In this document: piece after piece, positions 1-64,000 of the stretch
Layout of the letters: the number at the start of each line of letters is the position of its first letter
Position numbering within the stretch: position 1 is the first letter of the stretch
Assembly (NCBI GenBank): GCA_943356745.1
Contig: CALRFT010000001.1
Span: 139,984-203,983, forward strand
Length of the DNA: 64,000 nt
Reading direction: 5' to 3'
DNA from: Parcubacteria group bacterium
Lineage (GTDB): Bacteria > Patescibacteriota > Minisyncoccia > Phycocordibacterales > CSBR16-119
Made by a program: the position numbers and the translations under genes
The notes under the pieces: generated by a model
Databases searched by the model: none
What the model was told of the DNA's origin: nothing
What the model saw: only the letters and a program-made list of their open reading frames with translations

Positions 1-360
1 GTGTATATTACAAATACTGTAAAATATCGTCCACCAAACAATCGCGACCCTCTTCCAGAGGAAAAAATTTCCTGTCTTCCCTGGCTCGTCGAAGAACTTG
101 AGTGCATCAAACCAAAAATAATTATTCTTCTTGGAAGACATTCTCTCAATACCTTTTTCCCTGGAGAGTCAATCTCACAGGTTCATGGAAAACTTCTTAA
201 AAAGAAGGTTCACTTTGTGGTGGGAGAAAAGAAAATTTCAATGCCAAACGAATATTACCTCCCTCTCTATCACCCAGCCGCTGCGATGTACAATGGAGCA
301 CTTCGAGAAACTCTGATTGAAGATTTCAAAAAAATTCCTATTATTTTAAAACAAATATAA
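1..360 (+). CDS. Uracil-DNA glycosylase family 4 (C-terminal part; gene starts upstream of window)
   Basis: Translation has a family-4 UDG-like C-terminal region (PPNNRDP..CLPWL..KPKIIILLG ... LPLYHPAAAMYNGALRE). The ORF runs from window edge. Confidence 0.6.
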   Translation: MYITNTVKYRPPNNRDPLPEEKISCLPWLVEELECIKPKIIILLGRHSLNTFFPGESISQVHGKLLKKKVHFVVGEKKISMPNEYYLPLYHPAAAMYNGALRETLIEDFKKIPIILKQI

Positions 361-390
361 AAAGAAGCTCAAGTAGAGCTTCTTTTAATA
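361..390. terminator. Bidirectional intrinsic terminator between convergent genes
   Basis: GAAGCTC-aagta-GAGCTTC hairpin flanked by A-tract and T-tract. Confidence 0.5.
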
Positions 391-1635
391 TTATAGGAAC
401 CATACAGCTTGTTTAAACTGTCGACCCCTGTCTTCATAGTTTTCAAAAAGATCAAAACTTTGACACGCGGGAGAAAAAACAACAGCGTCACCAGATCTCG
501 CTTTACGATGAGCGATTTGAACTGCTTGCATTATTGAAGTGACTCTGGTTATTTCGGGCACAATACCCTGAAAAAAAATACCCACACGTGAAGTATCTTG
601 TCCAAGAAGTATTAAGGAAATAACTTTCTGTTTAGCTAACTTCAGAATTAGTTCATAGTCACTTTCTTTATCAATTTCTCCCGCAATCCAAATGATGGGT
701 TTTTCTATTATCTCGAGTGTGAACCATGCTCTATTAATATTTACAGCACCGCTGTCGTTCCAATACTCAATGCCTTCAACTATTCTAAAAAGTTCCCGTT
801 GGTGCTCCTGAGCAAAAGCATCCTCAAAAGACTCTCGAATATTAACTTTACGAATATCGAAAATTTTTTTTTGATCAATCAAGGAATTCTTTTTCTTTGA
901 AAGGTTTCCAGATTCAAGAATTAGAAAGCTAGACAGAGAAGAAAGACTTTTTATGCTTTTTTGTAACGTAATAGAAAAAGGTAACGAAATATCAGTTTCA
1001 ATTAATTTTTGGGATGAAGGAACTTCATGTTCGTCTGTTACTGCAATAATAGCTTCTAATTTTTCTTCCCCTGACAGAGAAACTATTTCTTCTACAGGTT
1101 TTTGTATTCCCGTTTCTCTTTTTTTTCTTTCTTTTCTTTCTTTTGAAATTTCACACTCAACAATTTCGGGTCGCGTATTTATTTCCAAATAGAAGTGTTT
1201 TGGTGTGACTGAATCAGAAGCTTTTTGAGAAACTGACTCAGTCTTGAATGAAAAAGAATCTGAAGAAAAAACAAAACTTAAAATATTCAAATCAATATCC
1301 GCAAGATCAATGAACCCATCATCTCCATCTAAACAAGCCCAGAAACCTAAACTTTTTATGAGATTGATAATTTCATTTTTATCTTGAGAAGTATTCGTAA
1401 ACTCAATAGTTAAATATTGAGACCATTCATCTGGATCTAAAAAAGTAAGTTCTTCGATCCCAAATTTTTTCAAAAAAACCCGAACAAAGGATGCGAGGAC
1501 CCTATATTCATCGTGTGAGGAAGGACATATTTTTAATTTTATATATTCTTCTTCAGACTCTTGATGAAGAATATCTATTTCTTCTTTTGTTTTTAGACGG
1601 TATAAGCCGCCCATAATTATTTGTGCGGTTGTCAT
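391..1635 (-). CDS. Mur ligase-family protein with a MurD-like C-terminal domain and a non-canonical N-terminal region (no P-loop)
   Basis: The C-terminal ~130 aa align to MurD domain 3 (AQEHQRELFRIVEGIEYWNDSGAVN; PIIWIAGEIDKESDYE; VVFSPACQSFDLFENYEDRGRQFKQAV). The N-terminal 280 aa lack GxxGKT and contain a KERKERKKRE low-complexity stretch encoded by a (CTTT)n-like tract near 1120-1150. Confidence 0.55.
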   Translation of the reverse strand: MTTAQIIMGGLYRLKTKEEIDILHQESEEEYIKLKICPSSHDEYRVLASFVRVFLKKFGIEELTFLDPDEWSQYLTIEFTNTSQDKNEIINLIKSLGFWACLDGDDGFIDLADIDLNILSFVFSSDSFSFKTESVSQKASDSVTPKHFYLEINTRPEIVECEISKERKERKKRETGIQKPVEEIVSLSGEEKLEAIIAVTDEHEVPSSQKLIETDISLPFSITLQKSIKSLSSLSSFLILESGNLSKKKNSLIDQKKIFDIRKVNIRESFEDAFAQEHQRELFRIVEGIEYWNDSGAVNINRAWFTLEIIEKPIIWIAGEIDKESDYELILKLAKQKVISLILLGQDTSRVGIFFQGIVPEITRVTSIMQAVQIAHRKARSGDAVVFSPACQSFDLFENYEDRGRQFKQAVWFL

Positions 1636-1703
1636 AGTGTACAGTTTTTTAATTTAACTAAACAGTACGCCTTATCATCAAGTTTTTCAAGTTGACAAAG
1701 TTA

Positions 1704-1733
1704 AAACAAAAAGCCCTTATAAAGGGCTTTTTA
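1704..1733 (-). terminator. Intrinsic terminator after 1738..2919 gene
   Basis: AAGCCCTT-ataa-AGGGCTT hairpin with T-run on minus strand. Confidence 0.5.
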
Positions 1734-1737
1734 GATA

Positions 1738-2919
1738 TTAAGAACTGTATTTTTTTGCAAAAACCTGCCGAAATTTATCAAGTTCTTCAAAGTCGTCTTC
1801 TATTTTTTTCAATATATCCAATTCTTGTTTTTTTAATTCGATCATTTCTTGAAAAATAGTCACGTCTTGCTCAGTGTGACGTTCTACTTGTGATAGAAAA
1901 CGCTCGATAATTTCAGTAAGTTCCTTCAAAAATCTATCTTTTAAAAAGATAAATTCTTGTTCAATAATTATCGGCTTTACAAGCTTCGAATTTGTGCCAA
2001 GATTTGTTTTTTGGGAAACACTCACAACTTTTTTAGAATCTAATTTTACATTTTCCTTGTGTTTATTTTTCCCTTTTTGAGTTGAATCAAAAACCAAAGA
2101 CTTCACACGCACACTGTTTTTATTTTCACCAACAAGATCAACGTCACAACCTTGAGACTTGAACAGGTCAAAAACTTTTGAAATATCGTCCGTATTCAAA
2201 ATACGAACAACAAACTCTGGCTCATTTCCCTGGTATTTGTAAGCAGTGCGAGGAAGTACTTCATATTCCGTGATTTCATTTTGTTGCAAATACCATTTAA
2301 AAAACTGAGAAATGGTACGAACTTTCTGTTTTGATTTCAACAAAGAAACTACTTCAATAAGTTCTTCGACTGTTTTAATAGTTTCATCATCATTGTCCTT
2401 GTTGAAATCTTGATCAGTGTCTAGGGTTTGATTTTTAATCTCTCGAGAGTCTTCTAGAGGAACTGAAGAGACTTGAGTATTATCTACTAAAGCCTGTTGT
2501 TGATCTTGCTGGTTAGGTCCTCCCGTTAAGCCATCATGTTGATTCTGGTCATCATCTTTAGAAACAAAATCTTTACAAAAGTTTTTAACCTTGTCATCCC
2601 CATACTCCAAAAGAAATTCTTGAGGAAGATTAAGTGAGATTTTAAATTTCTTAATATTTTGTTTTGAATCATGAGGAGTTACATTTGTAAGTTCCAAACC
2701 TTTTCCTTGCAAACAATCCCATAAAGGAGTGATATCTTGGTTTTCCATCAATGAATGAAATTGTACGGAACTGGAATCAAGACTGATATTTTTAACAGGT
2801 TCAGAAATACGGAAACCATTGTAAACTGATTCACCTAGTGCATTACGTAAAAAAGTAATAATTGCTCCTAAAAAACTAGAGGCAATCAATCTGTCAGGCT
2901 TAATTAGTTGTTGTGTCAT
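1738..2919 (-). CDS. Hypothetical protein (393 aa, acidic/Q-rich middle)
   Basis: Long intact ORF with a good flanking terminator. No recognisable motifs. Confidence 0.45.
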   Translation of the reverse strand: MTQQLIKPDRLIASSFLGAIITFLRNALGESVYNGFRISEPVKNISLDSSSVQFHSLMENQDITPLWDCLQGKGLELTNVTPHDSKQNIKKFKISLNLPQEFLLEYGDDKVKNFCKDFVSKDDDQNQHDGLTGGPNQQDQQQALVDNTQVSSVPLEDSREIKNQTLDTDQDFNKDNDDETIKTVEELIEVVSLLKSKQKVRTISQFFKWYLQQNEITEYEVLPRTAYKYQGNEPEFVVRILNTDDISKVFDLFKSQGCDVDLVGENKNSVRVKSLVFDSTQKGKNKHKENVKLDSKKVVSVSQKTNLGTNSKLVKPIIIEQEFIFLKDRFLKELTEIIERFLSQVERHTEQDVTIFQEMIELKKQELDILKKIEDDFEELDKFRQVFAKKYSS

Positions 2920-3023
2920 GAGATATGTATTTTTAAATTGAACAATTGATTTTTAGACACCTTACTCTTTTTACAACTAAAAATCAATAAATATTGCCAG
3001 AAAAGCAATAAAATGGGATAATT

Positions 3024-3590
3024 TTGCTATCTTTTCAAGACTGTAATAAAAGTGGTTTTGAAACGTCTATATATATGAGTGACATGGAAATTGAGAAAAT
3101 CAAACAACAGTACCTAGAACACTATGACGAGCTATCCCCTGCTTTGTATCGATTTTTCGTGTTTCAGACTAGCAACACAGAGGTCGCAAGCGATCTACTC
3201 CAGGAAACCTTTCTTAAAACCTGGGAATATATATCCCAAGGGAAACCAATACAAAATCTTAGGGCTTTCTTATATCAGGTAGCGAGAAATATCCTGACAG
3301 ACTACCGAAGAAAAAAGAAATCGAGCTCACTTGAATCTCTCACGGAAACAGGTCTTGATTTTGAATCAGAAACAGACATTCTGGAAGAAGAAAGTAAACA
3401 CGATGATTTTCGATACGTTATCGAAAAATTCAAAATTCTAGACACTGAACAAAAAGAGCTCATAACCCTTCGCTATGTCGAAGATAAAAGTATTTCAGAA
3501 ATTGCAGAAATTTTACAAGAAAGACCCAATACAATTTCAGTAAAAATTCATAGGGCTATAGAAAAACTCAAAAACCATATCAATCAATAA
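3024..3590 (+). CDS. RNA polymerase sigma-70 factor, ECF subfamily
   Basis: Sigma region 2 (ETFLKTWEYI) and region 4 HTH (SISEIAEIL..NTISVKIHRAIEKLK). Alternative start at 3075 (MSDMEIEK). Confidence 0.8.
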   Translation: MLSFQDCNKSGFETSIYMSDMEIEKIKQQYLEHYDELSPALYRFFVFQTSNTEVASDLLQETFLKTWEYISQGKPIQNLRAFLYQVARNILTDYRRKKKSSSLESLTETGLDFESETDILEEESKHDDFRYVIEKFKILDTEQKELITLRYVEDKSISEIAEILQERPNTISVKIHRAIEKLKNHINQ

Positions 3591-3596
3591 AACAAC

Positions 3597-4961
3597 ATGA
3601 ATGATAACTTCAACAAGTTAATACAGTCAGCAAAACAAATAGAACTTTCTTCAGAAAAGAAAGGTATTATTCGTACGCGACTTGAAAGTTTTATTGAACT
3701 TACCCCAATCACACAAACAGTTTCAAAACCTATCAAATCTCCATTCACACCTCGAATTTCAATTTCATATTTTAGCAAGGCAATTAGTTTTGCTTTGATT
3801 GTTCTCATTGCAGGAGGAAGCACGATTTCATATGCGTCAGAAGACACACTCCCAGGCGACACGCTTTATACAGTTAAAGTAAATGTTAAAGAACCTCTTG
3901 AACAAAAACTTGCTCTGACTCCACAAGCAAAACTTGAAGTAAAAACAAAACAAGTAGAAAAGCGTCTCACTGAAGCCCAAACTCTTCTTCAAAAAAATGA
4001 TACTAGCCCAGAAAAACACAAAGAAGTTGAAGTACGAGTAGAAAAACAAGTAGAAGAAATCGCACAAACGATTAGTGAACTTCAAGAAAAAGGAGATGTT
4101 GAAACAATTCTTTCTGCAACATCAAAACTTCAACCTGTTCTCAAAGCTCACCAGGAAGCACTTCAAAAAGAAGTTAATGAACCAAGTACTGAATTACTAG
4201 CGAAATCAGTTAATCCTGTTGAGATTTCTACTTTTATGGATTCTGAAAATGAATCTTCAGACATAAGTCGTGTTAGTCTTGTTCAAGAAACAGAAACAAT
4301 TGAAGCAACTGAAACATCAGATGTATCCGAACTCAAATCATCTCTTGCTGATAGTCTTCTTAAAACAGTAGAAAAAACACTTCTTCAAGTTGAAGAACAA
4401 GAAACTAAAGCACTTGAATCAGTTGAGAACCTCGAAGTAACAGAAATAAACAAAGAACTTATTTCTTCTGTAACGGACAAAAAAGTAGAAGAAGCGACAA
4501 AAGAAATTGAAGAGATTAAAAATCAAATCTCTCAAAACGAAACCATCATCTCTGAATCTTCGAATGTATCAGAACCTGAATCAACTCTTGAGCAAACTAT
4601 CGAAGCTGAAGTTATTGTTCTCGAAACAACAATTAAACAAGACGAACTTATTCTCACTCTAGCTGACGCTGAAATTCTCCTTGCTGAATCTAAAAACCTT
4701 TACGAGCAAGGTTTGTATAAAGAATCATTAGAAAAAGCACAAGAAGCAATCAAAATCACCGCAATGATTGAGGCAAACAAAAAAATTGAAGCGGCTAAAG
4801 AAATAAAAATTGAAACAAAAACAGATATTTCTGAACCTGTTATCATCCCAGAAAAAATTATTCCTTCTGAAACTCAAATACAGATTGAAGATCAAGCGAG
4901 TCAAGCTATACAATCCCTTGAAAACTCACTTATTCTCAAACAAAATAAAAACGCACAGTAA
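3597..4961 (+). CDS. Membrane-anchored coiled-coil protein, putative anti-sigma factor
   Basis: Starts 7 nt after the ECF sigma stop. Single TM helix (ISFALIVLIAGG), then a long E/K-rich coiled-coil extracytoplasmic region. Confidence 0.45.
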   Translation: MNDNFNKLIQSAKQIELSSEKKGIIRTRLESFIELTPITQTVSKPIKSPFTPRISISYFSKAISFALIVLIAGGSTISYASEDTLPGDTLYTVKVNVKEPLEQKLALTPQAKLEVKTKQVEKRLTEAQTLLQKNDTSPEKHKEVEVRVEKQVEEIAQTISELQEKGDVETILSATSKLQPVLKAHQEALQKEVNEPSTELLAKSVNPVEISTFMDSENESSDISRVSLVQETETIEATETSDVSELKSSLADSLLKTVEKTLLQVEEQETKALESVENLEVTEINKELISSVTDKKVEEATKEIEEIKNQISQNETIISESSNVSEPESTLEQTIEAEVIVLETTIKQDELILTLADAEILLAESKNLYEQGLYKESLEKAQEAIKITAMIEANKKIEAAKEIKIETKTDISEPVIIPEKIIPSETQIQIEDQASQAIQSLENSLILKQNKNAQ

Positions 4962-4976
4962 TCATGTGCGTTTTTA

Positions 4977-6395
4977 TTATTCTTCTATAACTTCATAACC
5001 AGAAATCTCTTCTTGAGATTGTTTTTTTGAATTAAATAAAATCCAAACAATGATTGAAATCAATACCGCTAATAGTGCGAATAATCCAACATACATGGTT
5101 TTTTGATCTGAATACGAAACAAGGGATACAGCATCCTCAGTATTGCTCTCAATAAAATTATCAGTCACAACCGGACTAGTCTTTGTATCCTGTATTTTTG
5201 ATACCGTAGAACTTTTTTCTACTTCTGAAGCTGGAGACTTATTTTCTTCCAAGATGACAGGTACCATCTCACCTCTAGCATCCTTAATGACAATTGAAGA
5301 ATTTTGAAGTTTGGTTACACTTCCAGGAAAAGTAATGGTTTTACCAGCTCGGACGAGTGTATATTTTGGAATTGTAAATATCAATGAATCACTTTGTATT
5401 GACCAATACGACATATCTAAAGTATGTGAAGATGTATTTTTTAAAACAATAGTTCCATCTGTTTTAAAAGTTTCAAGTACAAGAGAATGGTCGGTTATGG
5501 AAATAATATGTTCATCATAGATATATGGATCAAGCTCTGAAAGATCTTTTCCAAAAGTAAAACGGTGATATGAAAGTGTTACAACATATTCGCCAGGATA
5601 TTGATAAATATATGCAAAATCTTCTTTCTTTGTTTTATACAACACAGTTCCATCTCCCATATTCCAAGCATAAATTCCCTTTCTAATCTCAGCATTATCA
5701 TCATTAGTTAGAAAACTTTCAAACAAAACAGGAACTCCGACAAAAGATTGTTTAACTGCTTCTATTGTTCCTTTTGGTGCTGTCTTTTTTGTTTTTTCCT
5801 GAATAGATGACGAACTTGATTTTGTTGTAGTAGTACCTTCATCTTCTTCTTCATTTTCAGAATCACCATCTTCACTCTCATCTTCTTCATTGTCATCAGT
5901 TTCTGTTTCCAAAGAGATATTTTGAGATTTCGGAGTTGCCTCTCCTTCTCTCCATGAAGAACCAAAGCGCGACAGGGTTCCAGTTGAAGAACTTTGCATG
6001 TCACCCCAACCCGAAGAGAAATTTGTAGAATCGATAACCGTTCCCAGGCTATTTTTTAAGACCAAATTCTCTCCTTCATTTGAAAGTGCACCGGAATAAA
6101 ATTTGGATGCTGTTTCTTCTGGAACAGTTGAATCATCTGTTCTTTCGAGAAGAATATATTCGGAAGGATTAACTGATATACCCGAAAGATTAATTGATGG
6201 AGCTCCGTCAGAAGCCTCCAAAAGCCAACCGTCCAAATTTATAGTTTCTGATCCTTCATTATATAATTCAATCCATTCATTATTTGCATCCCCTAAATAT
6301 CCTTGCCAGGCAATCTCATTAATTACCAAAGATGCCGAAGAAATATTCGGCATCCAAAACAACATAATAAAAATAAACAATCTTACACACCTCAT
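4977..6395 (-). CDS. Secreted protein with lamin-tail domain and PKD-like domain, C-terminal TM anchor
   Basis: Signal peptide. LTD motif (LVINEIAWQG..NEWIELYNEGSETINLDGWLL). Acidic linker. PKD-like WNMGDGT..YPGEYVVTL. C-terminal hydrophobic helix. Confidence 0.5.
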   Translation of the reverse strand: MRCVRLFIFIMLFWMPNISSASLVINEIAWQGYLGDANNEWIELYNEGSETINLDGWLLEASDGAPSINLSGISVNPSEYILLERTDDSTVPEETASKFYSGALSNEGENLVLKNSLGTVIDSTNFSSGWGDMQSSSTGTLSRFGSSWREGEATPKSQNISLETETDDNEEDESEDGDSENEEEDEGTTTTKSSSSSIQEKTKKTAPKGTIEAVKQSFVGVPVLFESFLTNDDNAEIRKGIYAWNMGDGTVLYKTKKEDFAYIYQYPGEYVVTLSYHRFTFGKDLSELDPYIYDEHIISITDHSLVLETFKTDGTIVLKNTSSHTLDMSYWSIQSDSLIFTIPKYTLVRAGKTITFPGSVTKLQNSSIVIKDARGEMVPVILEENKSPASEVEKSSTVSKIQDTKTSPVVTDNFIESNTEDAVSLVSYSDQKTMYVGLFALLAVLISIIVWILFNSKKQSQEEISGYEVIEE

Positions 6396-6399
6396 GATA

Positions 6400-8412
6400 T
6401 TAATCTAAAATACTCCGCAATACATCTTCTGGAACTTCTTTGTGTGAAGATGTTTTTTCTTCATAATGAACCTTTGTATCAAAAGTATTCCAGTTTTCAT
6501 CATCTGATTGTTTAGTATATTTTTCTAAAATAGACTCAGCTTCATTTACAAGATTTTGAAGTGACACAACATGAACGACTTCTGCTTTTTTTTGTACCGG
6601 CTTTTGAAGTATTTGTGGCTTGTGAGGAAGTGTCGGCTGCAGGTCTTCTTTCTTAGGCTGAGCATTCTTGAGAGCCATCGCTAATGCATTTTTGAGTGCA
6701 TTTTTATTTTCTTCACTTGCTTCTTTTTTACTAAAACGAAGATTAGTATTTGGAATATTTTTAGTCTCTTGTTTTTGAGTTTCAGTAGACTGGATAAAAT
6801 CCCTCACACCTTGTGGAAGATCTTTTTTAATTGGGGGTGTTTTCGGTTTAAACACTTTTGGCGCCTGCTGAATATTTTGTTTTTGAAGTTGCTTTTCTTC
6901 CTGTCTTGGAATTTCAATTTTTGGAATAACTATTTTACTCACAATAGGTGGTGGAGTATCCTCAACAAGCTGTGTTTTCTCTTGTGAAATAGTTTGCTGT
7001 ATATCAAGAGGAATAATTATCTTCGAAGGTTTTTCTTCTTCTTTTGGAGTATCAAATCGTGGTTTTGAACCAAACTTCTCAATTCTTTTTTGAGTTTGTT
7101 TCATTTCCCTATTTGTTTCAAAATGTGTACCGTGCCAATTATTAATAAATTCTTCAATTTCAGCTCGAGGTTTTGCAAATTGAGTACGAGAAGAATCAAT
7201 CACCTGTGTTCGGTAACTAATTTCGGGTTTTTCAAGTGGCCCAATTCCCACAGCAGAAAAAGGACGAGATCCCACATCGTCAATCATGAGAGAAAGGTAA
7301 AATTGAAATCGTCCAAGATTCACAATATCTTCTTGGGTAAATACCGGCGCAAAAACTTTCTCCAAAACCTCAGCATCCATCGGACCAACTCGATATGAAA
7401 TTGTTGTTCCCACGTTACCAAATACAGCATCTGAAACCGGCTCATCCATTTGAGCAATGTATTGGTGAGCAACAGTCAAAGCTAGTTTGTATTTTCGAGC
7501 TTCGGCCAAAATATCTGCAAAAGATTCATTTGCAAAGTTTTGAAACTCGTCCACAAACAAATAGAAATCCGGGAGTTTTGCAAGTTCTGACTTTGGAACA
7601 TCTGCACGACTCATCGCGCCAAGGTAAATTGCAGTAATAATCATACCTCCAAGAAGAGCTGCGTTTTGTTCTCCGATTTGTCCTTTTGAAAGGTTTACCA
7701 AAAATATTTTTTGGTTGTCCATCATGTCTCGAACATTAAAAGAAGACTTTGGTTGACCAATAATATTTCGAATGACTGGATTGGTAGTAAACTGCCCAAT
7801 CTTGTTTTGAATCGCAGGTACCGATTCGGCCTGCATACGTTCTGTATAGTTTGCAAATTCATCAACCCAAAAAGACCGGACACTTGGATCTTTCACATGC
7901 CTTACCACTTCATCTCGAAACCCCTTATCGGAAAGCATTCGGTTTACTGAAAGAAGTGTTGAGTTTGGATATTCCAAAAGCGCGAGAATTGTATTGTTTA
8001 AAATATATTCCATTCGAGCAGACCATGCGTCAACCCAAATCTTTTTAAAGGTAGACATAAGTCCAGACGATACAAGGTATCGTTTTGTTGGATCAATATC
8101 TTCCATAACATTAAAAGCAATCGGATACTCAGAATCAAAAGGCGCAAAATATACAACATCTTTCATTCGATGTTCTGGAATATAATCAAGCAGAGTTTCA
8201 ATAGCAGAACCGTGCGGATCAATAAAACACATTCCTTCTCCGTTTTGAATGTCTTGTGCTGCCATGTTTTCAAGTAGGGTAGATTTACCCATACCTGTTT
8301 TTCCAATCACATACACATGTCTTGCTCTGTCTTTATTTTTAATACCAAAACGCTTTCGTTCATTACGAAAGTCTGTAAGACCGAAATATGTAATTTTGTT
8401 TCCATCTGACAT
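6400..8412 (-). CDS. TraD/TraG/VirD4-family P-loop ATPase (T4SS coupling-protein-like), soluble, with disordered P/Q/K-rich tail
   Basis: Walker A (VYVIGKTGMGKST), DPHG box (CFIDPHGSAIE) and Walker B (LFVDEFQNF). No N-terminal TM helices. Confidence 0.55.
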   Translation of the reverse strand: MSDGNKITYFGLTDFRNERKRFGIKNKDRARHVYVIGKTGMGKSTLLENMAAQDIQNGEGMCFIDPHGSAIETLLDYIPEHRMKDVVYFAPFDSEYPIAFNVMEDIDPTKRYLVSSGLMSTFKKIWVDAWSARMEYILNNTILALLEYPNSTLLSVNRMLSDKGFRDEVVRHVKDPSVRSFWVDEFANYTERMQAESVPAIQNKIGQFTTNPVIRNIIGQPKSSFNVRDMMDNQKIFLVNLSKGQIGEQNAALLGGMIITAIYLGAMSRADVPKSELAKLPDFYLFVDEFQNFANESFADILAEARKYKLALTVAHQYIAQMDEPVSDAVFGNVGTTISYRVGPMDAEVLEKVFAPVFTQEDIVNLGRFQFYLSLMIDDVGSRPFSAVGIGPLEKPEISYRTQVIDSSRTQFAKPRAEIEEFINNWHGTHFETNREMKQTQKRIEKFGSKPRFDTPKEEEKPSKIIIPLDIQQTISQEKTQLVEDTPPPIVSKIVIPKIEIPRQEEKQLQKQNIQQAPKVFKPKTPPIKKDLPQGVRDFIQSTETQKQETKNIPNTNLRFSKKEASEENKNALKNALAMALKNAQPKKEDLQPTLPHKPQILQKPVQKKAEVVHVVSLQNLVNEAESILEKYTKQSDDENWNTFDTKVHYEEKTSSHKEVPEDVLRSILD

Positions 8413-8924
8413 TATTGTTTTACTTGTTTTTTAGTTGCTGTTTTTCTTTTTCGAACAACTGCTTTTTTTACAGGCTCTCTTTTTGTTTCAAGATATGCTT
8501 GTACACTAAAGTATGTTGAGAGTATAAATACTGCATTTAATATTTGACTGATCCAAAATAGAAATAGAGACAGCGCATTTGTGCTATCTTGAATAAAAAC
8601 AGAAACAGCAAGTATAAATGAACAGATAAAACCTGTTATAGAAACCACGAGGTTAAATACCGCAACCTTCTTCCCTTCTCCTAAAAGAGTTCCAAAAAGA
8701 AGCGCGATCCAAAGTACAATAGTAGCCAAAATCGGAGCCTCTTCTATCAGCATATTTGGTGGTATTAAAACAAGCACCGTCGCCAAAACAGAAACAGCAA
8801 TAAGTAGTGCTGCGACGACAAAAAGATAGATTGTATTTTTTCTATAAAAATGGAACAGTTGTTTATCCATAGAGAACAAAGATTTATTTAGTAATACACA
8901 TAAGTAATTATATATCAAAATCAA
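8412..8924 (-). CDS. Small polytopic membrane protein, translationally coupled to the downstream TraD-like ATPase
   Basis: Four or five hydrophobic helices. Its stop overlaps the ATG of the 6400..8412 gene (ATGA-type junction). Confidence 0.45.
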   Translation of the reverse strand: MILIYNYLCVLLNKSLFSMDKQLFHFYRKNTIYLFVVAALLIAVSVLATVLVLIPPNMLIEEAPILATIVLWIALLFGTLLGEGKKVAVFNLVVSITGFICSFILAVSVFIQDSTNALSLFLFWISQILNAVFILSTYFSVQAYLETKREPVKKAVVRKRKTATKKQVKQ

Positions 8925-9142
8925 AAAATATTATTCAAAAACTGTGGGTATTTACAAAAAAGAAAGATTATAGTAATCTACAAGAACAAACAGCTTGTTT
9001 AGGTTGTTATATAAAGGTGTATAAACCTTTGTTTTGTCTTCGCTCAGACGATATGAAAATTATATTTTCATACGCTCTTCGCTCGACGAAATAAATTATT
9101 AGTAAACGGTTTTTTAGGCTAACCTTATTACCTTTTTTCACA

Positions 9143-10288
9143 GTGAAAAAAAATAATAAAACCTATAAAGCTTGCATGAAATCGCTTACTCACAAAGTAG
9201 CGAATTTTTTATTTATGGATACAAATACAGAATATAAAGCACTCGTTGACGCAATGCCAAAAGGTCTTGAAGTTGACGCGATTGTAGAAGGAACTGTTAT
9301 CGCATTTGGAAAAGCATCAGTATTTATTGATGTTGCGCCATATGGAACAGGAGTTATTTACGGACGAGAATACAACAACGCTCGAGATGTTATCAAAAAT
9401 ATTAATATTGGAGATACAATCAAAGCTAAAATTGTAGATCGAGAAAACGAAAATGGATACATCGAACTTTCTTTGAAAGAAGCACGACAAGCGCTTATCT
9501 GGAAAGAAGCAGATGAAATCATGAACAATAAACAAGTTCTTGAACTTCCAATCAAAGAAGCAAACAAAGGAGGTCTTATTGTTGAATGGCGAGGAATCCA
9601 AGGATTTCTTCCAGCATCACAACTTAAGGCTGAACATTACCCACGAGTTGAAGATTCTGACAAAGATAAAATCTTGAAAGAATTAAAGAAACTTGTTGGA
9701 CAAGTTCTTCCACTTATGATGATTACAGTATCACCAAAAGAAGGAAAGCTTGTATTCTCTGAAAAAGAAGGAAACCAAGAAGAACGAATTGAACAAATTT
9801 CTAAATATGGACTAGGCGATGTTGTAACATGTGAAGTTGCAGGAATCGTAGACTTCGGAGTATTTCTTAAAATTGAAGAAGGAATCGAAGGACTTGTTCA
9901 CATTTCAGAACTTGATTGGGGTCTTGTAGAAAACCCACGAGAAATGTTCAAACTTGGATCAAAGATTCAAGCAAAAATTATTGAAATCAAAGATGGAAAG
10001 ATTTCACTTTCAATCAAAGCTTTGAAAGAAAATCCATGGAAAGAATTTGAAGGTCAACTTAAGAAAGGTGATATCGTGAAAGGAGCAGTGATTAAATTCA
10101 ACCGACACGGTGCACTTGTTTCTATCAAAGAAGGAGTTGCTGGACTTGTTCACAATTCACAATTTGGTGGAGAAGAAAAACTTCGAGAAGCACTTGAACT
10201 TGGAAAGTCTTACAACTTCCAACTCACACTTTTCGATGCATCAACACAAAAGATGACACTCGAATACTTGGATGCTAAAAAGGCATAA
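9143..10288 (+). CDS. rpsA: 30S ribosomal protein S1 (short form, about 4 S1 domains)
   Basis: Repeated S1 OB-fold motifs (GTVIAFGKASVFIDV; GDVVTCEVAGIVDFGVFLKI; GDIVKGAVIKFNRHGALVSI). Likely true start near 9215 (MDTNTEYK). Confidence 0.75.
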   Translation: MKKNNKTYKACMKSLTHKVANFLFMDTNTEYKALVDAMPKGLEVDAIVEGTVIAFGKASVFIDVAPYGTGVIYGREYNNARDVIKNINIGDTIKAKIVDRENENGYIELSLKEARQALIWKEADEIMNNKQVLELPIKEANKGGLIVEWRGIQGFLPASQLKAEHYPRVEDSDKDKILKELKKLVGQVLPLMMITVSPKEGKLVFSEKEGNQEERIEQISKYGLGDVVTCEVAGIVDFGVFLKIEEGIEGLVHISELDWGLVENPREMFKLGSKIQAKIIEIKDGKISLSIKALKENPWKEFEGQLKKGDIVKGAVIKFNRHGALVSIKEGVAGLVHNSQFGGEEKLREALELGKSYNFQLTLFDASTQKMTLEYLDAKKA

Positions 10289-10301
10289 ATAGTAACAAAA
10301 C

Positions 10302-10328
10302 AAAAAAGACCCGCAAGGGTCTTTTTTG
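10302..10328 (+). terminator. Intrinsic terminator after rpsA
   Basis: GACCC-gcaa-GGGTC hairpin followed by TTTTTT. Confidence 0.7.
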
Positions 10329-10649
10329 TTTTGTTAAAATAATCATTCTTTTTCCATTGATGAAAAAGAATCAAAAAATCTAGACACTCGCATTTTCTAC
10401 TAAAAACAAACATTCTTTTCTAAACATTACTAAACACTTCGCTTCTTTTCCGTCTTACGGACGGAAAAGCATAATGTTCTTAACGAAAAGGATGTTTGTT
10501 TTCTTCACGTGAGAATGTGAAAGTGTCAAAAAATCAGAAAACAACTCCTGCGAGCTTTTTTTGACTTCCAACAAATTTACACCTTTTGCCAAAATTAAGA
10601 TTGATTGCGTTATTAAATGATTTGATTTCTGCAATATAAATTATATACC

Positions 10650-11249
10650 TTAAACAAACTTATTTTTACCTCTCTCACGAAATTTCTTAAGAACCACCTG
10701 TTCTTCCGTAGTTAAGATATGATCACCTAACCCTGTTACTCTTAAGTATGTATTGAGCTCGCGAATACGGGCTGTTTGAAGCTCGCGAATACGGGCTGTT
10801 TGAAGCTCGCGAATACGGGCTGTCATATAACCAAAGTCTATTTTACCATTTTTTGTAATTGGTAGAAAAATTTTTTCATGTTGAATTTTTTTCCAGCTTG
10901 CCATGTTACTGTAAGAATAAAACTTCTTTAAAAATTGAAGTTGCGCAATGAAATAAAGACCCTCCTCAACAGAAAGTTCTTTTTCTTTAAAAGATAATGA
11001 AAAAACTCTTGCATGGGTAACCATTTTATATTCATGATTTCTAAAATAAACATATCCAAACATATCAACAGTGATTGTATTAGATTTGAATATTTTTGCT
11101 TTTATATCTGTTTTACCAATAATACCTGTATTAGTTTCTCCAGAACTTACGACAAAAATACCCTTGTTGTTAATATGAGTTTGTTGTATATCAAAATCAC
11201 CATTTTGTGGTTCAAATAATTCTGAGATTTTAAATTCTTTTTCTTTCAT
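10650..11249 (-). CDS. Restriction-modification specificity (HsdS-like) subunit, half-size with a single target-recognition domain
   Basis: TRD-like fold followed by a conserved helical region that contains a TARIRELQ x3 repeat. Lies 1 nt downstream of the MTase gene. Confidence 0.65.
   Translation of the reverse strand: MKEKEFKISELFEPQNGDFDIQQTHINNKGIFVVSSGETNTGIIGKTDIKAKIFKSNTITVDMFGYVYFRNHEYKMVTHARVFSLSFKEKELSVEEGLYFIAQLQFLKKFYSYSNMASWKKIQHEKIFLPITKNGKIDFGYMTARIRELQTARIRELQTARIRELNTYLRVTGLGDHILTTEEQVVLKKFRERGKNKFV
10757..10825 (-). repeat. Perfect 24-bp tandem repeat (about 2.8 copies) inside the specificity-subunit gene
   Basis: GCTCGCGAATACGGGCTGTTTGAA occurs at 10757-10780 and 10781-10804. 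A third copy from 10805 is identical for 19 nt. It encodes ARIRELQT repeats. Confidence 0.9.
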
Positions 11250-11250
11250 A

Positions 11251-13266
11251 CTATTCTCCTTTTAAAACACGAGAAACTTCCCAAGCAAGATAATCACTAA
11301 CTACTTTTTTAAAATCTTCTTCAGTTGGACGAGTGTCTACTATTTTATGTTGTGAAAATGTCCAGTCATTACCGTTGAGTGTGATTACATCCTCTATATA
11401 TTCATCTTTTGTAAGATATTTTAGATAATCTTTACCATATAAAACTAAATCAATTACTTCTTGGTATCTTTCTGTAGCATTATTTGTATTTTTCAAGTTT
11501 ACATCTTGACCAGATTTTTTACGATTTTGACGAGAGTACCCATCGTTAGAAAAATCAATAAATTTAACCTTTTGTTTTTCGTCATGTTTTTTACCTACTT
11601 CAAAAACATATATAGCTGTTTGCACGCCAGCTTTTCCTCGAAAAATATCTGCCATACGAATACTTGCAAGTAAAGTATTTTTCTCAAGAATTTCTTTAGT
11701 GTAGGGTAAACCATTACCACTTCCGGCATTTTCTTGAATCAAAATTACTGCTCGACCATTATTCATTTTACTGAGTCCTTTTTTAACGAAAACAAAACCC
11801 TTTCCATCTGCTGAGTACGGTGGATTAAGTAAAAAAACATTAGCTGGGAAATCTTTATTTTTATTTTCCCCTTGCTGATATTTACCTTCAAAGTTTTTTA
11901 AACTATCATCGTGGATAATGTTTGTTGATCCATCCCCCATTAAGATCATATTGAGAACAGCAAGTAAATAAATATCTGATCGTTTTTCAATTCCAAGTAA
12001 TTGTTTGTTTTTAATTTCTACAATTTTTTGATTTAATCTTTCTGGGCTCTTTATATTTTTAGTAGCGTCATCAATCATTAGTTTCATCGATGAAACAAGA
12101 AACCCAGCCGATCCTGTCGCGTAATCCCAAACATAAGAATCCATATCAACCTTAGCAAGTTTTGCCATTAATATCGTTACATAACGGGGAGTAAGCACCA
12201 CATCATTTTTATCGGAATCAGGAATATTTACCCAAGCATTCAATACATTAAACAATTTACCTGTAAAATCTAAATGGTAAGCTGATGTGAAAATTGGGAG
12301 AATATTTTTTTCAACAAACGAGTAGATAGTTTTTAGCTTACTCTCACCATTAATCGGTGTAGATAACCCAGAGGAAATAAATACTCTTGATAAATCAGTG
12401 ATTATCATTTCTTTCTTCTCTGTTGGCAAATCTCGTTTATCGAGAAAATCTGAAATTTTATTCAAAATAACCTTACCATCATTATTCTCTCTACCGGTTT
12501 CACCTCGTAAATCTGTAATTTCAAGTGGTGCGACTTTGTTTTCAACCCCAAGTCCTGCCATAAGCATACCTGTTAAAAGTTCTACTCTTGACCCAACAGA
12601 AATCTGTAAGTCATCTTGCATTTTTTGATTTAGTGCTTTGAGATTGACCTCAATTTCATTTTCAATTTTTTGACTACGTTGTTCAACTTCTTGTTGTGTA
12701 AGTTCCAGTTTTTGTACTTCAGCAATAAAATTTTCAAAATTATTTTTTGCTAAAAAAGACAAATCAGAATAGTTACCAACTTTTTTTGGTATTCCCATAT
12801 TTTTTGCAGAAACATAATAAATACCTAACTCTGTCTTTATGTCACCAGTCTTATCTTCATATCCATTAAATCCTATAGCAATTACCTCTTTATAAGAATC
12901 AGTAAAATCAATTATTGCCTTTGCATAGTGAACTGCGCCATTAACTGCAAATCCATTTATATTTGCAAAATTTGGTGAACCATCTTTTTTAATATTTTCT
13001 ATTTCACCAAAATCATTTATTTTTTCTAATTTTCCTGAAATACCTTTTACTTCAATCATTACTGGAAATAATTTTTTATCTTTTGTTTCAAGTAGTAATT
13101 TAATATCGGGGTAATTCTTACCATCACCGCCGGTTTTTGATGGAGCTTGAACCATGGCATTTGCAAGCTCACTATTTATATCTTCTGTTTTGATAAAATA
13201 CTTAAGTTCGGAAAACTCGAGTTGGCGCTTGGCAATATTCTCAATTTTTTCTTCAATACTTTTCAT
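11251..13266 (-). CDS. N6-adenine DNA methyltransferase subunit (gamma-class) with an N-terminal PD-(D/E)xK-like domain; BcgI-like Type IIB or Type I HsdM-like
   Basis: MTase motif I (DYATGSAGFL) and motif IV (NPPYS). The N-terminal ~200 aa have YPDIKLL..(x20)..MIEVKG, reminiscent of a PD-ExK nuclease core. The protein is 671 aa and no HsdR is nearby. Confidence 0.65.
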   Translation of the reverse strand: MKSIEEKIENIAKRQLEFSELKYFIKTEDINSELANAMVQAPSKTGGDGKNYPDIKLLLETKDKKLFPVMIEVKGISGKLEKINDFGEIENIKKDGSPNFANINGFAVNGAVHYAKAIIDFTDSYKEVIAIGFNGYEDKTGDIKTELGIYYVSAKNMGIPKKVGNYSDLSFLAKNNFENFIAEVQKLELTQQEVEQRSQKIENEIEVNLKALNQKMQDDLQISVGSRVELLTGMLMAGLGVENKVAPLEITDLRGETGRENNDGKVILNKISDFLDKRDLPTEKKEMIITDLSRVFISSGLSTPINGESKLKTIYSFVEKNILPIFTSAYHLDFTGKLFNVLNAWVNIPDSDKNDVVLTPRYVTILMAKLAKVDMDSYVWDYATGSAGFLVSSMKLMIDDATKNIKSPERLNQKIVEIKNKQLLGIEKRSDIYLLAVLNMILMGDGSTNIIHDDSLKNFEGKYQQGENKNKDFPANVFLLNPPYSADGKGFVFVKKGLSKMNNGRAVILIQENAGSGNGLPYTKEILEKNTLLASIRMADIFRGKAGVQTAIYVFEVGKKHDEKQKVKFIDFSNDGYSRQNRKKSGQDVNLKNTNNATERYQEVIDLVLYGKDYLKYLTKDEYIEDVITLNGNDWTFSQHKIVDTRPTEEDFKKVVSDYLAWEVSRVLKGE

Positions 13267-13527
13267 ATTCTATTTATAAACACACCACGACTAAAGAAAA
13301 TTATTTTTAAAATAATTAATACGTTAATCTTACTACATGAAAATTAAATAATCAATTTTCGACCCTTTCATAAAAAGCGTAAAGAAAAAGCAGGGTATAT
13401 TTCGTAGAGACGAACGCTTGAAGCAAAGCGTTTAGTGAGTCTCCGGAATATATCCTGCTTTTTTAGTTTTTTATGATGGGTCTAGACTTTTTGTTTCTTT
13501 TTGGGTGATGCAAAAAGAAAAATAATT

Positions 13528-14001
13528 CTAAAACTCTTTCACTTCAATATTTTCTGGTAAATCCCTAACACTAATTTTAATAGTTTCTACTGGTTTTACT
13601 TTTTTATAACTCACATATTCTGTAGAATTTATTTTTTCAAAATCTTTTTTCAAAAATACATAAACATACCCTTGAGCAGTTTGTGGTAAATTCTGATATG
13701 TTTCTTTATTTACTCTAAATAAAACATCTCCATCAACAAAAGAAAAACCTGAACGACAACTTTTCTTTAAATTTTCAGAATTAAATATTGCCATAAATAT
13801 TGCAATATCTACTATATGAGAAGTAAAAACAGCAGGTTGACCATCAGGGATTGCATCGTAAGTTCCATCTTCTTTTAATTTATGATTATACGCTTGTCGT
13901 GGTTCAAACTCTTCTTCAATCTTAGAACCTGAACCATGAAAAACATAATCCCCTATTTTTTCCAATTCTAGTAATTTTTGTTTTTGTTGCGAGTATTCCA
14001 T
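13528..14001 (-). CDS. Hypothetical protein
   Basis: Intact 157-aa ORF with a terminator-like long hairpin downstream (13385..13455). Confidence 0.35.
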   Translation of the reverse strand: MEYSQQKQKLLELEKIGDYVFHGSGSKIEEEFEPRQAYNHKLKEDGTYDAIPDGQPAVFTSHIVDIAIFMAIFNSENLKKSCRSGFSFVDGDVLFRVNKETYQNLPQTAQGYVYVFLKKDFEKINSTEYVSYKKVKPVETIKISVRDLPENIEVKEF

Positions 14002-14004
14002 AGA

Positions 14005-14556
14005 TTAATTAAACTCATTCATCGCCTTCTCCACTCCATCTTTTTGAATAGTCTTAATAATTTTCATAACCTTATCCGAAAGAGATTCAATTTCTTTTTT
14101 ATCATCCTGACTAAAAGAAGCCAAAACAAAATCTCTTCGACTTTCTGGAAGAAGCGCATTTCCTTCTTCATTTTTTCTTGCAACTCCAATTCGAATTCGA
14201 GTAAAAGCTGAGGTTCCTAAAGCTTGCTCAATAGATTTAATTCCATTGTGTCCTCCAGAGCCTCGATTAAAAGAAACTCTAATTGACCCAACAGGTAAAT
14301 CAACATCATCGTACACAACCACAACATCTTGTGGTTTTTGATTTTGTTTTGAAAGATACCAAGCAACAGATCTTCCAGATTCATTCATAAATGTTTGTGG
14401 TTTTATAAAAGTCATAGCATAATGCTCGGCTTCAATACTTTCTGCATATTTATTTTCCTTCCATTCCAAAGACCAAGCCTCAGAAACAATCCAAGCAGCG
14501 TTATGTTTTGTATCTTCATATTTTTTTCCTGGGTTTCCAAGGAGTGCAATAATCAT
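14005..14556 (-). CDS. pth: Peptidyl-tRNA hydrolase
   Basis: LLGNPGKKYEDTKHNAAW, MNESGRSV and GGHNGIKSI motifs. Confidence 0.9.
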   Translation of the reverse strand: MIIALLGNPGKKYEDTKHNAAWIVSEAWSLEWKENKYAESIEAEHYAMTFIKPQTFMNESGRSVAWYLSKQNQKPQDVVVVYDDVDLPVGSIRVSFNRGSGGHNGIKSIEQALGTSAFTRIRIGVARKNEEGNALLPESRRDFVLASFSQDDKKEIESLSDKVMKIIKTIQKDGVEKAMNEFN

Positions 14557-14584
14557 ATGTACTAGTATCCCCTATTTTCATGGT

Positions 14585-15223
14585 TTGCGTCAATACTTTA
14601 TTTTGTATTACAATACTGTCATGGAAAACACTCAACAAGAAGAGAAAACTTCAAAAATTTTCAACATTAAAAGAGAGACTTTTGAACTGATCCGATTTAT
14701 TGTTATAGCTGGTCTCATCATTATTCCCTTCCGAATTTTCATCGCTCAACCATTCATCGTAAACGGTGCGTCAATGAACCCAACATTTGAAACTAACCAA
14801 TACCTTATTGTTGACCAACTTACATATCGAACACAAGAACCAATACGCGGAGATGTTATCATCTTTCGATTCCCTCTCAACCCAAAAGACTTTTATATCA
14901 AACGAGTAATTGGACTTCCAACAGAAACTGTAACCATCGAAGGAAGCAAAGTGTATATTCAAAAAGAAGGAGAAGAAAAGATTCAACTCGACGAACCCTA
15001 TATTGAATTTGAAGCAAACAACAACATTAGCGTTACCCTTGGAGAAGATGAATATTTTGTAATGGGCGACAACAGACCAAACAGCTCTGATTCAAGACAC
15101 TGGGGAGTTTTACCAAAAGAGTTTATCGTTGGAAGAGCATACATGCGGCTCCTTCCACTCAGCAAAATAGATTTTCTTCCTGGAGAATATCACCAAACAA
15201 ATCAAGATACTGATTCATTATAA
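14585..15223 (+). CDS. lepB: Signal peptidase I
   Basis: GASMNPTF (Ser box), YIKRVIGLPTE (Lys box) and GDNRPNSSDSRHWG. Probable start at 14621 (MENTQQ). Confidence 0.85.
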   Translation: MRQYFILYYNTVMENTQQEEKTSKIFNIKRETFELIRFIVIAGLIIIPFRIFIAQPFIVNGASMNPTFETNQYLIVDQLTYRTQEPIRGDVIIFRFPLNPKDFYIKRVIGLPTETVTIEGSKVYIQKEGEEKIQLDEPYIEFEANNNISVTLGEDEYFVMGDNRPNSSDSRHWGVLPKEFIVGRAYMRLLPLSKIDFLPGEYHQTNQDTDSL

Positions 15224-15241
15224 TTAGCTTATACAACACTC

Positions 15242-16537
15242 ATGGCACAAAAAGATTCTGGGAGACTCACCCACGCAAATATTCCGATCATACAAGAAAG
15301 TGAATACTACAACATTCAAGGAATGTTTGAAAAAATTCAAGAAATCGTGATGTATTATGGATTTATTCCTGTTCATCTTCCAATGATTGAACATGAAGAA
15401 TTCGTAGCAAAGGCTGCTGGAAAACAACCTGAGAAAATCACAGAAACACTCTATGGTGTCAAACAACCAAAAAGTGGCGACAAGCTTAGTCTTCTTCAAA
15501 CAACAGCACCGGGATTTATTCGAACATATATTGACGAAAACATGATCGCGCTTCCACAGCCGGTTATGATGTACCGTTTTGGTCCACGATACCAAAATCA
15601 AAAAAATGGAACTCATGAATCTTTCACCTTCGACCTTGAAGTTGTGGGATCAGAAAAAAGTATCATGGATGCTCTTTTGATACGACTTGCTGTTTTATCT
15701 ATCGAAGAACTTGGAGGAAAACATATTTTTGTTCACATTAATTCTCTTGGAGACAAAACATGTAGACAGCACTATATCAAAGAACTCTCAAACTACTATC
15801 GAAAACATATTAATTCTCTTGATAAAGATGATAGGCAACTTCTCAAGACAGATCCACTTCTTGTTCTTAATTCAGAAAAAGAAGGAACAAAAGAAGTAAA
15901 CGCAAACGTTCCAGATCCACTTAGTTTTCTGACAACTGAATGTAAGAAACAATTTAAAGAGGTTCTTGAATATCTTGATGAACTTGGAATCTCATATCGA
16001 ATAGACAAAAAGATTACGCATGAACTTGATTCTGATAGTCACACCATGTTTGAAATCCGAGGATACTCAGAAGACGAGGAAGGAAATCATGACGAAGTAA
16101 ACAGTGTTATTCTCGCGCGAGGTGGAAGACATGATAACTTGATTAAAATGCTTGGATCGAAGAAAGACATTCCAGCAGTTGGAGCATCTATCTATGTTCA
16201 ATCAATCATGTCTATGCCTTGGTTCAAACCACACAGCCCACGAAATCTCAAAGAACCGAAAGTATATTTCATTCAACTTGGAACAGAAGCGAAAATGAAA
16301 AGTCTTGCAGTACTTGAACATCTTCGAAAAGCAAAAATTCCTGTTATGAAAGCACTTTCAAAAGACAGTCTTCAAGCACAACTTTCTGTAGCTGAAAAAA
16401 TTGGTGTTCCATACACAATTATTTTTGGTCACAAAGAAGCTCTTGAAGGAACTGTTATCATTCGAGCAATGAAAAACAGATCTCAGAAAACAGTAAAAAT
16501 TGATAAAATGATTGAGGAATTGAAAAAGATTAAATAA
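15242..16537 (+). CDS. Histidyl-tRNA synthetase paralog (HisRS-like, catalytic motifs degenerate)
   Basis: Full-length class-II HisRS architecture including a C-terminal anticodon-binding domain (TTAPGFIRTYIDE; ARGGRHDNL; AVGASIYVQSI). Motif 2 reads YRFGPRYQNQKNGTHESF instead of FRxERPQxGRxRQF. Confidence 0.55.
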   Translation: MAQKDSGRLTHANIPIIQESEYYNIQGMFEKIQEIVMYYGFIPVHLPMIEHEEFVAKAAGKQPEKITETLYGVKQPKSGDKLSLLQTTAPGFIRTYIDENMIALPQPVMMYRFGPRYQNQKNGTHESFTFDLEVVGSEKSIMDALLIRLAVLSIEELGGKHIFVHINSLGDKTCRQHYIKELSNYYRKHINSLDKDDRQLLKTDPLLVLNSEKEGTKEVNANVPDPLSFLTTECKKQFKEVLEYLDELGISYRIDKKITHELDSDSHTMFEIRGYSEDEEGNHDEVNSVILARGGRHDNLIKMLGSKKDIPAVGASIYVQSIMSMPWFKPHSPRNLKEPKVYFIQLGTEAKMKSLAVLEHLRKAKIPVMKALSKDSLQAQLSVAEKIGVPYTIIFGHKEALEGTVIIRAMKNRSQKTVKIDKMIEELKKIK

Positions 16538-16570
16538 AAAAGACCTCGCTTTCGCGGGGTCTTTTTTTAT
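16537..16570 (+). terminator. Intrinsic terminator after HisRS paralog
   Basis: GACCTCGC-tttc-GCGGGGTC hairpin followed by a T7 run. Confidence 0.6.
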
Positions 16571-16584
16571 GGTATAAATTCCGT

Positions 16585-17118
16585 ATGTCAAAAAAGATTA
16601 TTCAGCTTGGCGATGAAAGACTTCGGATTGTATGTGAACCAATCCCAGATCTTGAAATTACAAGCAAAGAAACAAAACAACTCATGAAAGACCTCGACGA
16701 CGCCCTTGCTTCACAAAAAGATGGAGTGGCTATTTCTGCGCCCCAGATCGGAGTAACAAAGCAACTTTTTGTTATCGGTGGAATTGTTTTTGATGCAGAA
16801 TATCAATCAGGAAAAACTAAAATACCAAACCCAGCAATTCCAAACCAATATTATTTCAATCCAGTAATTATTGATAGTTCGAAAGAAATGGTTGATATGG
16901 AAGAAGGATGTCTTTCAATTCGTGGAGTATACGGAAAAGTTACAAGGCCGAAAAAAATAACACTGCAATACGTAAATGAACAAGGTGAACATATTGAAGA
17001 AATAGCGACTGGTTTTTATGCTCGTGTTATTCAACATGAATACGACCACCTTCATGGAGTACTTTTTATTGATAAAGCAGAGGAAACTTGGCAAGATGAA
17101 AGCTATAAACAATACTAA
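16585..17118 (+). CDS. def: Peptide deformylase
   Basis: ISAPQIGV, EEGCLSI and QHEYDHLHG motifs. Confidence 0.9.
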   Translation: MSKKIIQLGDERLRIVCEPIPDLEITSKETKQLMKDLDDALASQKDGVAISAPQIGVTKQLFVIGGIVFDAEYQSGKTKIPNPAIPNQYYFNPVIIDSSKEMVDMEEGCLSIRGVYGKVTRPKKITLQYVNEQGEHIEEIATGFYARVIQHEYDHLHGVLFIDKAEETWQDESYKQY

Positions 17119-17938
17119 TATTATATTTTGGGGAACTCCTGATATTACCCTTACCTATTTAAATGACCTAGAACAAGCTGGATACAACATTTCAGCTGTT
17201 ATTACACTTCCAGATAGACCAATCGGCAGGAAGCAGATTTACACCGCTCCAGCACCTAAACTTTGGGCCAAGGAGAGAAATATTGTAGTCCTGCAACCAG
17301 AAAAACTTGATGGGAATTTTGAAGAAACACTCAAATCTTTCAACGCAGATATTTCAATCGTGGTTGCCTATGGAAAAATTATCCCAGAAAAAATTATTAA
17401 CATTCCCAAAAAAGGAACACTCAATGTTCACTATTCCCTTCTTCCAAAATGGCGAGGAGCAACTCCTGTTGAATCTGCAATTTTACACGGCGACATAGAA
17501 ACAGGTGTGTCTATTCAAAATATGGTATTCAAGCTTGACGCTGGAGATATTTTTGCTGAGGAAACGATAACACTTACCGGCATGGAATACAGAGAAGATT
17601 TGCGAGAAAATTTAAGTGTTATTGGTTCAAAACTTTTAATACAAACATTACCTGGAATATTAGATGGCAGCATAGTTCCCAAAAAACAAAATGAAGATTT
17701 TGTTACTCGAGCAAAAATTCTTACAAAAGAAGATGGCCAAATAAATCTTTCAGATGATCCAAAAATTTTGTGGCAAAAATGGAGAGCATATTTCCCTTGG
17801 CCAGGGCTTTTCTTTTTTGATGAAAATGGAAAAAGAATTAAAATCACCCAAGCTCGTTTTGAAAACAACAAATTTATTATAGAAAAAGTTATTCCAGAAG
17901 GAAAAAAAGAAATAACTTGGGAACAATTTAAAAAATAA
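17097..17938 (+). CDS. fmt: Methionyl-tRNA formyltransferase
   Basis: N-terminal IIFWGTPD and formyltransferase core (HYSLLPKWRGATP). Overlaps the def 3' end by 22 nt. Start chosen at MKAINN. Confidence 0.8.
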
Positions 17939-17967
17939 AAAATCCCCTTTAGGGGATTTTTTATTTT
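17936..17967. terminator. Bidirectional terminator between fmt and cyclophilin genes
   Basis: AAAAAATCCCCTTT-AGGGGATTTTTT. Confidence 0.7.
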
Positions 17968-18629
17968 ATTTCAATAGATTGAATCACAACATCTTGAACC
18001 GGTCGATCCACGCCAGGAATTGTATCCACGAGAGAAATTGTTTCTACAACATCATATCCTGAGATAACTTTTCCAAAGACAGTATGTCTTGTATCAAGAT
18101 AACTATTATCTGCAACGTTTATGAAAAATTGTGATCCGTTTGTATTTGGACCAGCATTTGCCATTGAGATTGTTCCTGCAATATTTTTGTTTTCAGCATG
18201 AATCTCATCTGCAAATTGATACCCAGGACCTCCTGTACCCCAACGAGCCATTTGTGCTGTATCTTTTGAAAGTGGATCGCCGCCTTGAATCATAAATCCT
18301 TCGATAACTCGATGGAATCGTGTTCCGTCATAAAAACCATTTTGTGCGAGAGTGATAAAGTTTTCTACTGTTTTTGGTGCTTTATCTTTCCAAAGTTCAA
18401 TTTCAATATTTCCCTGTGAGGTAATCATTGTTACCGTAATTGTTTCTTGCTCCATAGTATTTGTTTCTTCTGTTATTTGATTATTTTCTAAACTCGACAC
18501 AACATTTGCCGAAACATCTTCTTGTACTGACATTTCTTCAGTTGCTGTATCTTTTCTTGTACTCACTATAATTACCATAATAACTATAAATAAAGCAAGA
18601 ATTTGAAATATTGTTTTTCCTTTTGACAT
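17961..18629 (-). CDS. Peptidyl-prolyl cis-trans isomerase, cyclophilin type, membrane-anchored
   Basis: GFYDGTRFHRVIEGFMIQGGDP, GTISMANAGPNTNGSQFFI and HTVFGKV. N-terminal TM helix. Confidence 0.85.
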   Translation of the reverse strand: MSKGKTIFQILALFIVIMVIIVSTRKDTATEEMSVQEDVSANVVSSLENNQITEETNTMEQETITVTMITSQGNIEIELWKDKAPKTVENFITLAQNGFYDGTRFHRVIEGFMIQGGDPLSKDTAQMARWGTGGPGYQFADEIHAENKNIAGTISMANAGPNTNGSQFFINVADNSYLDTRHTVFGKVISGYDVVETISLVDTIPGVDRPVQDVVIQSIEIK

Positions 18630-18634
18630 GATTT

Positions 18635-18988
18635 TTATTTTCGTAATAAATTTTTAAATGCGATTGCTGCTTTTTTGAATACTGAACGTTTCTTCTGAGA
18701 CTGACTTGTTATTTTATATTCAATGGTATCTTTTGCAATATCAATAGCGGCATACAAATCTTCGTGAGTTTCTTCTACTTGAAAATTTTCTTTTCCTTTT
18801 TTAAGTTCAACAAAAACTCGATATACTTCTCCTTGTTTTTGATGATTGGTTGTTCTTCCCAAAGAAACAAAACATTCTGAAGAGTCGTCATAAACTATTT
18901 TTTCTAATAAAGAAAACTTTGACTTCACAAACTGATCAATAGTATCGGTAATCTCAAAATTGTTATAAGACTGGATATATAATTTCAT
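18635..18988 (-). CDS. Ribosome hibernation-promoting factor / RaiA (YfiA family)
   Basis: Short HPF core ending in the EDLYAAIDIAKDTIEYKI signature. Start chosen at MKLYIQ. Confidence 0.65.
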   Translation of the reverse strand: MKLYIQSYNNFEITDTIDQFVKSKFSLLEKIVYDDSSECFVSLGRTTNHQKQGEVYRVFVELKKGKENFQVEETHEDLYAAIDIAKDTIEYKITSQSQKKRSVFKKAAIAFKNLLRK

Positions 18989-19052
18989 AAGGCAAATTTC
19001 CACTTAAAACTATTAAACTCCGACATGTTCATTATATCACGAGTAAAAAAGA

Positions 19053-19277
19053 CTATTTATCGACAATATCAAAAATCTTTGATGGTTTATGATGACCAGA
19101 TACTATTTTTACTTTTGAAACTGGAACTTTGAAATATGAAGCTATTATTTCAAGTATTTTTCTATTTGCCATGTTTTGTTCGGGTTTTTCTTTGACAGAA
19201 ACAACAAATCTTCCGTTATTTCCTCCTCGCAAAAACTCTTGTTTTTGGCCTGTGAGAGCTGTAATTTTTACATACAT
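19053..19277 (-). CDS. DUF167 (YggU-like) family protein
   Basis: 74 aa with GGNNGRF..VKEKPEQNMANRKILEIIA..VSKVKIVSGHHKPSK pattern. Confidence 0.5.
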   Translation of the reverse strand: MYVKITALTGQKQEFLRGGNNGRFVVSVKEKPEQNMANRKILEIIASYFKVPVSKVKIVSGHHKPSKIFDIVDK

Positions 19278-19403
19278 GTTTGTAATAATAGCATAAAAAC
19301 ATTGTAAAATAAGGTTTTTTATAATTACATAATACTTGACTTATTTATATATATATGTTAATATTTTAACAAATCAAAACCCGATAATTTAAATTCTAGC
19401 TCT

Positions 19404-20216
19404 ATGAAAAATTCAATTATTTTCCTTTTTGCAGTACTTTCTGTAACTCTTTTCTCTTGTGGAGATCAAGAAAACTCTCAAGAAAAAAACTATTGTCACA
19501 CCGAACTTATTCCTACAAATCTCACAACATCTGTTGTTGGAGATATGGAGATTGTTCGCACTGGTCAAAGTATTTCTGGTATTGTAAAAGACCACAAAAA
19601 ACAAGTCCATGGTTACACCAAGGAAATGTTTTTAAAGGATAATCCTAACATTGCAAATCGTAAACCGTATGCAAAAATGAATCCTTGTGATTCTACAAAG
19701 ATTTCTTATGTGAGTATTCCAGTGTACTCTGGCGATACTGTATTCTTGCGATTAGCACTTATGATTGACACCCTACCCGGTGAAGACAAATCAATCAAGT
19801 GGCACAAATCACCAAACAGCCCCATTCATCACATTATCGATCAAGATGAAAATGGCTGGGTGATAGTTGAAGATAAGGATATTGTTTGTGATAATTCTTT
19901 TACAAACAGTATCCCTCCAAAGACTGACTATCCTTCTGAGGATAGTGGTGTTCCGTGTTGGTATTTTCTTACAGGAATTCCAAACTGGTTCTGGGTAATT
20001 CTTATTGTTATTTTCTTCGCGTGGTTTATCCGCCATCAACACAAAAAAACTCGCGATGTAATTAACAGTAACACAAATTATCAATCAGAGGACACAAGAC
20101 GACACGTAAGTGGAGAACACTCAGAAACTCGAAATGGTATGTCTGAAGTTGCTAAAGAGATTGGTAAATCCAATGAACTACTGCAGAAGATTTTGGAAAA
20201 TGGCCAAGCAAAGTAA
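19404..20216 (+). CDS. Hypothetical lipoprotein with C-terminal TM helix
   Basis: Lipobox-like LFSC signal and a TM segment WFWVILIVIFFAWFI. Confidence 0.4.
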   Translation: MKNSIIFLFAVLSVTLFSCGDQENSQEKNYCHTELIPTNLTTSVVGDMEIVRTGQSISGIVKDHKKQVHGYTKEMFLKDNPNIANRKPYAKMNPCDSTKISYVSIPVYSGDTVFLRLALMIDTLPGEDKSIKWHKSPNSPIHHIIDQDENGWVIVEDKDIVCDNSFTNSIPPKTDYPSEDSGVPCWYFLTGIPNWFWVILIVIFFAWFIRHQHKKTRDVINSNTNYQSEDTRRHVSGEHSETRNGMSEVAKEIGKSNELLQKILENGQAK

Positions 20217-20228
20217 CAAATTGAATTT

Positions 20229-20261
20229 AAAAAGCCCGAACAAATTGTTCGGGCTTTTTTG
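20229..20261. terminator. Bidirectional intrinsic terminator
   Basis: AAAAAGCCCGAACAAATTGTTCGGGCTTTTTT. Confidence 0.7.
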
Positions 20262-20276
20262 TATGTTGTTTATACA

Positions 20277-20780
20277 TTACGCAAGGTTATGCAAAAACGC
20301 ACCAACAAAATACGAAACAAGAGCTGCAATTCCTCCTACTAAAAGAGTTTCGAAAGATGCACGAATACGATTTTGTCCTGTGATTCCACCTTTAATGAAA
20401 CCAATTACAACAAAGGCAACGGAGGTGAGTATACAAGAAACCAAAAACTGTTGCCCTTGAAACCAACCAAACGCCATCTCAAAAACAAACGAAACTAATG
20501 GCGCGAGACCAAGTAAGACAAATGAGACAAATGTTACAGAAGCTGTTTTAAGTGGCTTTTTTGAATCATCACCACCGAGACGCTGCTCTGCTCGTGAAGC
20601 AAGGAAATTTGAAGATGCCATCGAAAAACCATCTGCAAGCACATTGGAAAAACCGAGAATGAGAATAATTCCAGGACTAAGACCAGCACCAACAACCCCA
20701 GCAACAATTGCAAAAGTTGTTACAATTCCATCAATTCCTCCGTAGATAAATTCTGGTAAATATTTTTCTTTATAATTCAT
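20277..20780 (-). CDS. VIT1/CCC1-family membrane protein (putative iron/manganese transporter)
   Basis: YGGIDGIVTTFAIVAGV signature plus hydrophobic C-terminal half. Confidence 0.65.
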   Translation of the reverse strand: MNYKEKYLPEFIYGGIDGIVTTFAIVAGVVGAGLSPGIILILGFSNVLADGFSMASSNFLASRAEQRLGGDDSKKPLKTASVTFVSFVLLGLAPLVSFVFEMAFGWFQGQQFLVSCILTSVAFVVIGFIKGGITGQNRIRASFETLLVGGIAALVSYFVGAFLHNLA

Positions 20781-20781
20781 A

Positions 20782-21240
20782 TTACGTGTGAGATATCATT
20801 AATTCTAGATCTCTTAAAACTTCTTCTGCGTGAATTGCTGGTTTTACATTTTTGTAATGCTTCACAATTTCACCGTTTGGATTAATCAAAAATGACTCTC
20901 GTTTAATTCCGATAAACATTTTACCAAACATAGATTTTTCTCCAAGCACATCGAAACTTTTCATAACTTCCCTTTCCGTATCTGAAAGAAGCGGAAATGG
21001 TAAACTAAATTTTTCTTTAAACTTTTTATGTGACGAAACACTGTCACCAGAAACCCCAAAGACAATTGCATTATATTTTTTAAACTCAGCCCAAGAATCT
21101 CGAATTTGACATGCTTCTGTTGTACATCCTGGAGTATCATCCTTTGGATAAAAATAAAGCAAAATCCACTGACCTTTGTAGTCAGTGAGACAATGCTCTT
21201 TATTGTTTTCATCAAGCAAACAAAAAAGTGGTGCTTTCAT
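20782..21240 (-). CDS. bcp: Peroxiredoxin, Bcp-type (AhpC/TSA family)
   Basis: FYPKDDTPGCTTEAC active-site motif. Confidence 0.8.
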   Translation of the reverse strand: MKAPLFCLLDENNKEHCLTDYKGQWILLYFYPKDDTPGCTTEACQIRDSWAEFKKYNAIVFGVSGDSVSSHKKFKEKFSLPFPLLSDTEREVMKSFDVLGEKSMFGKMFIGIKRESFLINPNGEIVKHYKNVKPAIHAEEVLRDLELMISHT

Positions 21241-21243
21241 ATA

Positions 21244-21504
21244 CTAATTATTTGGAATTCCATCCCCTCCTAAAATAACAACTCCGTCATCCTCTTCTGA
21301 AACTGGATTAATAATGTCTTGAATTTCTTCTTCTGTTTCTGAAATTTCAGCGGATATCTCTTCACTAGAAACTGTTTCTTCAGGGACGGTTTCTACAACT
21401 TCAGAAGCACTACTATCATTTCCTGATAAAATACCACTTTTAATAACAATAACGATAACTACAAAAAGAAATATAATAGCAAGAATACGTAAAAATTTTT
21501 TCAT
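21244..21504 (-). CDS. Small secreted/membrane-anchored acidic protein, hypothetical
   Basis: N-terminal hydrophobic helix then an E/S-rich tail. Tightly packed between bcp and hisS. Confidence 0.3.
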   Translation of the reverse strand: MKKFLRILAIIFLFVVIVIVIKSGILSGNDSSASEVVETVPEETVSSEEISAEISETEEEIQDIINPVSEEDDGVVILGGDGIPNN

Positions 21505-21510
21505 ATATAT

Positions 21511-22836
21511 TTAAAAATCAATAGCTTGTTTTATAAGGTCTGAAAATTCGAAAGTCTTTTGTTCTCGAGTTTTAATATTTTTAATTGATACAGTTGTATT
21601 TTCTTCTTCCTCTGTCCCAAGAATCACCACATATGTTGCTTGTGTAGATTCTGCGTAGCTAAAAATATCTCTAAATTCATTTTTTGAACCAACATAAACA
21701 TCAACTACAGAATTATTTTTTCGAAGCTCCGAAGCAACTTGCGCGGTGTATGAATTTGGTTGCTGAGAAAATACTACAATTTTTTTATTCGTCACAAGAC
21801 TTTCGAGTGCGCCGATAGTTCGAAGCGCTGTCTCGAGACGATCAACACCAACAGAAACTCCAACTGCTGGAAGTGACTGACTTGTAAATCTTTCAACAAG
21901 ATTATCGTATCTTCCACCGGAAACCACCGAACCGAATTCGGGAGCAGAGAGAAGGTTTGTTTCAAACACCGGACCTGTATAGTATGCAAATCCACGAATA
22001 ATTTTCATATCAAAAATTACTTTATCTTCCACTCCGAAATTTTCTAGATATTCTGATATAGTTTCAAGTTCAACAATTCCGGCCTCTGCATCTTGAAAAT
22101 CACCAAAAAATTTTTTAAGTTCTTTAATTGCATCTTGTGGTTTTGCGGCAATATTTGAAAATTGTTTTATTTTTTCAATCCCATCTTCAGCAATTCGAAG
22201 TCTTCTTAATTCTTGAACAAGTTCTTCTTGAGAAATTTTTTCAGCCTTATCAAGAACAATTAAAACTTCTTTCAAAAGATTCTGAGGAAATGAAATAAAC
22301 TGTGGCAAAATATTAAGAATTGTTCGAGTGTTTACACGAACAATAAAATCAGAAACCTGTAGTTCTTTCATAATTTCAGTAATCATGAAAATTATTTCTG
22401 AATCAGCAATAAGATTTTTTGTTCCTACCATATCTGCATCAAACTGCATAAACTGTCGATATCTTCCCTTTTGAGGTCTTTCACCCCGGAAAACGTATCC
22501 TGCTTGATATCGTTTAAAAGGTCTTGGAAGTGCGTTTCCGTATTGACTCACCGCTCGAGCCAAAGGAACAGTAAGATCAAAGCGCAAGGCAACATCTTCT
22601 TTATCTCCACTCAAACGTTGACTTGTTGATTCAAGACGAAACAAATTAAAATCACTCGCGCTTTCAGAAATTAAAATATTCTCAAATTCTGCAACTGGTG
22701 TTTCAAGGGGCAAGAATCCAAATCTTTTATATACTCGAGTAATACATTCAATAATGTATTGTCTTCCAGCAGCTTCAGAAGGAAGAAGATCTCGAAATCC
22801 ACTTGGAGTATTAAGCTTATTTTCGTACATATTCAT
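21511..22836 (-). CDS. hisS: Histidyl-tRNA synthetase
   Basis: GFRDLLP, class-II motif 2 (RYQAGYVFRGERPQKGRYRQFMQFDADMVG), GGRYDNL and GVDRL. Confidence 0.9.
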   Translation of the reverse strand: MNMYENKLNTPSGFRDLLPSEAAGRQYIIECITRVYKRFGFLPLETPVAEFENILISESASDFNLFRLESTSQRLSGDKEDVALRFDLTVPLARAVSQYGNALPRPFKRYQAGYVFRGERPQKGRYRQFMQFDADMVGTKNLIADSEIIFMITEIMKELQVSDFIVRVNTRTILNILPQFISFPQNLLKEVLIVLDKAEKISQEELVQELRRLRIAEDGIEKIKQFSNIAAKPQDAIKELKKFFGDFQDAEAGIVELETISEYLENFGVEDKVIFDMKIIRGFAYYTGPVFETNLLSAPEFGSVVSGGRYDNLVERFTSQSLPAVGVSVGVDRLETALRTIGALESLVTNKKIVVFSQQPNSYTAQVASELRKNNSVVDVYVGSKNEFRDIFSYAESTQATYVVILGTEEEENTTVSIKNIKTREQKTFEFSDLIKQAIDF

Positions 22837-22943
22837 ATATCCATATGGTACTTGATTTAGACTTATGAATCAAGAAAGAATTTGAATAAAATCAAAAAAT
22901 GTGCTTTAATACCTGAGTTAGAAATAATAGAAAATATACACTT

Positions 22944-23486
22944 ATGAACCTATGGCATGATGTTTCTCGAGGAGATAACACTCCAAACGAGATGAATGTA
23001 ATCATTGAAATTCCAAAAAACTCACCAAATAAGTATGAGATTGATAAAGAAACTGGACTTATCGCACTCGACCGAGCAAATTACTCGGGACATCCATATC
23101 CATTTGACTATGGCTTTGTTCCTCAAACACTGTGGGATGATGGAGATGCGCTTGATGTAATTGTACTTACAACTTACCCTCTCAATGTTGGTATTCTTGT
23201 ACGAGTTCGACCTGTTGCTGTTATGGAAATGATTGACGGTGGAGAATCTGACTACAAAATCATCGCAGTTCCTATTGATGACAAACGATGGGATGATGTT
23301 CACGATATTTCTGATCTTAACAAACATAACCTGAAAGAATATCGACACTTTTTTGAAACATATAAAGATTTGAAAAAAGATGATGGTAAAAAATCAGTTG
23401 AAATTCTTGGATACAAAGGAAAAGAAGAAGCAATGAAAGCAGTTGAAAAATCAATTGAACTCTACAATCAAAAATTTGCAAAATAA
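22944..23486 (+). CDS. ppa: Inorganic pyrophosphatase (family I)
   Basis: PYPFDYGFVPQTLWDDGDALDVIVL and DYKIIAVPIDD. Confidence 0.9.
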   Translation: MNLWHDVSRGDNTPNEMNVIIEIPKNSPNKYEIDKETGLIALDRANYSGHPYPFDYGFVPQTLWDDGDALDVIVLTTYPLNVGILVRVRPVAVMEMIDGGESDYKIIAVPIDDKRWDDVHDISDLNKHNLKEYRHFFETYKDLKKDDGKKSVEILGYKGKEEAMKAVEKSIELYNQKFAK

Positions 23487-23516
23487 AAAACGCGTATGCG
23501 TTTTTTATTTTTTAAA
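23484..23516 (+). terminator. Intrinsic terminator after ppa
   Basis: AACGCGTATGCGTT followed by a T-run. Confidence 0.55.
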
Positions 23517-23542
23517 TACCTTGTTACAATTAAAATACAAAA

Positions 23543-24628
23543 ATGTTTTCAAAAGTAAAAGCAGCACAAAAAAAATACAAACGCACTATTATCATAGCGG
23601 CGATTATTGGAGGTTTTATTCTTGACGCACTCACACTTCAGCAAATTGATCGTGTTTTTGATAACGCCATTTTCATAACCCACATTCTTATTCTTGGAAC
23701 TTGTATTGCTCTCCTTTTCTCAAAAAATACAGAACGTGGAATCAAACTCAAAATTGCACAGCGTGAAAGATTTATTAATACACTTGTAATATTTTCTTTT
23801 GGTGCACTTTTTTCTGGATTCATAATCTTTTATGGAAGAAGTGGTTCCCTTCTTTCGAGCTGGCCTTTTCTCCTATTACTTCTTGGACTTATGCTTGGAA
23901 CAGAGATAAAACGGGCATATTATGAAAATGTAGTATTCCAAATTTCTTTCTACTATCTTGCTATTTTTTCTTATCTCATTTTTTTCCTTCCTGTGTTATT
24001 TGCTGAAGTTGGGGTTTTAATGTTTCTTGTAAGTGGTATCGTCAGTTTATTTGCAATTTTTTTATACCTTCAAATTCTCAAGAAAATTAATACTGAGATA
24101 TTTCGAGAGTATATTCCAAAAATCAGACTTCGAGTATTTATAATTTTTGTTCTATTTAATATTCTCTATTTTACAAATATCATTCCCCCCGTTCCTCTTT
24201 CACTTAAATTTAAAGCGATCTATCACTCGATAGAAAAAACTGGAGACAACAGCTACCTTGGAACATACGAAGAAGCTTCTTGGTATAACATTTTTGAAAC
24301 AAGAAGTAGAACAGTTCACAAAGAAGAAGGTTCTCCAGTGTATGTTTTTGCTTCTGTATTTGCACCAACCAGACTTGAAACTGACATATATCATTCATGG
24401 CACTACTACGATAAAGAAAATGTCCGTTGGGTAAAAACAGACAGGATAAGAATTCCAATATCTGGCGGAAGAGATGAAGGATTTCGAGGATATTCAAGAA
24501 AACAAAACTTATGGCCTGGAAAATGGAAGGTTATTATTGAGACAGAAAGAGGCCAAAGACTTGGACAGATTCGATTTAGCATTTCAGATAAAAATATAAC
24601 TCCACAATTAATACAAGAGCAGCTATAG
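23543..24628 (+). CDS. Polytopic membrane protein with a C-terminal soluble domain, hypothetical
   Basis: About 6 TM helices followed by a ~130-aa hydrophilic domain (WHYYDKENVRWVKTDRIRI..). Confidence 0.4.
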   Translation: MFSKVKAAQKKYKRTIIIAAIIGGFILDALTLQQIDRVFDNAIFITHILILGTCIALLFSKNTERGIKLKIAQRERFINTLVIFSFGALFSGFIIFYGRSGSLLSSWPFLLLLLGLMLGTEIKRAYYENVVFQISFYYLAIFSYLIFFLPVLFAEVGVLMFLVSGIVSLFAIFLYLQILKKINTEIFREYIPKIRLRVFIIFVLFNILYFTNIIPPVPLSLKFKAIYHSIEKTGDNSYLGTYEEASWYNIFETRSRTVHKEEGSPVYVFASVFAPTRLETDIYHSWHYYDKENVRWVKTDRIRIPISGGRDEGFRGYSRKQNLWPGKWKVIIETERGQRLGQIRFSISDKNITPQLIQEQL

Positions 24629-25864
24629 AAGCTGCTCTTTGTATTTTGTAATAGCCTCTTCAAGAATTGGTTTTTGATTTTCTGGAATAGGCGCCGCGCT
24701 TGGAGACTTTGTTTCAAGAGGGTGAACCAAAGCACCATTTTTATACATTTCATAATGAAGATGTGGACCAGTTGATCTTCCGGTTGAACCAACAGCGCCA
24801 ATCAAATCTCCTTGTTTTACCTTTGCTCCCTTGCTTACATAAATTTTTGAAAGATGGGCATATGCAGTTGCAAATCCTTGCCCGTGATCAATTTTTACAA
24901 AATTACCATAGGCACCATTCCATCCAGAATACACAACTGTACCGTCTCCTACTGTTTCAATTGGAGTTCCTGTGTCGGCTGCAAAATCTATCGCTCTGTG
25001 AGTTTTAAAGGTTCCCAAAATTGGATGTTTTCTATTAAGCGAGAATCCTGAAGAAATTCGTTTGTAACTAAGTGGTGTTTTCAAAAGAAGTCTTTGTGTT
25101 GCTTCACCATCTTCATTGTAGTATTTATTATTGCCTTTTGAATCTTTCACAAGATAACTAAAAAATTCATTTCCTTCATTTACAAAACGCCCAGCAAGCA
25201 AGTCTCCTGTTCCAGCAAATTCCCCGTTTCTATATCTATTTTCAAAAACAAGAGAAAATTGATCACCCTCTCGAATACTTGAAGTGAAGTCAACATCCCA
25301 CGCAAAAACTGTTGCAAGTTCCATAATCATTCGATCAGTCAATCCAGCATCTAGTCCAGATGAATAAAAAGATTCAGAAACCACCCCACTCACAACAGAT
25401 TGTTTTATTTCATAGACAATATCTTTTCTCTCAACAGAAAAACCATTTTCAGTTTTTGAAATCAAAAGCTCTTCTGTGTTATTAATGTCATATGAAAAAG
25501 AAATAAGAACACTATCTTTTTCAATAATTGAAATAATCGAATCTTTTCTGATTTTTGTAATATCAAAAACTTCTTTAATTTGTTCAATCAAAACAAGAGA
25601 ATCTTCGTAAGAAATACCTAGTTGAAGTTGAAATATTCCAAGAAAGGTATCACCTTCTTGAATAGTATAGGTTCTTTTTTGATTTTCTGTTTTTTGTTCC
25701 ATCAAATCTGGATCTTGATTAACAGACTGAGATTCTTCACGTGCATTTGTAGAAGATCCAGAAAAAGTAGAGATAAACAAAGAAACAAAAACAACAGCAA
25801 TCACGGTGATTCCGCGATATACAAGGTTTCTTTTGCGTATTGAACGCATGTATTCCATAGACAA
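24623..25864 (-). CDS. M23-family peptidoglycan endopeptidase
   Basis: HRAIDFAADTGTPI..GAYGNFVKIDHGQGFATAYAHL..GSTGRSTGPHLHYEM motifs. N-terminal TM anchor. Confidence 0.8.
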   Translation of the reverse strand: MSMEYMRSIRKRNLVYRGITVIAVVFVSLFISTFSGSSTNAREESQSVNQDPDLMEQKTENQKRTYTIQEGDTFLGIFQLQLGISYEDSLVLIEQIKEVFDITKIRKDSIISIIEKDSVLISFSYDINNTEELLISKTENGFSVERKDIVYEIKQSVVSGVVSESFYSSGLDAGLTDRMIMELATVFAWDVDFTSSIREGDQFSLVFENRYRNGEFAGTGDLLAGRFVNEGNEFFSYLVKDSKGNNKYYNEDGEATQRLLLKTPLSYKRISSGFSLNRKHPILGTFKTHRAIDFAADTGTPIETVGDGTVVYSGWNGAYGNFVKIDHGQGFATAYAHLSKIYVSKGAKVKQGDLIGAVGSTGRSTGPHLHYEMYKNGALVHPLETKSPSAAPIPENQKPILEEAITKYKEQLL

Positions 25865-25926
25865 ATATTATATCAAAAAACCTTAGTTTTTTATTAAAAC
25901 ACCATAATTTATGCTATTATACAAAT

Positions 25927-26787
25927 ATGACACTACAAAGAATTATTTCAATTAGTCGACCAAGGTTTTGGATATATGAATTTGGAACTTTTGCTTTTGG
26001 GGCAATCGCAGCCTTTTCAAGTTTTTCAAATTTATTAAACATACAAACTATCATTTTTGGTTTCTATTTTCTTATCCCTGCAAATATTCTTATTTATGGG
26101 ATCAATGATATTTTTGATTATGAGACAGATAAACTCAACCCTAAGAAAGTTGAATACGAAGAATTACTAGAACCAAAAGATCAGAAAAAAGTATGGTGGT
26201 GGATTATTCTCACAAACTTCCCATTTATAATTGCAGCCTTATCTCTTGAAACACCTGCAATGATTTCATTCTTTGCTTTTATATTCTTTGCAAGCTTCTA
26301 TTCAGCAAAACCAATTCGAGCAAAAGCAAGACCCTTCCTTGACGCGCTATTCTCAGCTTGTCACTACATTGCAACTGGAGTATTCGGATACTATCTTCTT
26401 GGTGGTGAATCTTTTCCAACTCTTGGTTTTGTCGCAGGAATACTTTGGGCAGTTGCAATGCATGCATATTCAGCAGTTCCAGATATCAAAGCAGATGAGG
26501 ATGCAAAACTTCAAACTATCGCAACAGTACTTCGAGAAAAAGGAACTCTCGTACTCTGTCTCATGCTTTATGGAATATCAGCATATCTCGGATCAACAGT
26601 CTTAGGAATTGGAGTTCTTATGTATGGACTTGTATATATAAGTCTTATGATTATTTCTCTCAAAAAAGTTGGACCAGGAGGAAGCGGACTCTTTAAAATC
26701 TATACTTATTTTCCATATATCAATCTGGTAGCGGGTGCAGTTATGACCATTTCACTACTTCTGGTTCACCCACTTATTTCAATATAA
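25927..26787 (+). CDS. UbiA-family prenyltransferase (in carotenoid cluster; possibly carotenoid-modifying)
   Basis: NDIFDYETDKLN (NDxxDxxxD) and VPDIKADEDAKL (second D-rich motif). About 8 TM helices. Confidence 0.6.
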   Translation: MTLQRIISISRPRFWIYEFGTFAFGAIAAFSSFSNLLNIQTIIFGFYFLIPANILIYGINDIFDYETDKLNPKKVEYEELLEPKDQKKVWWWIILTNFPFIIAALSLETPAMISFFAFIFFASFYSAKPIRAKARPFLDALFSACHYIATGVFGYYLLGGESFPTLGFVAGILWAVAMHAYSAVPDIKADEDAKLQTIATVLREKGTLVLCLMLYGISAYLGSTVLGIGVLMYGLVYISLMIISLKKVGPGGSGLFKIYTYFPYINLVAGAVMTISLLLVHPLISI

Positions 26788-26815
26788 AAAATCCCCATAA
26801 GGGGATTTTTTATAT
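26786..26815. terminator. Bidirectional terminator between UbiA-family gene and crtI
   Basis: AAAAAATCCCCATAAGGGGATTTTTT. Confidence 0.7.
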
Positions 26816-28330
26816 ATCATTCAAATCTTTGAGTGGTCTTGGGTGTTTAATTCCTCTAATTCGCTTATATGCAAGCTCTGAAGAAATAAGACAAATCGGC
26901 ATTCCAATTCCTGGATTTGTTCCAGCGCCAACATACAGAAGATTATCAATCTTTTTACTTTTATTTCCAGGACGGAGCAATGTTTGCTTGAGTGTATGAG
27001 CAAGTCCAAGTGCGGTACCTTGGAAAGCATTGTAATCTTTTTGGAAATCTTGATGAGCATATAAACTTTCATATTCAATCATGCCTTCAAGATTTGGAAT
27101 ATTTAAATCTTGCTTCATCATTCCAATGATCTTATCTCTATATTCCTTCTTTTGAGATTCAGAAAACTCGAGTCCTGCGGCCACAGGAACAAGAACGAAA
27201 AGCAAATCCTTACCTTCTGGCGCAATAGTTTTATCTGTTTTTGTTGGACAACAAACATAATAAGATGGATCATCTGGGAATTTTGGATTATCAAATACGT
27301 CTTTAAAATTATCCTTCCAATTTACAGAGAAACGAAGATTATGATGAGTAAGTGTCTTAACCTCTTGATTTAATCCAAGATAGATTATAAATGCCGACGG
27401 TCCCATCACTGCCTTATCCCAATACTTTTGTGGGAAGGTTCTATTTTTTTCTTCCTTTACAAGTTTCGTCTCTGTAAAATGCATATCTACATTTGAGATA
27501 ACATGATCAGGAAAAATAACCTCCCCGTTTTCCAACCTAACACCAGTTGCTTTCTTATCTTCAATAATAATTTCTGACACAGGTGTTCCAACTCGTATTA
27601 TAGTTCCATTTTTTCGAGCAATATTTTCCAATGCTTCTATGATTTTATAGATTCCTCCTTCTGGATAGTACACACCCATATCAAAATCTATGAAGTTCAT
27701 AATATTATACAAAGCCGGAGTTTTGTCTGGCGCTGAACCAAGAAAAACAAGAGTATATTCAAGAATTTTTTTCAATCGTTCATCTTGAAACCAACCATCA
27801 AGGTAAGATTCCATCGTTTGAAATGGGTTCATCTTGAGACCTTCTTTCAAAAAATCCATTTGAACGAAATCAAAAACTGAATTATAGTTCCGATACATAA
27901 ACTGCCGTTTTGCTAAGTCATACTGCTTTCCTGAACGTTCTAGATATTTTTTAATTTTTTCAGCAGAACCCTTTTCGAGTTTCTCAAACGTATCAAGATC
28001 CTTTGAAAGATCAGAGTATAAATCAAGGACCGGGAATTCCTTATCTCCTGGGAAAAATACTCTGTACGACGGAGAAAGTTTTATCAGATTAAGATGATCT
28101 TCTATTTTTTCATCAAGTAAAGAGAAAAAATGTTCAAAAATATCAGGCATGAGGTACCATGAAGGTCCCATGTCGAAAGTAAAACCTTTCTCTTTCAAAA
28201 GCCGAGCTCGGCCTCCAGTGGTTTCATTTTTTTCAAGAAGTGTCACTTGATATCCCTGCTTTGCTAAAAGACAAGCAGTTCCAAGTCCTCCAATTCCAGC
28301 TCCGATGATTACAATGTGTTCTTTTTTCAT
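26810..28330 (-). CDS. crtI: Phytoene desaturase (CrtI family FAD-dependent oxidoreductase)
   Basis: N-terminal Rossmann fold (HIVIIGAGIGGLGTACLLAKQGYQVTLLEKN..GGRA). About 500 aa. ATGA overlap with the crtB stop. Start chosen at MKKEH (28330). Confidence 0.75.
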   Translation of the reverse strand: MKKEHIVIIGAGIGGLGTACLLAKQGYQVTLLEKNETTGGRARLLKEKGFTFDMGPSWYLMPDIFEHFFSLLDEKIEDHLNLIKLSPSYRVFFPGDKEFPVLDLYSDLSKDLDTFEKLEKGSAEKIKKYLERSGKQYDLAKRQFMYRNYNSVFDFVQMDFLKEGLKMNPFQTMESYLDGWFQDERLKKILEYTLVFLGSAPDKTPALYNIMNFIDFDMGVYYPEGGIYKIIEALENIARKNGTIIRVGTPVSEIIIEDKKATGVRLENGEVIFPDHVISNVDMHFTETKLVKEEKNRTFPQKYWDKAVMGPSAFIIYLGLNQEVKTLTHHNLRFSVNWKDNFKDVFDNPKFPDDPSYYVCCPTKTDKTIAPEGKDLLFVLVPVAAGLEFSESQKKEYRDKIIGMMKQDLNIPNLEGMIEYESLYAHQDFQKDYNAFQGTALGLAHTLKQTLLRPGNKSKKIDNLLYVGAGTNPGIGMPICLISSELAYKRIRGIKHPRPLKDLNDI

Positions 28331-29172
28331 ATAAAGATTGATATAACAGTTATAATTTTTTTCTTCCAAGATGATAATACATGCTTTTTTGACCAAATAT
28401 CATAATTTGATTTTTCAATTTCGTCTAATATTCCTTCGTATTTACGAGCAGCAACTCTCAGTGGAAATTTTAGTTTCCAAGGTAAGTCTTCAATTCCAAC
28501 CCAAGCTTTTTGATACAAATCTCTACATCTTTGTATTTGAAATTTCATAAAATTTTTCCAGGCAGTTGAGTTTCTCTTAAGCTTGATATCTTCCAAGGAA
28601 ATTTCAAAATGATTCATTTCATCTTCTGGCATATACACCCTTCCCAATATTTCAAAATCTTCTTGTATATCACGCAAAAAATTTGTCATTTGCATAGCTT
28701 CAGCAAAAGCTTGTGCGCTCTTGAGTCTTTTCTGATCATATAAACCAAAGAAATGAAGCATTGTAAAACCTACAACAACTGCACTTCCGTACATATATTC
28801 TTCAAGGTCTACATAATTTGAATATTTTTTTTGTTCAACATCTTGAGACATTGCTTTCAAAAAAGCATCTGCATACTCAAGTGGGACGCGATATTGCTGA
28901 AACGCCTTTTTCATATACCAATGAATATCTTCAATATCTCGTTCGTCCTTCAAAGTCATTTGCCAGTCTTGTATCCAGGAATGTAAAAGTTTCGCTTTTG
29001 AATTTTGGTTTTCTTGCGCGTCAACATATTCATCAGCAGTGCGAACCCACGCATAATACAGGAAAACAACCTCACGAATTTTTCGAGGGAAAAAATTTGT
29101 CGCACGGTAATAATTTACACCATAGCGCTTTATTATATCTTGAGAAAATTGTAAGATTTCCTTATATGTCAT
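28327..29172 (-). CDS. crtB: Phytoene synthase (squalene/phytoene synthase family)
   Basis: YAWVRTADEYVD and MQMTNFLRDIQEDFEILGRVYMPEDE Asp-rich motifs. Confidence 0.8.
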   Translation of the reverse strand: MTYKEILQFSQDIIKRYGVNYYRATNFFPRKIREVVFLYYAWVRTADEYVDAQENQNSKAKLLHSWIQDWQMTLKDERDIEDIHWYMKKAFQQYRVPLEYADAFLKAMSQDVEQKKYSNYVDLEEYMYGSAVVVGFTMLHFFGLYDQKRLKSAQAFAEAMQMTNFLRDIQEDFEILGRVYMPEDEMNHFEISLEDIKLKRNSTAWKNFMKFQIQRCRDLYQKAWVGIEDLPWKLKFPLRVAARKYEGILDEIEKSNYDIWSKKHVLSSWKKKIITVISIFI

Positions 29173-29178
29173 AGTGTT

Positions 29179-30213
29179 TTACATTCTTGCCTCCAGTCGA
29201 TTAAGGACATCTAAAAATGCTTCTGTTGTCTTTTTTGAAAAATTTCCAATCTCGATAGATTTTCTTATTTTCTTGAAAGATTTTTCCATTTCCTTATATG
29301 TAAACATCTTAGTTCCAGTTTCTTCAAAAAGCGCTTGTAACACTTTGTTATGTTTTGACGAAAAAGATGTTCCATAAAACTTCATAAAAATATTTTTTTG
29401 ATCTTCAGTTGCATGTTTTAAAAAATGATCAGTAAGTAAGGTTTGTTGTCCTTCTCGAATATCATTCATTATTTCTTTTTTAAGAATTTGCTCTGAACCA
29501 AACATATCAAGATAATCATCTTGAACTTGAAATAAAATCCCAATCTGTTCACCTATAGAAAACATTTTTTTCTGTGTATCTTCAGAAACTTTACCAAGCA
29601 AACAACCAATCTGAAATGGTCTCGAAAAAGTATACAACGCTGTTTTATATTTTGTTTTTCTAGTAATTAATTTAGTATCAGCCTGAGGATATGATGCAAG
29701 TTTTACATCAATCATTTGACCAACAATAACCTCATCAAGTAATTGGATTATTTCACTAAAAACATCTTGAGATGCTTTTGATTCAGAGAGCGCCTGGAAA
29801 GCTGCAGCATACAAAAGATCACCCACGAGAATTGCTTGCGAGTTTGAATAGTGAGTTTTGTCACCACGAACAATTTTTTGATTTTTTTCAATAAACCCAT
29901 TTATCGAGGGGACGTCTCTTCGAGTTAAAGCCTTATCAATAACATCATCATGAATCAAGGCCAATGCATGAATAAGCTCAACAGCTATCATAACCAACCA
30001 GTGAGAATCCTGTAGCTTTTTTCCAGATTCTAAAATACCAATGTAAATACTATATGGACGAAGCCTTTTTCCTCCTTGTAAATATAAATCAACATGCTCA
30101 ATAAAAGCTTCGATATCCTTATCTTTTGCAAGCATTTTATAACTCTTTATTTTTTTATGCGTAAAAACAAAAAAACGCTTATCAAATTCTTGGGAAAATT
30201 GTTGTAAATTCAT
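29179..30213 (-). CDS. crtE: Polyprenyl (geranylgeranyl) diphosphate synthase
   Basis: FARM (ALIHDDVIDKA) and SARM (FQVQDDYLDMFG) motifs. Confidence 0.8.
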   Translation of the reverse strand: MNLQQFSQEFDKRFFVFTHKKIKSYKMLAKDKDIEAFIEHVDLYLQGGKRLRPYSIYIGILESGKKLQDSHWLVMIAVELIHALALIHDDVIDKALTRRDVPSINGFIEKNQKIVRGDKTHYSNSQAILVGDLLYAAAFQALSESKASQDVFSEIIQLLDEVIVGQMIDVKLASYPQADTKLITRKTKYKTALYTFSRPFQIGCLLGKVSEDTQKKMFSIGEQIGILFQVQDDYLDMFGSEQILKKEIMNDIREGQQTLLTDHFLKHATEDQKNIFMKFYGTSFSSKHNKVLQALFEETGTKMFTYKEMEKSFKKIRKSIEIGNFSKKTTEAFLDVLNRLEARM

Positions 30214-30236
30214 AATAAGTGAGCTTAGTATACCAC

Positions 30237-30270
30237 AAAAGAAAAGCCTGCATCAAAGCAGGCTTTTCAA
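30237..30270 (-). terminator. Intrinsic terminator upstream of crtE operon, downstream of 111-aa membrane protein gene
   Basis: AAGCCTGC-atcaa-AGCAGGCTT followed by a T-rich run on the minus strand. Confidence 0.5.
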
Positions 30271-30588
30271 GATCCAGGCAACGGTAACAGGAACAAGGAA
30301 CAAAATAAAATTCACCCCAGGAACTCCGTTTTGAGCAGCATTCCAAGATTCACAAGATGCTGGAAATCTTCTTTCTTTAAATGTGCGAGACCAGAAATTA
30401 CCAGCTCTGATAATCCTAATTCCCCACCAGTGTATCCCAGCAGAAACCACACTGAGTAAAAATATTACCCCAACGATTATCTTTATCTCTATTTCAGGCA
30501 TACAAAATATTCTATACCACAAATAGATAAATAGTAAACAAAATACAGTGAGGGTAACCCAGAATCTTTTTTGTGCTTTTGTGTACAT
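30253..30588 (-). CDS. Small membrane protein (111 aa); weak resemblance to lycopene-cyclase-domain proteins
   Basis: Three hydrophobic helices. CMPEIEI resembles the hPhEE motif of CrtYc/d-type cyclase domains (weak). Confidence 0.3.
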   Translation of the reverse strand: MYTKAQKRFWVTLTVFCLLFIYLWYRIFCMPEIEIKIIVGVIFLLSVVSAGIHWWGIRIIRAGNFWSRTFKERRFPASCESWNAAQNGVPGVNFILFLVPVTVAWILKSLL

Positions 30589-30664
30589 GATACTTAATTT
30601 TGTATTACTCTAACCTGTAAAAATAAGTAAGTCAATAAAGTAAAAGTCTATCTCGATTTATAAT

Positions 30665-32140
30665 ATGTTTATGAAAAAAATTGGACTTATATTTCCCCAT
30701 CAACTTTTTAAAAATAATCCCCTGCTCAAAATAGTTGATACTGTATATCTCATAGAAGACTCTTTGTTTTTTGGAGATAAGCATAACCATCTTTCTTTTC
30801 ATAAAATGAAAATAGCTTTTCATAGAGCGACTATGAAAAGCTACGAAGATTTTTTAAAAGAGAAAAATATTTCTGTTGAATATATTTCTTATAAAAAAGA
30901 AATTACTATTCGTGATATTGCAAAGAAATTACAAAGACATCAAATATTTGTGATTGATCCGACAGATTACCTATTGGAAAAAAGAATTCGAGAAAGTTTT
31001 AATTCTCCAACCTTCGTTGAAAATCCTCTTTTTATAAATACCAAAGAAGAAAATCAAAAATTCATCAAAACTCAATCTAAACTTCTCATGTATAATTTTT
31101 ATGTACACCAGAGAAAAAAATTGAATATTTTGATTGACTCAAAGGGAAAACCTACAGGTGGAAAATGGTCATTTGATGAAGATAATCGAAAAAAGATTCC
31201 TCAAAAAGAATATAAAAATATTCCAGAAAAAATTGAATCTCGAACAAATGACTACACAGAAGAAGCTAAAAAATATACAGAAAAAAATTTCAAAAATAAT
31301 CCCGGAAATTTAGAAACTTTTATATATCCAACTAATCATCAAGAAGCTGAGAAATGGTTCAATGACTTTCTTTCAAAACGTTTCGAAAAATTTGGACCAT
31401 ATGAAGATGCAATACTCGAAGATTATTCAATTCTTTACCATTCCCTACTTTCACCACTTCTCAACATTGGACTTCTTGAACCAAAATATATAGTTGAAAA
31501 AGCACTGTTATATGCCCACAAACATAATATCCCCATCAATTCAATTGAAGGTTTTATTAGGCAAATTATTGGCTGGCGAGAATACATGCGTCTTGTATAT
31601 GAACTTCATGGAACACAGATGAGAAAACAAAATATCTGGAAACACAAAAACAAACTACCTCTATCTTTCTACACTGGAGAAACTGGACTTGTGCCTGTTG
31701 ATCAAACCATACAAAAAATAAATAATCTCGCATATTGTCACCACATTGAAAGACTTATGGTTTTAGGAAACAGTATGTTTTTACTTGAAATAGAACCTGA
31801 TGAAGTTTACAAATGGTTCATGGAAATGTTTATTGACGCCTATGACTGGGTAATGGTGCCAAATATTTACGCAATGAGTCAAAATAGCGTTGGAGACTTG
31901 ATCACAACCAAACCCTACATATCTGGCTCAAATTACATCTTGAAAATGAGCGACTTCAAAAAAGATACCTGGTGTGACGTGTGGGATAGTATGTATTGGG
32001 TGTTTGTTTCAAAACACCATACTACTTTAGCTAAAAATTTTCGTATGAACATCATCGCAAAAAAAGCTCAAGATATGGACAATCAAAAGCTAGAGTCCCA
32101 TAAAAAAATACTAAGAGATTTTAAAAAACACATACTATGA
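30665..32140 (+). CDS. Cryptochrome/photolyase-family protein (photolyase-related, COG3046-like)
   Basis: IRQIIGWREYMRLVYE, NNLAYCHHIERLMVLGNSMFL and AYDWVMVPNIYAMSQ are typical of photolyase-related FAD-binding proteins. Confidence 0.7.
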   Translation: MFMKKIGLIFPHQLFKNNPLLKIVDTVYLIEDSLFFGDKHNHLSFHKMKIAFHRATMKSYEDFLKEKNISVEYISYKKEITIRDIAKKLQRHQIFVIDPTDYLLEKRIRESFNSPTFVENPLFINTKEENQKFIKTQSKLLMYNFYVHQRKKLNILIDSKGKPTGGKWSFDEDNRKKIPQKEYKNIPEKIESRTNDYTEEAKKYTEKNFKNNPGNLETFIYPTNHQEAEKWFNDFLSKRFEKFGPYEDAILEDYSILYHSLLSPLLNIGLLEPKYIVEKALLYAHKHNIPINSIEGFIRQIIGWREYMRLVYELHGTQMRKQNIWKHKNKLPLSFYTGETGLVPVDQTIQKINNLAYCHHIERLMVLGNSMFLLEIEPDEVYKWFMEMFIDAYDWVMVPNIYAMSQNSVGDLITTKPYISGSNYILKMSDFKKDTWCDVWDSMYWVFVSKHHTTLAKNFRMNIIAKKAQDMDNQKLESHKKILRDFKKHIL

Positions 32141-32616
32141 GAAAATTATGGAATCATGCCCCTTACCCTATTTGGAGTTTATCAACTTTGAACAATACAG
32201 GCACATGCAACATGAATATATGCAGTTATGTAACTCCAATTTCAATGAAACCAAAAGAATTTATTGTTGGGATATATTACAATACTCAAACCTTTGAAAA
32301 TATTTCAAAAACAAAACATGGACTCCTGCAACTGCTAGCAAAAGACCAAGATCATCTCGTGCGTCAATTGGGTAAGAAAAGTTCTCTCAAGACAAACAAA
32401 ATGAAAAAAATTCTAAAAGAAGAGTCTGTGGGAACACATAATTCTTATACTTATCTACGAGAATGTATTGGATATATCGAACTTGAATTTTATAAAATTA
32501 TAAAAACTTCTGGAGATCATGCGATCGGTATCGCGAGAATGAAAAGTTATAGAAGTTTACAAAACAAGCAGACACTCACATTGCAAGACCTGCAAGAAAA
32601 AAATATAATCTTATGA
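32137..32616 (+). CDS. Flavin-reductase-like (FMN-binding split-barrel) protein
   Basis: [45 protein letters not shown] pattern. ATGA overlap with the upstream photolyase gene. Confidence 0.4.
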
Positions 32617-32762
32617 GTAAAGATCCAAGAAAAGAAATCAAGCTATGCAAAACATGCCAAAGACCTTTCCATAATAGAAAAAAATGGGAGTCGAGAGGGT
32701 TGTGGGAAAATATTTTATATTGCAGCGATGCCTGTCGCAATAAGAAAAAAACCAAGCTTTAA
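32613..32762 (+). CDS. DUF2256-like zinc-ribbon small protein (49 aa), not in ORF track
   Basis: [49 protein letters not shown]. Has CxxC..RKKW..YCSxxCR pattern. ATGA overlap with the upstream gene. Confidence 0.55.
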
Positions 32763-33340
32763 TCTTGGTTTTTTTCTTGTATTGTTTTATAAAAAATTAT
32801 CTTAGTATAGATATCAAGAATAATGTATCCTATCATTGCATACGTGAGTGGAATAATACCAAACCCCTCTGGAGACAAGAGAAAAATAATGGGAAATACA
32901 GACCATCCAAAGATAATATATGGACGAACACGTTTAAATAATTCTTTATTTCCTGTTGTTAATTTTTGCACCATAACAGCATAAAACAGTGAACCAATCA
33001 CAAACCAGACGATCATAACAATACCTTGTGAAAGTGAAGCAAGTGCGCCTGTTAACATAACAAAGGGAGTAACAAATAAAATAGTACGTGTATTATCTTT
33101 ATTTATTCCAAGATACTGAGCCATAACCCAAGCAAGTAAAGCACAACTCACAGCGTATCCAATCCATCTAATATATGGTGCGGTACCGAGTTGGAGCATG
33201 AGAGTATAAGACACAGTCGTAATAGCACTTACAATAAATGCTGAATTGAATTCTTTTTTTCTCCACCCAAACCAAAATACAATGCTACTAATAAGAAATA
33301 AAACTATCGCAAAAATATTTGCTATAAAAATATTATTCAT
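32759..33340 (-). CDS. Compact seven-helix microbial-rhodopsin-like protein (193 aa) with Lys at the Schiff-base position
   Basis: Seven hydrophobic helices. The helix F/G region [35 protein letters not shown] aligns without gaps to bacteriorhodopsin [35 protein letters not shown]. Helix [16 protein letters not shown] matches KKFYAITTLVPAIAFTMYLSML. Helix C reads RWIGYAVSC. Confidence 0.55.
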
Positions 33341-33361
33341 ACGGTATCAATATATCATATA

Positions 33362-34498
33362 TTAGTGAGCATGAGCACAGCCCTCATGTTTTTCCTTTTC
33401 ACTCAGGGGTTTACCTTTACTATCCTCAAGAAATACAGCGGCGAGAAATGTTGTGAGAGGCACAGACAAAATAAGTCCAATACTTCCGATAATTGTTCTT
33501 ACTATTTCTGTTGCAAAAACCTCACTATTCAAAACAAGTCCAACATCTGAAACACCAAGAGTTGAAACATAAAGTATGAGCGGAAGCCCAACTCCAACAT
33601 ATGCAAGGACAAGAGTATTAACCAAAGCCGAAACATGTTCTTTTCCAACACGAAGCGCCCGAGTAAATACATCCTTTCTGTTTAAATTTGGATTCGCACT
33701 ATACAACTCTCTCACCACAGCAACCTGGGTGATTGAGATATCATCAAGAACTCCGAGAACTCCAATAATAATACTTGCAAGAAGTAGCCCCACAAAATCA
33801 AGTGCAACACCGCTATTAAAATCAAGATAAGTTGCCTCGTGACTACCAAATCCACTCAAATGTGTTCCAGAAACAGCCCAAGAAGCAATTATTCCGGTCA
33901 CAACGACAGTCGCTACTGTTCCAGAAAATGCAATAAGAGAACGTTTATTAAAACCGTGAGTCAGAAAAATTGCAAGCGCCAAAAGAACAGTTGCAATTAT
34001 CACACTCGTCAAAATAGGAGGTGCGCCTTTCAAAAGAAGAGGAACAAGAACGTACACAATAACAAGTATTGAAGTTCCAAGACTTACAAGCGAACGAAGT
34101 CCTTGCCATTTTGCAAATACAAGAATAAGTACAACAAAAGCAAGAACAAGCCAAGTGAGTCCATTCCTTCTATCAAAATCAACTAGACGGTACTCAGGAT
34201 TTTGTCCTTCTTCGAGATATTCTTCGACTAAAAAATTATCTCCCTTTGAAAGACCAAGATAGTCTTGTTCAACGATAATCTCATCTCCTGTAAAATTCCC
34301 TTCTCGTAATACAGCTCTAATGGTTTGCACTATGTAATCTCGACCATTTTGAAATTCAACATCAACAGGAACTTGTTCAACTACTTCAATAACTTCTGCT
34401 TCTATGATCTGAACCGTAGAATTAATTTGGTCGTCACTTTGAGCAAACAAAAAACTTGGGATCAATAGAAAACCAAAAAGAAATAATATTTTTTTCAT
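33362..34498 (-). CDS. YibE/F-like polytopic membrane protein with N-terminal signal peptide and soluble domain
   Basis: Signal peptide, ~100-aa periplasmic domain, then about 8 TM helices. Ends HEGCAHAH. Lies 21 nt upstream of the rhodopsin-like gene. Confidence 0.4.
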   Translation of the reverse strand: MKKILFLFGFLLIPSFLFAQSDDQINSTVQIIEAEVIEVVEQVPVDVEFQNGRDYIVQTIRAVLREGNFTGDEIIVEQDYLGLSKGDNFLVEEYLEEGQNPEYRLVDFDRRNGLTWLVLAFVVLILVFAKWQGLRSLVSLGTSILVIVYVLVPLLLKGAPPILTSVIIATVLLALAIFLTHGFNKRSLIAFSGTVATVVVTGIIASWAVSGTHLSGFGSHEATYLDFNSGVALDFVGLLLASIIIGVLGVLDDISITQVAVVRELYSANPNLNRKDVFTRALRVGKEHVSALVNTLVLAYVGVGLPLILYVSTLGVSDVGLVLNSEVFATEIVRTIIGSIGLILSVPLTTFLAAVFLEDSKGKPLSEKEKHEGCAHAH

Positions 34499-34533
34499 AT
34501 AATGTCATTGTATCAATATTTTTACCTCATGCA

Positions 34534-34558
34534 ATATTTGCAAATGATTTGCAAATAT
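34534..34558. promoter_or_regulatory. 25-bp perfect palindrome (ATATTTGCAAAT-G-ATTTGCAAATAT), candidate Zur/Fur-family operator in divergent promoter
   Basis: Perfect inverted repeat centred on G. Immediately followed by TATACT (34560-34565). Sits between the divergent yibE/F-like and ZIP-zur genes. Confidence 0.45.
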
Positions 34559-35417
34559 GTATACTATGGTGTATATGAATACAAACTTAGCTATTATTAC
34601 AGCACTTGGGATTGCAATACTTTCCTTTTCAGGTGCCTTACTTTCATTCAAAAAGATTAACTCTTGGTTCTCTCAAAAAATTAAATTCCTCACAATATTT
34701 GCTGCCGGTGTTTTCACTATGACATCACTAGGACTCATGAGTGAAACTTTTGAATTTCTTCCAAAAAACACAGCTGTTATTTCTATTCTTGGTGGTTTTA
34801 TTGGGATGCTTATTCTTCATAAAATTCTTCCAGAAACCCACCACCATCACGACAAAGATTGTGAATCTTGCATATCTCCAAAAAGCGGTCCTAAACTTTT
34901 AGTAGGTGATATGATCCACAATATTGCTGACGGTATTGTACTTGTTGCAGCTTTTACCGTTTCAAAAGAAGTAGGTATTATTGCAACATTTAGTATTGCA
35001 ATTCATGAGTTTATTCAAGAAATTTCAGAATATATTGTTCTTCGAAATTCTGGATACTCAATTAAGAAAACACTTATTCTTAATTTCATCTCATCACTTT
35101 CTATTTTTATTGGAGTTATAGTTGGACTTCTTTTGACGCAAGACCCAGAGTTTCAAGCAATACTTTTGGGAATATCTGCGGGAGCATTTCTCCATATTGT
35201 ATTTCACGATCTTATTCCTTATGATTCAATGAGAAAAATAAACAAAAAAGCTTCTTGGAATTATATTGGAGTATTTTTACTCGGAATTACTCTTATGATC
35301 GCTGTCGGTTTCTCAATGCCTCATACACATGAACATGGAGATTCAGAAGATATACACCATCATGAAAATGAAGAGATTTTGTTACTAGAAGAAGACCATA
35401 ATCATTCACATGAATAA
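34557..35417 (+). CDS. ZIP-family zinc transporter (ZupT-like)
   Basis: His-rich loop (HHHHDKD), HNIADGIVLVAAF and AIHEFIQEISEYIVL motifs. The true start is probably 34566 or 34575, since the ORF-track start lies inside the operator. Confidence 0.7.
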   Translation: MYTMVYMNTNLAIITALGIAILSFSGALLSFKKINSWFSQKIKFLTIFAAGVFTMTSLGLMSETFEFLPKNTAVISILGGFIGMLILHKILPETHHHHDKDCESCISPKSGPKLLVGDMIHNIADGIVLVAAFTVSKEVGIIATFSIAIHEFIQEISEYIVLRNSGYSIKKTLILNFISSLSIFIGVIVGLLLTQDPEFQAILLGISAGAFLHIVFHDLIPYDSMRKINKKASWNYIGVFLLGITLMIAVGFSMPHTHEHGDSEDIHHHENEEILLLEEDHNHSHE

Positions 35418-35757
35418 GCTTACAAGTAAAGGTGAATTAATTTTAAAAACCCTTCAGCACATGAAGGGTTTTTGTACTGCACAAGAAATTCATAAAAAAG
35501 TTCCGGAAATTAATCTTACTACTGTATATAGAAACCTTGAAAGATTTTCAGATTCAGGACTAGTACAAAAGATTTCACTTCCCCACCAAGAATTTGCTTA
35601 TGAGTTTAGTGAACACAAACACCATCACACAATTTGTGATTCTTGCAGTAATATCAAACACATTACTCTACCTGCAAAAGTCTTACGAGAAATACCTGAA
35701 CTTTCTCACTTTGACCCTGATTCAATAGAAGTTATTATTCGAGGTAAATGTAAATAA
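35410..35757 (+). CDS. Fur-family transcriptional regulator (likely Zur)
   Basis: HTH (CTAQEIHKKV..NLTTVYRNLERF) and metal site HKHHHTICDSC. Overlaps the ZIP gene stop. Confidence 0.7.
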   Translation: MNKLTSKGELILKTLQHMKGFCTAQEIHKKVPEINLTTVYRNLERFSDSGLVQKISLPHQEFAYEFSEHKHHHTICDSCSNIKHITLPAKVLREIPELSHFDPDSIEVIIRGKCK

Positions 35758-35758
35758 A

Positions 35759-35790
35759 AAACACACCAGACAGGTGTGTTTTTTATTTAT
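35759..35790 (+). terminator. Intrinsic terminator after zur
   Basis: AAAAAACACACCAGACAGGTGTGTTTTTT. Confidence 0.65.
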
Positions 35791-36065
35791 TAGTAGTTGA
35801 AATCTTCATCACTACCAAATCCCATATCATCGTCTCCATTTTCATCGTCTCCTGGAAACCAATCTTCATCCTCGTCATCAATTTCACCATCAAAATCTTC
35901 TTCAGATCCGAAAGCATCTCCTCCGAAATCTTCTTCTTCATCGTCAAAAGAAAAAAGATTTACCGAAGACGTCATATCCACAGATTGATATACAACTTGC
36001 GGAAAGAGTGTTGATAATAGCGTACTAAGCAAATGTGCCATACTATTTTGTAGTTGATTAAACAA
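35790..36065 (-). CDS. Small highly acidic protein, hypothetical
   Basis: D/E-rich 91-aa ORF. Weak support. Confidence 0.25.
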   Translation of the reverse strand: MFNQLQNSMAHLLSTLLSTLFPQVVYQSVDMTSSVNLFSFDDEEEDFGGDAFGSEEDFDGEIDDEDEDWFPGDDENGDDDMGFGSDEDFNY

Positions 36066-36218
36066 CTTGTTATATCTTAAATTACAATAATAATAAAATA
36101 ATCAACTTCATAACCAAGGCAGGATATGAATTACCTGAATTATATTCAGCGTAAAAAATAAAGCAAGAGCAAAAACCCCAAAAATCAAAAATACCCTTTC
36201 GGGTATTTTTGATTGATA

Positions 36219-36476
36219 TTATTCAGTTACAGTTGGTGTTGTTTCAGTTGCTGGAACTTCAACCACTCCTTCTGCTGCTGCGTCAGTCATTGGTGTTTCA
36301 ACCATAACTTCTGCATCAAGTGCTTCAATTGCAGCACCTTGCATATCTTGTGACATTTCTTCTGTCATCATTGTTTCGTCCATTACTGGCGCTACACCGT
36401 CTTTATTCTTTGGAATAAATACAATCGCAAGCACAGCAAGTACGATAACGATAAAGAAAATTACTCCTTTATTCAT
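36219..36476 (-). CDS. Small membrane-anchored protein, hypothetical
   Basis: N-terminal TM helix (VIFFIVIVLAVLAIVFI) and an acidic tail. Terminator at 36186..36212. Confidence 0.35.
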   Translation of the reverse strand: MNKGVIFFIVIVLAVLAIVFIPKNKDGVAPVMDETMMTEEMSQDMQGAAIEALDAEVMVETPMTDAAAEGVVEVPATETTPTVTE

Positions 36477-36574
36477 AGTACTATGTGAAAATAATTAGTA
36501 ATTAATAAGGAAATATAGAATATATCCTTGCCTCTATCATCGTATACTTAAAAATAAAAGTCAACGAGAACTGT

Positions 36575-36844
36575 TTATATTTCAATCTTTTGACAAACTT
36601 TCAATAGTGACAATGTAATCTTTTTCTTGCTCAATACAAAAACCATGTTTCCATGGTTTTTGTATTGAGCAAATAGTTCTTTTTGTTCGAGATTTTTTGG
36701 GTCAAATTTTGCTGATTGTTTTTCTTTTGCCTCATCCCAAACTCTTTTTCGCTCCTCAAAAGAAGATAGAGGTGGAATTGAATTTTGAGCTTCCTGCTGA
36801 GCTTTCTTTACCATTTCTTGATATCTTTTATTTGGATTTTCCAT
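36575..36844 (-). CDS. Hypothetical small protein (3' end contains a 21-bp perfect inverted repeat)
   Basis: 89-aa ORF. Coding status is doubtful at the C-terminus because of the hairpin. Confidence 0.25.
   Translation of the reverse strand: MENPNKRYQEMVKKAQQEAQNSIPPLSSFEERKRVWDEAKEKQSAKFDPKNLEQKELFAQYKNHGNMVFVLSKKKITLSLLKVCQKIEI
36627..36672. repeat. Perfect 21-bp inverted repeat with 4-nt loop (TTGCTCAATACAAAAACCATG tttc CATGGTTTTTGTATTGAGCAA)
   Basis: Read directly from the sequence. Followed on the plus strand by a T-rich stretch. Confidence 0.9.
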
Positions 36845-36862
36845 ATAGAAAAATAAAGTAAT

Positions 36863-37228
36863 CTATTTCTTATAAACCTTATGGTAAGAAATATATGACA
36901 AGACAAGAATAATTGCTGTCACAACTGGAAATAGAGACGTTCCATTAAAACCAAAAACCGTTGTAAGACTAATGAAAGCAAAAATATAATCGAAACCAAA
37001 ACCAGCATATGCCCATTCTTTCACTCGAGCTGGAACTTGAGGAATAATAAGAGCAAGAGCACCAGCCATTTTAAACAGAGCGAGTGTTCCAGCAAAATAT
37101 ACTGGATACCCAAGAGATGTTATGCCCTGAACTGCCATATCTGTATGCGATGTAAGTGCCGGGATCATACCTTCAAAAATAAATAGCAAAGAGGTTGTAA
37201 TCCAGAATAAAATTTTATATTTTTTCAT
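36863..37228 (-). CDS. DoxX-family membrane protein
   Basis: Four-helix small membrane protein with the MIPALTSHTDMAVQGITSLGYPVYFAGTLALFKMAGALALI pattern. Confidence 0.45.
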   Translation of the reverse strand: MKKYKILFWITTSLLFIFEGMIPALTSHTDMAVQGITSLGYPVYFAGTLALFKMAGALALIIPQVPARVKEWAYAGFGFDYIFAFISLTTVFGFNGTSLFPVVTAIILVLSYISYHKVYKK

Positions 37229-37256
37229 ATGTTTTTAGTATATCACGATGTTATAA

Positions 37257-38315
37257 CTAGCAATACTTCTTAACAATACGAGATATTTCTTCTTCATTTA
37301 CAAGACTTCTAAACAGCTGTCTAATCAATTGTTCTCTTACAGAAGAAGAGATAGATTCAGCAGGCTCTTCAAATAAATCACCTTTTTTCTGCCAAGAATC
37401 TAATGCCTTTGAAAGAACATCCTGACTCATTGAAACTAAAATAATATCATCAACGTCCAAAGCTCTATTTTTTGCCTTATTGATTTGATCCTGTTTATAT
37501 TCAAGCTTTGAATTATTAACCGTAAACTGAATCCCAACGGTTTGGGAAATATTTTCATCTGCCTCAATTCCTACTCCTCGTTTTTTTGATGTTGCTTCGA
37601 TAATGAAATCAATCTTTTCTGATACATCCTGGTAAGGGTTTGCGGGGTGAATTGAAATCTTCAAATCTTGCATCTCTGCAGAAATACGAGTCAAAAAACT
37701 TCTCACCACCCGCTCAGCCTGAGACCCAAGTGATTCACGAACTCCGTTTGTTTCTTGCTCAAAACGATCTGCAAGTTTTGAATATGCCTCAGAGAGAAAC
37801 ACATCTTGTTTTCTTTCTCGCTGGGATTGTATTCTTGCAATTGTAGGAGAAAAAATATTTGCTGTTTGTTCTTTTACCCATGCTTTCCGATACGCACTCT
37901 TCATTTGCTTATACTCAAAAGACATATTCTCAACATCTTCAAAAGAAAAATTCTTTCCCCAAATAGGAGCAACTGAGAAATAACTTTTAGGTACCACTCG
38001 CCCATCATCTGCCTTGAATTCTTTTTTGTGCTTATCATAAGAAACTCTTGAACCTTTTTGCCCAAATTCCAGGAGAGATTCTTCAAGTTTTTGTTTTGTT
38101 TTTTCAAATATTTCTATTTCTTCATCTGTTTCCGGTTTCCACCCTGAGCAAAACTCATGTACGTAAGTGTCAATCTCTCGAGGTTCTGCTTCTGGTTTTG
38201 AAATACTTTCTATTTTTGGCATTATTTCTTTCATAGTGAGATTATACCAGCGAACTAAACAAAAAAGCCAGGATTTTTCCTTACGGAAAAATCCTGGCTC
38301 ATCATAGTTTACCAC
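37257..38315 (-). CDS. Hypothetical protein
   Basis: Intact 352-aa ORF. Likely start at MKEIMPK (38235). Confidence 0.4.
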   Translation of the reverse strand: MVNYDEPGFFRKEKSWLFCLVRWYNLTMKEIMPKIESISKPEAEPREIDTYVHEFCSGWKPETDEEIEIFEKTKQKLEESLLEFGQKGSRVSYDKHKKEFKADDGRVVPKSYFSVAPIWGKNFSFEDVENMSFEYKQMKSAYRKAWVKEQTANIFSPTIARIQSQRERKQDVFLSEAYSKLADRFEQETNGVRESLGSQAERVVRSFLTRISAEMQDLKISIHPANPYQDVSEKIDFIIEATSKKRGVGIEADENISQTVGIQFTVNNSKLEYKQDQINKAKNRALDVDDIILVSMSQDVLSKALDSWQKKGDLFEEPAESISSSVREQLIRQLFRSLVNEEEISRIVKKYC

Positions 38316-38623
38316 TACGCAACTTGCTTAAACTCTGACGCAAGTAAAGAAATGGTTGTGTTAAACACTTCTTTAGCCTGTTCAGGCTTATTTTTTTTCA
38401 GCGCCCAATACTTTTTATTAAGTTCTGATACATTGTGTTTACGGAAAATTTCTACCATTTCTGATTCTCGTTTTTTAGGACGATACACATGCTCATGGTT
38501 TGAAAAACAGAGATTGAATACCTGTTTATTTAGTGTGTCTTTTGGTTTAATACCAACTAGTCTCTTAATGAGATTGTAAGCAGCTGTTCTGGTGTAAACA
38601 CCATCATCTTGAGTTGAAACCAT
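38315..38623 (-). CDS. Hypothetical protein
   Basis: 102-aa ORF whose stop overlaps the downstream gene start. Confidence 0.3.
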   Translation of the reverse strand: MVSTQDDGVYTRTAAYNLIKRLVGIKPKDTLNKQVFNLCFSNHEHVYRPKKRESEMVEIFRKHNVSELNKKYWALKKNKPEQAKEVFNTTISLLASEFKQVA

Positions 38624-38729
38624 AGGGCGTATTGATTTTGGTTAGACAAAAAACTTTTTAAATATATTACCACGAACAAACGAAAAAGCAACCTGATTCA
38701 AAACTTGTTATTTTTGATATAATTCCTAT

Positions 38730-39365
38730 ATGAAAAAAATTATTGCGCTTTCTTGCTCACCTTCCCGTGGAAGAAACTCAGATACAATACTCGATGCTTT
38801 TATGTATGGTGCAGAAAAAAATAAGGATCTTCTTATAGAAAAAATGTATCTTTCTGATATTCCAATTGACTACTACACCTATGAAAATAGCACAGGCACA
38901 CTTCCTCACGAAACTAAGTTCAAAGAGCTAGTCGAAAAAATCCAATCAGCGGACGGACTCGTGATCGCAACACCAACATACAACTTCTCTGTCCCAGCCC
39001 ACCTCAAAAACTTCATCGACAGATCACGGTTTTTCGCTCTTGATATGAACAAAAAAAATACACTTGGTCAGCCAGTTGGGAAACTGAACTATCTTGGAAC
39101 ATATTTTCTTGTTTCTGGAGGAACACCAAAATGGGCAGAAACAATTTTATTTTTTGCATATCCTCCTTTTTGGCTTCGAGGAGTTTTTCTCTATTTTGGA
39201 GCAAAGGTATTTGGCGCATACTACACTGGAGATGTTCATGCTTTTAAAAACAAACAAGTTCTTGCGATCTGTAAAAAAAGAGGCCAGCGTTTTGGAGAAC
39301 AAATTCTCACAGGAAAGAAACATGGAATCTTGGAGCGAATATTCTGGCGTCCACCACAGGTTTAA
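38730..39365 (+). CDS. NAD(P)H-dependent FMN reductase / flavodoxin-fold oxidoreductase
   Basis: MKKIIALSCSPSRGRNSDT and LVIATPTYNFSVPAHLKNFIDR. Confidence 0.6.
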   Translation: MKKIIALSCSPSRGRNSDTILDAFMYGAEKNKDLLIEKMYLSDIPIDYYTYENSTGTLPHETKFKELVEKIQSADGLVIATPTYNFSVPAHLKNFIDRSRFFALDMNKKNTLGQPVGKLNYLGTYFLVSGGTPKWAETILFFAYPPFWLRGVFLYFGAKVFGAYYTGDVHAFKNKQVLAICKKRGQRFGEQILTGKKHGILERIFWRPPQV

Positions 39366-39499
39366 TATATAATCTCACTTGATAGGAAAAGCGTGGCAAG
39401 CTGCGATAAGCTGTGAAATCTGGAGCACGCATCCATATAGATCACAGATTCTTTTCATCATGAGTGAACAGAAACATCTCAGTAACTCGTAAAACATCA

Positions 39500-39540
39500 A
39501 AAAACCCTCTTTGTAACACAAAGAGGGTTTTTATATTTTA
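39500..39540 (+). terminator. Intrinsic terminator
   Basis: AAAAAACCCTCTTTGTAACACAAAGAGGGTTTTTAT. A second terminator lies at 39599..39635 (TGTCCACCTAAAAAGGTGGACA). Confidence 0.65.
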
Positions 39541-39874
39541 CAGTCGATATAAAAATAAAAAAAGAAAAACTAAATTAATATAAGTTAATCAAACTATAAA
39601 AAATGTCCACCTAAAAAGGTGGACATAAATTTTTAGGCAAGGATATTTCTTTTCCAGTGAAATTCCTAAAAACACCGAGCTTCATAGAGAAATTTACGAT
39701 TAGAATTTATCGTTTAATGAACCTGCTTTTGACATATTCACTCGGTTTTGCCTAAATTTTCATGTTAACTCTAACACAAAGATTACTGTAGATCAAGAAA
39801 TTCCTGAAGCCTATTTAAGTATCAAAAAATCACCTTGATTTATAAACTGATTTTAAGGACTCTCAGAGCTTAGC

Positions 39875-40594
39875 TTAGTTAAAAAACTTTTGAATAGAAA
39901 AAATATTAATTAAGTTTTTTGTTTTTAGAGAAAAATACATTAGCCAGTGATATGCCATTGCTATTGGCACTAGAAAAAATGGTATAGCCCCGAGTGGAAA
40001 AATATTAACAGCATGAATTTCGCCTTGAGCAAAAACCTGAAATGGTATTTCCGAACTCAAGAAACCAAAAGTAAAGGCAGATACAAAATCTAAAACACCA
40101 AAAATAATCAAAAGATAGAATGCTGATTTTGATGGATTTGTATTTGAAACAAGTTGCACAAACAAGGTTAAGGCGACAGTTCCTACAACAATATCACCAA
40201 TTCCAGCGACATTAGCAAACTCAACCCCAACTAAATTTCGCGCTGACTCCATCAAGAATAAGAAGCCGATGAGACGAAAAATTTGTAAACCAGTAAGCCA
40301 ACGTAAATTTAATCCATTTCCTACAAAATATTTTTTCCAAAATACAACAATCAGCGATGGCCAAAGAAGATTTACAACCAAAAGAAGCGGAACCCCGAGA
40401 GGTTCTGAAATATTAAACTGCCATCGAAATATTGTAAAAAGCATAATAATCCCCCAAATTATTACACCAGATGTTATAGATACAGACTTTTTAAGACCAT
40501 GACCAGAATAATAGTAGGTTCCAAAAATCAAATACGGCACCACAAGCAGTGTTAAGATGATAACAACATACGAAAGTATAGAAAAATCAAGCAT
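39875..40594 (-). CDS. Polytopic membrane protein, hypothetical
   Basis: About 7 hydrophobic helices. Confidence 0.35.
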   Translation of the reverse strand: MLDFSILSYVVIILTLLVVPYLIFGTYYYSGHGLKKSVSITSGVIIWGIIMLFTIFRWQFNISEPLGVPLLLVVNLLWPSLIVVFWKKYFVGNGLNLRWLTGLQIFRLIGFLFLMESARNLVGVEFANVAGIGDIVVGTVALTLFVQLVSNTNPSKSAFYLLIIFGVLDFVSAFTFGFLSSEIPFQVFAQGEIHAVNIFPLGAIPFFLVPIAMAYHWLMYFSLKTKNLINIFSIQKFFN

Positions 40595-40947
40595 TATATT
40601 AATATGAAATTAATAATCCAAGTAACTAGTAATAAAATTGCAATTGCGATATTTGATAAGATAACAGGATTCTGTAGATCTTTCACAAAAAGTACTGAAA
40701 GTATTTTGTAAATAATCTGTAAAGGAAACAGTACAAAAGCAATAGTAAATGTCCAATGTGAGAAAAGAAGCGCCAGAAGACTTATACCAGCTATGGAAAT
40801 ATATAGTGAACCTAATATTTTAGAAGAAGGTGAAGAAATACCGTAGGGTTTTTCGGTAACTTTTTGAGAATAATTCACGGAAAGCAAAAAGCCAAAATAT
40901 CCAGCGACTAAAATGTTTACAGCGAGACAAATAATAATTAAAAACAT
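40594..40947 (-). CDS. Small membrane protein, hypothetical
   Basis: Four hydrophobic helices. Its start overlaps the stop of the downstream gene. Confidence 0.3.
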   Translation of the reverse strand: MFLIIICLAVNILVAGYFGFLLSVNYSQKVTEKPYGISSPSSKILGSLYISIAGISLLALLFSHWTFTIAFVLFPLQIIYKILSVLFVKDLQNPVILSNIAIAILLLVTWIINFILI

Positions 40948-41026
40948 AGTGTAAATTATTATACATGAATTTCGAGCTGAGACACAAGAAAAAAGCCTAG
41001 CGTAATGCTAGACTTTTTTCTTATTG

Positions 41027-41098
41027 CTCCCCGACTTGGATTCGAACCAAGGACCTACCGGTTAACAGCCGGTTGCTCTACCGCTGAGCTATCGGGGA
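41027..41098 (-). tRNA. tRNA-Asn (GTT); CCA not encoded
   Basis: Reverse complement folds as TCCCCGA-TA-GCTC-AGCGGTA-GAGC-A-ACCGG-CTGTTAA-CCGGT-AGGTC-CTTGG-TTCGAAT-CCAAG-TCGGGGA-G. Anticodon GUU. Confidence 0.85.
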
Positions 41099-41213
41099 AT
41101 GTTTTATATTTTAAATATATTTTCAAATAGTGATCGGAAGCAACCGGCTGGCGAATTTCTTTCAGAAATTCTTTAAACAGCCTGTTCGAAGTGACATTGT
41201 CACTTCTCACCTT

Positions 41214-41235
41214 TACCGCTGAGCTATCGGGGAAT
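41214..41235 (-). other. 22-nt direct duplicate of the tRNA-Asn 5' end (acceptor plus D arm); degenerate pseudo-tRNA remnant
   Basis: TACCGCTGAGCTATCGGGGAAT is identical at 41079..41100 and 41214..41235. The intervening 113 nt contain anticodon-arm-like fragments (CAACCGGCTG) but no intact cloverleaf. Confidence 0.45.
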
Positions 41236-41281
41236 ATAAACAAAATCCTCTTAATAAAAAGGACTCTCAAATAATACAAAA

Positions 41282-41330
41282 AAAGAGTAAAAAATGCAAG
41301 AAAGGCCGAACCCAAAGGGTTCGGCCTTGT
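41282..41330 (-). terminator. Intrinsic terminator after PorP/SprF-like gene
   Basis: AGGCCGAACCCAAAGGGTTCGGCCT hairpin followed by a T-rich run on the minus strand. Confidence 0.6.
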
Positions 41331-41331
41331 T

Positions 41332-42105
41332 TTACCTAAAATTTTGCTGAATACCAAAAGACATTCCTTTTTGCATCCCAAATTTCTGCTCAGGAAAACG
41401 AGTCTCTTGAAACGGAAACTGTCCTTGAAATGTTGAACAATATAGAAGTGTATTTTTATAAAGCACAGATCCAAAAAATCCATACCCATACAAACCATCA
41501 TATTGCGTCCCACATTCAAACCGACTTGTTTTTGTTTGATACACACGAAGTGTTGCAATCCCTGATCCGTACCAACCAAAATTTCCAAAATCATATTCAG
41601 ACAAAAATCTGAAACGAAAAAGTTGATTTAATATCTGTGGAGTAAATCCACACTCAAAACCAAGCATTGGAATATTTTCAGAAAACAATTTTGTGTGAGC
41701 CCTCACTTCCCCATTATTCATTCGATATATTTCATATCCGAAACGAACACTTGCATACCAAACTGGTCTTGAATACTGGTATCCAAGATACATTTTTGAA
41801 CGAAGTAAAGAAAGATTCATTCCCAAGACACCGTCGTGTGAGAAAAGACTGTCGGAGACAATTCGCACTCTGGTGTCGAGAATAAAATTTCCAACACCAA
41901 TTTTTTTTGGATCATTCTGAAGTAATTTTTTCCTAAAATTATCTTCAGGAATAGGCGACAATTTCACCGAACCAAAACGAATACCGGTAGTAATTTGAAA
42001 GGTATCCGAAGATGCATCAAATGGCAAAAAATTGTAAGAAATATCTTGAGCTTTACCAAAAAGCCCTAAGAAAATAATAAGCAATAATACAAAGAACTTT
42101 TTCAT
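41332..42105 (-). CDS. Outer-membrane beta-barrel-like protein, PorP/SprF-like (tentative)
   Basis: Signal peptide MKKFFVLLLIIFLGLFGKAQD. Alternating aromatic/glycine-rich strands. Located immediately downstream of a T9SS-CTD cargo gene. Start set at 42105 because a terminator hairpin occupies 42141..42174. Confidence 0.4.
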   Translation of the reverse strand: MKKFFVLLLIIFLGLFGKAQDISYNFLPFDASSDTFQITTGIRFGSVKLSPIPEDNFRKKLLQNDPKKIGVGNFILDTRVRIVSDSLFSHDGVLGMNLSLLRSKMYLGYQYSRPVWYASVRFGYEIYRMNNGEVRAHTKLFSENIPMLGFECGFTPQILNQLFRFRFLSEYDFGNFGWYGSGIATLRVYQTKTSRFECGTQYDGLYGYGFFGSVLYKNTLLYCSTFQGQFPFQETRFPEQKFGMQKGMSFGIQQNFR

Positions 42106-42190
42106 AGTAAACCTCCTTTTTGTTGAGTATATCACAAAAGAAAAACCCTTTGCATTTGCAAAGGGTTTTAAAAATCTCATTCTCTTTTTC

Positions 42191-44254
42191 TTACAACTTC
42201 AACTTGGAAGTTGTTCGACTATTCCCATTATAACCAACAAAGAGGTAAATACCTTCTGAAAGATTTGGATTGAGAACTTCACCACGCGAGAAATTTTGAA
42301 GCTTTTGACCAGCGAGATTAATTATCTCTACACGATCGAAACGTTCAATAGAAAATCCAAATTCTTGAATTCCAATTTCTTCAACTGAAACAATTTCCTG
42401 ATAGGTATGGATTGAAATATCTGTTGTATACAATACAACATTGGTACCAGTATCGTACAACTCAGCCCAGAACATATGAGTTCCATACAGTCCCGCCAAA
42501 CTGTAATCAAAAGATGTATATTGATTTGAAACAGTCACATCCATAATTTCAACAGTAGGATTTGTTGGGCTATCGTGATATACACGAAGACCCACAGAGT
42601 TAAAGTCACCAAGATCATAATACATGAACAAAGTAACTAGCATACTCATATCCCAGTTCACAGAAAAGTTTGTAAACTCCGGCTCAACAGGCTCATCAGA
42701 AAGTGTTGTAAACGACAGTGAGAAATTTGTATTAAAATACTGTCCTTCTGCATACAAAACTCCAAGATAGACATAGGTCATGCCCGGTTCGAGATTTGTA
42801 AGTTGAATCAAATAATTTGAACTCATTTCTGTATTAACAGAAAGAGGTGTCCAAACCGTATCAACTCCTACAAGGATAATTCCAACCATGGCTTCTTCTA
42901 CACATCCACCAAAATTCACATATGCCAACTGCACATATGCAGAAGTTGTTGTGATATTAGTAGCGGTCTCAAGAATATGTGTTGGATTACTTGAACATGC
43001 TGGAACTGTTTCGAGTGTAGCAGAAACCAAACAAGCGTTTGATTCAAGAACAACCTCAACAATTCCACTCGAATACGAACTGATTTGAACTGGAAGCTCA
43101 AAGACTGCCGGGTTTTGTGTCGGGACAATTTGCCCCACAAGTGAATCACCTACGTAATAGAGAAGCTTAGTATTCCCAGCATTGTCATCATTCCAGGTCG
43201 TGACAGCTTCATAGAAACCATTCCCAAGATCATTCAGATCAAGACCGACGGTCGGGTTAGCTGTTAATGCAACATCAACAATAGTTGAAATGGGATTCAT
43301 TTCAAAATTGTCGTTTGAAGCAGACACACTCACACGCCACGCTGGTGCATTTGGAAGATTAAACAAAATTGGAACTGAAACAAGGGAATCAATAATAATT
43401 TCATTGGTAAAGTTGAAAGAATATTCTTCATAAGGTTCAAAAGAACCGCCACAAAGCATTTTTTCAACCGACACAACAAATTCAGAATTCGGACCTCCCG
43501 AGTTCACAACTGTCAGATTTACAAACAAGCTGTCATTTTCGGCTGTCGCTGTAAGGGTAACATCTGGCACAGATGCAACAAAGCTATCCATGACTCCGGA
43601 TTCACATTCTTGAAGAAACATAATACTTGTTCCATTGTAAATCTCTGGATTACAAACTTCATATGTTTGTCCAGCAGAAATTTCAAGAGTATCAGCATAT
43701 GTTCCAACTCCAAACACTTCAACTGTTTGTAAAAAAGGGGTACCCCCATCAATGGAAGTAAACCAATACAAAGCAGCAGGTGCTCCACCAGAGTTGTAAT
43801 CGAAAGAAACAACAATCCCAAGATCAACAATTTCTGTTACTTGAAATTGAACAGAGACAGGACCAGCACAAGGAAAACTCCATGAAATCATATTGGATTG
43901 AATTGTATCTTGCCCGGAAAGCCAGACATTAACATATCCATTCCAAAGTGAATCACAGTCAACAACAATATCCTGAAAGGTATACTGCTCTGAATATCCA
44001 AGTGCGAGGTTTGATTGAACTGCGGTTGAGGTTGTATCTCCTGAAGAAAAATAGTGGAACTGTGCATTTACAGTCTGTCCTGCCGGAGCTTGAATCCAAA
44101 GAGAAATATCTGAGTAGATATTAAACTGTGTAGAAACACTCGGTTGAACAGTAATGTTCTGCGCTCGAGCCTGAAACACCAAAACAATACAAAGCATTGC
44201 AATGGTAAAAAATTTCTCAAAAGAGAATAAGGGTGTCAAAGAACTTTTTTTCAT
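42191..44254 (-). CDS. Large secreted surface protein with T9SS-type C-terminal sorting domain (Por_Secre_tail-like)
   Basis: Signal peptide. The C-terminal ~60 aa (VEIINLAGQKLQNFSRGEVLNPNLSEGIYLFVGYNGNSRTTSKLKL) match the type-A T9SS CTD pattern (..G..YLV.....G...T.KL.K). Confidence 0.5.
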   Translation of the reverse strand: MKKSSLTPLFSFEKFFTIAMLCIVLVFQARAQNITVQPSVSTQFNIYSDISLWIQAPAGQTVNAQFHYFSSGDTTSTAVQSNLALGYSEQYTFQDIVVDCDSLWNGYVNVWLSGQDTIQSNMISWSFPCAGPVSVQFQVTEIVDLGIVVSFDYNSGGAPAALYWFTSIDGGTPFLQTVEVFGVGTYADTLEISAGQTYEVCNPEIYNGTSIMFLQECESGVMDSFVASVPDVTLTATAENDSLFVNLTVVNSGGPNSEFVVSVEKMLCGGSFEPYEEYSFNFTNEIIIDSLVSVPILFNLPNAPAWRVSVSASNDNFEMNPISTIVDVALTANPTVGLDLNDLGNGFYEAVTTWNDDNAGNTKLLYYVGDSLVGQIVPTQNPAVFELPVQISSYSSGIVEVVLESNACLVSATLETVPACSSNPTHILETATNITTTSAYVQLAYVNFGGCVEEAMVGIILVGVDTVWTPLSVNTEMSSNYLIQLTNLEPGMTYVYLGVLYAEGQYFNTNFSLSFTTLSDEPVEPEFTNFSVNWDMSMLVTLFMYYDLGDFNSVGLRVYHDSPTNPTVEIMDVTVSNQYTSFDYSLAGLYGTHMFWAELYDTGTNVVLYTTDISIHTYQEIVSVEEIGIQEFGFSIERFDRVEIINLAGQKLQNFSRGEVLNPNLSEGIYLFVGYNGNSRTTSKLKL

Positions 44255-44353
44255 TTTTTAATTGTTTTAAATAAATTTTGGGTTTTGCAATTTATAGCAT
44301 TTTTTACATATTTTGTCAATAGAAAACACAGGTTTCTAGAACCTGTGTTTTAT

Positions 44354-45076
44354 TTATATATCTTTATTTTTAAGTGCTTTTTTCCTTTCTTTAAAATCTT
44401 GAATCCAAATTCTTGGGAGAGAATATGCGTTTTCAATGGCAAATTCCCCCACTTTCATACGTCGAAGACTTGCTAGAGTTGCTGGAAAACCAAGACGAAC
44501 CCCAAGCTCTTCTGCTAACGATCGAATATACGTTCCCTTGGAAACAAAAAATCGAACTCTCACATAGACAAAACCTTCTTGTTCAAAAATATCTAAAAGA
44601 TTTGCTTGATATACTTTCATTTCTCGAACCGGACTTTCAATATCTTTTCCTTCACGTGCATATTGATATAGTGGCTTCCCGTCTTTTTTCAAAGCAGAAA
44701 AAACTGAAACCGGAAGTGTTTGAATACCTTCCAAAGACAAAACTTTTTCTTCAATTTCTTTTTTTGAGTATGAGATATCTTTTTGTTCTTCCAAAATCTC
44801 ACCCTCCAAATCCCCTGTTGTTGTTTTTTTACCAAGCAAAATATCTGCAATATAGACCTTATCCAAACCAACAAGATCAGCTAACTTTTTCGTTCCTTTA
44901 CCTATACCAAGAACGAGAACACCAGTCGCTCTTGGATCTAAAGTTCCAGCATGACCAATTTTGATTTTTCCAAAATGTTTTTGAATAATCCGAATCACAT
45001 CAAAAGAAGAAATACCGAAGGGTTTATCCATTACAAGAATCTCTGGCAATATTTGATTTTCTTGAATTATATTCAT
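44354..45076 (-). CDS. truB: tRNA pseudouridine(55) synthase
   Basis: DKPFGISSFDVIRIIQKHFG..KIGHAGTLDPRATGVLVLGIG. Confidence 0.85.
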   Translation of the reverse strand: MNIIQENQILPEILVMDKPFGISSFDVIRIIQKHFGKIKIGHAGTLDPRATGVLVLGIGKGTKKLADLVGLDKVYIADILLGKKTTTGDLEGEILEEQKDISYSKKEIEEKVLSLEGIQTLPVSVFSALKKDGKPLYQYAREGKDIESPVREMKVYQANLLDIFEQEGFVYVRVRFFVSKGTYIRSLAEELGVRLGFPATLASLRRMKVGEFAIENAYSLPRIWIQDFKERKKALKNKDI

Positions 45077-45100
45077 GTACACATTAGCTTACATTAAAAA

Positions 45101-45133
45101 AAGCGGTTCGCAAATGCGAACCGCTCTCCACCC
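45101..45133 (-). terminator. Intrinsic terminator after lipoprotein gene
   Basis: AGCGGTTCGCAAATGCGAACCGCT hairpin with T-run on the minus strand. Confidence 0.6.
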
Positions 45134-45146
45134 AAAAACTCGAAGG

Positions 45147-45767
45147 TTAGTTGCCACCGGCTTCTTGACCTGGAGTTTTAACTCCTGAAACAACTTTTCC
45201 TGAGCCCTTCTTAATTTCACCAACAACAAGAAAATATTGTTTGTAATCTTGAGGAAGAGAATACTTTGCTTTTTGATAAGTAACAAAAGGTTTACCTTTC
45301 ACTAAACCATCCGGCACAATCACAACTCGAAGACTGTCATCATACTCAGCAGTCAAAGAAGACAAGCCGAGTTCAGGATCATAACTTTCCTCCTCCCATG
45401 TAATCTGGAAAGAAGCATCTTTACGAAGCGCTGATTCAGCATTTGAAAATTTACCGAGCTTAGTCGCGGGAAAACGAACTGTTTTATCATTCAACAAAAC
45501 GAGATTTCCGTCTCCATTCACTTTATAAACTCCGTTTCCTGGTTCTTCAACCAATGTGAGTGTTAGTTCCTTTTCAAAACGAAAACGAACATTAGCAACA
45601 TCAGAAGGATTAATTGACTGAAGAAGAGGTAGGGTAAGTTTTACAAGCGCAGGTTTTTCACCAGTGTTTTCTTTTTTTGTTGCGGTAGTATCTTTTGAAC
45701 CACTACAAGCAACTAAGAATGCTGTAACCAAAAAGGCTACAAAGTAAGAGAAAATTTTCTTATTCAT
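45147..45767 (-). CDS. Hypothetical lipoprotein
   Basis: Lipobox LVACSG after a signal peptide. Confidence 0.4.
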   Translation of the reverse strand: MNKKIFSYFVAFLVTAFLVACSGSKDTTATKKENTGEKPALVKLTLPLLQSINPSDVANVRFRFEKELTLTLVEEPGNGVYKVNGDGNLVLLNDKTVRFPATKLGKFSNAESALRKDASFQITWEEESYDPELGLSSLTAEYDDSLRVVIVPDGLVKGKPFVTYQKAKYSLPQDYKQYFLVVGEIKKGSGKVVSGVKTPGQEAGGN

Positions 45768-45837
45768 TTTTCTGTGTATTTTTAAGGTTCTATTTGTTTT
45801 GCATACATATTATCATATATATACAAATTTGTCAATA

Positions 45838-46443
45838 CTATACAATAGACTTCAGAAAAGATATTCGATGTTCTTCAACTGTCCCAAAATCTCGAATCGC
45901 CTTAATATGCAAGGCTGTTCCATACCCCTTATGCGCATCAAATCCATAATGTGGGTACTTTTTATGAAGATCAGACATATATTCATCACGAAGAACCTTT
46001 GCAATAATTGAAGCAAAGGATATAACGCTTTCCTTTTCATCTCCTTTAACGATTGTCTGCTGGGCAAATTCGGGAGGAAGAGAAAGTCCTCCATCAAGAA
46101 GTACTAAAGTATCCTTTCTCGTATCTTCAGAAACCAAGGCTCTGGTTGCGTGTTCTACGGCATATTTAATACAAACAGCAATACCTTTTGAATCAATCTC
46201 CGAAGCGGGCGCTTTTGCAAGACTATATGACACAAGGCCCTCTTTTTTCTTTTGAAGTAAATATGAAAACCATTTTTGACGCATTTTTTCAGTGAGTTTT
46301 TTTGAATCTCGAATCGGCAAATCAGTACCTTGGACAATATCTTCCAAAAATTCAACAGGAATCTTACAAGCGCACACATATACAGGCCCTGCAAGTGGTC
46401 CTCTTCCAACCTCATCAACTCCGACAATATATTTGTAGTTCAT
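45838..46443 (-). CDS. rnhB: Ribonuclease HII
   Basis: GVDEVGRGPLAGPVYVCAC and DSKKLT motifs. Confidence 0.85.
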   Translation of the reverse strand: MNYKYIVGVDEVGRGPLAGPVYVCACKIPVEFLEDIVQGTDLPIRDSKKLTEKMRQKWFSYLLQKKKEGLVSYSLAKAPASEIDSKGIAVCIKYAVEHATRALVSEDTRKDTLVLLDGGLSLPPEFAQQTIVKGDEKESVISFASIIAKVLRDEYMSDLHKKYPHYGFDAHKGYGTALHIKAIRDFGTVEEHRISFLKSIV

Positions 46444-46487
46444 GCAATATCTATCCTACCATGAGCTAGTGGTATAATAAACAAACG

Positions 46488-49400
46488 ATGAAAAAAGAAT
46501 TTGTCCATCTCCATACACACTCTCACTATTCTCTCCTTGAGGCTCTTCCAAAACTTAAAGCTTTGGCACAAAAAGCAAAAGAATATGGATCTGGTGCACT
46601 TGCAATCACAGACTACGGAAACCTTTACAATGCAATTGATCTCTATAAAACTTGTGAAAAATATGAAATAAAACCAATCGTTGGAATGGAGGCTTTTCTA
46701 GCATCTCAAGATCACACAAAACCAGATGATTCACTTGATAACAGAACATTTCATCTCGTACTTTTAGCGAAAAATGAACATGGGTATAAAAATATTATTC
46801 ACTTTGCAACAATTGGAAATACCGAGGGTGTTTCGTATCGTCCACGGATAGACAAGAAGGTTTTGTTTTCACGATCTTCAGATATTTTTGTTCTTGCTGG
46901 TACACAGTTTAGTGAACTTGCTCATCTTGTTGAACAAAATAAAATTGAAGACGCAAAAAAATGGATAGAAGAATATAAACAAGTTTTTGGTGAAAATTTA
47001 TATCTTGCAATTACTCACCATCCTGAAGATGAGCATGACACTATGCGGAGAGAAACCTTGGTGCAACTTGGAAAAGAAACAGATACTCCAATAGTTGCAA
47101 CATACAATACTCACTACATAGACAAGCGTGACAAAGATATTCATCAGACACTTCTTGATATTTCTTCAAAACACGAAAAGGAACGTACTCAAATCAATTT
47201 CAAAAAAGGAGACTATTCATATAAAAGTCCAGAAGAAGCTTGGGAAGATTTCAAATATTATCCAGAAGCACTTGAAAACACTCTTAAGATTCGAGATGCT
47301 TGTAATCTAGAACTTGAATTGGGAAATTGGACCTTCCCTCTTTTTGAAATTGAAGGAAATGTTTCTGCAGATGACAAACTTCGGGAAATCACTTACCTTG
47401 GTCTTGAGAAAAAAGGGATTGAAAAAACTGCCGAGGTTGAAAAACGAATCGAGTATGAACTTGAAGTTATTAAACTGAAGGGTTTCTCTATCTATCTTTT
47501 GATCGTGGGGGACCTTTTGAAATATGCGAGAGAAAATAATATCGTTACAACAATCCGAGGTTCTGTTGCAGGATCTTTGGTTACCTATTTGATTGGTATT
47601 ACCAATGTAAACCCTCTCGACTACAAACTTCCCTTTGAACGATTCTTGAACCCAGAACGTCCATCCGCACCAGATATCGACATGGACTACGCAGATAACA
47701 GACGAGACGAAATGCTTGATTATGCGAGAGCAAAATACGGAACAGAAAAAGTTGCTCAAATTGGTACCTTTGGAACCATGGCAGCTCGTGGTTCCGTGAA
47801 AGATGTTGCTCGAGCTCTTGGATATCCATATTCTGTTGGAGATAAGATTTCAAAAATGATCCCAATGGGATCACAGGGTTTTCCAATGACAATCAATCGA
47901 GCCTTGGAAATGATTCCAGAACTAAGCGAAGCCTATGAAAACGAACGAGACGTTCGAGAAATTCTTGACTACGCGAGAGGGATTGAAGGAAACGTAAGAC
48001 ACATCTCTGTTCACGCCGCCGGAGTGGTTATTTCACCTGGACTTCTGGAAGAATTCGTACCAACTCAAAAAGATCCAAAAGGTGGAAAAATAATTACTCA
48101 GTATGACATGCGTGGAGTTGAAGATGCAGGACTTATTAAGTTCGACTTTCTTGGAATTCGAAACTTGGCAATTTTGGGAGATGCTGTTGATCTTGTACAA
48201 AAACTTCAAGGGAAAGATATTGATATTGAAAACATTCCTCTCGATGACCCAAAAACATTTAAACTTCTCGCTGAAGGAAAAACCATTGGTTTGTTCCAGC
48301 TCAATGGTTCAGGAATGACGAAATGGCTCAAGGAACTTCGCCCCACAACAATACATGATATCAATGCGATGGTGGCGCTGTATCGTCCAGGACCGATGGA
48401 AATGATTCCTGAGTACATTAAAAGAAAATATAATCCGTCAATGGTGAGTTATCTTGATGACCGAATGAAAAGTATTCTTGATCAATCTTTTGGAGTTATC
48501 ACCTACCAAGATGACGTGATGATGATTGCGATTGAACTCGCAGGATATTCTTGGCTTGAGGCAGACAAACTTCGAAAAGCGATGGGAAAGAAAATTCCAG
48601 AGCTCATGGAAGAACAAAAACAAAAACTATTCAAAGGACTTCAAGAACACGGAATGACAGATGCAAAAATTCGAGAACTATGGGCTCTCATCGAACCTTT
48701 TGCCGCCTATGGTTTCAACAAAGCCCACGCCGCAAGTTATGGACGAGTAGCGTATCAAACTGCCTTCATGAAGGCAAACTATCCTGTTGAATATATGACA
48801 GCGATTCTTACCGCTGAATCTGGAGATATTGAAAAAATTGCCGAAATTATTCGTGAATGTGAGAACATGGATATTCAAGTTCTTCCACCAAATATCAATG
48901 AAAGCTTCGGAGGATTTACCATTGTTGGAGAACTTGGAAATAGATCAATATTGTTCGGACTCTACACAATTAAAAATCTTGGAGGTGATATATCAGACGC
49001 TATTATTGAAGAAAGAAAACGTGGTGGAAAATATACTTCTCTTGAAAACTTTATTGAACGTGTCAACCATAAAGGAATGACAAAAAAAGCAATCGAATCA
49101 CTCACGAAGTCTGGTGCACTTGATTGTCTTTCTGTAGACCGAGCAACCATTCTTAAAAATATGGAATCTCTTTTGGATCACAATAGACAAATCCATCAAA
49201 AAAACGCGAATCAGAATTCTCTTTTTGCAGATTTGGGAGAAACACCAAACTTTCATCTTATCCCTGGTGACCCACTTCCACTTCGAGAAAAACTAGCGTG
49301 GGAAAAAGAACTACTCGGAGTATACGTATCTGGTCACCCGCTTGATGTCTACAGAGAAAAAATTCAAGAAAAAGGAGTAACTATTTTTAAAATTCTAGAA

Positions 49401-49661
49401 CAAGGAATTGATAAAAAAGATATTGTTTTAGCGTGTCACATTGATGATGTTCGTATGATTATCACAAAAAAGAATCAGCAAATGGCTTTTGTAAAAGTAA
49501 GTGATCATACTGGAGTTATGGAAACTGTTATTTTCCCAGATCTCTATAAAGAATCTCGAGCTTTCCTCACAGCAGATAATCTTGTTGTTGTGAGAGGTAA
49601 AATTTCAATCAGAAATGGAGAAAAAAGTATTATTGTGGATAAATTGAAAGAACTCAAATAA
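46488..49661 (+). CDS. dnaE: DNA polymerase III alpha subunit (short form, 1057 aa)
   Basis: PHP domain (HLHTHSHYSLLEA), palm/fingers motifs (GRGSVAGSLVTYLIGITNVNP; PDIDMDY) and an OB domain at the C-terminus. TATAAT lies 10 nt upstream of the ATG and there is no SD. Confidence 0.9.
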   Translation: MKKEFVHLHTHSHYSLLEALPKLKALAQKAKEYGSGALAITDYGNLYNAIDLYKTCEKYEIKPIVGMEAFLASQDHTKPDDSLDNRTFHLVLLAKNEHGYKNIIHFATIGNTEGVSYRPRIDKKVLFSRSSDIFVLAGTQFSELAHLVEQNKIEDAKKWIEEYKQVFGENLYLAITHHPEDEHDTMRRETLVQLGKETDTPIVATYNTHYIDKRDKDIHQTLLDISSKHEKERTQINFKKGDYSYKSPEEAWEDFKYYPEALENTLKIRDACNLELELGNWTFPLFEIEGNVSADDKLREITYLGLEKKGIEKTAEVEKRIEYELEVIKLKGFSIYLLIVGDLLKYARENNIVTTIRGSVAGSLVTYLIGITNVNPLDYKLPFERFLNPERPSAPDIDMDYADNRRDEMLDYARAKYGTEKVAQIGTFGTMAARGSVKDVARALGYPYSVGDKISKMIPMGSQGFPMTINRALEMIPELSEAYENERDVREILDYARGIEGNVRHISVHAAGVVISPGLLEEFVPTQKDPKGGKIITQYDMRGVEDAGLIKFDFLGIRNLAILGDAVDLVQKLQGKDIDIENIPLDDPKTFKLLAEGKTIGLFQLNGSGMTKWLKELRPTTIHDINAMVALYRPGPMEMIPEYIKRKYNPSMVSYLDDRMKSILDQSFGVITYQDDVMMIAIELAGYSWLEADKLRKAMGKKIPELMEEQKQKLFKGLQEHGMTDAKIRELWALIEPFAAYGFNKAHAASYGRVAYQTAFMKANYPVEYMTAILTAESGDIEKIAEIIRECENMDIQVLPPNINESFGGFTIVGELGNRSILFGLYTIKNLGGDISDAIIEERKRGGKYTSLENFIERVNHKGMTKKAIESLTKSGALDCLSVDRATILKNMESLLDHNRQIHQKNANQNSLFADLGETPNFHLIPGDPLPLREKLAWEKELLGVYVSGHPLDVYREKIQEKGVTIFKILEQGIDKKDIVLACHIDDVRMIITKKNQQMAFVKVSDHTGVMETVIFPDLYKESRAFLTADNLVVVRGKISIRNGEKSIIVDKLKELK

Positions 49662-49690
49662 TTGTGTACAATAAAGAAAAATAAGTTCCC

Positions 49691-50041
49691 ATGACAGTAA
49701 GCACTATTAATGTAAGATTAGATTTTGCTTCTGACCCAAAGTACAAAACAGCAAAATCAATTTTAGAAAATCGTTTTTCAGATTTTCCTAAGACACTTGA
49801 TTTCGATATCATTGCAAATCTTTCAAAACAAGTAGTATATGAACTCGCTACTGACACTGATTTTTGTGATGACAAACATCAAGCATCTTTGTTTGCTCTA
49901 GAATGGTTATTTCAAGAAATATACCAGAGAAATGTACCACTTGAAAAAAATCAATTTCTACTTTTGTGTGGAGATTCAATTATTCCACTCGACATGGAGA
50001 AAGAAGAAATCAGTCAAGAAATTTGGTACAAAAAGATATAA
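49691..50041 (+). CDS. Hypothetical protein
   Basis: 116-aa ORF directly after dnaE, followed by two terminators (50042..50072; 50083..50112). Confidence 0.35.
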   Translation: MTVSTINVRLDFASDPKYKTAKSILENRFSDFPKTLDFDIIANLSKQVVYELATDTDFCDDKHQASLFALEWLFQEIYQRNVPLEKNQFLLLCGDSIIPLDMEKEEISQEIWYKKI

Positions 50042-50116
50042 AAGCCAGACAGTGTTCTGGCTTTTATTATTCTCAAAGAAAAAACCAGCACTTCGTGCTG
50101 GTTTTTTCTTTGAGAA

Positions 50117-50689
50117 TTAAATCTCATATGTTCGCATAATATCCATAATATCCATCACTTCGTATGCATATTCTGCAACAATTGATGGTGGGTTATACGT
50201 TTGTAGAATTGCTTTTGTAGATTTTCCGGTATAGTAACTCGAAGTTTTCGGGTTATTACCACCAAGATTCCACGACACAATTTCAATCGCCTCTTCTGGA
50301 GAATTAAAGTTTATTTTACAACTTCCCCATCCAAGGAAGGAGTGAGTTACGCTTTTACAAGCATGACGTCCTCCTGTTGATTCTCGAACTGAAATTGCCG
50401 CAACAAGAAATGGGTCCAGATTATTCTTACGAGCTTCTCGTACGAAAACCTCTCCGTATCCCTCAAGTGGCATATTTCGATCTTTAAAATATGCGTCAAT
50501 CTTTTTTGCTTCATCTGACACCAAGAGGTCTGAAGAAATTTCCTCTCCCATAATTGATGACGAAGACAAAGAATTTGTAACCTCTGCCACATTTGGGTTA
50601 ATACCCGCAATACTTGAAACAAGTAGTGGAAGCGCCACAAAAGAATGAAGTGTATTTTGTATGAATCCTTTTTGTTTTTTGCTATACAT
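50117..50689 (-). CDS. Secreted lysozyme-like / lytic transglycosylase-like peptidoglycan hydrolase (tentative)
   Basis: Signal peptide. NNLDPFLVAAISVRESTGGRHA resembles the lysozyme-like superfamily catalytic region. Confidence 0.45.
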   Translation of the reverse strand: MYSKKQKGFIQNTLHSFVALPLLVSSIAGINPNVAEVTNSLSSSSIMGEEISSDLLVSDEAKKIDAYFKDRNMPLEGYGEVFVREARKNNLDPFLVAAISVRESTGGRHACKSVTHSFLGWGSCKINFNSPEEAIEIVSWNLGGNNPKTSSYYTGKSTKAILQTYNPPSIVAEYAYEVMDIMDIMRTYEI

Positions 50690-50866
50690 AAACGAGGGTT
50701 TCGCTCCCTCAACTCAACATCTGTCCGTTTTCCCGTAGGGAAAACCACCCACAAACGCCTTACGGCGTCTTGTAAAAACATAGTTAGATATGTTCTTCGT
50801 AAGACACCATAAATGTAATGAACCAAATAAAAAAGGCCCCTCGCGGGGGTCTTTTAAGACTCCCTG

Positions 50867-50896
50867 AGTATAGCAAAGGACCCTAAAAACTGTCAA
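50867..50896 (-). promoter_or_regulatory. Sigma-70-like promoter (TTGACA-N18-TATACT) facing the lysozyme-like gene; a terminator-like hairpin lies immediately downstream
   Basis: Minus strand: -35 TTGACA at 50896..50891 and -10 TATACT at 50872..50867. The GACCCCCGCGAGGGGCC+U6 hairpin is at 50831..50857. Confidence 0.3.
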
Positions 50897-51097
50897 TACA
50901 CCCAGAAACGAGCCAGAAAATATACCTGAAAGATATTGTTTTATAAGGTTTTTTAGTCTTTTGTATATAAAAAAGTCCCGAAAAAATGATTGAGTATGGT
51001 CAAAAAAACTAAAAAGCCTTATTTATAAGGCTTTTTATAAAGTTCTAGAAAAAAAAGTATTCTTCATAATCCCACAAATTTGACATTGAGACAATAA

Positions 51098-51130
51098 AAA
51101 TAAGGCTTGTAAAAAGCCTTATTTTTATTG
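51098..51130 (-). terminator. Intrinsic terminator after secA (first of three palindromic hairpins 50831-51130)
   Basis: ATAAGGCTT-gtaaa-AAGCCTTAT with flanking T-runs. A similar AAAAAGCCTTAT-tta-TAAGGCTTTTT is at 51012..51045. Confidence 0.6.
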
Positions 51131-51131
51131 C

Positions 51132-53609
51132 TTATTCTGCTATAGTCCAACCATCTTTGAGATATTCGTCAATTTTCTTGAATTTTACTTCAATTCGTTC
51201 ACTTCCTCGAACCAAGGTAATTTTGTCATTTCTGTCATATTTTTTAGAAATATTTTGACTTATTACCACAGGATCTGGTTGAGGTACTTGCTGCTGCTCT
51301 GCAACATGGATAGTTTTTAGGAATTCAATAATCTGATTCTTAGTCATTTCTTCCATTCTTTGGAACATTACAAGTCCTTCTCGTTTGTATTCAATAATCG
51401 GATCACGCTGTCCATAAGAACGAAGCCCCACTGAGTTTCGAAGATATGACATAGATTCCAAATGTTCAACCCAGAGAATATCTGTAGAATGGAGCACTAT
51501 TCTTCGAACTATCATCCAGAATTGATTTTCTCCAACAAGAGCAGTTTTCTCTTGAATAATTCCATCAATAAGTTCTTTTGGAAAATTCTCAAGAAGATAT
51601 TGCTTTACCTCATCATCACTTGCGAGAAGCATTTTTCTTCGTCTTGCATATACCGCATTTCTTTGAGTATTTAAAACGTTATCGTACTCAAGAGTTGATT
51701 TTCTACCGTCAAACTGAAATCCTTCGACTTTCTTTTGCGCACTTTCAATTGATTTTGAAACAATACCGCTTGAAATAGGTTCGTCTTCTGGAAGTTTAAG
51801 AGTTGTAACAAGAGACTTGAGTCTGTCTCCTCCAAAAATTCTTGCAAGTTCATCATCAAGAGATATAAAGAATTGGGTTTTTCCTGGATCTCCTTGTCGT
51901 CCCGCTCGACCTCGAAGCTGATTATCAATTCTTCGAGAATCATGTCGCTCAGTTCCAAGAACAAACAAACCTCCAAGTTTTCGAACTTCTTCTGCTTGTT
52001 CTTTTGTTGAAGGTTCCCCTCCAAGTTTAATATCGATTCCTCGACCGGCCATGTTTGTTGCGATTGTAACCGCACCGAGTCGCCCAGCCTGTGCAATAAT
52101 CTGACCTTCTTGTTCATGCTTTTTAGCGTTCAATACTTCGTGCTTGATTCCAAGTCCTCGAAGATATTCAGACAAGAGTTCGTTTTGCTCAATTGAAATT
52201 GTACCAACCAAGATAGGCTGTCCTGTTTTGTTTACTTCTTGGATAGTTTTTGCAATCGCTTTAAATTTAGCCTGCTTATTAAAGAAGATAAGATCCTCAA
52301 GATCAATTCGTTCAATTTTTTTATTTGTAGGAATTGTAATCACAGGGAGATTGTATACAGCAAGAAACTCTTCTTTTGAGGTTTCAGCTGTTCCGGTCAT
52401 TCCCGAAAGTTTTTTGTAGAACCTGAAATAGTTTTGATATGTAATTGAAGCAGAAGTTTTACTTTCTCTTTTGATTTGAACTCCTTCCTTTGCCTCGAGT
52501 GCTTGGTGAAGCCCCATACTAAACCGTCGCCCTGGCATCATACGCCCTGTTGATTGGTCAACGATCACAATCTCTCCATCTTTTACAACATATTCTTTGT
52601 CTTTAATAAAAATTGCTTCTGCTCGAACAGCAGTTTCAAGATGGTGAACATACTTCATTCCCTTTTCAGTATAAATATTTGTAATACCTAGAAGCTTTTC
52701 TGCTTTTTCTATTCCAGAATCTGTAAGTGTAATCGCACGAAGTTTTTCATCAACTCCATAGTCTTGCTCTCTGGTAAGTTGTTTTGCAATTTTTGCAAAA
52801 GTTGTATAAAGCTCACCTGATTCTTCGCCAGGCATTGAGATGATAAGTGGAGTTCTTGCCTCATCAATCAAAATAGAATCTATTTCATCAACTACAGCAA
52901 AAGCATGTTTTCTTTGACTAAGCTGTTCTTTACTTGTTACCAAGTTATCACGAAGATAATCAAAACCAAACTCATTATTTGTTCCATACGTAATATCTGC
53001 TTCGTATGCCTGCTTTCTTGTGCAAGGACGAAGGTAATCATACTCAACTTTAAATGAGCCAAGAGAATCACGTTCTTTGTCATCTTCTCGAGTAGCAAGA
53101 GATTCATCATATATGTATGAAGTATTTTCTTGATTGATTACAGAGATTGAAAGTCCGAGAAAATTATAAATTTGTCCCATCCACACAGCGTCACGTCTTG
53201 CGAGATAGTCGTTCACAGTAATAACATGTACGCCTTCTCCAGTTAATGCATTGAGATATGCAGCGAGAGTTCCCACAAGAGTTTTTCCTTCTCCTGTTCG
53301 CATTTCAGCAATAGCACCAGAATGAAGAGCCATACCTCCAATAAGCTGAACGTCATAGTGTCTCATTCCAAGTGTTCTTTTTGAAGCCTCTCGAACTACA
53401 GCAAAAGACTCCGCAAGAATATCATCAAGTGTTTTACCTTCTTGAAGTTTTTCTTTGAAATAGACTGTTTTTGCTTTGAGTTCTTCATTTGAAAGTTGAC
53501 TCATTACAGCTTCAAAATTATTGATTTCCTGGATCTTATTTTGAGCTTTTTTGATAAAAGAGGTACTCTCATCACCAAAAAGCTTCTTGAATTTGCCTAA
53601 TATTGACAT
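51132..53609 (-). CDS. secA: Preprotein translocase ATPase SecA
   Basis: Start at MSILGKFKKLFGD. Walker A region (MRTGEGKTLVGTLAAYLNAL) and DEVDSILIDEARTPLIIS. Confidence 0.9.
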   Translation of the reverse strand: MSILGKFKKLFGDESTSFIKKAQNKIQEINNFEAVMSQLSNEELKAKTVYFKEKLQEGKTLDDILAESFAVVREASKRTLGMRHYDVQLIGGMALHSGAIAEMRTGEGKTLVGTLAAYLNALTGEGVHVITVNDYLARRDAVWMGQIYNFLGLSISVINQENTSYIYDESLATREDDKERDSLGSFKVEYDYLRPCTRKQAYEADITYGTNNEFGFDYLRDNLVTSKEQLSQRKHAFAVVDEIDSILIDEARTPLIISMPGEESGELYTTFAKIAKQLTREQDYGVDEKLRAITLTDSGIEKAEKLLGITNIYTEKGMKYVHHLETAVRAEAIFIKDKEYVVKDGEIVIVDQSTGRMMPGRRFSMGLHQALEAKEGVQIKRESKTSASITYQNYFRFYKKLSGMTGTAETSKEEFLAVYNLPVITIPTNKKIERIDLEDLIFFNKQAKFKAIAKTIQEVNKTGQPILVGTISIEQNELLSEYLRGLGIKHEVLNAKKHEQEGQIIAQAGRLGAVTIATNMAGRGIDIKLGGEPSTKEQAEEVRKLGGLFVLGTERHDSRRIDNQLRGRAGRQGDPGKTQFFISLDDELARIFGGDRLKSLVTTLKLPEDEPISSGIVSKSIESAQKKVEGFQFDGRKSTLEYDNVLNTQRNAVYARRRKMLLASDDEVKQYLLENFPKELIDGIIQEKTALVGENQFWMIVRRIVLHSTDILWVEHLESMSYLRNSVGLRSYGQRDPIIEYKREGLVMFQRMEEMTKNQIIEFLKTIHVAEQQQVPQPDPVVISQNISKKYDRNDKITLVRGSERIEVKFKKIDEYLKDGWTIAE

Positions 53610-53719
53610 GACAGTATAGTACCATATTGAGACCCAAGAAAAAACCCTATACAAAAAACAAAAAAGTCCTCGAAAGGACTTTTTTGTTAGGTAGGTAGAT
53701 ACATAATAACGAAGCGAAA

Positions 53720-53854
53720 TTATCGTCGTCGTCGTGATGTTTTCTTAGCTGCTTTCTTTACAACTTTTTTAGTTGCTTTTTTAGCTGCTTTCTTTACAAC
53801 TTTCTTTGCTGCTTTCTTTGCAACTTTTTTAGCTGTTTTCTTTTTTGCTGCCAT
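53720..53854 (-). CDS. Small lysine/alanine-repeat basic protein (44 aa, histone H1-like AKK repeats), not in ORF track
   Basis: Translation is MAAKKKTAKKVAKKAAKKVVKKAAKKATKKVVKKAAKKTSRRRR. The underlying DNA repeat is GCTGCTTTCTTTACAACTTT-like. Confidence 0.4.
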   Translation of the reverse strand: MAAKKKTAKKVAKKAAKKVVKKAAKKATKKVVKKAAKKTSRRRR

Positions 53855-54060
53855 CGTAGTTTAAATATCTATCTATTAAAATAACACTTCGACCATACAT
53901 GCATGTATTTTTGTAAAGTGTTATACATGTACGTAAATAATTATAGCGTATTTAAAAAATAAAAAAGTTTTTTTTATTTATTTTGTGGATAACTATTCTA
54001 CTTTTTTGGCGAATTACATTCTCCTTGCAAAGCGAAAACTTTTTGTGTAATGTATCAATC

Positions 54061-54339
54061 ATGAAAGATACACGAGTGATTGAACAAATGGAATATGTTT
54101 TTAAAATACTTGCAAACAATCACAGACTTGCAATCATTAAACTTCTTAAAAAAGAAACTGATTTATCTGTGTGGTATATAACAAACAAAATTGGAAGTAA
54201 TGTGAAAGCAACATCAAAACATTTGCGAATACTTTTAGATGCGGGAATTATTGAACGTGATCAACATTTAAATGAAGCAGTATATTTTCTTTCAAGAAAA
54301 AATTCTCGTATGCTTCGATATATTATTAAGCAATTGTAA
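54061..54339 (+). CDS. ArsR-family transcriptional regulator
   Basis: HTH region (ILANNHRLAIIKLLKKETDLSVWYITNKIGSNVKATSKHLRILLDAGII). Start chosen at MKDTRV. Terminator at 54340..54382. Confidence 0.55.
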   Translation: MKDTRVIEQMEYVFKILANNHRLAIIKLLKKETDLSVWYITNKIGSNVKATSKHLRILLDAGIIERDQHLNEAVYFLSRKNSRMLRYIIKQL

Positions 54340-54587
54340 AAATAAAAAGAGATTCGCAAAGCGAATCTCTTTTTATTTTTCTTCTCTTCAATCAACGCGA
54401 ACGGGAGCAAAACTCCAACAAAATAAATGTGAGTGCTGCCGTTCGCTGTGATTAAAGACAAGTATATGTATATTGTATGCAAATATTCTTGAATAGCAAA
54501 TAGAATAATCCACAAACAGAAAAGACCTCCACGCGAGAGGTCTTTTCATGTTATTTTGTTGGGAGTCTTTTAACTCACATTTTTATA

Positions 54588-54616
54588 GTATCAGGTTTGA
54601 CTTTTAGTGTCAAGTT
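54588..54616 (+). promoter_or_regulatory. Candidate promoter of RNase P RNA (TTGACT-N17-TATTGT)
   Basis: -35 at 54588..54593 and -10 at 54611..54616. The predicted RNA 5' end at 54623 lies about 7 nt downstream. Confidence 0.35.
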
Positions 54617-54622
54617 TTGTAT

Positions 54623-54927
54623 TGTATACAAGCATCGGATAGTTACCCTTCGGGGAGGAAAGTCCGGACACACCCTGTTTTTGCAGGAGAATGGTAGCGG
54701 GTAACGCCCGTCCAAGAATGTTTGAGAGGTGCGAGCAGTGACGATGGATCCGAAAGGTGAAGACATCCCCTGTGGATGAATTCTATGGCGACATAGAAGT
54801 GAAACGGCCAAATCCTTACCTGTGTGCAAGTCCGTGCCCAGCTTGTCTGGGAGTGACGCAGAGAATTGTTTGGTAACAAACAATCAAGATAAATGACTGT
54901 CTATTACAGAATCCGGCTTATAGATGC
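54623..54927 (+). ncRNA. rnpB: RNase P RNA (bacterial type A, compact at about 305 nt)
   Basis: P1 pairing GCATC...GATGC. Conserved GGAAAGTCCGGAC (P4 5' strand), GGGTAACGCCCG, AGTGAAACGGCC and ACAGAATCCGGCTTATAG (P4 3' strand). Terminator at 54941..54965. Confidence 0.8.
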
Positions 54928-55027
54928 AACAACATATGAAAAAACCGCCTCAAAGCGGTTTTTTCTTTTTGTTTTTATATTGACTAATTTAAAATATTAT
55001 AATATTATACAAACAAAATATATACCT

Positions 55028-55174
55028 ATGAATACTATACTTTCTTTATTCGAAGATGCTTTGGCTTTCGTGACAAATCCAGATGCCAGAAAAGTCTCTC
55101 AATTCAAATACCCTTCCGGCCAACCAATGTCTGTTAGGGAAGCAAAAAAACAAGGATTACTAGAAACAAACTAA
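55028..55174 (+). CDS. Small hypothetical protein (48 aa) between two terminators
   Basis: MNTILSLFEDALAFVTNPDARKVSQFKYPSGQPMSVREAKKQGLLETN. Upstream TTGACT...TATTAT. Terminator at 55189..55222. The longer ORF-track version overlaps rnpB. Confidence 0.3.
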   Translation: MNTILSLFEDALAFVTNPDARKVSQFKYPSGQPMSVREAKKQGLLETN

Positions 55175-55395
55175 AATTGTTTCTATGTTAAAAAAACCGC
55201 TTTGGGGCGGTTTTTTCTTTTCCTCGACCCTTGAAGAAAAGACGCAAAGAAAAACACAGACAAACTCTGATAAGAGACTTACGTTCAAGCGAAGCGGTTA
55301 GTAAATCTCCAGAATTTGTCTGTGTTTTTTAGTCTTTTCAAGTGGGTCTTGAGTTTTTGCTACTTTTTTATCAAGAAAAAAGTAGGTAAAAAAAA

Positions 55396-55752
55396 TTATT
55401 TCTTAGACTCAATAAAAGAAACCTTATTACCATCAGGATCATGTAGTGCAAAATATACCCCCCAATTATATTCTTTCAGTTCGTCTTTAAATTCAAGACC
55501 GAGGTTTTTTAACCTTTCAAATTCTTCTTGAATATTTTCTGGTTGTATAAAGATCGTTTGATACCCTGCGATTTCTCGTGTGCCCTCTTTTTCAAGACGA
55601 ATACCTAAATTAACTCTATTTGCAAAGTGAAAAGAAACAAAACGTTCTTCGTCTTGGTAATGAAACTCAAGACCAATTATCTTTTCATAGAAGTCTCTAA
55701 TCCTTTTTATATCTTTTGTATAAAGAATAACGCTTTCTAAATTTAAATTCAT
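55396..55752 (-). CDS. VOC-family (glyoxalase/bleomycin-resistance fold) protein
   Basis: Paired beta-alpha-beta-beta-beta modules (ESVILYTKDIKRIRDFYEKIIGLEF...VYFALHDPDGNKVSFIE). Confidence 0.65.
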   Translation of the reverse strand: MNLNLESVILYTKDIKRIRDFYEKIIGLEFHYQDEERFVSFHFANRVNLGIRLEKEGTREIAGYQTIFIQPENIQEEFERLKNLGLEFKDELKEYNWGVYFALHDPDGNKVSFIESKK

Positions 55753-55763
55753 ATTTTTTAAAA

Positions 55764-56243
55764 TTACAATTCTATATCAACCTTCGTCCCCACAGTAAGC
55801 CCAAGCTCTCTCGCATATCCTGCATTTAGCTCAAGTACATACAGGGCCGGTTTTGGTGGAGTGAAAAGCATTGGATAACTTTCAGGCGCTGCATTTTCTT
55901 TTACAAAAACAACTTCCCCTTCCTCATCAATCCAAACCATATCAATTGAAAAATTCATTTCCTTCATCCAGAAACTATATTGATCTGGTTTCTCAAAAAC
56001 AAAAAGCATTCCTTTTTCTTCTGGTAAATATGTTTTATTTGAAAGTCCTCTTGTTCTTATTCGTGGGTCATCAGCAAGATACACCTCTACTTCTTTTCCA
56101 TATACTGAAATGGTATCTTTTTCATATCGCATATACTCAGAAAACAAATGAAAATCTGTATCTTTTGTAAGAGCAAACAAAAAACCAAATCCAACCAACA
56201 AGAGGAGTACCAGAGAATATATTGTTTTCTTTTTTTGTGTCAT
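55764..56243 (-). CDS. DUF192 domain protein (secreted)
   Basis: LADDPRIRTRGL..LPEEKGMLFVF..FWMKEMNFSIDMVWIDEEGEVV. Start chosen at MTQKKK. Confidence 0.55.
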   Translation of the reverse strand: MTQKKKTIYSLVLLLLVGFGFLFALTKDTDFHLFSEYMRYEKDTISVYGKEVEVYLADDPRIRTRGLSNKTYLPEEKGMLFVFEKPDQYSFWMKEMNFSIDMVWIDEEGEVVFVKENAAPESYPMLFTPPKPALYVLELNAGYARELGLTVGTKVDIEL

Positions 56244-56276
56244 GGGTGTATTGTAGCAAAAATACAAAAAATAAAA

Positions 56277-56308
56277 ACCAGCATATGCTGGTTTTTATTT
56301 TTTTGTCT
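56277..56308. terminator. Bidirectional terminator between 16S region and DUF192 gene
   Basis: AAAAACCAGCATATGCTGGTTTTTATTTTTTT. Confidence 0.65.
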
Positions 56309-56523
56309 TAAAAAGAATACCTATTTCATATTATCTCCTTAGCTTTGTTTCGCTTCAACCTTGTTTACTAGAGGCTACAAGTACTCTTGTATAGTAGCTT
56401 TGTAAAAGGATTTTTGTTTTATCTTTCCAGTAAAACATTGGGATTGGTTTTCCTCCAATCAAGGCATACTCATCGAGATGAGTAACCGACGCTTTGTCTT
56501 TAACAAAAAAGACAATTTTCAAA

Positions 56524-58050
56524 TTGAATTATTCCACGAGCAGCTTCCGCTACCCGTGCCTTGTTACGACTTAGTCCCTGTCACCGAATTTACCTTAGGC
56601 CCTCCGTGAGGAGAGACTTTGGGTACCCCCGGCTCCCTTGACTTGACGGGCGGTGAGTACAAGACTCGAGAACGTATTCACCGCAGTATAGCTGACCTGC
56701 GATTACTAGCAATTCCAACTTCATATGGTCGAGTTTCAGACCACAATCCGAACTAAGAATGGTTTTTAAGGATTGGCTCAGTCTTACGACGTCGCGACCC
56801 GTTGTACCATCCATTGTATCATGCGTGTAGCCCAAGGCGTCTAGGGTCATGCTGACCTGGCGTCATCCTCTCCTTCCTCCCAGCCCACAATCCACGAATG
56901 ATGATTCATTCCTGAACTTTGGGCCGGGCAGTCTCGCGTGACACTTGTAACACGCTGATGAGGGTTGCGTTCGTTAGCCCACTTAAGGGTACAACTCAAG
57001 CCACGAACTGACGACGGCCATGCAACACCTGTCTAGCCGTCCCGAAGGAAAATTCTGGTTTCCCAAAATCGTCGTCTAGATGTCTAACCTTGGTGAGGTT
57101 TTTCGTTTATCATCGAATTAAACCGCATGATCCACTGCTTGTGCGAGTCCCCGTCTATTCCTTTGAGTTTTAGTCTTGCGACCGTACTTCCCAGGCGGCA
57201 GATTTAACGCGTTAGCTACGCCTCTCGAAGGGTCGATACTCCGAAAAGCTAATCTGCATCGTTTAGGCCGTGGACTACTGGGGTATCTAATCCCATTCGC
57301 TACCCACGGTTTCGTGCCTCAGTGTCAGAAATGTGCCAGTGTACTGCCTTCGCTTTTGGTGTTCCCAACGATATCAACGGATTTCACCCCTACACCGTTA
57401 GTTCCGTACACCTCTCACATTCTCTAGTCATACCGTTTCGAATGCATTCCTCGGGTTAAGCCCGAGTCTTTAACATTCGACTAATATAACCACCTACGCA
57501 CCCTTTACGCCCAATAATTCCGGATAACGCTTGAGGCTCTCGTATTACCGCTCCTGCTGGCACGAGATTAGGAGCCCCTTATTCATAAGGTAACGTCAAA
57601 AATTTCCTCCCTTATAAAAGATTTTTACACTCCGAAGAGCGTCATCAATCACGCGGCGTCGCTCCGTCACACTTTCGTGCATTGCGGAAGATTCTCGACT
57701 GCAGCCTCCCGTAGGAGTTTGGACCGTGTCGCAGTTCCAATGGTGGGGGTCAGGCTCTCACCTCCCCTAGGCGTCATAGCCTTGGTAAGCCATTACCTTA
57801 CCAACTAGCTGATACCACACAGGCCGATCTAGAAGCGATAAATCTTTACCCCGGAGGGACTATCAAGTATTAATCCACCTTTCGGTGGGCTATTCCTGAC
57901 TTCTAGGTACGTTCCTATGCATTACTACCCCGTTCGCCACTAACCAGCGTGAAAACTTTGTCCGAAGACTCCATTTCCACAAGGTTCGTTCGACTTGCAT
58001 GCCTTATCCACGCCGCCAGCGTTCATCCTGAGCTAGGATCAAACTCTAAC
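56524..58050 (-). rRNA. rrs: 16S ribosomal RNA (about 1.53 kb), not followed by 23S/5S in this window
   Basis: Reverse complement begins AGAGTTTGATCCTAGCTCAG and contains ACTCCTACGGGAGGCTGCAG, GTGCCAGCAGGAGCGGTAATAC, GGATTAGATACCCCAGTAGTCC and TTGTACTCACCGCCCGTCA. It ends with helix 45 (GGAA loop) followed by AATAATTCAA. Confidence 0.9.
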
Positions 58051-58297
58051 AATAAACTTAATAATCGAAATTATTAATTTGAAACGAAACAAAGCAAAAA
58101 AGATAATTTGTTGCTTTGTTTAATAAAAGGGTTATTCACACGATTCACCATGTATATTTCCATATACTTGTTTTTTATCGTTTGCATAACAATATCTTCA
58201 TATCCTAATTAATATATGAAGAATAGGTATTCTTTTTTCAAGGTAGTTTCCCTCAAATTTCTTTAAAGAAAAACGCCTTCTTTAAGACGCAAATACA

Positions 58298-58325
58298 AGT
58301 ATATTCATAGCGAAATAAATGTCAA
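58298..58325 (-). promoter_or_regulatory. Candidate 16S rRNA promoter (TTGACA-N16-TATACT)
   Basis: Minus strand: -35 at 58325..58320 and -10 at 58303..58298, about 250 nt upstream of the 16S 5' end. Confidence 0.3.
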
Positions 58326-58545
58326 GCTTTTTGTAAGTTCTTTTTACACAAAATCAAAGATGTTTGACACACAAAGAATATATGTTATATTCCCAATCAG
58401 ACCAGTGAACAAAAAGACTATGAAAAACAACATTTTTTACGGATTTTTAGGGTTTATTTTTATGTTTTTTCTTATGGCAATCTTATACGTAATGAGACCT
58501 GAAAAAATTAAAACTAAAAAACGACACTTAGTAAGTGTCGTTTTT

Positions 58546-59067
58546 TTATTGGTTATTAAGCCAATCAATCATTTTCTGGTATGTTGCGGGACCAGCTTGC
58601 CCATCAGCAGTGAGACCTTGTGCTTTTTGGAAAGCCGCAACTTTTGTTTTTGTTCCTGCTCCGTAGTCGTTATCTAGTCCGCCCGAAGTTTTGTTGTATA
58701 CGTTCAGGAATTCTTGTACTGTTCCCACTCGAGTTCCTCGACTTCCCTCTTTCATAAGAATATTGTCAGTAATTAGTTTTTGAAGTCGTGCAATAAGATC
58801 TGAATATTCTCCAGAGGCCGTAGAAGGAGTGGTGTTTGTTGGTGTTGGAGTAGTTGTTTCTGTTTGTGTTTCATTTTGTTCAACTTGCTCGGTTTGTGAA
58901 TTTCCAGAATCAACAACGCCACTTACTGGAGTCTGAGCAACAACTTGAATTTCTTCTGTTTCAGCGATTCGGACCGGTTCATTTAATGATGTTGCAGCCC
59001 AATATCCTCCAAAACCAAGAACTCCAACAAAACCAAGTATGAGTAGATATGCTTTAAATGTTTCCAT
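58546..59067 (-). CDS. Secreted protein with C-terminal peptidoglycan-binding (PG_binding_1-like) domain
   Basis: Signal peptide/TM. T/P-rich linker. C-terminal GLDNDYGAGTKTKVAAFQKAQGLTADGQAGPATYQKM repeats. Confidence 0.5.
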   Translation of the reverse strand: METFKAYLLILGFVGVLGFGGYWAATSLNEPVRIAETEEIQVVAQTPVSGVVDSGNSQTEQVEQNETQTETTTPTPTNTTPSTASGEYSDLIARLQKLITDNILMKEGSRGTRVGTVQEFLNVYNKTSGGLDNDYGAGTKTKVAAFQKAQGLTADGQAGPATYQKMIDWLNNQ

Positions 59068-59176
59068 ATATATGAATAATACTACAAAATAAAATCAAAA
59101 CAAATTCACAACCCCTTTAAAGAGTGTTAATTCCGGGGTATTGCAAAAAAAGCCGTTTTCTGTAATAATCATGGAC

Positions 59177-59404
59177 ATGAATAGTATTCTACTCTGGATT
59201 CAAATAATTCTAGCAATCATCATTATCCTAGGAATCTTAGCTCAGAAATCAAACTCAGGGCTCGGAGGTGCCTTTGGTACTGGTAACGACGGATCTACCA
59301 CATATCACACAAAACGAGGTTTTGAAAAATTCCTTTTCTATACAACAATCGTTTCGTCTCTAGCATTCGTGGCACTTACGCTCGTACAGGTGATTGCGCT
59401 TTAA
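59177..59404 (+). CDS. secG: Preprotein translocase subunit SecG
   Basis: Two TM helices flanking the Gly-rich loop (LAQKSNSGLGGAFGTGNDG). 75 aa. Confidence 0.7.
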   Translation: MNSILLWIQIILAIIIILGILAQKSNSGLGGAFGTGNDGSTTYHTKRGFEKFLFYTTIVSSLAFVALTLVQVIAL

Positions 59405-59465
59405 TAGCTCACGTTTTTTAACGTGGGTTTCAATCTTGTTATAAGATTACAAGCCGATTACGCAC

Positions 59466-61181
59466 ATGAACATAAAAAATATATTTTCAAGAAGCTCAAT
59501 TCCTTCTATCAAGGAATGTATTAACGCTGTTAAAAGTTTCCCGAAACAAAGGAAAATTATTTTCCTTTGTGTTTTATGTTTACTTTTTGTAAGTGGTATC
59601 TCATTATTTGCCCAAGTAGCTATTCAACCTTTTCAAGAAGAAATAGCAGTGTTTGGTGGAATACACCAAGAAGGAGTTATTGGAACACCGCGATTTGTAA
59701 ATCCAGTACTTTCTTTTACTCAAACAGACAAAGATTTAGAGAGTCTTGTTTTTGCTGGACTTACTAAAAAAAATATCGACGGATCAATCACACTTGATAT
59801 TGCAGAAGATTTCTCTGTGTCTTCAAATAATCTTGTCTATACATTCACAATTCGTGACGACGCGCGTTTCCAAGATGGAACACCAATCACAGCGTCTGAT
59901 GTTGTATTCACAATTCAAACAATTCAAAATCCTGAAATAAAAAGCCCAAAACAAGTTTTCTGGGAAGGAGTACAGGTTCAAGAAATTGATTCTCAAACAG
60001 TTCGATTCACACTCAAGCAACCTTTCATTAGTTTCCTAGAAAATACAAGTATCGGTATTCTTCCATTACACATTTGGAAAGATGTAAGTTCTGAAGAGTT
60101 TCCCTTTTCAAAATTCAATACAGAACCTATTGGTTCAGGAAAATATGAAATTGTCTCAGTGAAAAAAAATAAAGATAGTATTGAAATGTACATACTTGAA
60201 AGTTCAAAGTATTACAATGGTGAAAAACCATTCATCAAAAACATTGAATTTTACTTCTTTGACGATAAACAAAAAGTAATTCGAGCATTGAGACGAGGAA
60301 GTATTGATGCACTTTCTGGAATTAGTCCACAATCTGTAGATGAACTTCCCAAGAAAACAACAATCTATACAGCAACGCTACACAGAATGTTTGGACTATT
60401 TTATAACCAGAAAGAAAGTTCACCTGTGCAAGAAAAAGCAGTCAGACAAGCAATCGATATCGGAATCAATAGGAAGTACATTATCGATGATGCGCTTCAA
60501 GGTTTTGGAGAACCAATCAAAAGTCCAGTGCCGACAACAATTCAAACCAACAATGAATATAAAAATATTATTGAAAGTGATTTGCAAGAAGCCTCAAGAC
60601 TTTTAACTAATGCTGGTTGGATTCCTGGAGAAAATGGTATTCGTTTCAAGAATAGCAAACCTCTTCAGATTACAGTCACAACAGCGTCTATTCCAGAACT
60701 TGAAATCGCAGCATATAATATTCAAGAACAATTACAACAACTTGGTATTGAAGTATTGATAGAAACACTTTCTATCAATGACCTCAACCAAAATGTTATT
60801 CGATCTCGAAATTTTGAAGTGCTTTTATTTGGTAACATGCTCAACCAAGAAACCGACATCTTTGCATTCTGGCACTCATCACAAACAAGTGATCCTGGTC
60901 TCAATATTGCTTCATACAAAAATGAAACTGTTGACAACCTTCTTGAGCAAATAATTCAAACATTTGATACAAATCAAAGGATACAAATGTATTCACGGTT
61001 TGAAACTGAATTCTTTAAAGATATACCAGCAACATTTATATATAGCCCAGAACTCATTTATGCGGTTCGTGGCAATGTTCAAGATGTTGTGTTATCTCCT
61101 ATTACAAACTCATCAGAGCGATTACTCAATATTGAGAATTGGTACACGGAAACAAACTTTGTATTCCCTACCAAAGACTAA
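59466..61181 (+). CDS. ABC transporter substrate-binding protein, family 5 (peptide/nickel type)
   Basis: N-terminal TM/signal. SBP_bac_5-like core (FTIRDDARFQDGTPITASDVVFTI...). Confidence 0.6.
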   Translation: MNIKNIFSRSSIPSIKECINAVKSFPKQRKIIFLCVLCLLFVSGISLFAQVAIQPFQEEIAVFGGIHQEGVIGTPRFVNPVLSFTQTDKDLESLVFAGLTKKNIDGSITLDIAEDFSVSSNNLVYTFTIRDDARFQDGTPITASDVVFTIQTIQNPEIKSPKQVFWEGVQVQEIDSQTVRFTLKQPFISFLENTSIGILPLHIWKDVSSEEFPFSKFNTEPIGSGKYEIVSVKKNKDSIEMYILESSKYYNGEKPFIKNIEFYFFDDKQKVIRALRRGSIDALSGISPQSVDELPKKTTIYTATLHRMFGLFYNQKESSPVQEKAVRQAIDIGINRKYIIDDALQGFGEPIKSPVPTTIQTNNEYKNIIESDLQEASRLLTNAGWIPGENGIRFKNSKPLQITVTTASIPELEIAAYNIQEQLQQLGIEVLIETLSINDLNQNVIRSRNFEVLLFGNMLNQETDIFAFWHSSQTSDPGLNIASYKNETVDNLLEQIIQTFDTNQRIQMYSRFETEFFKDIPATFIYSPELIYAVRGNVQDVVLSPITNSSERLLNIENWYTETNFVFPTKD

Positions 61182-61196
61182 GACGCTCACAAAATT

Positions 61197-63125
61197 ATGG
61201 AACAAAAAACTAACAATCCTCAAAATAATCGAAGAGTTGGACATGGTGGACGAGGACACCATATGAGAAACAATAATCCTCACAAGAAACCACACTCTTC
61301 AAACAACCAACAACAAAAAGGTTCGCAAGGACCAAAGAAACACTTCAAGCCTTCAGGAGGACGAATGAATAAAAATCGTCCAATGAAACCGATGAAGAAA
61401 AAAGTGATTCTCACAAAAAACCAAAACGCGAAACCAAACAAATATCCAAAACTTGAAAAAGATGTAATTCGAATCATTCCACTCGGAGGAGTAGAACAAA
61501 TCGGAGTAAACATGACAGCAATCGAAATGAACGATCAAATCATCGTTATCGATGCAGGTATTGGATTTTCAAATCAGGATACGCCAGGAATCGACTACAT
61601 GATTCCAAACACAACTTACCTTGAAGACAACAAAGATAAGGTGCGAGCACTCGTGATTACACACGGTCACTTGGACCATATCGGAGCGATTCCCTATCTT
61701 TACAACCAAATTGGAAAACCACCAATCTACACACTTGAATTCGGAGCACTTCTTATTAAAAGTAAATGTTCAGAATTCCCTGGTGTTGATCCAAAAATTG
61801 TAACTGTCGGACAAGATAGAGAAGATGTATTAATCTCTGACGATTTCAAAGTAAAATTCTTTGGACTTACTCACTCAATTCCAGATTCAACGGGAGTTAT
61901 TATCAAAACAAAATTTGGTGGAATCGTTTCAACTGGAGATGTTCGAGTAGATAACGACAACGGAGTTCCTCTTCCAAAAGAAATTGAGCAGTACAAACTT
62001 TTCAAAAACGAAAAAGTACTTCTCATGACGATGGACTCAACAGGGATTCCTCACCCGGGCTGGTCAGCATCTGAACGAGAAGTAATTGAAACAATTGACG
62101 GAATGATTAAAAGCGCTCCAGGACGAATTATTATTGCTTCTTTCGCATCTCAAGTAGAACGACTCATTGCATTCATTGAATCAGCAAAGAAGTATGGAAA
62201 ATATGTTGTCATCGAAGGACGTTCAATGAACACAAACCTTGGAATTGCAAAAGAATTGAAACTCGCTGACTTTTCACATGTGATCTCAGCAGATGATATG
62301 AAAAACTATCCTCCACACAAAATTGTGATGGTGGTAACAGGTTCTCAAGGTGAAGAGTTTGCTGCGCTTATGCGTATCTCAAACAAAACTCACCGAACAA
62401 TCACTCTTGAGCCGTCAGATACCATTGTTCTCTCTTCTTCTGTTGTACCAGGAAATGACTTTGCTGTTACAAAGTTGAAAGATAATCTGTATCGAACAGA
62501 CGCAAGAATCGTAACCTATATGGACAACGTAGTTCACGCATCAGGACATGGAAAACGAGGAGAACTTACTTGGATTCACAATCAGATCAAGTACAAATTC
62601 TTCATGCCGATTCACGGAAACCACTACATGCTTAAAATGCATGCAGAACTTGCTGAACAGCTTGGATGTCCAAAAGAAAATGTAATTGTGCCAGATAATG
62701 GTTCAATTATTGAAATTCGAGACGAAGGAGAAAATATCATCAAACTAGAACAAAAGGTTCCTGGCGATCCAAGAATTGTTGACGGATTCTCAGTTTCAGA
62801 AGAACAACATTTAGTAATCCGAGATCGAAAGATTTTGGCAGAAGATGGAATCTTTGTAATCATCGTAATGCTCGATCGAAAAACAAAAAAACTCAAAAAG
62901 TCCCCTGATCTTATTTCTCGAGGATTTGTTGTGTTAAAAAATAACAAAGATCTTCTTACAGACGCACGTAATCTCATCAAGAAAACTGTTGAGGATACAG
63001 CACAAAATATGAATCCAATTGATTTTGATTACATTAAAGATGTAACAGCACAAAAACTTACAAAGTTTTTGATGCAGGCTTCAGGAAAACGACCAGAAGT
63101 TATCCCAGTAATTTTGAGTTCGTAA
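61197..63125 (+). CDS. rnj: Ribonuclease J (metallo-beta-lactamase / beta-CASP) with an N-terminal basic low-complexity extension
   Basis: HxHxDH (ALVITHGHLDHIGAIPYL). Beta-CASP motifs. The C-terminal domain is present. The first ~85 aa are N/K/R/H-rich. Confidence 0.85.
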   Translation: MEQKTNNPQNNRRVGHGGRGHHMRNNNPHKKPHSSNNQQQKGSQGPKKHFKPSGGRMNKNRPMKPMKKKVILTKNQNAKPNKYPKLEKDVIRIIPLGGVEQIGVNMTAIEMNDQIIVIDAGIGFSNQDTPGIDYMIPNTTYLEDNKDKVRALVITHGHLDHIGAIPYLYNQIGKPPIYTLEFGALLIKSKCSEFPGVDPKIVTVGQDREDVLISDDFKVKFFGLTHSIPDSTGVIIKTKFGGIVSTGDVRVDNDNGVPLPKEIEQYKLFKNEKVLLMTMDSTGIPHPGWSASEREVIETIDGMIKSAPGRIIIASFASQVERLIAFIESAKKYGKYVVIEGRSMNTNLGIAKELKLADFSHVISADDMKNYPPHKIVMVVTGSQGEEFAALMRISNKTHRTITLEPSDTIVLSSSVVPGNDFAVTKLKDNLYRTDARIVTYMDNVVHASGHGKRGELTWIHNQIKYKFFMPIHGNHYMLKMHAELAEQLGCPKENVIVPDNGSIIEIRDEGENIIKLEQKVPGDPRIVDGFSVSEEQHLVIRDRKILAEDGIFVIIVMLDRKTKKLKKSPDLISRGFVVLKNNKDLLTDARNLIKKTVEDTAQNMNPIDFDYIKDVTAQKLTKFLMQASGKRPEVIPVILSS

Positions 63126-63128
63126 CAA

Positions 63129-63155
63129 GAAAAAACCCGAAAGGGTTTTTTCTTT
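63129..63155 (+). terminator. Intrinsic terminator after rnj
   Basis: AAAAAACCCGAAAGGGTTTTTTCTTTT. Confidence 0.7.
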
Positions 63156-63170
63156 TGGTACAATATAGAT

Positions 63171-64000
63171 ATGTTATATAACGCACTCAAAAAATTAAAA
63201 GTAATCTATGAAGCAAATTTTATTCTTGTTATCGCAATAGCAGCAACAGCATACATTCATTCAAGTTATCTTCTTTCTCTTGGAACAAAAATTCCCGAGG
63301 GAATCTTGTTTGCTTTTGGTTCTCTTGGAGGACTTATCATGACCATCTTCTCACCGACAGTTTTTCACAAATTGGGAGTGGAAAAAGGAACAAGTATTGC
63401 TGGAATTATAAACGCTATCATGCTTGCAATTATGGGTCTTTCAATTCATCCCCTGCTTTCCATTATTGCTTTTGTTATTGCAGTAAGTACCACAGCACTT
63501 ATTGTTGTTGGTTTTGATATTATAATTGAGAGATTTAGTAAAGAAAAATATACCGGCGGTATTCGTGGAGTAAATCTCGCACTTGGAAATTTTGCCTTTC
63601 TCTTAGGACCAATAATTGCAGGACTCATCGCAGAAGAATTTGGTATTTCTGCAATATACTTTTTTGCCTCAATTACAATTCTTGTGATGGTGTTGTTTTT
63701 TCATGGAAGATTTCGAGACTTTAAACAAACAACTAGTCTGAAGCGTCGTGAAATTATTGAAAGTTTCAATACACTATGGCATGAAAAAAATCTTCGAAAT
63801 GCATACATCTCTGGATTTGTTGTAGAATTCTTTTTTGCTATTTGGGCAATATTCACAACAATTTATATGAATAGAATCATGGGATTCAACTGGGAACAAA
63901 TTGGAGTTTTGTTCGCAATCATGCATATTCCCTACATTATTCTTGAACCAATCATTGGAAAAATTGCAGATAAGGAAAACAATGAAAATCTCCTCATGGC
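63171..64000 (+). CDS. MFS-type transporter (5' part; runs off window end)
   Basis: Open frame from ATG 63171 to the window end with successive hydrophobic helices (GSLGGLIMTIF; IAFVIAVSTTALIVVGF; GNFAFLLGPIIAGLIAEEFG). Confidence 0.5.
   Translation, partial: MLYNALKKLKVIYEANFILVIAIAATAYIHSSYLLSLGTKIPEGILFAFGSLGGLIMTIFSPTVFHKLGVEKGTSIAGIINAIMLAIMGLSIHPLLSIIAFVIAVSTTALIVVGFDIIIERFSKEKYTGGIRGVNLALGNFAFLLGPIIAGLIAEEFGISAIYFFASITILVMVLFFHGRFRDFKQTTSLKRREIIESFNTLWHEKNLRNAYISGFVVEFFFAIWAIFTTIYMNRIMGFNWEQIGVLFAIMHIPYIILEPIIGKIADKENNENLLM

Follow-up and report, generated by a model that had tools for sequence, protein, structure and literature searches.

The 193-aa protein encoded in the 64,000-nt stretch of DNA analysed here (the window) is almost certainly a schizorhodopsin (SzR/AntR family) of the bacterial clade, because sequence, profile and fold all agree on this placement. 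As read from the sequence, its real departure from the family is the loss of both the phenylalanine and the cytoplasmic glutamate of the F-S-E motif. Our best guess, held with slightly better than even confidence, is that it would act as a light-driven inward proton transporter without a cytoplasmic carboxylate.

32759..33340, minus strand: schizorhodopsin-family gene, 193 aa (ATG-to-stop ORF, Pfam, AlphaFold2 model, residue mapping)

An earlier note on this DNA had called a 193-aa reading frame at this place, with seven hydrophobic segments and very short loops. Both observations hold: the frame runs from ATG to stop, and an AlphaFold2 model built on a 49-sequence alignment (pLDDT 94.5, pTM 0.89) has seven helices (residues 3-25, 33-51, 57-77, 81-103, 106-127, 132-155, and 165-191), with 2-9 residues in each connecting loop. 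A search with the Pfam profile Bac_rhodopsin, which the note had proposed, gave a match well above threshold (60.1 bits vs. a cut-off of 24.6, E=2.8e-16) spanning residues 8-183; NCBIfam offered no useful match for this protein or for its YibE/F-family neighbour. Helix 7 carries the DxxxK motif as DIYTK, in which D176 and K180 align with D212 and K216 of bacteriorhodopsin (BR), and from the TM score of 0.92 to AntR we infer that the K180 side chain faces the retinal pocket. The gene is under purifying selection: in a comparison with a homologue of 70% identity, 62 of the 135 shared residues have a different codon.

The best matches in a sequence search of the PDB were AntR (9or2, E=7e-34, residues 6-190) and SzR4 (7e4g, E=6e-17), with the next family after the schizorhodopsins at E=6e-8; BR matches only via helices F-G (query residues 122-183, E ~1e-4 to 1e-6). 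Foldseek placed three AntR crystal structures first (TM 0.91-0.92) and SzR4 second (0.86-0.89), these two filling the top six places, with other type-1 rhodopsins after them. The type-1 fold is shared with BR, but AntR and SzR4 rank closer. In a neighbour-joining (NJ) tree the protein is nested among bacterial SzR representatives. The family is represented by 43 cluster representatives at E<=1e-10, and full-length homologues measure 188-215 aa.

Schizorhodopsins are inward proton pumps of ~200 residues, driven by light, with a neutral residue at the BR D85 position, a single aspartate counterion in helix G and helices that are cut short at the cytoplasmic end (PMC7148096, PMC8040798). A length of 193 aa fits the family norm of ~190-210 aa, so that what had been described as ultra-compact is ordinary here; G61 and D176 provide the neutral position and the helix-G counterion, and the carboxylates that outward pumps have at D85 and D96 are replaced by G61 and V72. 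Compact size and missing D85/D96 are therefore family traits. The proposal that the protein stands for a new class, ultra-compact and bacteriorhodopsin-like, whose motif is unknown among pumps and sensors, drew on the helix F-G similarity to BR, including the Asp212 and Lys216 equivalents (D176 and K180 in our MAFFT alignment), and on the non-canonical triad. We give it next to no likelihood and rejected it, since sequence, profile and fold all lie inside the schizorhodopsins (AntR E=7e-34, TM 0.92), whose members are of similar size and likewise neutral at the D85 position. The heliorhodopsin profile search, also proposed earlier, stayed below threshold (Pfam, 17.7 vs. 26.7 bits over residues 35-100; NCBIfam, 17.2 vs. 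100), and helix 7 has DIYTK, not SxxxK. Nor is such a protein out of place in a CPR genome, as had been supposed: most bacterial SzRs fall into one clade, in which Patescibacteria, cyanobacteria and Anaerolineae predominate, and a large share of known SzRs come from Patescibacteria (preprint 10.1101/2025.10.15.682728).

AntR (9or2/9ork/9ot0) is the closest solved relative, at 38-41% identity. The two proteins share the R, Y, S, C, L, W, P and DxxxK residues and the C-terminal FY motif (Y184, AntR Y193), whereas AntR has F-S-E with D30/R84/Y193 and the window protein has G-S-V with E30/Q75/Y184. The cytoplasmic Glu of AntR is dispensable for inward pumping, and its B-C loop is longer than that of the window clade. 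The Asgard-archaeal SzR4 and SzR1 (7e4g) have the same fold (TM 0.86-0.89) at ~30% identity and resemble the window protein in their ~200-aa length, short cytoplasmic side, helix-G Asp counterion and helix-C Ser-Cys-Leu; their E81 and F70 are V72 and G61 here, the E81 partners N34 and T195 of SzR4 correspond to A34 and I187, and the SzR4 B-C beta-hairpin is deleted. Further known members are paSzR, psSzR and GSS_AntR from Patescibacteria and cyanobacteria, which belong to the same bacterial clade and host phylum and share a Gly at the TM6 position of SzR4 Phe153 (G145 in the window protein) (10.1101/2025.10.15.682728). Of these, paSzR and psSzR are demonstrated inward proton pumps but carry F-S-E where the window protein has G-S-V (10.1101/2025.10.15.682728); the parts of the literature on these proteins available to us mention neither a G-S-V member nor a linkage to YibE/F. 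BR and the outward pumps share the type-1 fold, the R82/W182/P186/D212/K216 equivalents and the helix F-G similarity, but BR is only ~20% identical, and the window protein is ~50 residues shorter and lacks the D85 acceptor and the D96 donor. Halorhodopsin, with its T-S-A motif, has a neutral small residue at D85, Ser at T89, a non-polar residue at D96 and a retained D212. Xenorhodopsins and chloride pumps are distant from the window protein (E ~1e-5); xenorhodopsins, too, are inward proton pumps, with different acceptor residues (PMC8040798). Heliorhodopsins show a weak helix-C likeness, as reported for schizorhodopsins, but the window protein folds like the type-1 rhodopsins; for heliorhodopsins, a link of their gene neighbourhoods with photolyase and oxidative-stress genes has been discussed.

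The MAFFT alignment that includes bacteriorhodopsin gives the following correspondences.

BR R82: R58
BR D85: G61
BR T89: S65
BR T90: C66
BR D96: V72
BR W182: W146
BR P186: P150
BR D212: D176
BR K216: K180

The rhodopsin keeps R58, Y62, S65, C66, L69, W146, P150, D176, and K180; S65, C66, and L69 are the family Ser/Cys/Leu (BR T89/T90/L93), near-invariant in 49 sequences. The reading of G/S/V at BR D85/T89/D96 in the earlier note is borne out as G61/S65/V72, but its verdict that the motif is atypical of known pumps and sensors used the wrong yardstick. The proper one is the F-S-E of the family, against which Gly61 replaces the Phe and Val72 the Glu/Asp, and loss of Phe and Glu recurs in bacterial SzRs. 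In 2021 the Phe of SzR and AntR was described as completely conserved (PMC8040798), and E/D was already lacking in 5 of 63 SzRs in 2020 (PMC7148096). Other bacterial SzRs that we collected read GSV, GSS, GSA, GSH, GST, ASV, FSS, FST or FSK. Both positions vary within the bacterial clade: in sets of 20, 49 and 85 sequences, the first is F/G/I/L/V/A/C and the third is E/D/S/T/V/H/A/K/Q, and many representatives have no acidic residue in the third. The GSV triad appears in at least three NJ lineages, and G-S-S loci occur in Paceibacteria (L004, L009).

The protein's own clade, defined here as the window protein plus four relatives (P0002-P0005), with identities of 51-99%, is rare: among 1.84 billion it has a single representative at 50% identity, and a clade-specific scan of JGI metagenomes returned no new close relatives besides the window's own lineage. 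Its B-C loop has 7 residues between Q50 and R58, vs. 12-24 in relatives, and in the alignment the beta-hairpin of this loop is missing. In at least five lineages the reading frame is uninterrupted, and lysine, counterion and pocket residues do not vary. Position 30 is Glu in the window protein and Gln or Pro in P0002-P0005; the clade therefore has no cytoplasmic carboxylate that is conserved.

In the mechanism that we favour, all-trans retinal would form a protonated Schiff base with K180, its sole counterion being D176, the retinal probably being taken from outside or made by enzymes encoded beyond the window. Upon isomerization of the retinal by light, the Schiff-base proton would pass along helix C (S65, C66, L69) to the nearby cytoplasm via transient water, without a carboxylate way-station: V72 stands in place of the family Glu, much as the E81Q change is tolerated in AntR. 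With G61 in place of the family Phe, this position would stay neutral, which is a requirement in the family. Reprotonation of the Schiff base from the outside would follow, so that net proton transport is inward. In SzR4, S74A, C75A/S/T, L78A, and D184N abolish transport, and E81 is also required (PMC8040798); among these transport-essential residues the window protein differs only at the E81 equivalent. The neutral Gly61 should be tolerated, because SzR1 F70A pumps normally and F70D/E are dead (PMC7148096), so that neutrality rather than size matters at this position. As for the missing Glu, AntR E81Q pumps about like wild type, and a D30-R84-Y193 network was proposed as the substitute for E81 in that protein (PMC8040798). 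However, E81Q abolishes pumping in both archaeal SzRs examined, SzR1 and SzR4 (PMC7148096, PMC8040798), and this counts against inward pumping by the window protein, as do the D30 substitute that the clade does not conserve, the change of the E81 partners N34 and T195 to A34 and I187, and the lack of blh and lycopene cyclase in the window. The name GSS_AntR, given to an expressed patescibacterial protein cited in the preprint (10.1101/2025.10.15.682728), together with the G-S-S loci above, suggests that a G-S-S member has been expressed and may be active.

The gene just upstream of the rhodopsin encodes a YibE/F-family membrane protein.

33362..34498, minus strand: YibE/F-family membrane protein, 378 aa (Pfam)
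33341..33361, minus strand: 21-nt spacer from the YibE_F stop to the rhodopsin ATG (sequence, terminator scan)

The match to the Pfam profile YibE_F is strong and covers the full profile (232.7 vs. 27.2 bits). The protein has a signal-like N-terminal helix, an extracellular beta domain (residues 28-108), about six TM helices in which a GxxGVLDD motif is invariant, and a C-terminal tail rich in His; its model resembles RND and sterol-sensing-domain transporters in fold, and the invariant DD pair would lie within the membrane. Our literature search on YibE/F found no functional study of the family, only the unrelated yibF of E. coli. The earlier note had placed a yibE/F-like gene upstream and supposed co-transcription, and we agree that this is likely, because the same-strand gene is 21 nt away and a terminator scan of this spacer detected no terminator-like site.

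The pairing recurs elsewhere, with homologous YibE_F-rhodopsin spacers of 25-31 nt at three loci (L047, L044, L048). It is found at P0002 (70% identity), where Zip is also present, at P0004 (59% identity), and in Nomurabacteria at P0003 (57%), where the neighbourhood is otherwise different; at the Candidatus Nomurabacteria locus L001, the SzR and YibE_F are 57% and ~67% identical to those of the window. A further YibE_F homologue (P0146) is annotated as Patescibacteria group bacterium. From these homologues and from gene content, the window's host is most likely of Patescibacteria type. At locus L059, a YibE_F and an A-S-A rhodopsin, both ~45% identical to their window counterparts, are separated by an IS3-type element alone. 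Among informative loci, made non-redundant at 90% identity, a same-strand YibE_F gene stands within 2 kb upstream at 5 of 10 loci of SzRs with a G/A-S-non-acidic triad vs. 0 of 25 others (Fisher p=8e-4, a value that ignores kinship among loci). The relatives L056 and L057 keep YibE_F (75 and 81% identical) without rhodopsin, which shows that it can stand independently and tempers the idea of coupling. The YibE_F-rhodopsin linkage was thus weakened by the rhodopsin-less relatives and then partly restored by L059.

Divergent from YibE_F lie genes for a metal transporter and a regulator.

34557-35417, plus strand: ZIP-family metal transporter (Pfam)
35410-35757, plus strand: Fur-family regulator (Pfam)
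34534..34558: perfect 12-1-12 palindrome ATATTTGCAAAT-G-ATTTGCAAATAT, located where the Zip and YibE_F genes diverge

Based on synteny (L047, L056, L057), Zip, the Fur-family gene and YibE_F form a conserved backbone beside the rhodopsin. The palindrome, whose core TTGCAAAT-N-ATTTGCAA is kept at these same three loci and absent from L001 and L044, both of which have YibE_F-SzR pairs without Zip, is a possible operator for the neighbouring Fur/Zur-family regulator. The putative Zur operator that the earlier note had placed over the yibE/F-rhodopsin unit corresponds to this Zur-type palindrome, but it overlaps the promoter-like site of Zip and not that of YibE_F; zinc regulation of the rhodopsin is therefore conjectural.

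On the other side, the rhodopsin gene is convergent with a photolyase-like operon.

30665-32140, plus strand: DPRP-type photolyase/cryptochrome-related protein (Pfam)
32137-32616, plus strand: flavin reductase (Pfam)
32613-32762, plus strand: DUF2256 protein (Pfam)
32740..32780: hairpin AAAAAAACCAAG ... CTTGGTTTTTTT over the overlapping rhodopsin and DUF2256 stop codons (terminator scan, sequence)
30253..30588, minus strand: small membrane ORF of 111 aa, called with 82 aa elsewhere, located upstream of the gene for polyprenyl synthase (tblastn)

This DPRP/flavin reductase/DUF2256 operon (30665..32762, plus strand) is the photolyase operon that had been noticed next to the rhodopsin, and the hairpin at its end is a candidate bidirectional terminator. 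L056 has the order Fur-Zip-YibE_F, small ORF, crtE-crtB-crtI-UbiA, without the rhodopsin and the DPRP operon, and L057 lacks both of these and the carotenoid genes; the rhodopsin and the photolyase-like operon together thus behave as an indel of ~2.7 kb, set in a stretch where light-related genes, the carotenoid genes included, vary between relatives. One of its edges is marked by the small ORF, which directly follows YibE_F in the rhodopsin-less relatives (tblastn matches at 5483-5818 in L056 and 2321-2653 in L057); no rhodopsin remnants were detected in the gaps after YibE_F of these two. Independently of this block, a DPRP gene adjoins the schizorhodopsin at L004 (G-S-S type, followed by MsrB) and L033 (F-S-E type), and a flavin reductase does so at L009. 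These adjacencies point to a recurrent association of schizorhodopsins with light-damage genes.

The carotenoid operon reported nearby is also in place, at 26810-30213.

29179-30213, minus strand: polyprenyl synthase (Pfam)
28327-29172, minus strand: phytoene synthase (Pfam)
26810-28396, minus strand: phytoene desaturase (Pfam)
25927-26787, plus strand: UbiA prenyltransferase (Pfam)

These genes persist in L056, which has no rhodopsin. In line with the earlier failure to recognize blh/brp, none of the ~50 ORFs scanned within the 64-kb window matched a Blh or lycopene-cyclase family. We asked whether the small membrane ORF at 30253-30588 might encode a small lycopene cyclase and set this aside, as it has no family match in Pfam. 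Rhodopsin-bearing Saccharibacteria are likewise without blh, and their rhodopsins take up external retinal (10.1101/2022.02.13.480300); by analogy, the retinal is probably taken from outside or made by enzymes encoded outside the window.

Several other functions have to be weighed against inward proton transport. A chromophore-less or otherwise inactive remnant, in a region without a route to retinal, could be imagined from the lack of blh and lycopene cyclase and from the dispensability of the rhodopsin block in the close relatives L056 and L057. It is nevertheless very improbable given the strong purifying selection, the intact ORF and invariant lysine, counterion and pocket residues in at least five lineages, the documented use of external retinal by CPR rhodopsins (10.1101/2022.02.13.480300), and the confinement of the retinal-route scan to a 64-kb window of the genome. 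A photosensor or regulator that, without the Glu, transports no protons and whose photocycle modulates YibE/F or another partner would account for the loss of a Glu essential in SzR1 and SzR4. It would also fit the concentration of upstream YibE_F genes at G/A-S-non-acidic loci (5/10 vs. 0/25) and a pairing that spans lineages with otherwise different neighbourhoods, one with a later IS3-type insertion, and it has an analogy in heliorhodopsins, which have been proposed as regulators of partner proteins. We consider this unlikely: the transport-required S65, C66, and L69 are strictly conserved, there is neither a transducer-like gene nor a fused signalling domain, half of the G/A-S-x loci have no YibE_F, L056 and L057 retain YibE_F (75-81% identical) without a rhodopsin, and the association statistic ignores shared ancestry.

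A change of specificity or direction, making the protein an inward anion pump, an outward proton pump or a light-gated leak, has to be considered as well. BR D85 substitutions and the TSA motif give chloride pumps, and the small/Ser/small-hydrophobic G61/S65/V72, with R58 and D176 retained, recalls the T-S-A of halorhodopsin; Ser is, however, the only evident anion-site residue. An outward pump could energize the RND-like partner and would make sense of the operon, given the DD pair and the likeness to proton-driven RND transporters, and at locus L050 a GSV-type SzR lies behind a KR2-type sodium pump, suggesting roles in ion homeostasis. Against this, every characterized family member is an inward proton pump, SzR1 F70A remains a normal inward proton pump in NaCl, and attempts at converting SzR1 at the F70 position killed function without reversing it (PMC7148096), and we regard such a change as decidedly unlikely. 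It is not obvious, though, what a co-transcribed transporter that is itself probably proton-driven would gain from an inward pump. A further idea is that SzRs without Phe and Glu (G/A-S-V/A) form a two-gene module with the RND-like YibE/F, in which light gates or powers transport; within it the rhodopsin may be changed in direction or ion, or may be a light switch on the transporter. We hold this module to be quite improbable.

Light-driven inward proton transport without a cytoplasmic carboxylate is the reading that we carry forward. If the protein is an ordinary inward pump, it is merely one more motif variant of a known family. The mechanism of that family is nonetheless debated, the Glu being essential in archaeal members and dispensable in AntR, and a natural, selected variant without the Phe or a conserved cytoplasmic carboxylate lends itself readily to testing the untrapped proton-release model. 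The surroundings offer specific and testable leads to function: the recurrent pairing with an RND-like, probably proton-coupled transporter, the occurrence of photolyase-type and oxidative-stress genes beside SzRs more than once, and the tandem of an SzR and a sodium-pump rhodopsin in a code-25 bacterium. To our knowledge, the organisms concerned cannot be cultured. Should the two-gene module prove true, it would be the first rhodopsin-coupled RND-type transporter and would give schizorhodopsin a concrete physiological role in bacteria without a respiratory chain.

Comparison of the window with two homologous loci, L056 and L057, delimits a presence/absence block of ~2.7 kb around the schizorhodopsin gene (window 30589-33361 vs L056 5427-5482 and L057 2274-2320). 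The block comprises the rhodopsin and the convergent DPRP/flavin reductase/DUF2256 operon, with YibE_F on one side and a small ORF, itself conserved, on the other. The corresponding gaps of L056 and L057 hold no remnants of a rhodopsin, and L057 additionally lacks the crtE-crtB-crtI-UbiA genes.

The encoded protein is at the short end of its family because the B-C loop hairpin has been lost. While SzR4 and BR both carry a beta-hairpin in this loop, the clade of the window schizorhodopsin does not (residues 50-58), and the gap between Q50 and R58 is 7 residues in this clade vs 12-24 in other schizorhodopsins. At its 3' end, the gene overlaps the convergent DUF2256 gene by 4 bp at the stop codons, and this overlap lies inside the loop of a hairpin that, judging from its sequence, is a candidate bidirectional terminator. 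The relevant features near the rhodopsin are:

32740-32780, hairpin with a 12-bp stem flanked by A and T runs
34534-34558, perfect 12-1-12 palindrome, ATATTTGCAAAT-G-ATTTGCAAATAT, separating Zip from YibE_F, two divergently oriented genes
25927-26787 (+), UbiA-family prenyltransferase gene adjoining the phytoene desaturase gene

The palindrome adjoins the Fur-family gene, overlaps a promoter-like site of Zip and is likely a Zur-type operator. Its core, TTGCAAAT-N-ATTTGCAA, is kept in the homologous loci L047, L056 and L057, with Zip there only 45-80% identical. The neighborhood of the UbiA prenyltransferase and phytoene desaturase is also kept in L056, and this arrangement recalls the lycopene elongases of C50-carotenoid pathways. 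By this analogy, the carotenoid genes of the window may have no role in retinal synthesis at all.

Elsewhere in the window, we identified:

4977-13266 (within), secreted LTD/PKD-domain protein
6400-8412, type IV secretion coupling-protein-like ATPase
10650-13266, paired S and M genes of a type I restriction-modification system
15242-16537 (+), histidyl-tRNA-synthetase-like gene, with a much weaker tRNA-synt_His profile match than the next
21511-22836 (-), histidyl-tRNA-synthetase-like gene, tRNA-synt_His profile match
56522-58054 (-), full-length bacterial 16S rRNA gene of 1533 nt (model positions 1-1533 matched)

The interval 4977-13266 may be mobile or may serve surface interaction. The two histidyl-tRNA-synthetase-like genes are <7 kb apart, and the first may be HisZ-like or a divergent paralogue. 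No 23S rRNA gene was detected anywhere in the 64-kb window; the 16S rRNA gene is followed by protein-coding genes, and the rRNA genes therefore appear unlinked.

The neighbors of schizorhodopsins in other loci are:

L050 118-930 and 1028-1606 (Logan SRR24908163 contig, 1938 bp, GC 31%), KR2-type rhodopsin and GSV-type schizorhodopsin (P0005)
L059 78-2993 (Ga0222633_1002103), insertion sequence of the IS3 type, with HTH_Tnp_2 and rve ORFs, separating YibE_F from an A-S-A-type schizorhodopsin
L004 3757-6401, schizorhodopsin, DPRP-type photolyase-related gene and methionine sulfoxide reductase B
L009 5203-6585, schizorhodopsin and flavin reductase gene
L033 6001-7656, schizorhodopsin and DPRP-type photolyase-related gene

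On L050, P0005 (51% identical to the window schizorhodopsin) lies directly 3' of the sodium-pump gene, whose 270-aa product has an N-D-Q triad (E=1.6e-76 vs KR2). In-frame TGA codons occur in both genes (4 and 10), read as Trp in the stored protein, at sites where relatives have Gly; from these codons the organism seems to follow genetic code 25, like CPR of the Gracilibacteria/Absconditabacteria type. On L059, YibE_F and the schizorhodopsin were probably adjacent prior to the insertion. Finally, the DPRP, flavin reductase and MsrB genes beside the schizorhodopsins of L004, L009 and L033 suggest that, in other lineages too, these rhodopsins are recurrently linked with light-damage or oxidative-stress genes.

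What the first reader, a model, noticed from the sequence alone, without database searches (positions are those of the whole stretch)
41332..44254. FCB-type T9SS cargo (Por_Secre_tail-like CTD) with adjacent PorP/SprF-like outer-membrane protein, in a genome whose rRNA looks CPR-like
The 687-aa secreted protein ends ...IINLAGQKLQNFSRGEVLNPNLSEGIYLFVGYNGNSRTTSKLKL. This fits the type-A T9SS sorting-domain pattern (Gly-aromatic core, basic K-L-K terminus). The gene immediately downstream encodes a signal-peptide beta-barrel-like protein of PorP/SprF size, as in sprB-sprF-type pairs. T9SS is considered restricted to the Bacteroidota/FCB superphylum. The 16S rRNA here, however, is far from Bacteroidota consensus. 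Either this is a highly divergent FCB-affiliated lineage, or T9SS-type sorting has an unrecognised wider distribution, or the domain was horizontally acquired without the machinery.
Basis: partly seen in the sequence, partly recalled or inferred. Interest (0 to 1): 0.5.

Follow-up and report, generated by a model that had tools for sequence, protein, structure and literature searches.

The report
T9SS-like tail plus barrel in CPR
A small clade of ultra-small "candidate phyla radiation" bacteria, thought to have no outer membrane, keeps a gene pair for a long secreted stalk protein ending in a shortened copy of the Bacteroidota type IX secretion sorting domain and, next to it, an outer-membrane-style 12-stranded barrel protein, which suggests a stand-alone surface-anchoring device in an unexpected lineage.

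Summary
Both genes are real. The cargo is 42191..44254(-), 687 aa. The partner is 41332..42105(-), 257 aa; its true start is an internal ATG of the 282-aa ORF.

The cargo tail falls below the curated cut-offs (PF18962 11.3/27 bits; TIGR04183 15.2/23 bits), but it is still a genuine divergent type-A T9SS CTD. A profile of the family's last ~70 residues, searched against 1.84 billion proteins, retrieved its own family, some repeat proteins and five others. All five carry PF18962 above Pfam's threshold. The best PDB hit is the NucA CTD bound to the T9SS translocon. Motifs B, D and E and the key lysine are kept; motif A is not recognisable.

The partner is not PorP/SprF. It gives no HMM hit and is predicted as a 12-stranded barrel resembling autotransporter and KdgM barrels, whereas PorP and PorV are 14-stranded FadL-type barrels.

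The host is a Parcubacterium: its 16S is 94.2% identical and its SecA 69% identical to a 'Candidatus Nomurabacteria' MAG.

The pair is adjacent in all nine contexts examined and occurs only in this clade. My best reading is a dedicated CTD-barrel anchoring pair that works without a T9SS. I could not scan the rest of the genome for T9SS or outer-membrane machinery.

The parts
42191..44254 (-). Cargo gene, 687 aa. Signal peptide aa 1-31 (ARA|Q). About six Ig/FN3-like beta-sandwich domains (aa ~32-620) with 8 invariant Cys. Low-confidence linker aa 621-634. C-terminal domain aa ~635-687.
   Evidence: ORF. Family of 12 at 42-100% identity, and invariant residues. AF2 model pLDDT 80.6, all-beta. 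Foldseek hits to multi-Ig/FN3 chains such as MyBP-C, cytokine-receptor ectodomains and alpha2-macroglobulin MG domains.
42194..42352 (-). T9SS type-A-like C-terminal domain (aa 635-687). The HMM-matched core is aa 641-685 (42200..42334). Motif B is V-Y-[DN]-L-x-G-[QR]. Motif D is L-P-x-G-[IV]-Y-x-F. Motif E is [ST]-K-[LI]-x-L with invariant K684. Motif A (PNP) is not recognisable.
   Evidence: sub-threshold PF18962/TIGR04183, profile positions 22-73 only. (top PDB hit 8glk_D, the NucA CTD). (profile links to proteins with PF18962 above the gathering score). (only 4 strands modelled).
44291..44319 (-). Sigma-70-like promoter of the cargo gene: TTGACA, 17 nt, TATAAA, about 37 nt before the ATG. 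It follows a terminator-like hairpin after truB (44323..44351).
   Evidence: Read from the sequence; hairpin listed. Consensus match only, not shown to be functional.
42142..42169 (-). Terminator-like GC hairpin plus T-run between the cargo stop and the partner start.
   Evidence: A hairpin plus T-run occupies the same place in all six lineages read, with different sequences.
42111..42134 (-). Partner gene's own extended -10 (TGnTATACT, 42126..42134) and an invariant AAGGAGGT (42111..42118) 5 nt before the ATG.
   Evidence: AAAGGAGGT is identical in six lineages although the surrounding spacer diverges.
41332..42105 (-). Partner gene, 257 aa. Signal peptide aa 1-19, then a predicted 12-stranded OMP-type beta-barrel. 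Three long loops (L1, L3, L6) lie on one side and short turns on the other.
41377..41424 (-). Partner loop L6 (aa 228-243, GQFPFQETRFPEQKFG). It is the most conserved segment of the family and a candidate contact surface or lumen plug.
   Evidence: mean column conservation 0.84, against 0.27-0.78 for all other segments. Invariant residues Q229, Q233, E234, R236, F237, P238, Q240.
41302..41328 (-). Strong terminator-like hairpin (12 bp, 8 GC) ending the partner transcript.
56522..58054 (-). 16S rRNA used for placement. It is unlinked to a 23S gene, has an altered 530 loop and has no anti-SD.
   Evidence: It is 94.2% identical to the 16S of 'Ca. Nomurabacteria' MAG CSBr16_119.
51132..53654 (-). 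secA, used for placement. It also marks the start of the conserved block secA-x-x-dnaE-rnhB-x-truB-cargo-partner.

Best explanation
**What it is.** This is a dedicated two-gene cell-surface module of one Parcubacteria (CPR) clade.
- Gene 1 is exported by Sec. It forms a stalk of about six disulfide-stabilised Ig/FN3-like domains and ends in a shortened homologue of the T9SS type-A C-terminal domain.
- That domain keeps motifs B, D and E, which in Bacteroidota contact the carrier barrel PorV.
- Gene 2 is exported by Sec and folds into a 12-stranded outer-membrane-type beta-barrel.

**Proposed mechanism.** The barrel is the cognate receptor or anchor for the tail, probably through its extremely conserved long loop L6. 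The stalk would then be displayed from whatever lipid layer holds the barrel. This resembles PorV carrying type-A CTD cargo, or PorP/SprF anchoring type-B cargo. It differs in needing no T9SS translocon, motor or PorU sortase.

**Shown here.**
- Both genes and their signal peptides.
- CTD homology.
- The barrel prediction.
- CPR placement.
- Strict adjacency and co-distribution of the two families.

**Inferred.**
- The physical CTD-barrel interaction.
- The membrane in which the barrel sits.
- The adhesive role of the stalk.
For: **CTD homology**
- TIGR04183 and PF18962 are the only hits, and they are in register.
- The profile's top PDB hit is the NucA CTD from the SprA/PorV-substrate complex.
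- All five non-family, single-stretch hits among 1.84e9 proteins carry PF18962 above the gathering score.
- K684, G649, G668 and Y670 are invariant.
- According to PMC10202324, motifs B, D and E are the modelled PorV contacts, and D plus E suffice for secretion of a reporter.

**Barrel**

**Linkage of the two genes**
- Cargo and partner are adjacent in 9 of 9 contexts. Six loci were read directly: window/L001, L004-5, L006-7, L090, L094 and L095. Three more are inferred from shared contig lengths (P0003/P0014, P0005/P0015, P0007/P0023).
- Cargo identity in these contexts runs down to 32%.
- Both families are orphans confined to this clade.
- No second protein with this tail occurs in the window or the loci, so the tail is not a general sorting tag here.

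**CPR placement**
- CPR are held to lack an outer membrane (PMC6744442; bioRxiv 10.1101/2021.05.31.446380).
Against: - There is no direct evidence that the tail binds the barrel.
- A terminator-like hairpin and a separate promoter sit between the two genes in all lineages, so they need not be co-transcribed.
- The whole 12-kb block from secA onward is syntenic. Adjacency of the pair is therefore no more conserved than adjacency to truB.
- A beta-barrel has no obvious home in a monoderm cell, and BAM was not looked for genome-wide.
- The modelled tail has 4 strands, not the 7 of known CTDs.
- The barrel model is of medium confidence (pLDDT 74.7, from 21 sequences).
Confidence: 0.45

Rival explanations
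1. The two genes have no functional link. The stalk protein carries a CTD-like beta-sandwich only as a terminal structural or adhesion module. The barrel is an unrelated pore or porin-like protein that happens to lie next to it in a rigidly syntenic chromosome block.
For: - The whole secA...truB-cargo-partner block is conserved, not only the pair.
- There is a terminator-like hairpin and an independent promoter between the genes.
Against: - Both are orphan families with the same very narrow distribution.
- The nearest Parcubacteria loci have neither gene.
- The retained motifs of the tail are exactly those that contact a barrel (PorV) in the known system (PMC10202324).
- The barrel's most conserved part is a loop rather than the strands, which points to a protein-binding surface.
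Confidence: 0.2
2. Host-directed mimicry. The CPR cell is an epibiont of a T9SS-bearing (Bacteroidota/FCB) host. Its stalk uses the type-A-like tail to dock on host PorV or the translocon, or to be processed by host PorU. Alternatively, the secreted barrel inserts into the host outer membrane as a 'bring-your-own receptor'.
For: - CPR are proposed to lack an outer membrane (PMC6744442), so an outer-membrane-type barrel and a PorV-binding-type tail make most sense at a diderm host's surface.
- The tail keeps the PorV-contact motifs B, D and E and the key lysine (PMC10202324).
- After Sec export from a monoderm cell, both proteins would already be extracellular.
Against: - No host is known.
- Nothing in the cargo shows how its other end would stay attached to the CPR cell (no LPXTG, no lipobox).
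- The tail diverges well below the T9SS HMM thresholds and lacks motif A.
- The tight pairing with its own barrel argues for a self-contained system.
Confidence: 0.15
3. Canonical reading by the first reader: ordinary T9SS cargo with a PorP/SprF-type partner, in a genome that carries the T9SS machinery (a divergent FCB lineage, or wider T9SS distribution).
For: - The tail is homologous to the type-A CTD.
- A barrel is encoded immediately downstream, as in sprB-sprF.
Against: - The host is a Parcubacterium.
- The partner fails every PorP/SprF test.
- PorP/SprF partners go with type-B, not type-A, CTDs (PMC9143113, PMC10202324).
- There is only one tail-bearing protein, whereas T9SS genomes have many.
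- No T9SS family appears in about 71 kb of the contig or in the relatives' loci.
- Small CPR genomes (background knowledge, not measured here) are unlikely to hold the T9SS core genes, including a ~2,400-aa SprA.
Confidence: 0.05

Closest known systems
[quoted passage not shown]
   Same: - It sits at the extreme C-terminus of a Sec-exported, Ig-domain-rich protein.
- Motif B (VYDLxGR), motif D (LPxGIYxF) and motif E with the conserved lysine are present.
- Reciprocal profile links exist.
   Different: - It scores below both curated thresholds.
- The first ~22 profile positions (motif A, the PNP strands) are not matched.
- Only 4 strands are modelled instead of 7.
- It is a single copy per genome region examined.
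- The host is a CPR bacterium, not Bacteroidota.
- No T9SS machinery was seen.
PorV (carrier of type-A CTD cargo) and PorP/SprF (anchors of type-B CTD cargo, often encoded next to their cargo)
   Same: - Both are outer-membrane-type beta-barrels with a signal peptide.
- The barrel gene lies directly downstream of a CTD-bearing surface protein, as with sprB-sprF.
- The proposed role is as receptor or anchor of the CTD.
   Different: - It has 12 strands and 257 aa, against 14-stranded FadL-type barrels of roughly 300-400 aa (size from background knowledge).
- There is no PF11751/TIGR03519 hit.
- It is paired with a type-A-like tail, not a type-B tail.
12-stranded translocator or anchor barrels of type V secretion (BrkA, Hbp, AIDA-I, NalP, EspP, intimin) and FapF
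   Same: - They are barrels that hold or pass an extended beta-rich surface passenger.
- The gene order passenger-then-barrel resembles a split classical autotransporter.
   Different: - Here passenger and barrel are separate polypeptides, each with its own signal peptide and promoter.
- There is no alpha-helical linker.
- There is no sequence similarity (3-10% identity).
- The passenger ends in a T9SS-type CTD.

Membership tests
T9SS type-A CTD (PF18962 / TIGR04183) | Scores above the curated HMM cut-off | tested here: not met
   PF18962 scores 11.3 bits against a cut-off of 27. TIGR04183 scores 15.2 bits against 23. The best family member reaches E 9.7e-4 with TIGR04183; whether any member reaches the cut-off was not shown. 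With PF18962, 2 of 12 members reach E<=1.
T9SS type-A CTD (PF18962 / TIGR04183) | Demonstrable homology to bona fide CTDs | tested here: met
   The family CTD profile was searched against 1.84e9 proteins. Five non-family single-stretch hits (P0059, P0061-P0064, E 3.6e-5 to 8.9e-4) all carry PF18962 at 27.2-67.1 bits. In four of them the match runs to the C-terminus; in P0063 it is internal. The top PDB hit is the NucA CTD 8glk_D.
T9SS type-A CTD (PF18962 / TIGR04183) | Conserved motifs A, B, D and E, with the functionally important lysine in E | tested here: inconclusive
   Motifs B, D and E and invariant K684 are present. Motif A is not recognisable, and the profile match starts at position 22-23.
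T9SS type-A CTD (PF18962 / TIGR04183) | Seven-stranded Ig-like beta-sandwich | tested here: inconclusive
   The AF2 model shows 4 strands (aa 641-686) after a low-confidence linker.
T9SS type-A CTD (PF18962 / TIGR04183) | C-terminal position on a protein with an N-terminal Sec signal peptide | tested here: met
T9SS type-A CTD (PF18962 / TIGR04183) | Co-occurs with T9SS core genes (gldK/L/M/N, sprA/sov, porV, porU, porT) in a Bacteroidota/FCB genome | not testable with these tools
   Only about 71 kb of the 518-kb contig was readable, and no T9SS family appears in it. The host is a Parcubacterium, so the taxonomic part of this feature is not met.
PorP/SprF (PF11751 / TIGR03519) | Match to the family HMM | tested here: not met
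   The window protein gives no hit at E<=10. None of the 21 family members hits either model.
PorP/SprF (PF11751 / TIGR03519) | 14-stranded FadL-type outer-membrane barrel (PMC9143113) | tested here: not met
   [not shown]
PorP/SprF (PF11751 / TIGR03519) | Partner cargo carries a type-B CTD (TIGR04131 / PF13585) | tested here: not met
   The cargo tail matches the type-A models only.
PorP/SprF (PF11751 / TIGR03519) | Encoded next to its cargo gene | tested here: met
   It lies directly downstream in 9 of 9 contexts (six loci read; three inferred from shared contig lengths).
Generic outer-membrane beta-barrel (PF13505-like, MBB clan) | Signal peptide, even number of amphipathic strands, long loops on one side and short turns on the other, aromatic residue at or near the C-terminus | tested here: met
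   2 of 21 members hit PF13505 (E 7.6e-4). The C-terminus is ...NFR (F penultimate), not a terminal F.

The most novel reading that the evidence does not exclude
An outer-membrane-type beta-barrel and a PorV-binding-type T9SS tail are core, vertically inherited genes of a Parcubacteria clade. Two readings follow.
- This CPR lineage has an unrecognised outer lipid layer that holds beta-barrels.
- It exports a self-inserting barrel and a CTD-tipped stalk to the outer membrane or T9SS surface components of a diderm (possibly Bacteroidota) host. In that case the CTD-barrel recognition principle of type IX secretion has been re-used for episymbiont-host attachment.
Probability: 0.2. Interest if true: 0.85.

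Novelty: new variant of a known kind. Interest (0 to 1): 0.62.

Why it matters
- T9SS C-terminal sorting domains are described as restricted to Bacteroidota and as strictly tracking the T9SS core genes (PMC10202324). CPR bacteria are described as lacking an outer membrane (PMC6744442). A conserved CTD homologue paired with an outer-membrane-type barrel in a Parcubacterium contradicts the simple form of both statements.
- It offers a minimal, two-protein version of the CTD-barrel recognition step, which could be tested without the large T9SS machine.
- It gives a concrete candidate for how an ultra-small epibiont builds or targets a surface attachment structure. That question is open for almost all CPR lineages.

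Tried and rejected
**Searches that led nowhere**
1. A word-indexed search with the CTD-only alignment found nothing. The exhaustive representative search was needed instead.
2. tblastn of a family CTD against plasmids gave only chance hits. The partner gave no match in phages or plasmids, so there is no sign of a mobile-element origin.
3. A genome-contig scan with the cargo alignment found no relative. The clade's one GTDB representative (L009) ends about 0.8 kb after rnhB, just before where the pair would lie.
4. The afdb50 fold library was unavailable, so predicted PorP/SprF structures could not be compared directly.
5. A PDB profile search with the partner alignment gave only a chance hit.
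6. A JGI metagenome scan with the partner alignment found just 3 loci. The family is rare.
7. Literature searches for T9SS or outer-membrane barrels in CPR/Patescibacteria found nothing relevant.

**Ideas considered and rejected**
8. WD40 and Big_13 hits of the CTD profile (P0052, P0054, P0056, P0060) are artefacts. They are multi-stretch sums over repeat proteins.
9. The 'Bacteroidetes Q-rule' (Gln after the signal-peptide cleavage site) as a mark of foreign origin. Both proteins have it, but so does the YibE_F protein in the window, so it is not diagnostic.
10. A chimeric contig or contamination. The same gene order recurs in at least six independent assemblies, and the GC content (0.35-0.38) matches the window.
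Full report
**1. The observation**

The cargo, 42191..44254(-), is 687 aa and ends with the quoted sequence. The downstream ORF, 41332..42180(-), is 282 aa. All 21 homologues begin at its Met26 (MKKFFV...), so the gene is 41332..42105 and encodes 257 aa. Both proteins have Sec-type signal peptides with an A-x-A|Q site.

The cargo has a TTGACA-17-TATAAA promoter-like site after the truB terminator. Three elements lie between the two genes: a terminator-like hairpin, an extended -10 box and an AAGGAGGT motif.

**2. Is the tail a T9SS sorting domain?**

Taken alone, the window protein is sub-threshold.
- PF18962: E 0.45, 11.3 bits against a cut-off of 27.
- TIGR04183: E 0.016, 15.2 bits against a cut-off of 23.
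- These are nevertheless the only hits in either library. They lie at aa 641-685 and cover profile positions 22-73.

The protein belongs to a small family of 12 clusters at 42-100% identity. Ten of the twelve hit TIGR04183 at E<=1, the best at 9.7e-4.

A profile of the last ~70 residues (A2) gave two further links.
- Its top PDB match is 8glk_D (E 0.14). This is the CTD of the F. johnsoniae substrate NucA, trapped on the SprA/PorV translocon (PMC10994853).
- The decisive test was an exhaustive hmmsearch of that profile against 1.84 billion representatives, which returned 19 hits at E<=1e-3. Eight are the family itself. Four of the multi-stretch hits were scanned and are repeat proteins (WD40, Big_13). 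P0055 (four stretches) gave no family above threshold, and P0057 and P0058 (five stretches each) were not scanned; all are treated as summed-repeat artefacts.
- The other five (P0059, P0061, P0062, P0063, P0064) are single-stretch matches, four of them running to the protein's C-terminus and one (P0063) internal. All five carry Por_Secre_tail above Pfam's gathering score, at 39.1, 36.4, 39.4, 67.1 and 27.2 bits.

The residue-level resemblance is plain. The window reads RFDRVEIINLAGQKL...LSEGIYLFVG...SKLKL. P0061 reads YFDKVEVYSLNGQKL...LEKGLYLVC...RKLIIN.

In the terms of the T9SS literature (PMC10202324), the family keeps three motifs:
- motif B, with invariant G649;
- motif D, with invariant G668 and Y670;
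- motif E, with invariant K684.

Motif A has no recognisable counterpart. The AlphaFold model shows four strands after a disordered linker, not seven. I therefore call it a divergent, N-terminally degenerate homologue of the type-A CTD.

**3. The cargo body**

The model (pLDDT 80.6) is all-beta. It forms about six Ig/FN3-like sandwiches. Foldseek matches strings of Ig/FN3 or MG domains. Eight cysteines are invariant. Two family members lack one whole domain, as is common in stalk-like adhesins. No enzymatic domain was found.

**4. The partner**

- No family hit was found for the window protein.
- Across the 21 members there is no PorP/SprF hit. Two members hit the generic PF13505 OMP_b-brl (E 7.6e-4), and one hits a Leptospira family.
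- AlphaFold2 (pLDDT 74.7, pTM 0.72) gives a signal peptide followed by 12 long strands.
- PorV and PorP-like proteins are 14-stranded FadL-family barrels (PMC9143113).
- Most strands show dyad hydrophobic alternation. Long loops (L1, L3, L6) fall on one side and short turns on the other.
- The most conserved segment of the whole protein is loop L6 (GQFPFQETRFPEQKFG), at 0.84 against 0.27-0.78 elsewhere.

The partner is therefore an outer-membrane-type barrel, but not a member of PorP/SprF.

**5. Whose genome?**

- An alignment of SecA from three lineages was searched against one genome per GTDB species. The best match is 69% to 'Candidatus Nomurabacteria' CSBr16_119. Campbell-, Kaiser-, Falkow- and Parcubacteria MAGs, and three MAGs with generic or non-CPR labels, follow at 57-59%. 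Everything else is at <=52%.
- The Nomurabacteria locus shares gene order, with DnaE at 79% identity. It carries a 16S that is 94.2% identical to the window's.
- Both 16S genes share a compensated change in the 530-loop pseudoknot, and both lack the CCUCC anti-SD.
- The neighbouring genes (VirD4-like, DUF5667 with an ECF sigma factor, LTD/PKD, RNase J, many orphans) fit a CPR genome.

The 'divergent FCB lineage' option is rejected.

**6. Distribution and linkage**

- The block secA-x-x-dnaE-rnhB-x-truB-cargo-partner recurs in every context read: window/L001, L004-5, L006-7, L090, L094 and L095. Three more cargo/partner pairs share a contig.
- Identity in these contexts falls to 32% for the cargo and 25% for the partner.
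- The other Parcubacteria loci (L010-L016) contain neither gene; L009, of the same clade, ends just before where the pair would lie.
- The JGI scan found only three loci.
- No second protein in the window or the loci carries the tail. The exhaustive search found no other protein family with a close copy.

The tail therefore behaves here as one half of a dedicated pair, not as a general sorting tag. The inter-gene spacer keeps the same layout in six lineages while its sequence drifts: hairpin plus T-run, TGnTAnnnT, AAAGGAGGT, ATG.

**7. Mechanism**

My best-supported reading, at about 0.45, is as follows.
- Sec exports both proteins.
- The barrel is the cognate receptor or anchor of the tail.
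- The Ig-like stalk is thereby displayed.

This works like PorV with type-A cargo, or SprF with SprB, but with a different barrel and no translocon, motor or sortase.

Motifs B, D and E are the ones reported or modelled to contact PorV. Motifs D plus E alone can drive secretion of a reporter (PMC10202324). This fits a tail that has kept only its barrel-binding half.

What is inferred, not shown:
- the interaction itself;
- the adhesive role of the stalk;
- above all, which membrane holds the barrel, since CPR are held to be monoderm (PMC6744442; 10.1101/2021.05.31.446380).

The rivals are:
- an unlinked porin and adhesin in a rigid syntenic block (0.2);
- mimicry aimed at a T9SS-bearing host, or a barrel planted in the host outer membrane (0.15);
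- the canonical T9SS reading (0.05).

**8. What could not be done**

- The AFDB fold library was offline.

**9. Verdict**

- It is a new variant of a known kind: a T9SS-type CTD detached from the T9SS and coupled to a 12-stranded barrel in a Parcubacterium.
- Interest is moderate to high. It challenges two textbook restrictions and is directly testable with two small proteins.

Noticed in passing
window 56522-58054 (-); L009 5259-6792: The 16S rRNA has no CCUCC anti-Shine-Dalgarno; its 3' tail reads ...GGAATAATTCAATT. The 530 loop reads GTGCCAGCAGGAGCGGTAA, with a compensating UCC at positions 505-507 that preserves the pseudoknot. Both features are shared with the 'Ca. Nomurabacteria' MAG 16S. 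No 23S gene follows the 16S in the window.
   Followed up: partly
window 42111-42118 (-), and the same position in L004, L006, L090, L094, L095: 32 of 36 window genes have no SD-like motif, and many have a -10-like box right before the ATG, as in leaderless mRNAs. In contrast, a perfect AAGGAGGT sits 3-6 nt before the partner gene's ATG and is invariant in six lineages, although the 16S has nothing to pair with it. I have no explanation.
   Followed up: partly
window 41211-41235 and 41139-41150, upstream of tRNA-Asn 41026-41098 (-): A 25-nt copy (24/25) of the 5' end of tRNA-Asn lies 135 nt upstream of the gene. A 12-nt inverted copy of its anticodon-arm region lies between them. This may be a remnant of a duplicated tRNA or an old integration scar.
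   Followed up: partly
window 25927-34498: A light-related cluster in a CPR genome. It holds a rhodopsin (32759..33340, only 193 aa), YibE_F, a photolyase-like gene (30665..32140), polyprenyl synthase, phytoene synthase, phytoene desaturase and a UbiA prenyltransferase. This implies the organism's own carotenoid synthesis. No carotenoid-cleaving enzyme for retinal was noted.
   Followed up: no
window 3024-8924: A VirD4/TrwB-type coupling protein (6400..8412) lies next to an LTD+PKD secreted protein (4977..6395), a DUF5667 protein and an ECF sigma factor. This probably belongs to the monoderm-type T4SS described for Patescibacteria (PMC12102498, title only).
   Followed up: no
window 15242-16537 (+) and 21511-22836 (-): Two HisRS-like genes (tRNA-synt_His + HGTP_anticodon) lie within 6 kb of each other. 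One may be a HisZ-like or other paralogue.
   Followed up: no
L091 (JGI Ga0247840_10000795, 64,464 bp): This JGI contig carries a partner gene 100% identical to the window's and is about the window's length, so it is probably the window's source. The same sequence also lies inside the 518,649-bp ENA contig ERZ27280302 k141_742120.
   Followed up: partly
P0063 / L089 (hydrothermal-vent metagenome contig, 3.4 kb): This 804-aa protein has its Por_Secre_tail domain (67 bits) at residues 134-205, near the N-terminus rather than at the C-terminus. That is an unusual position for a sorting domain.
   Followed up: no
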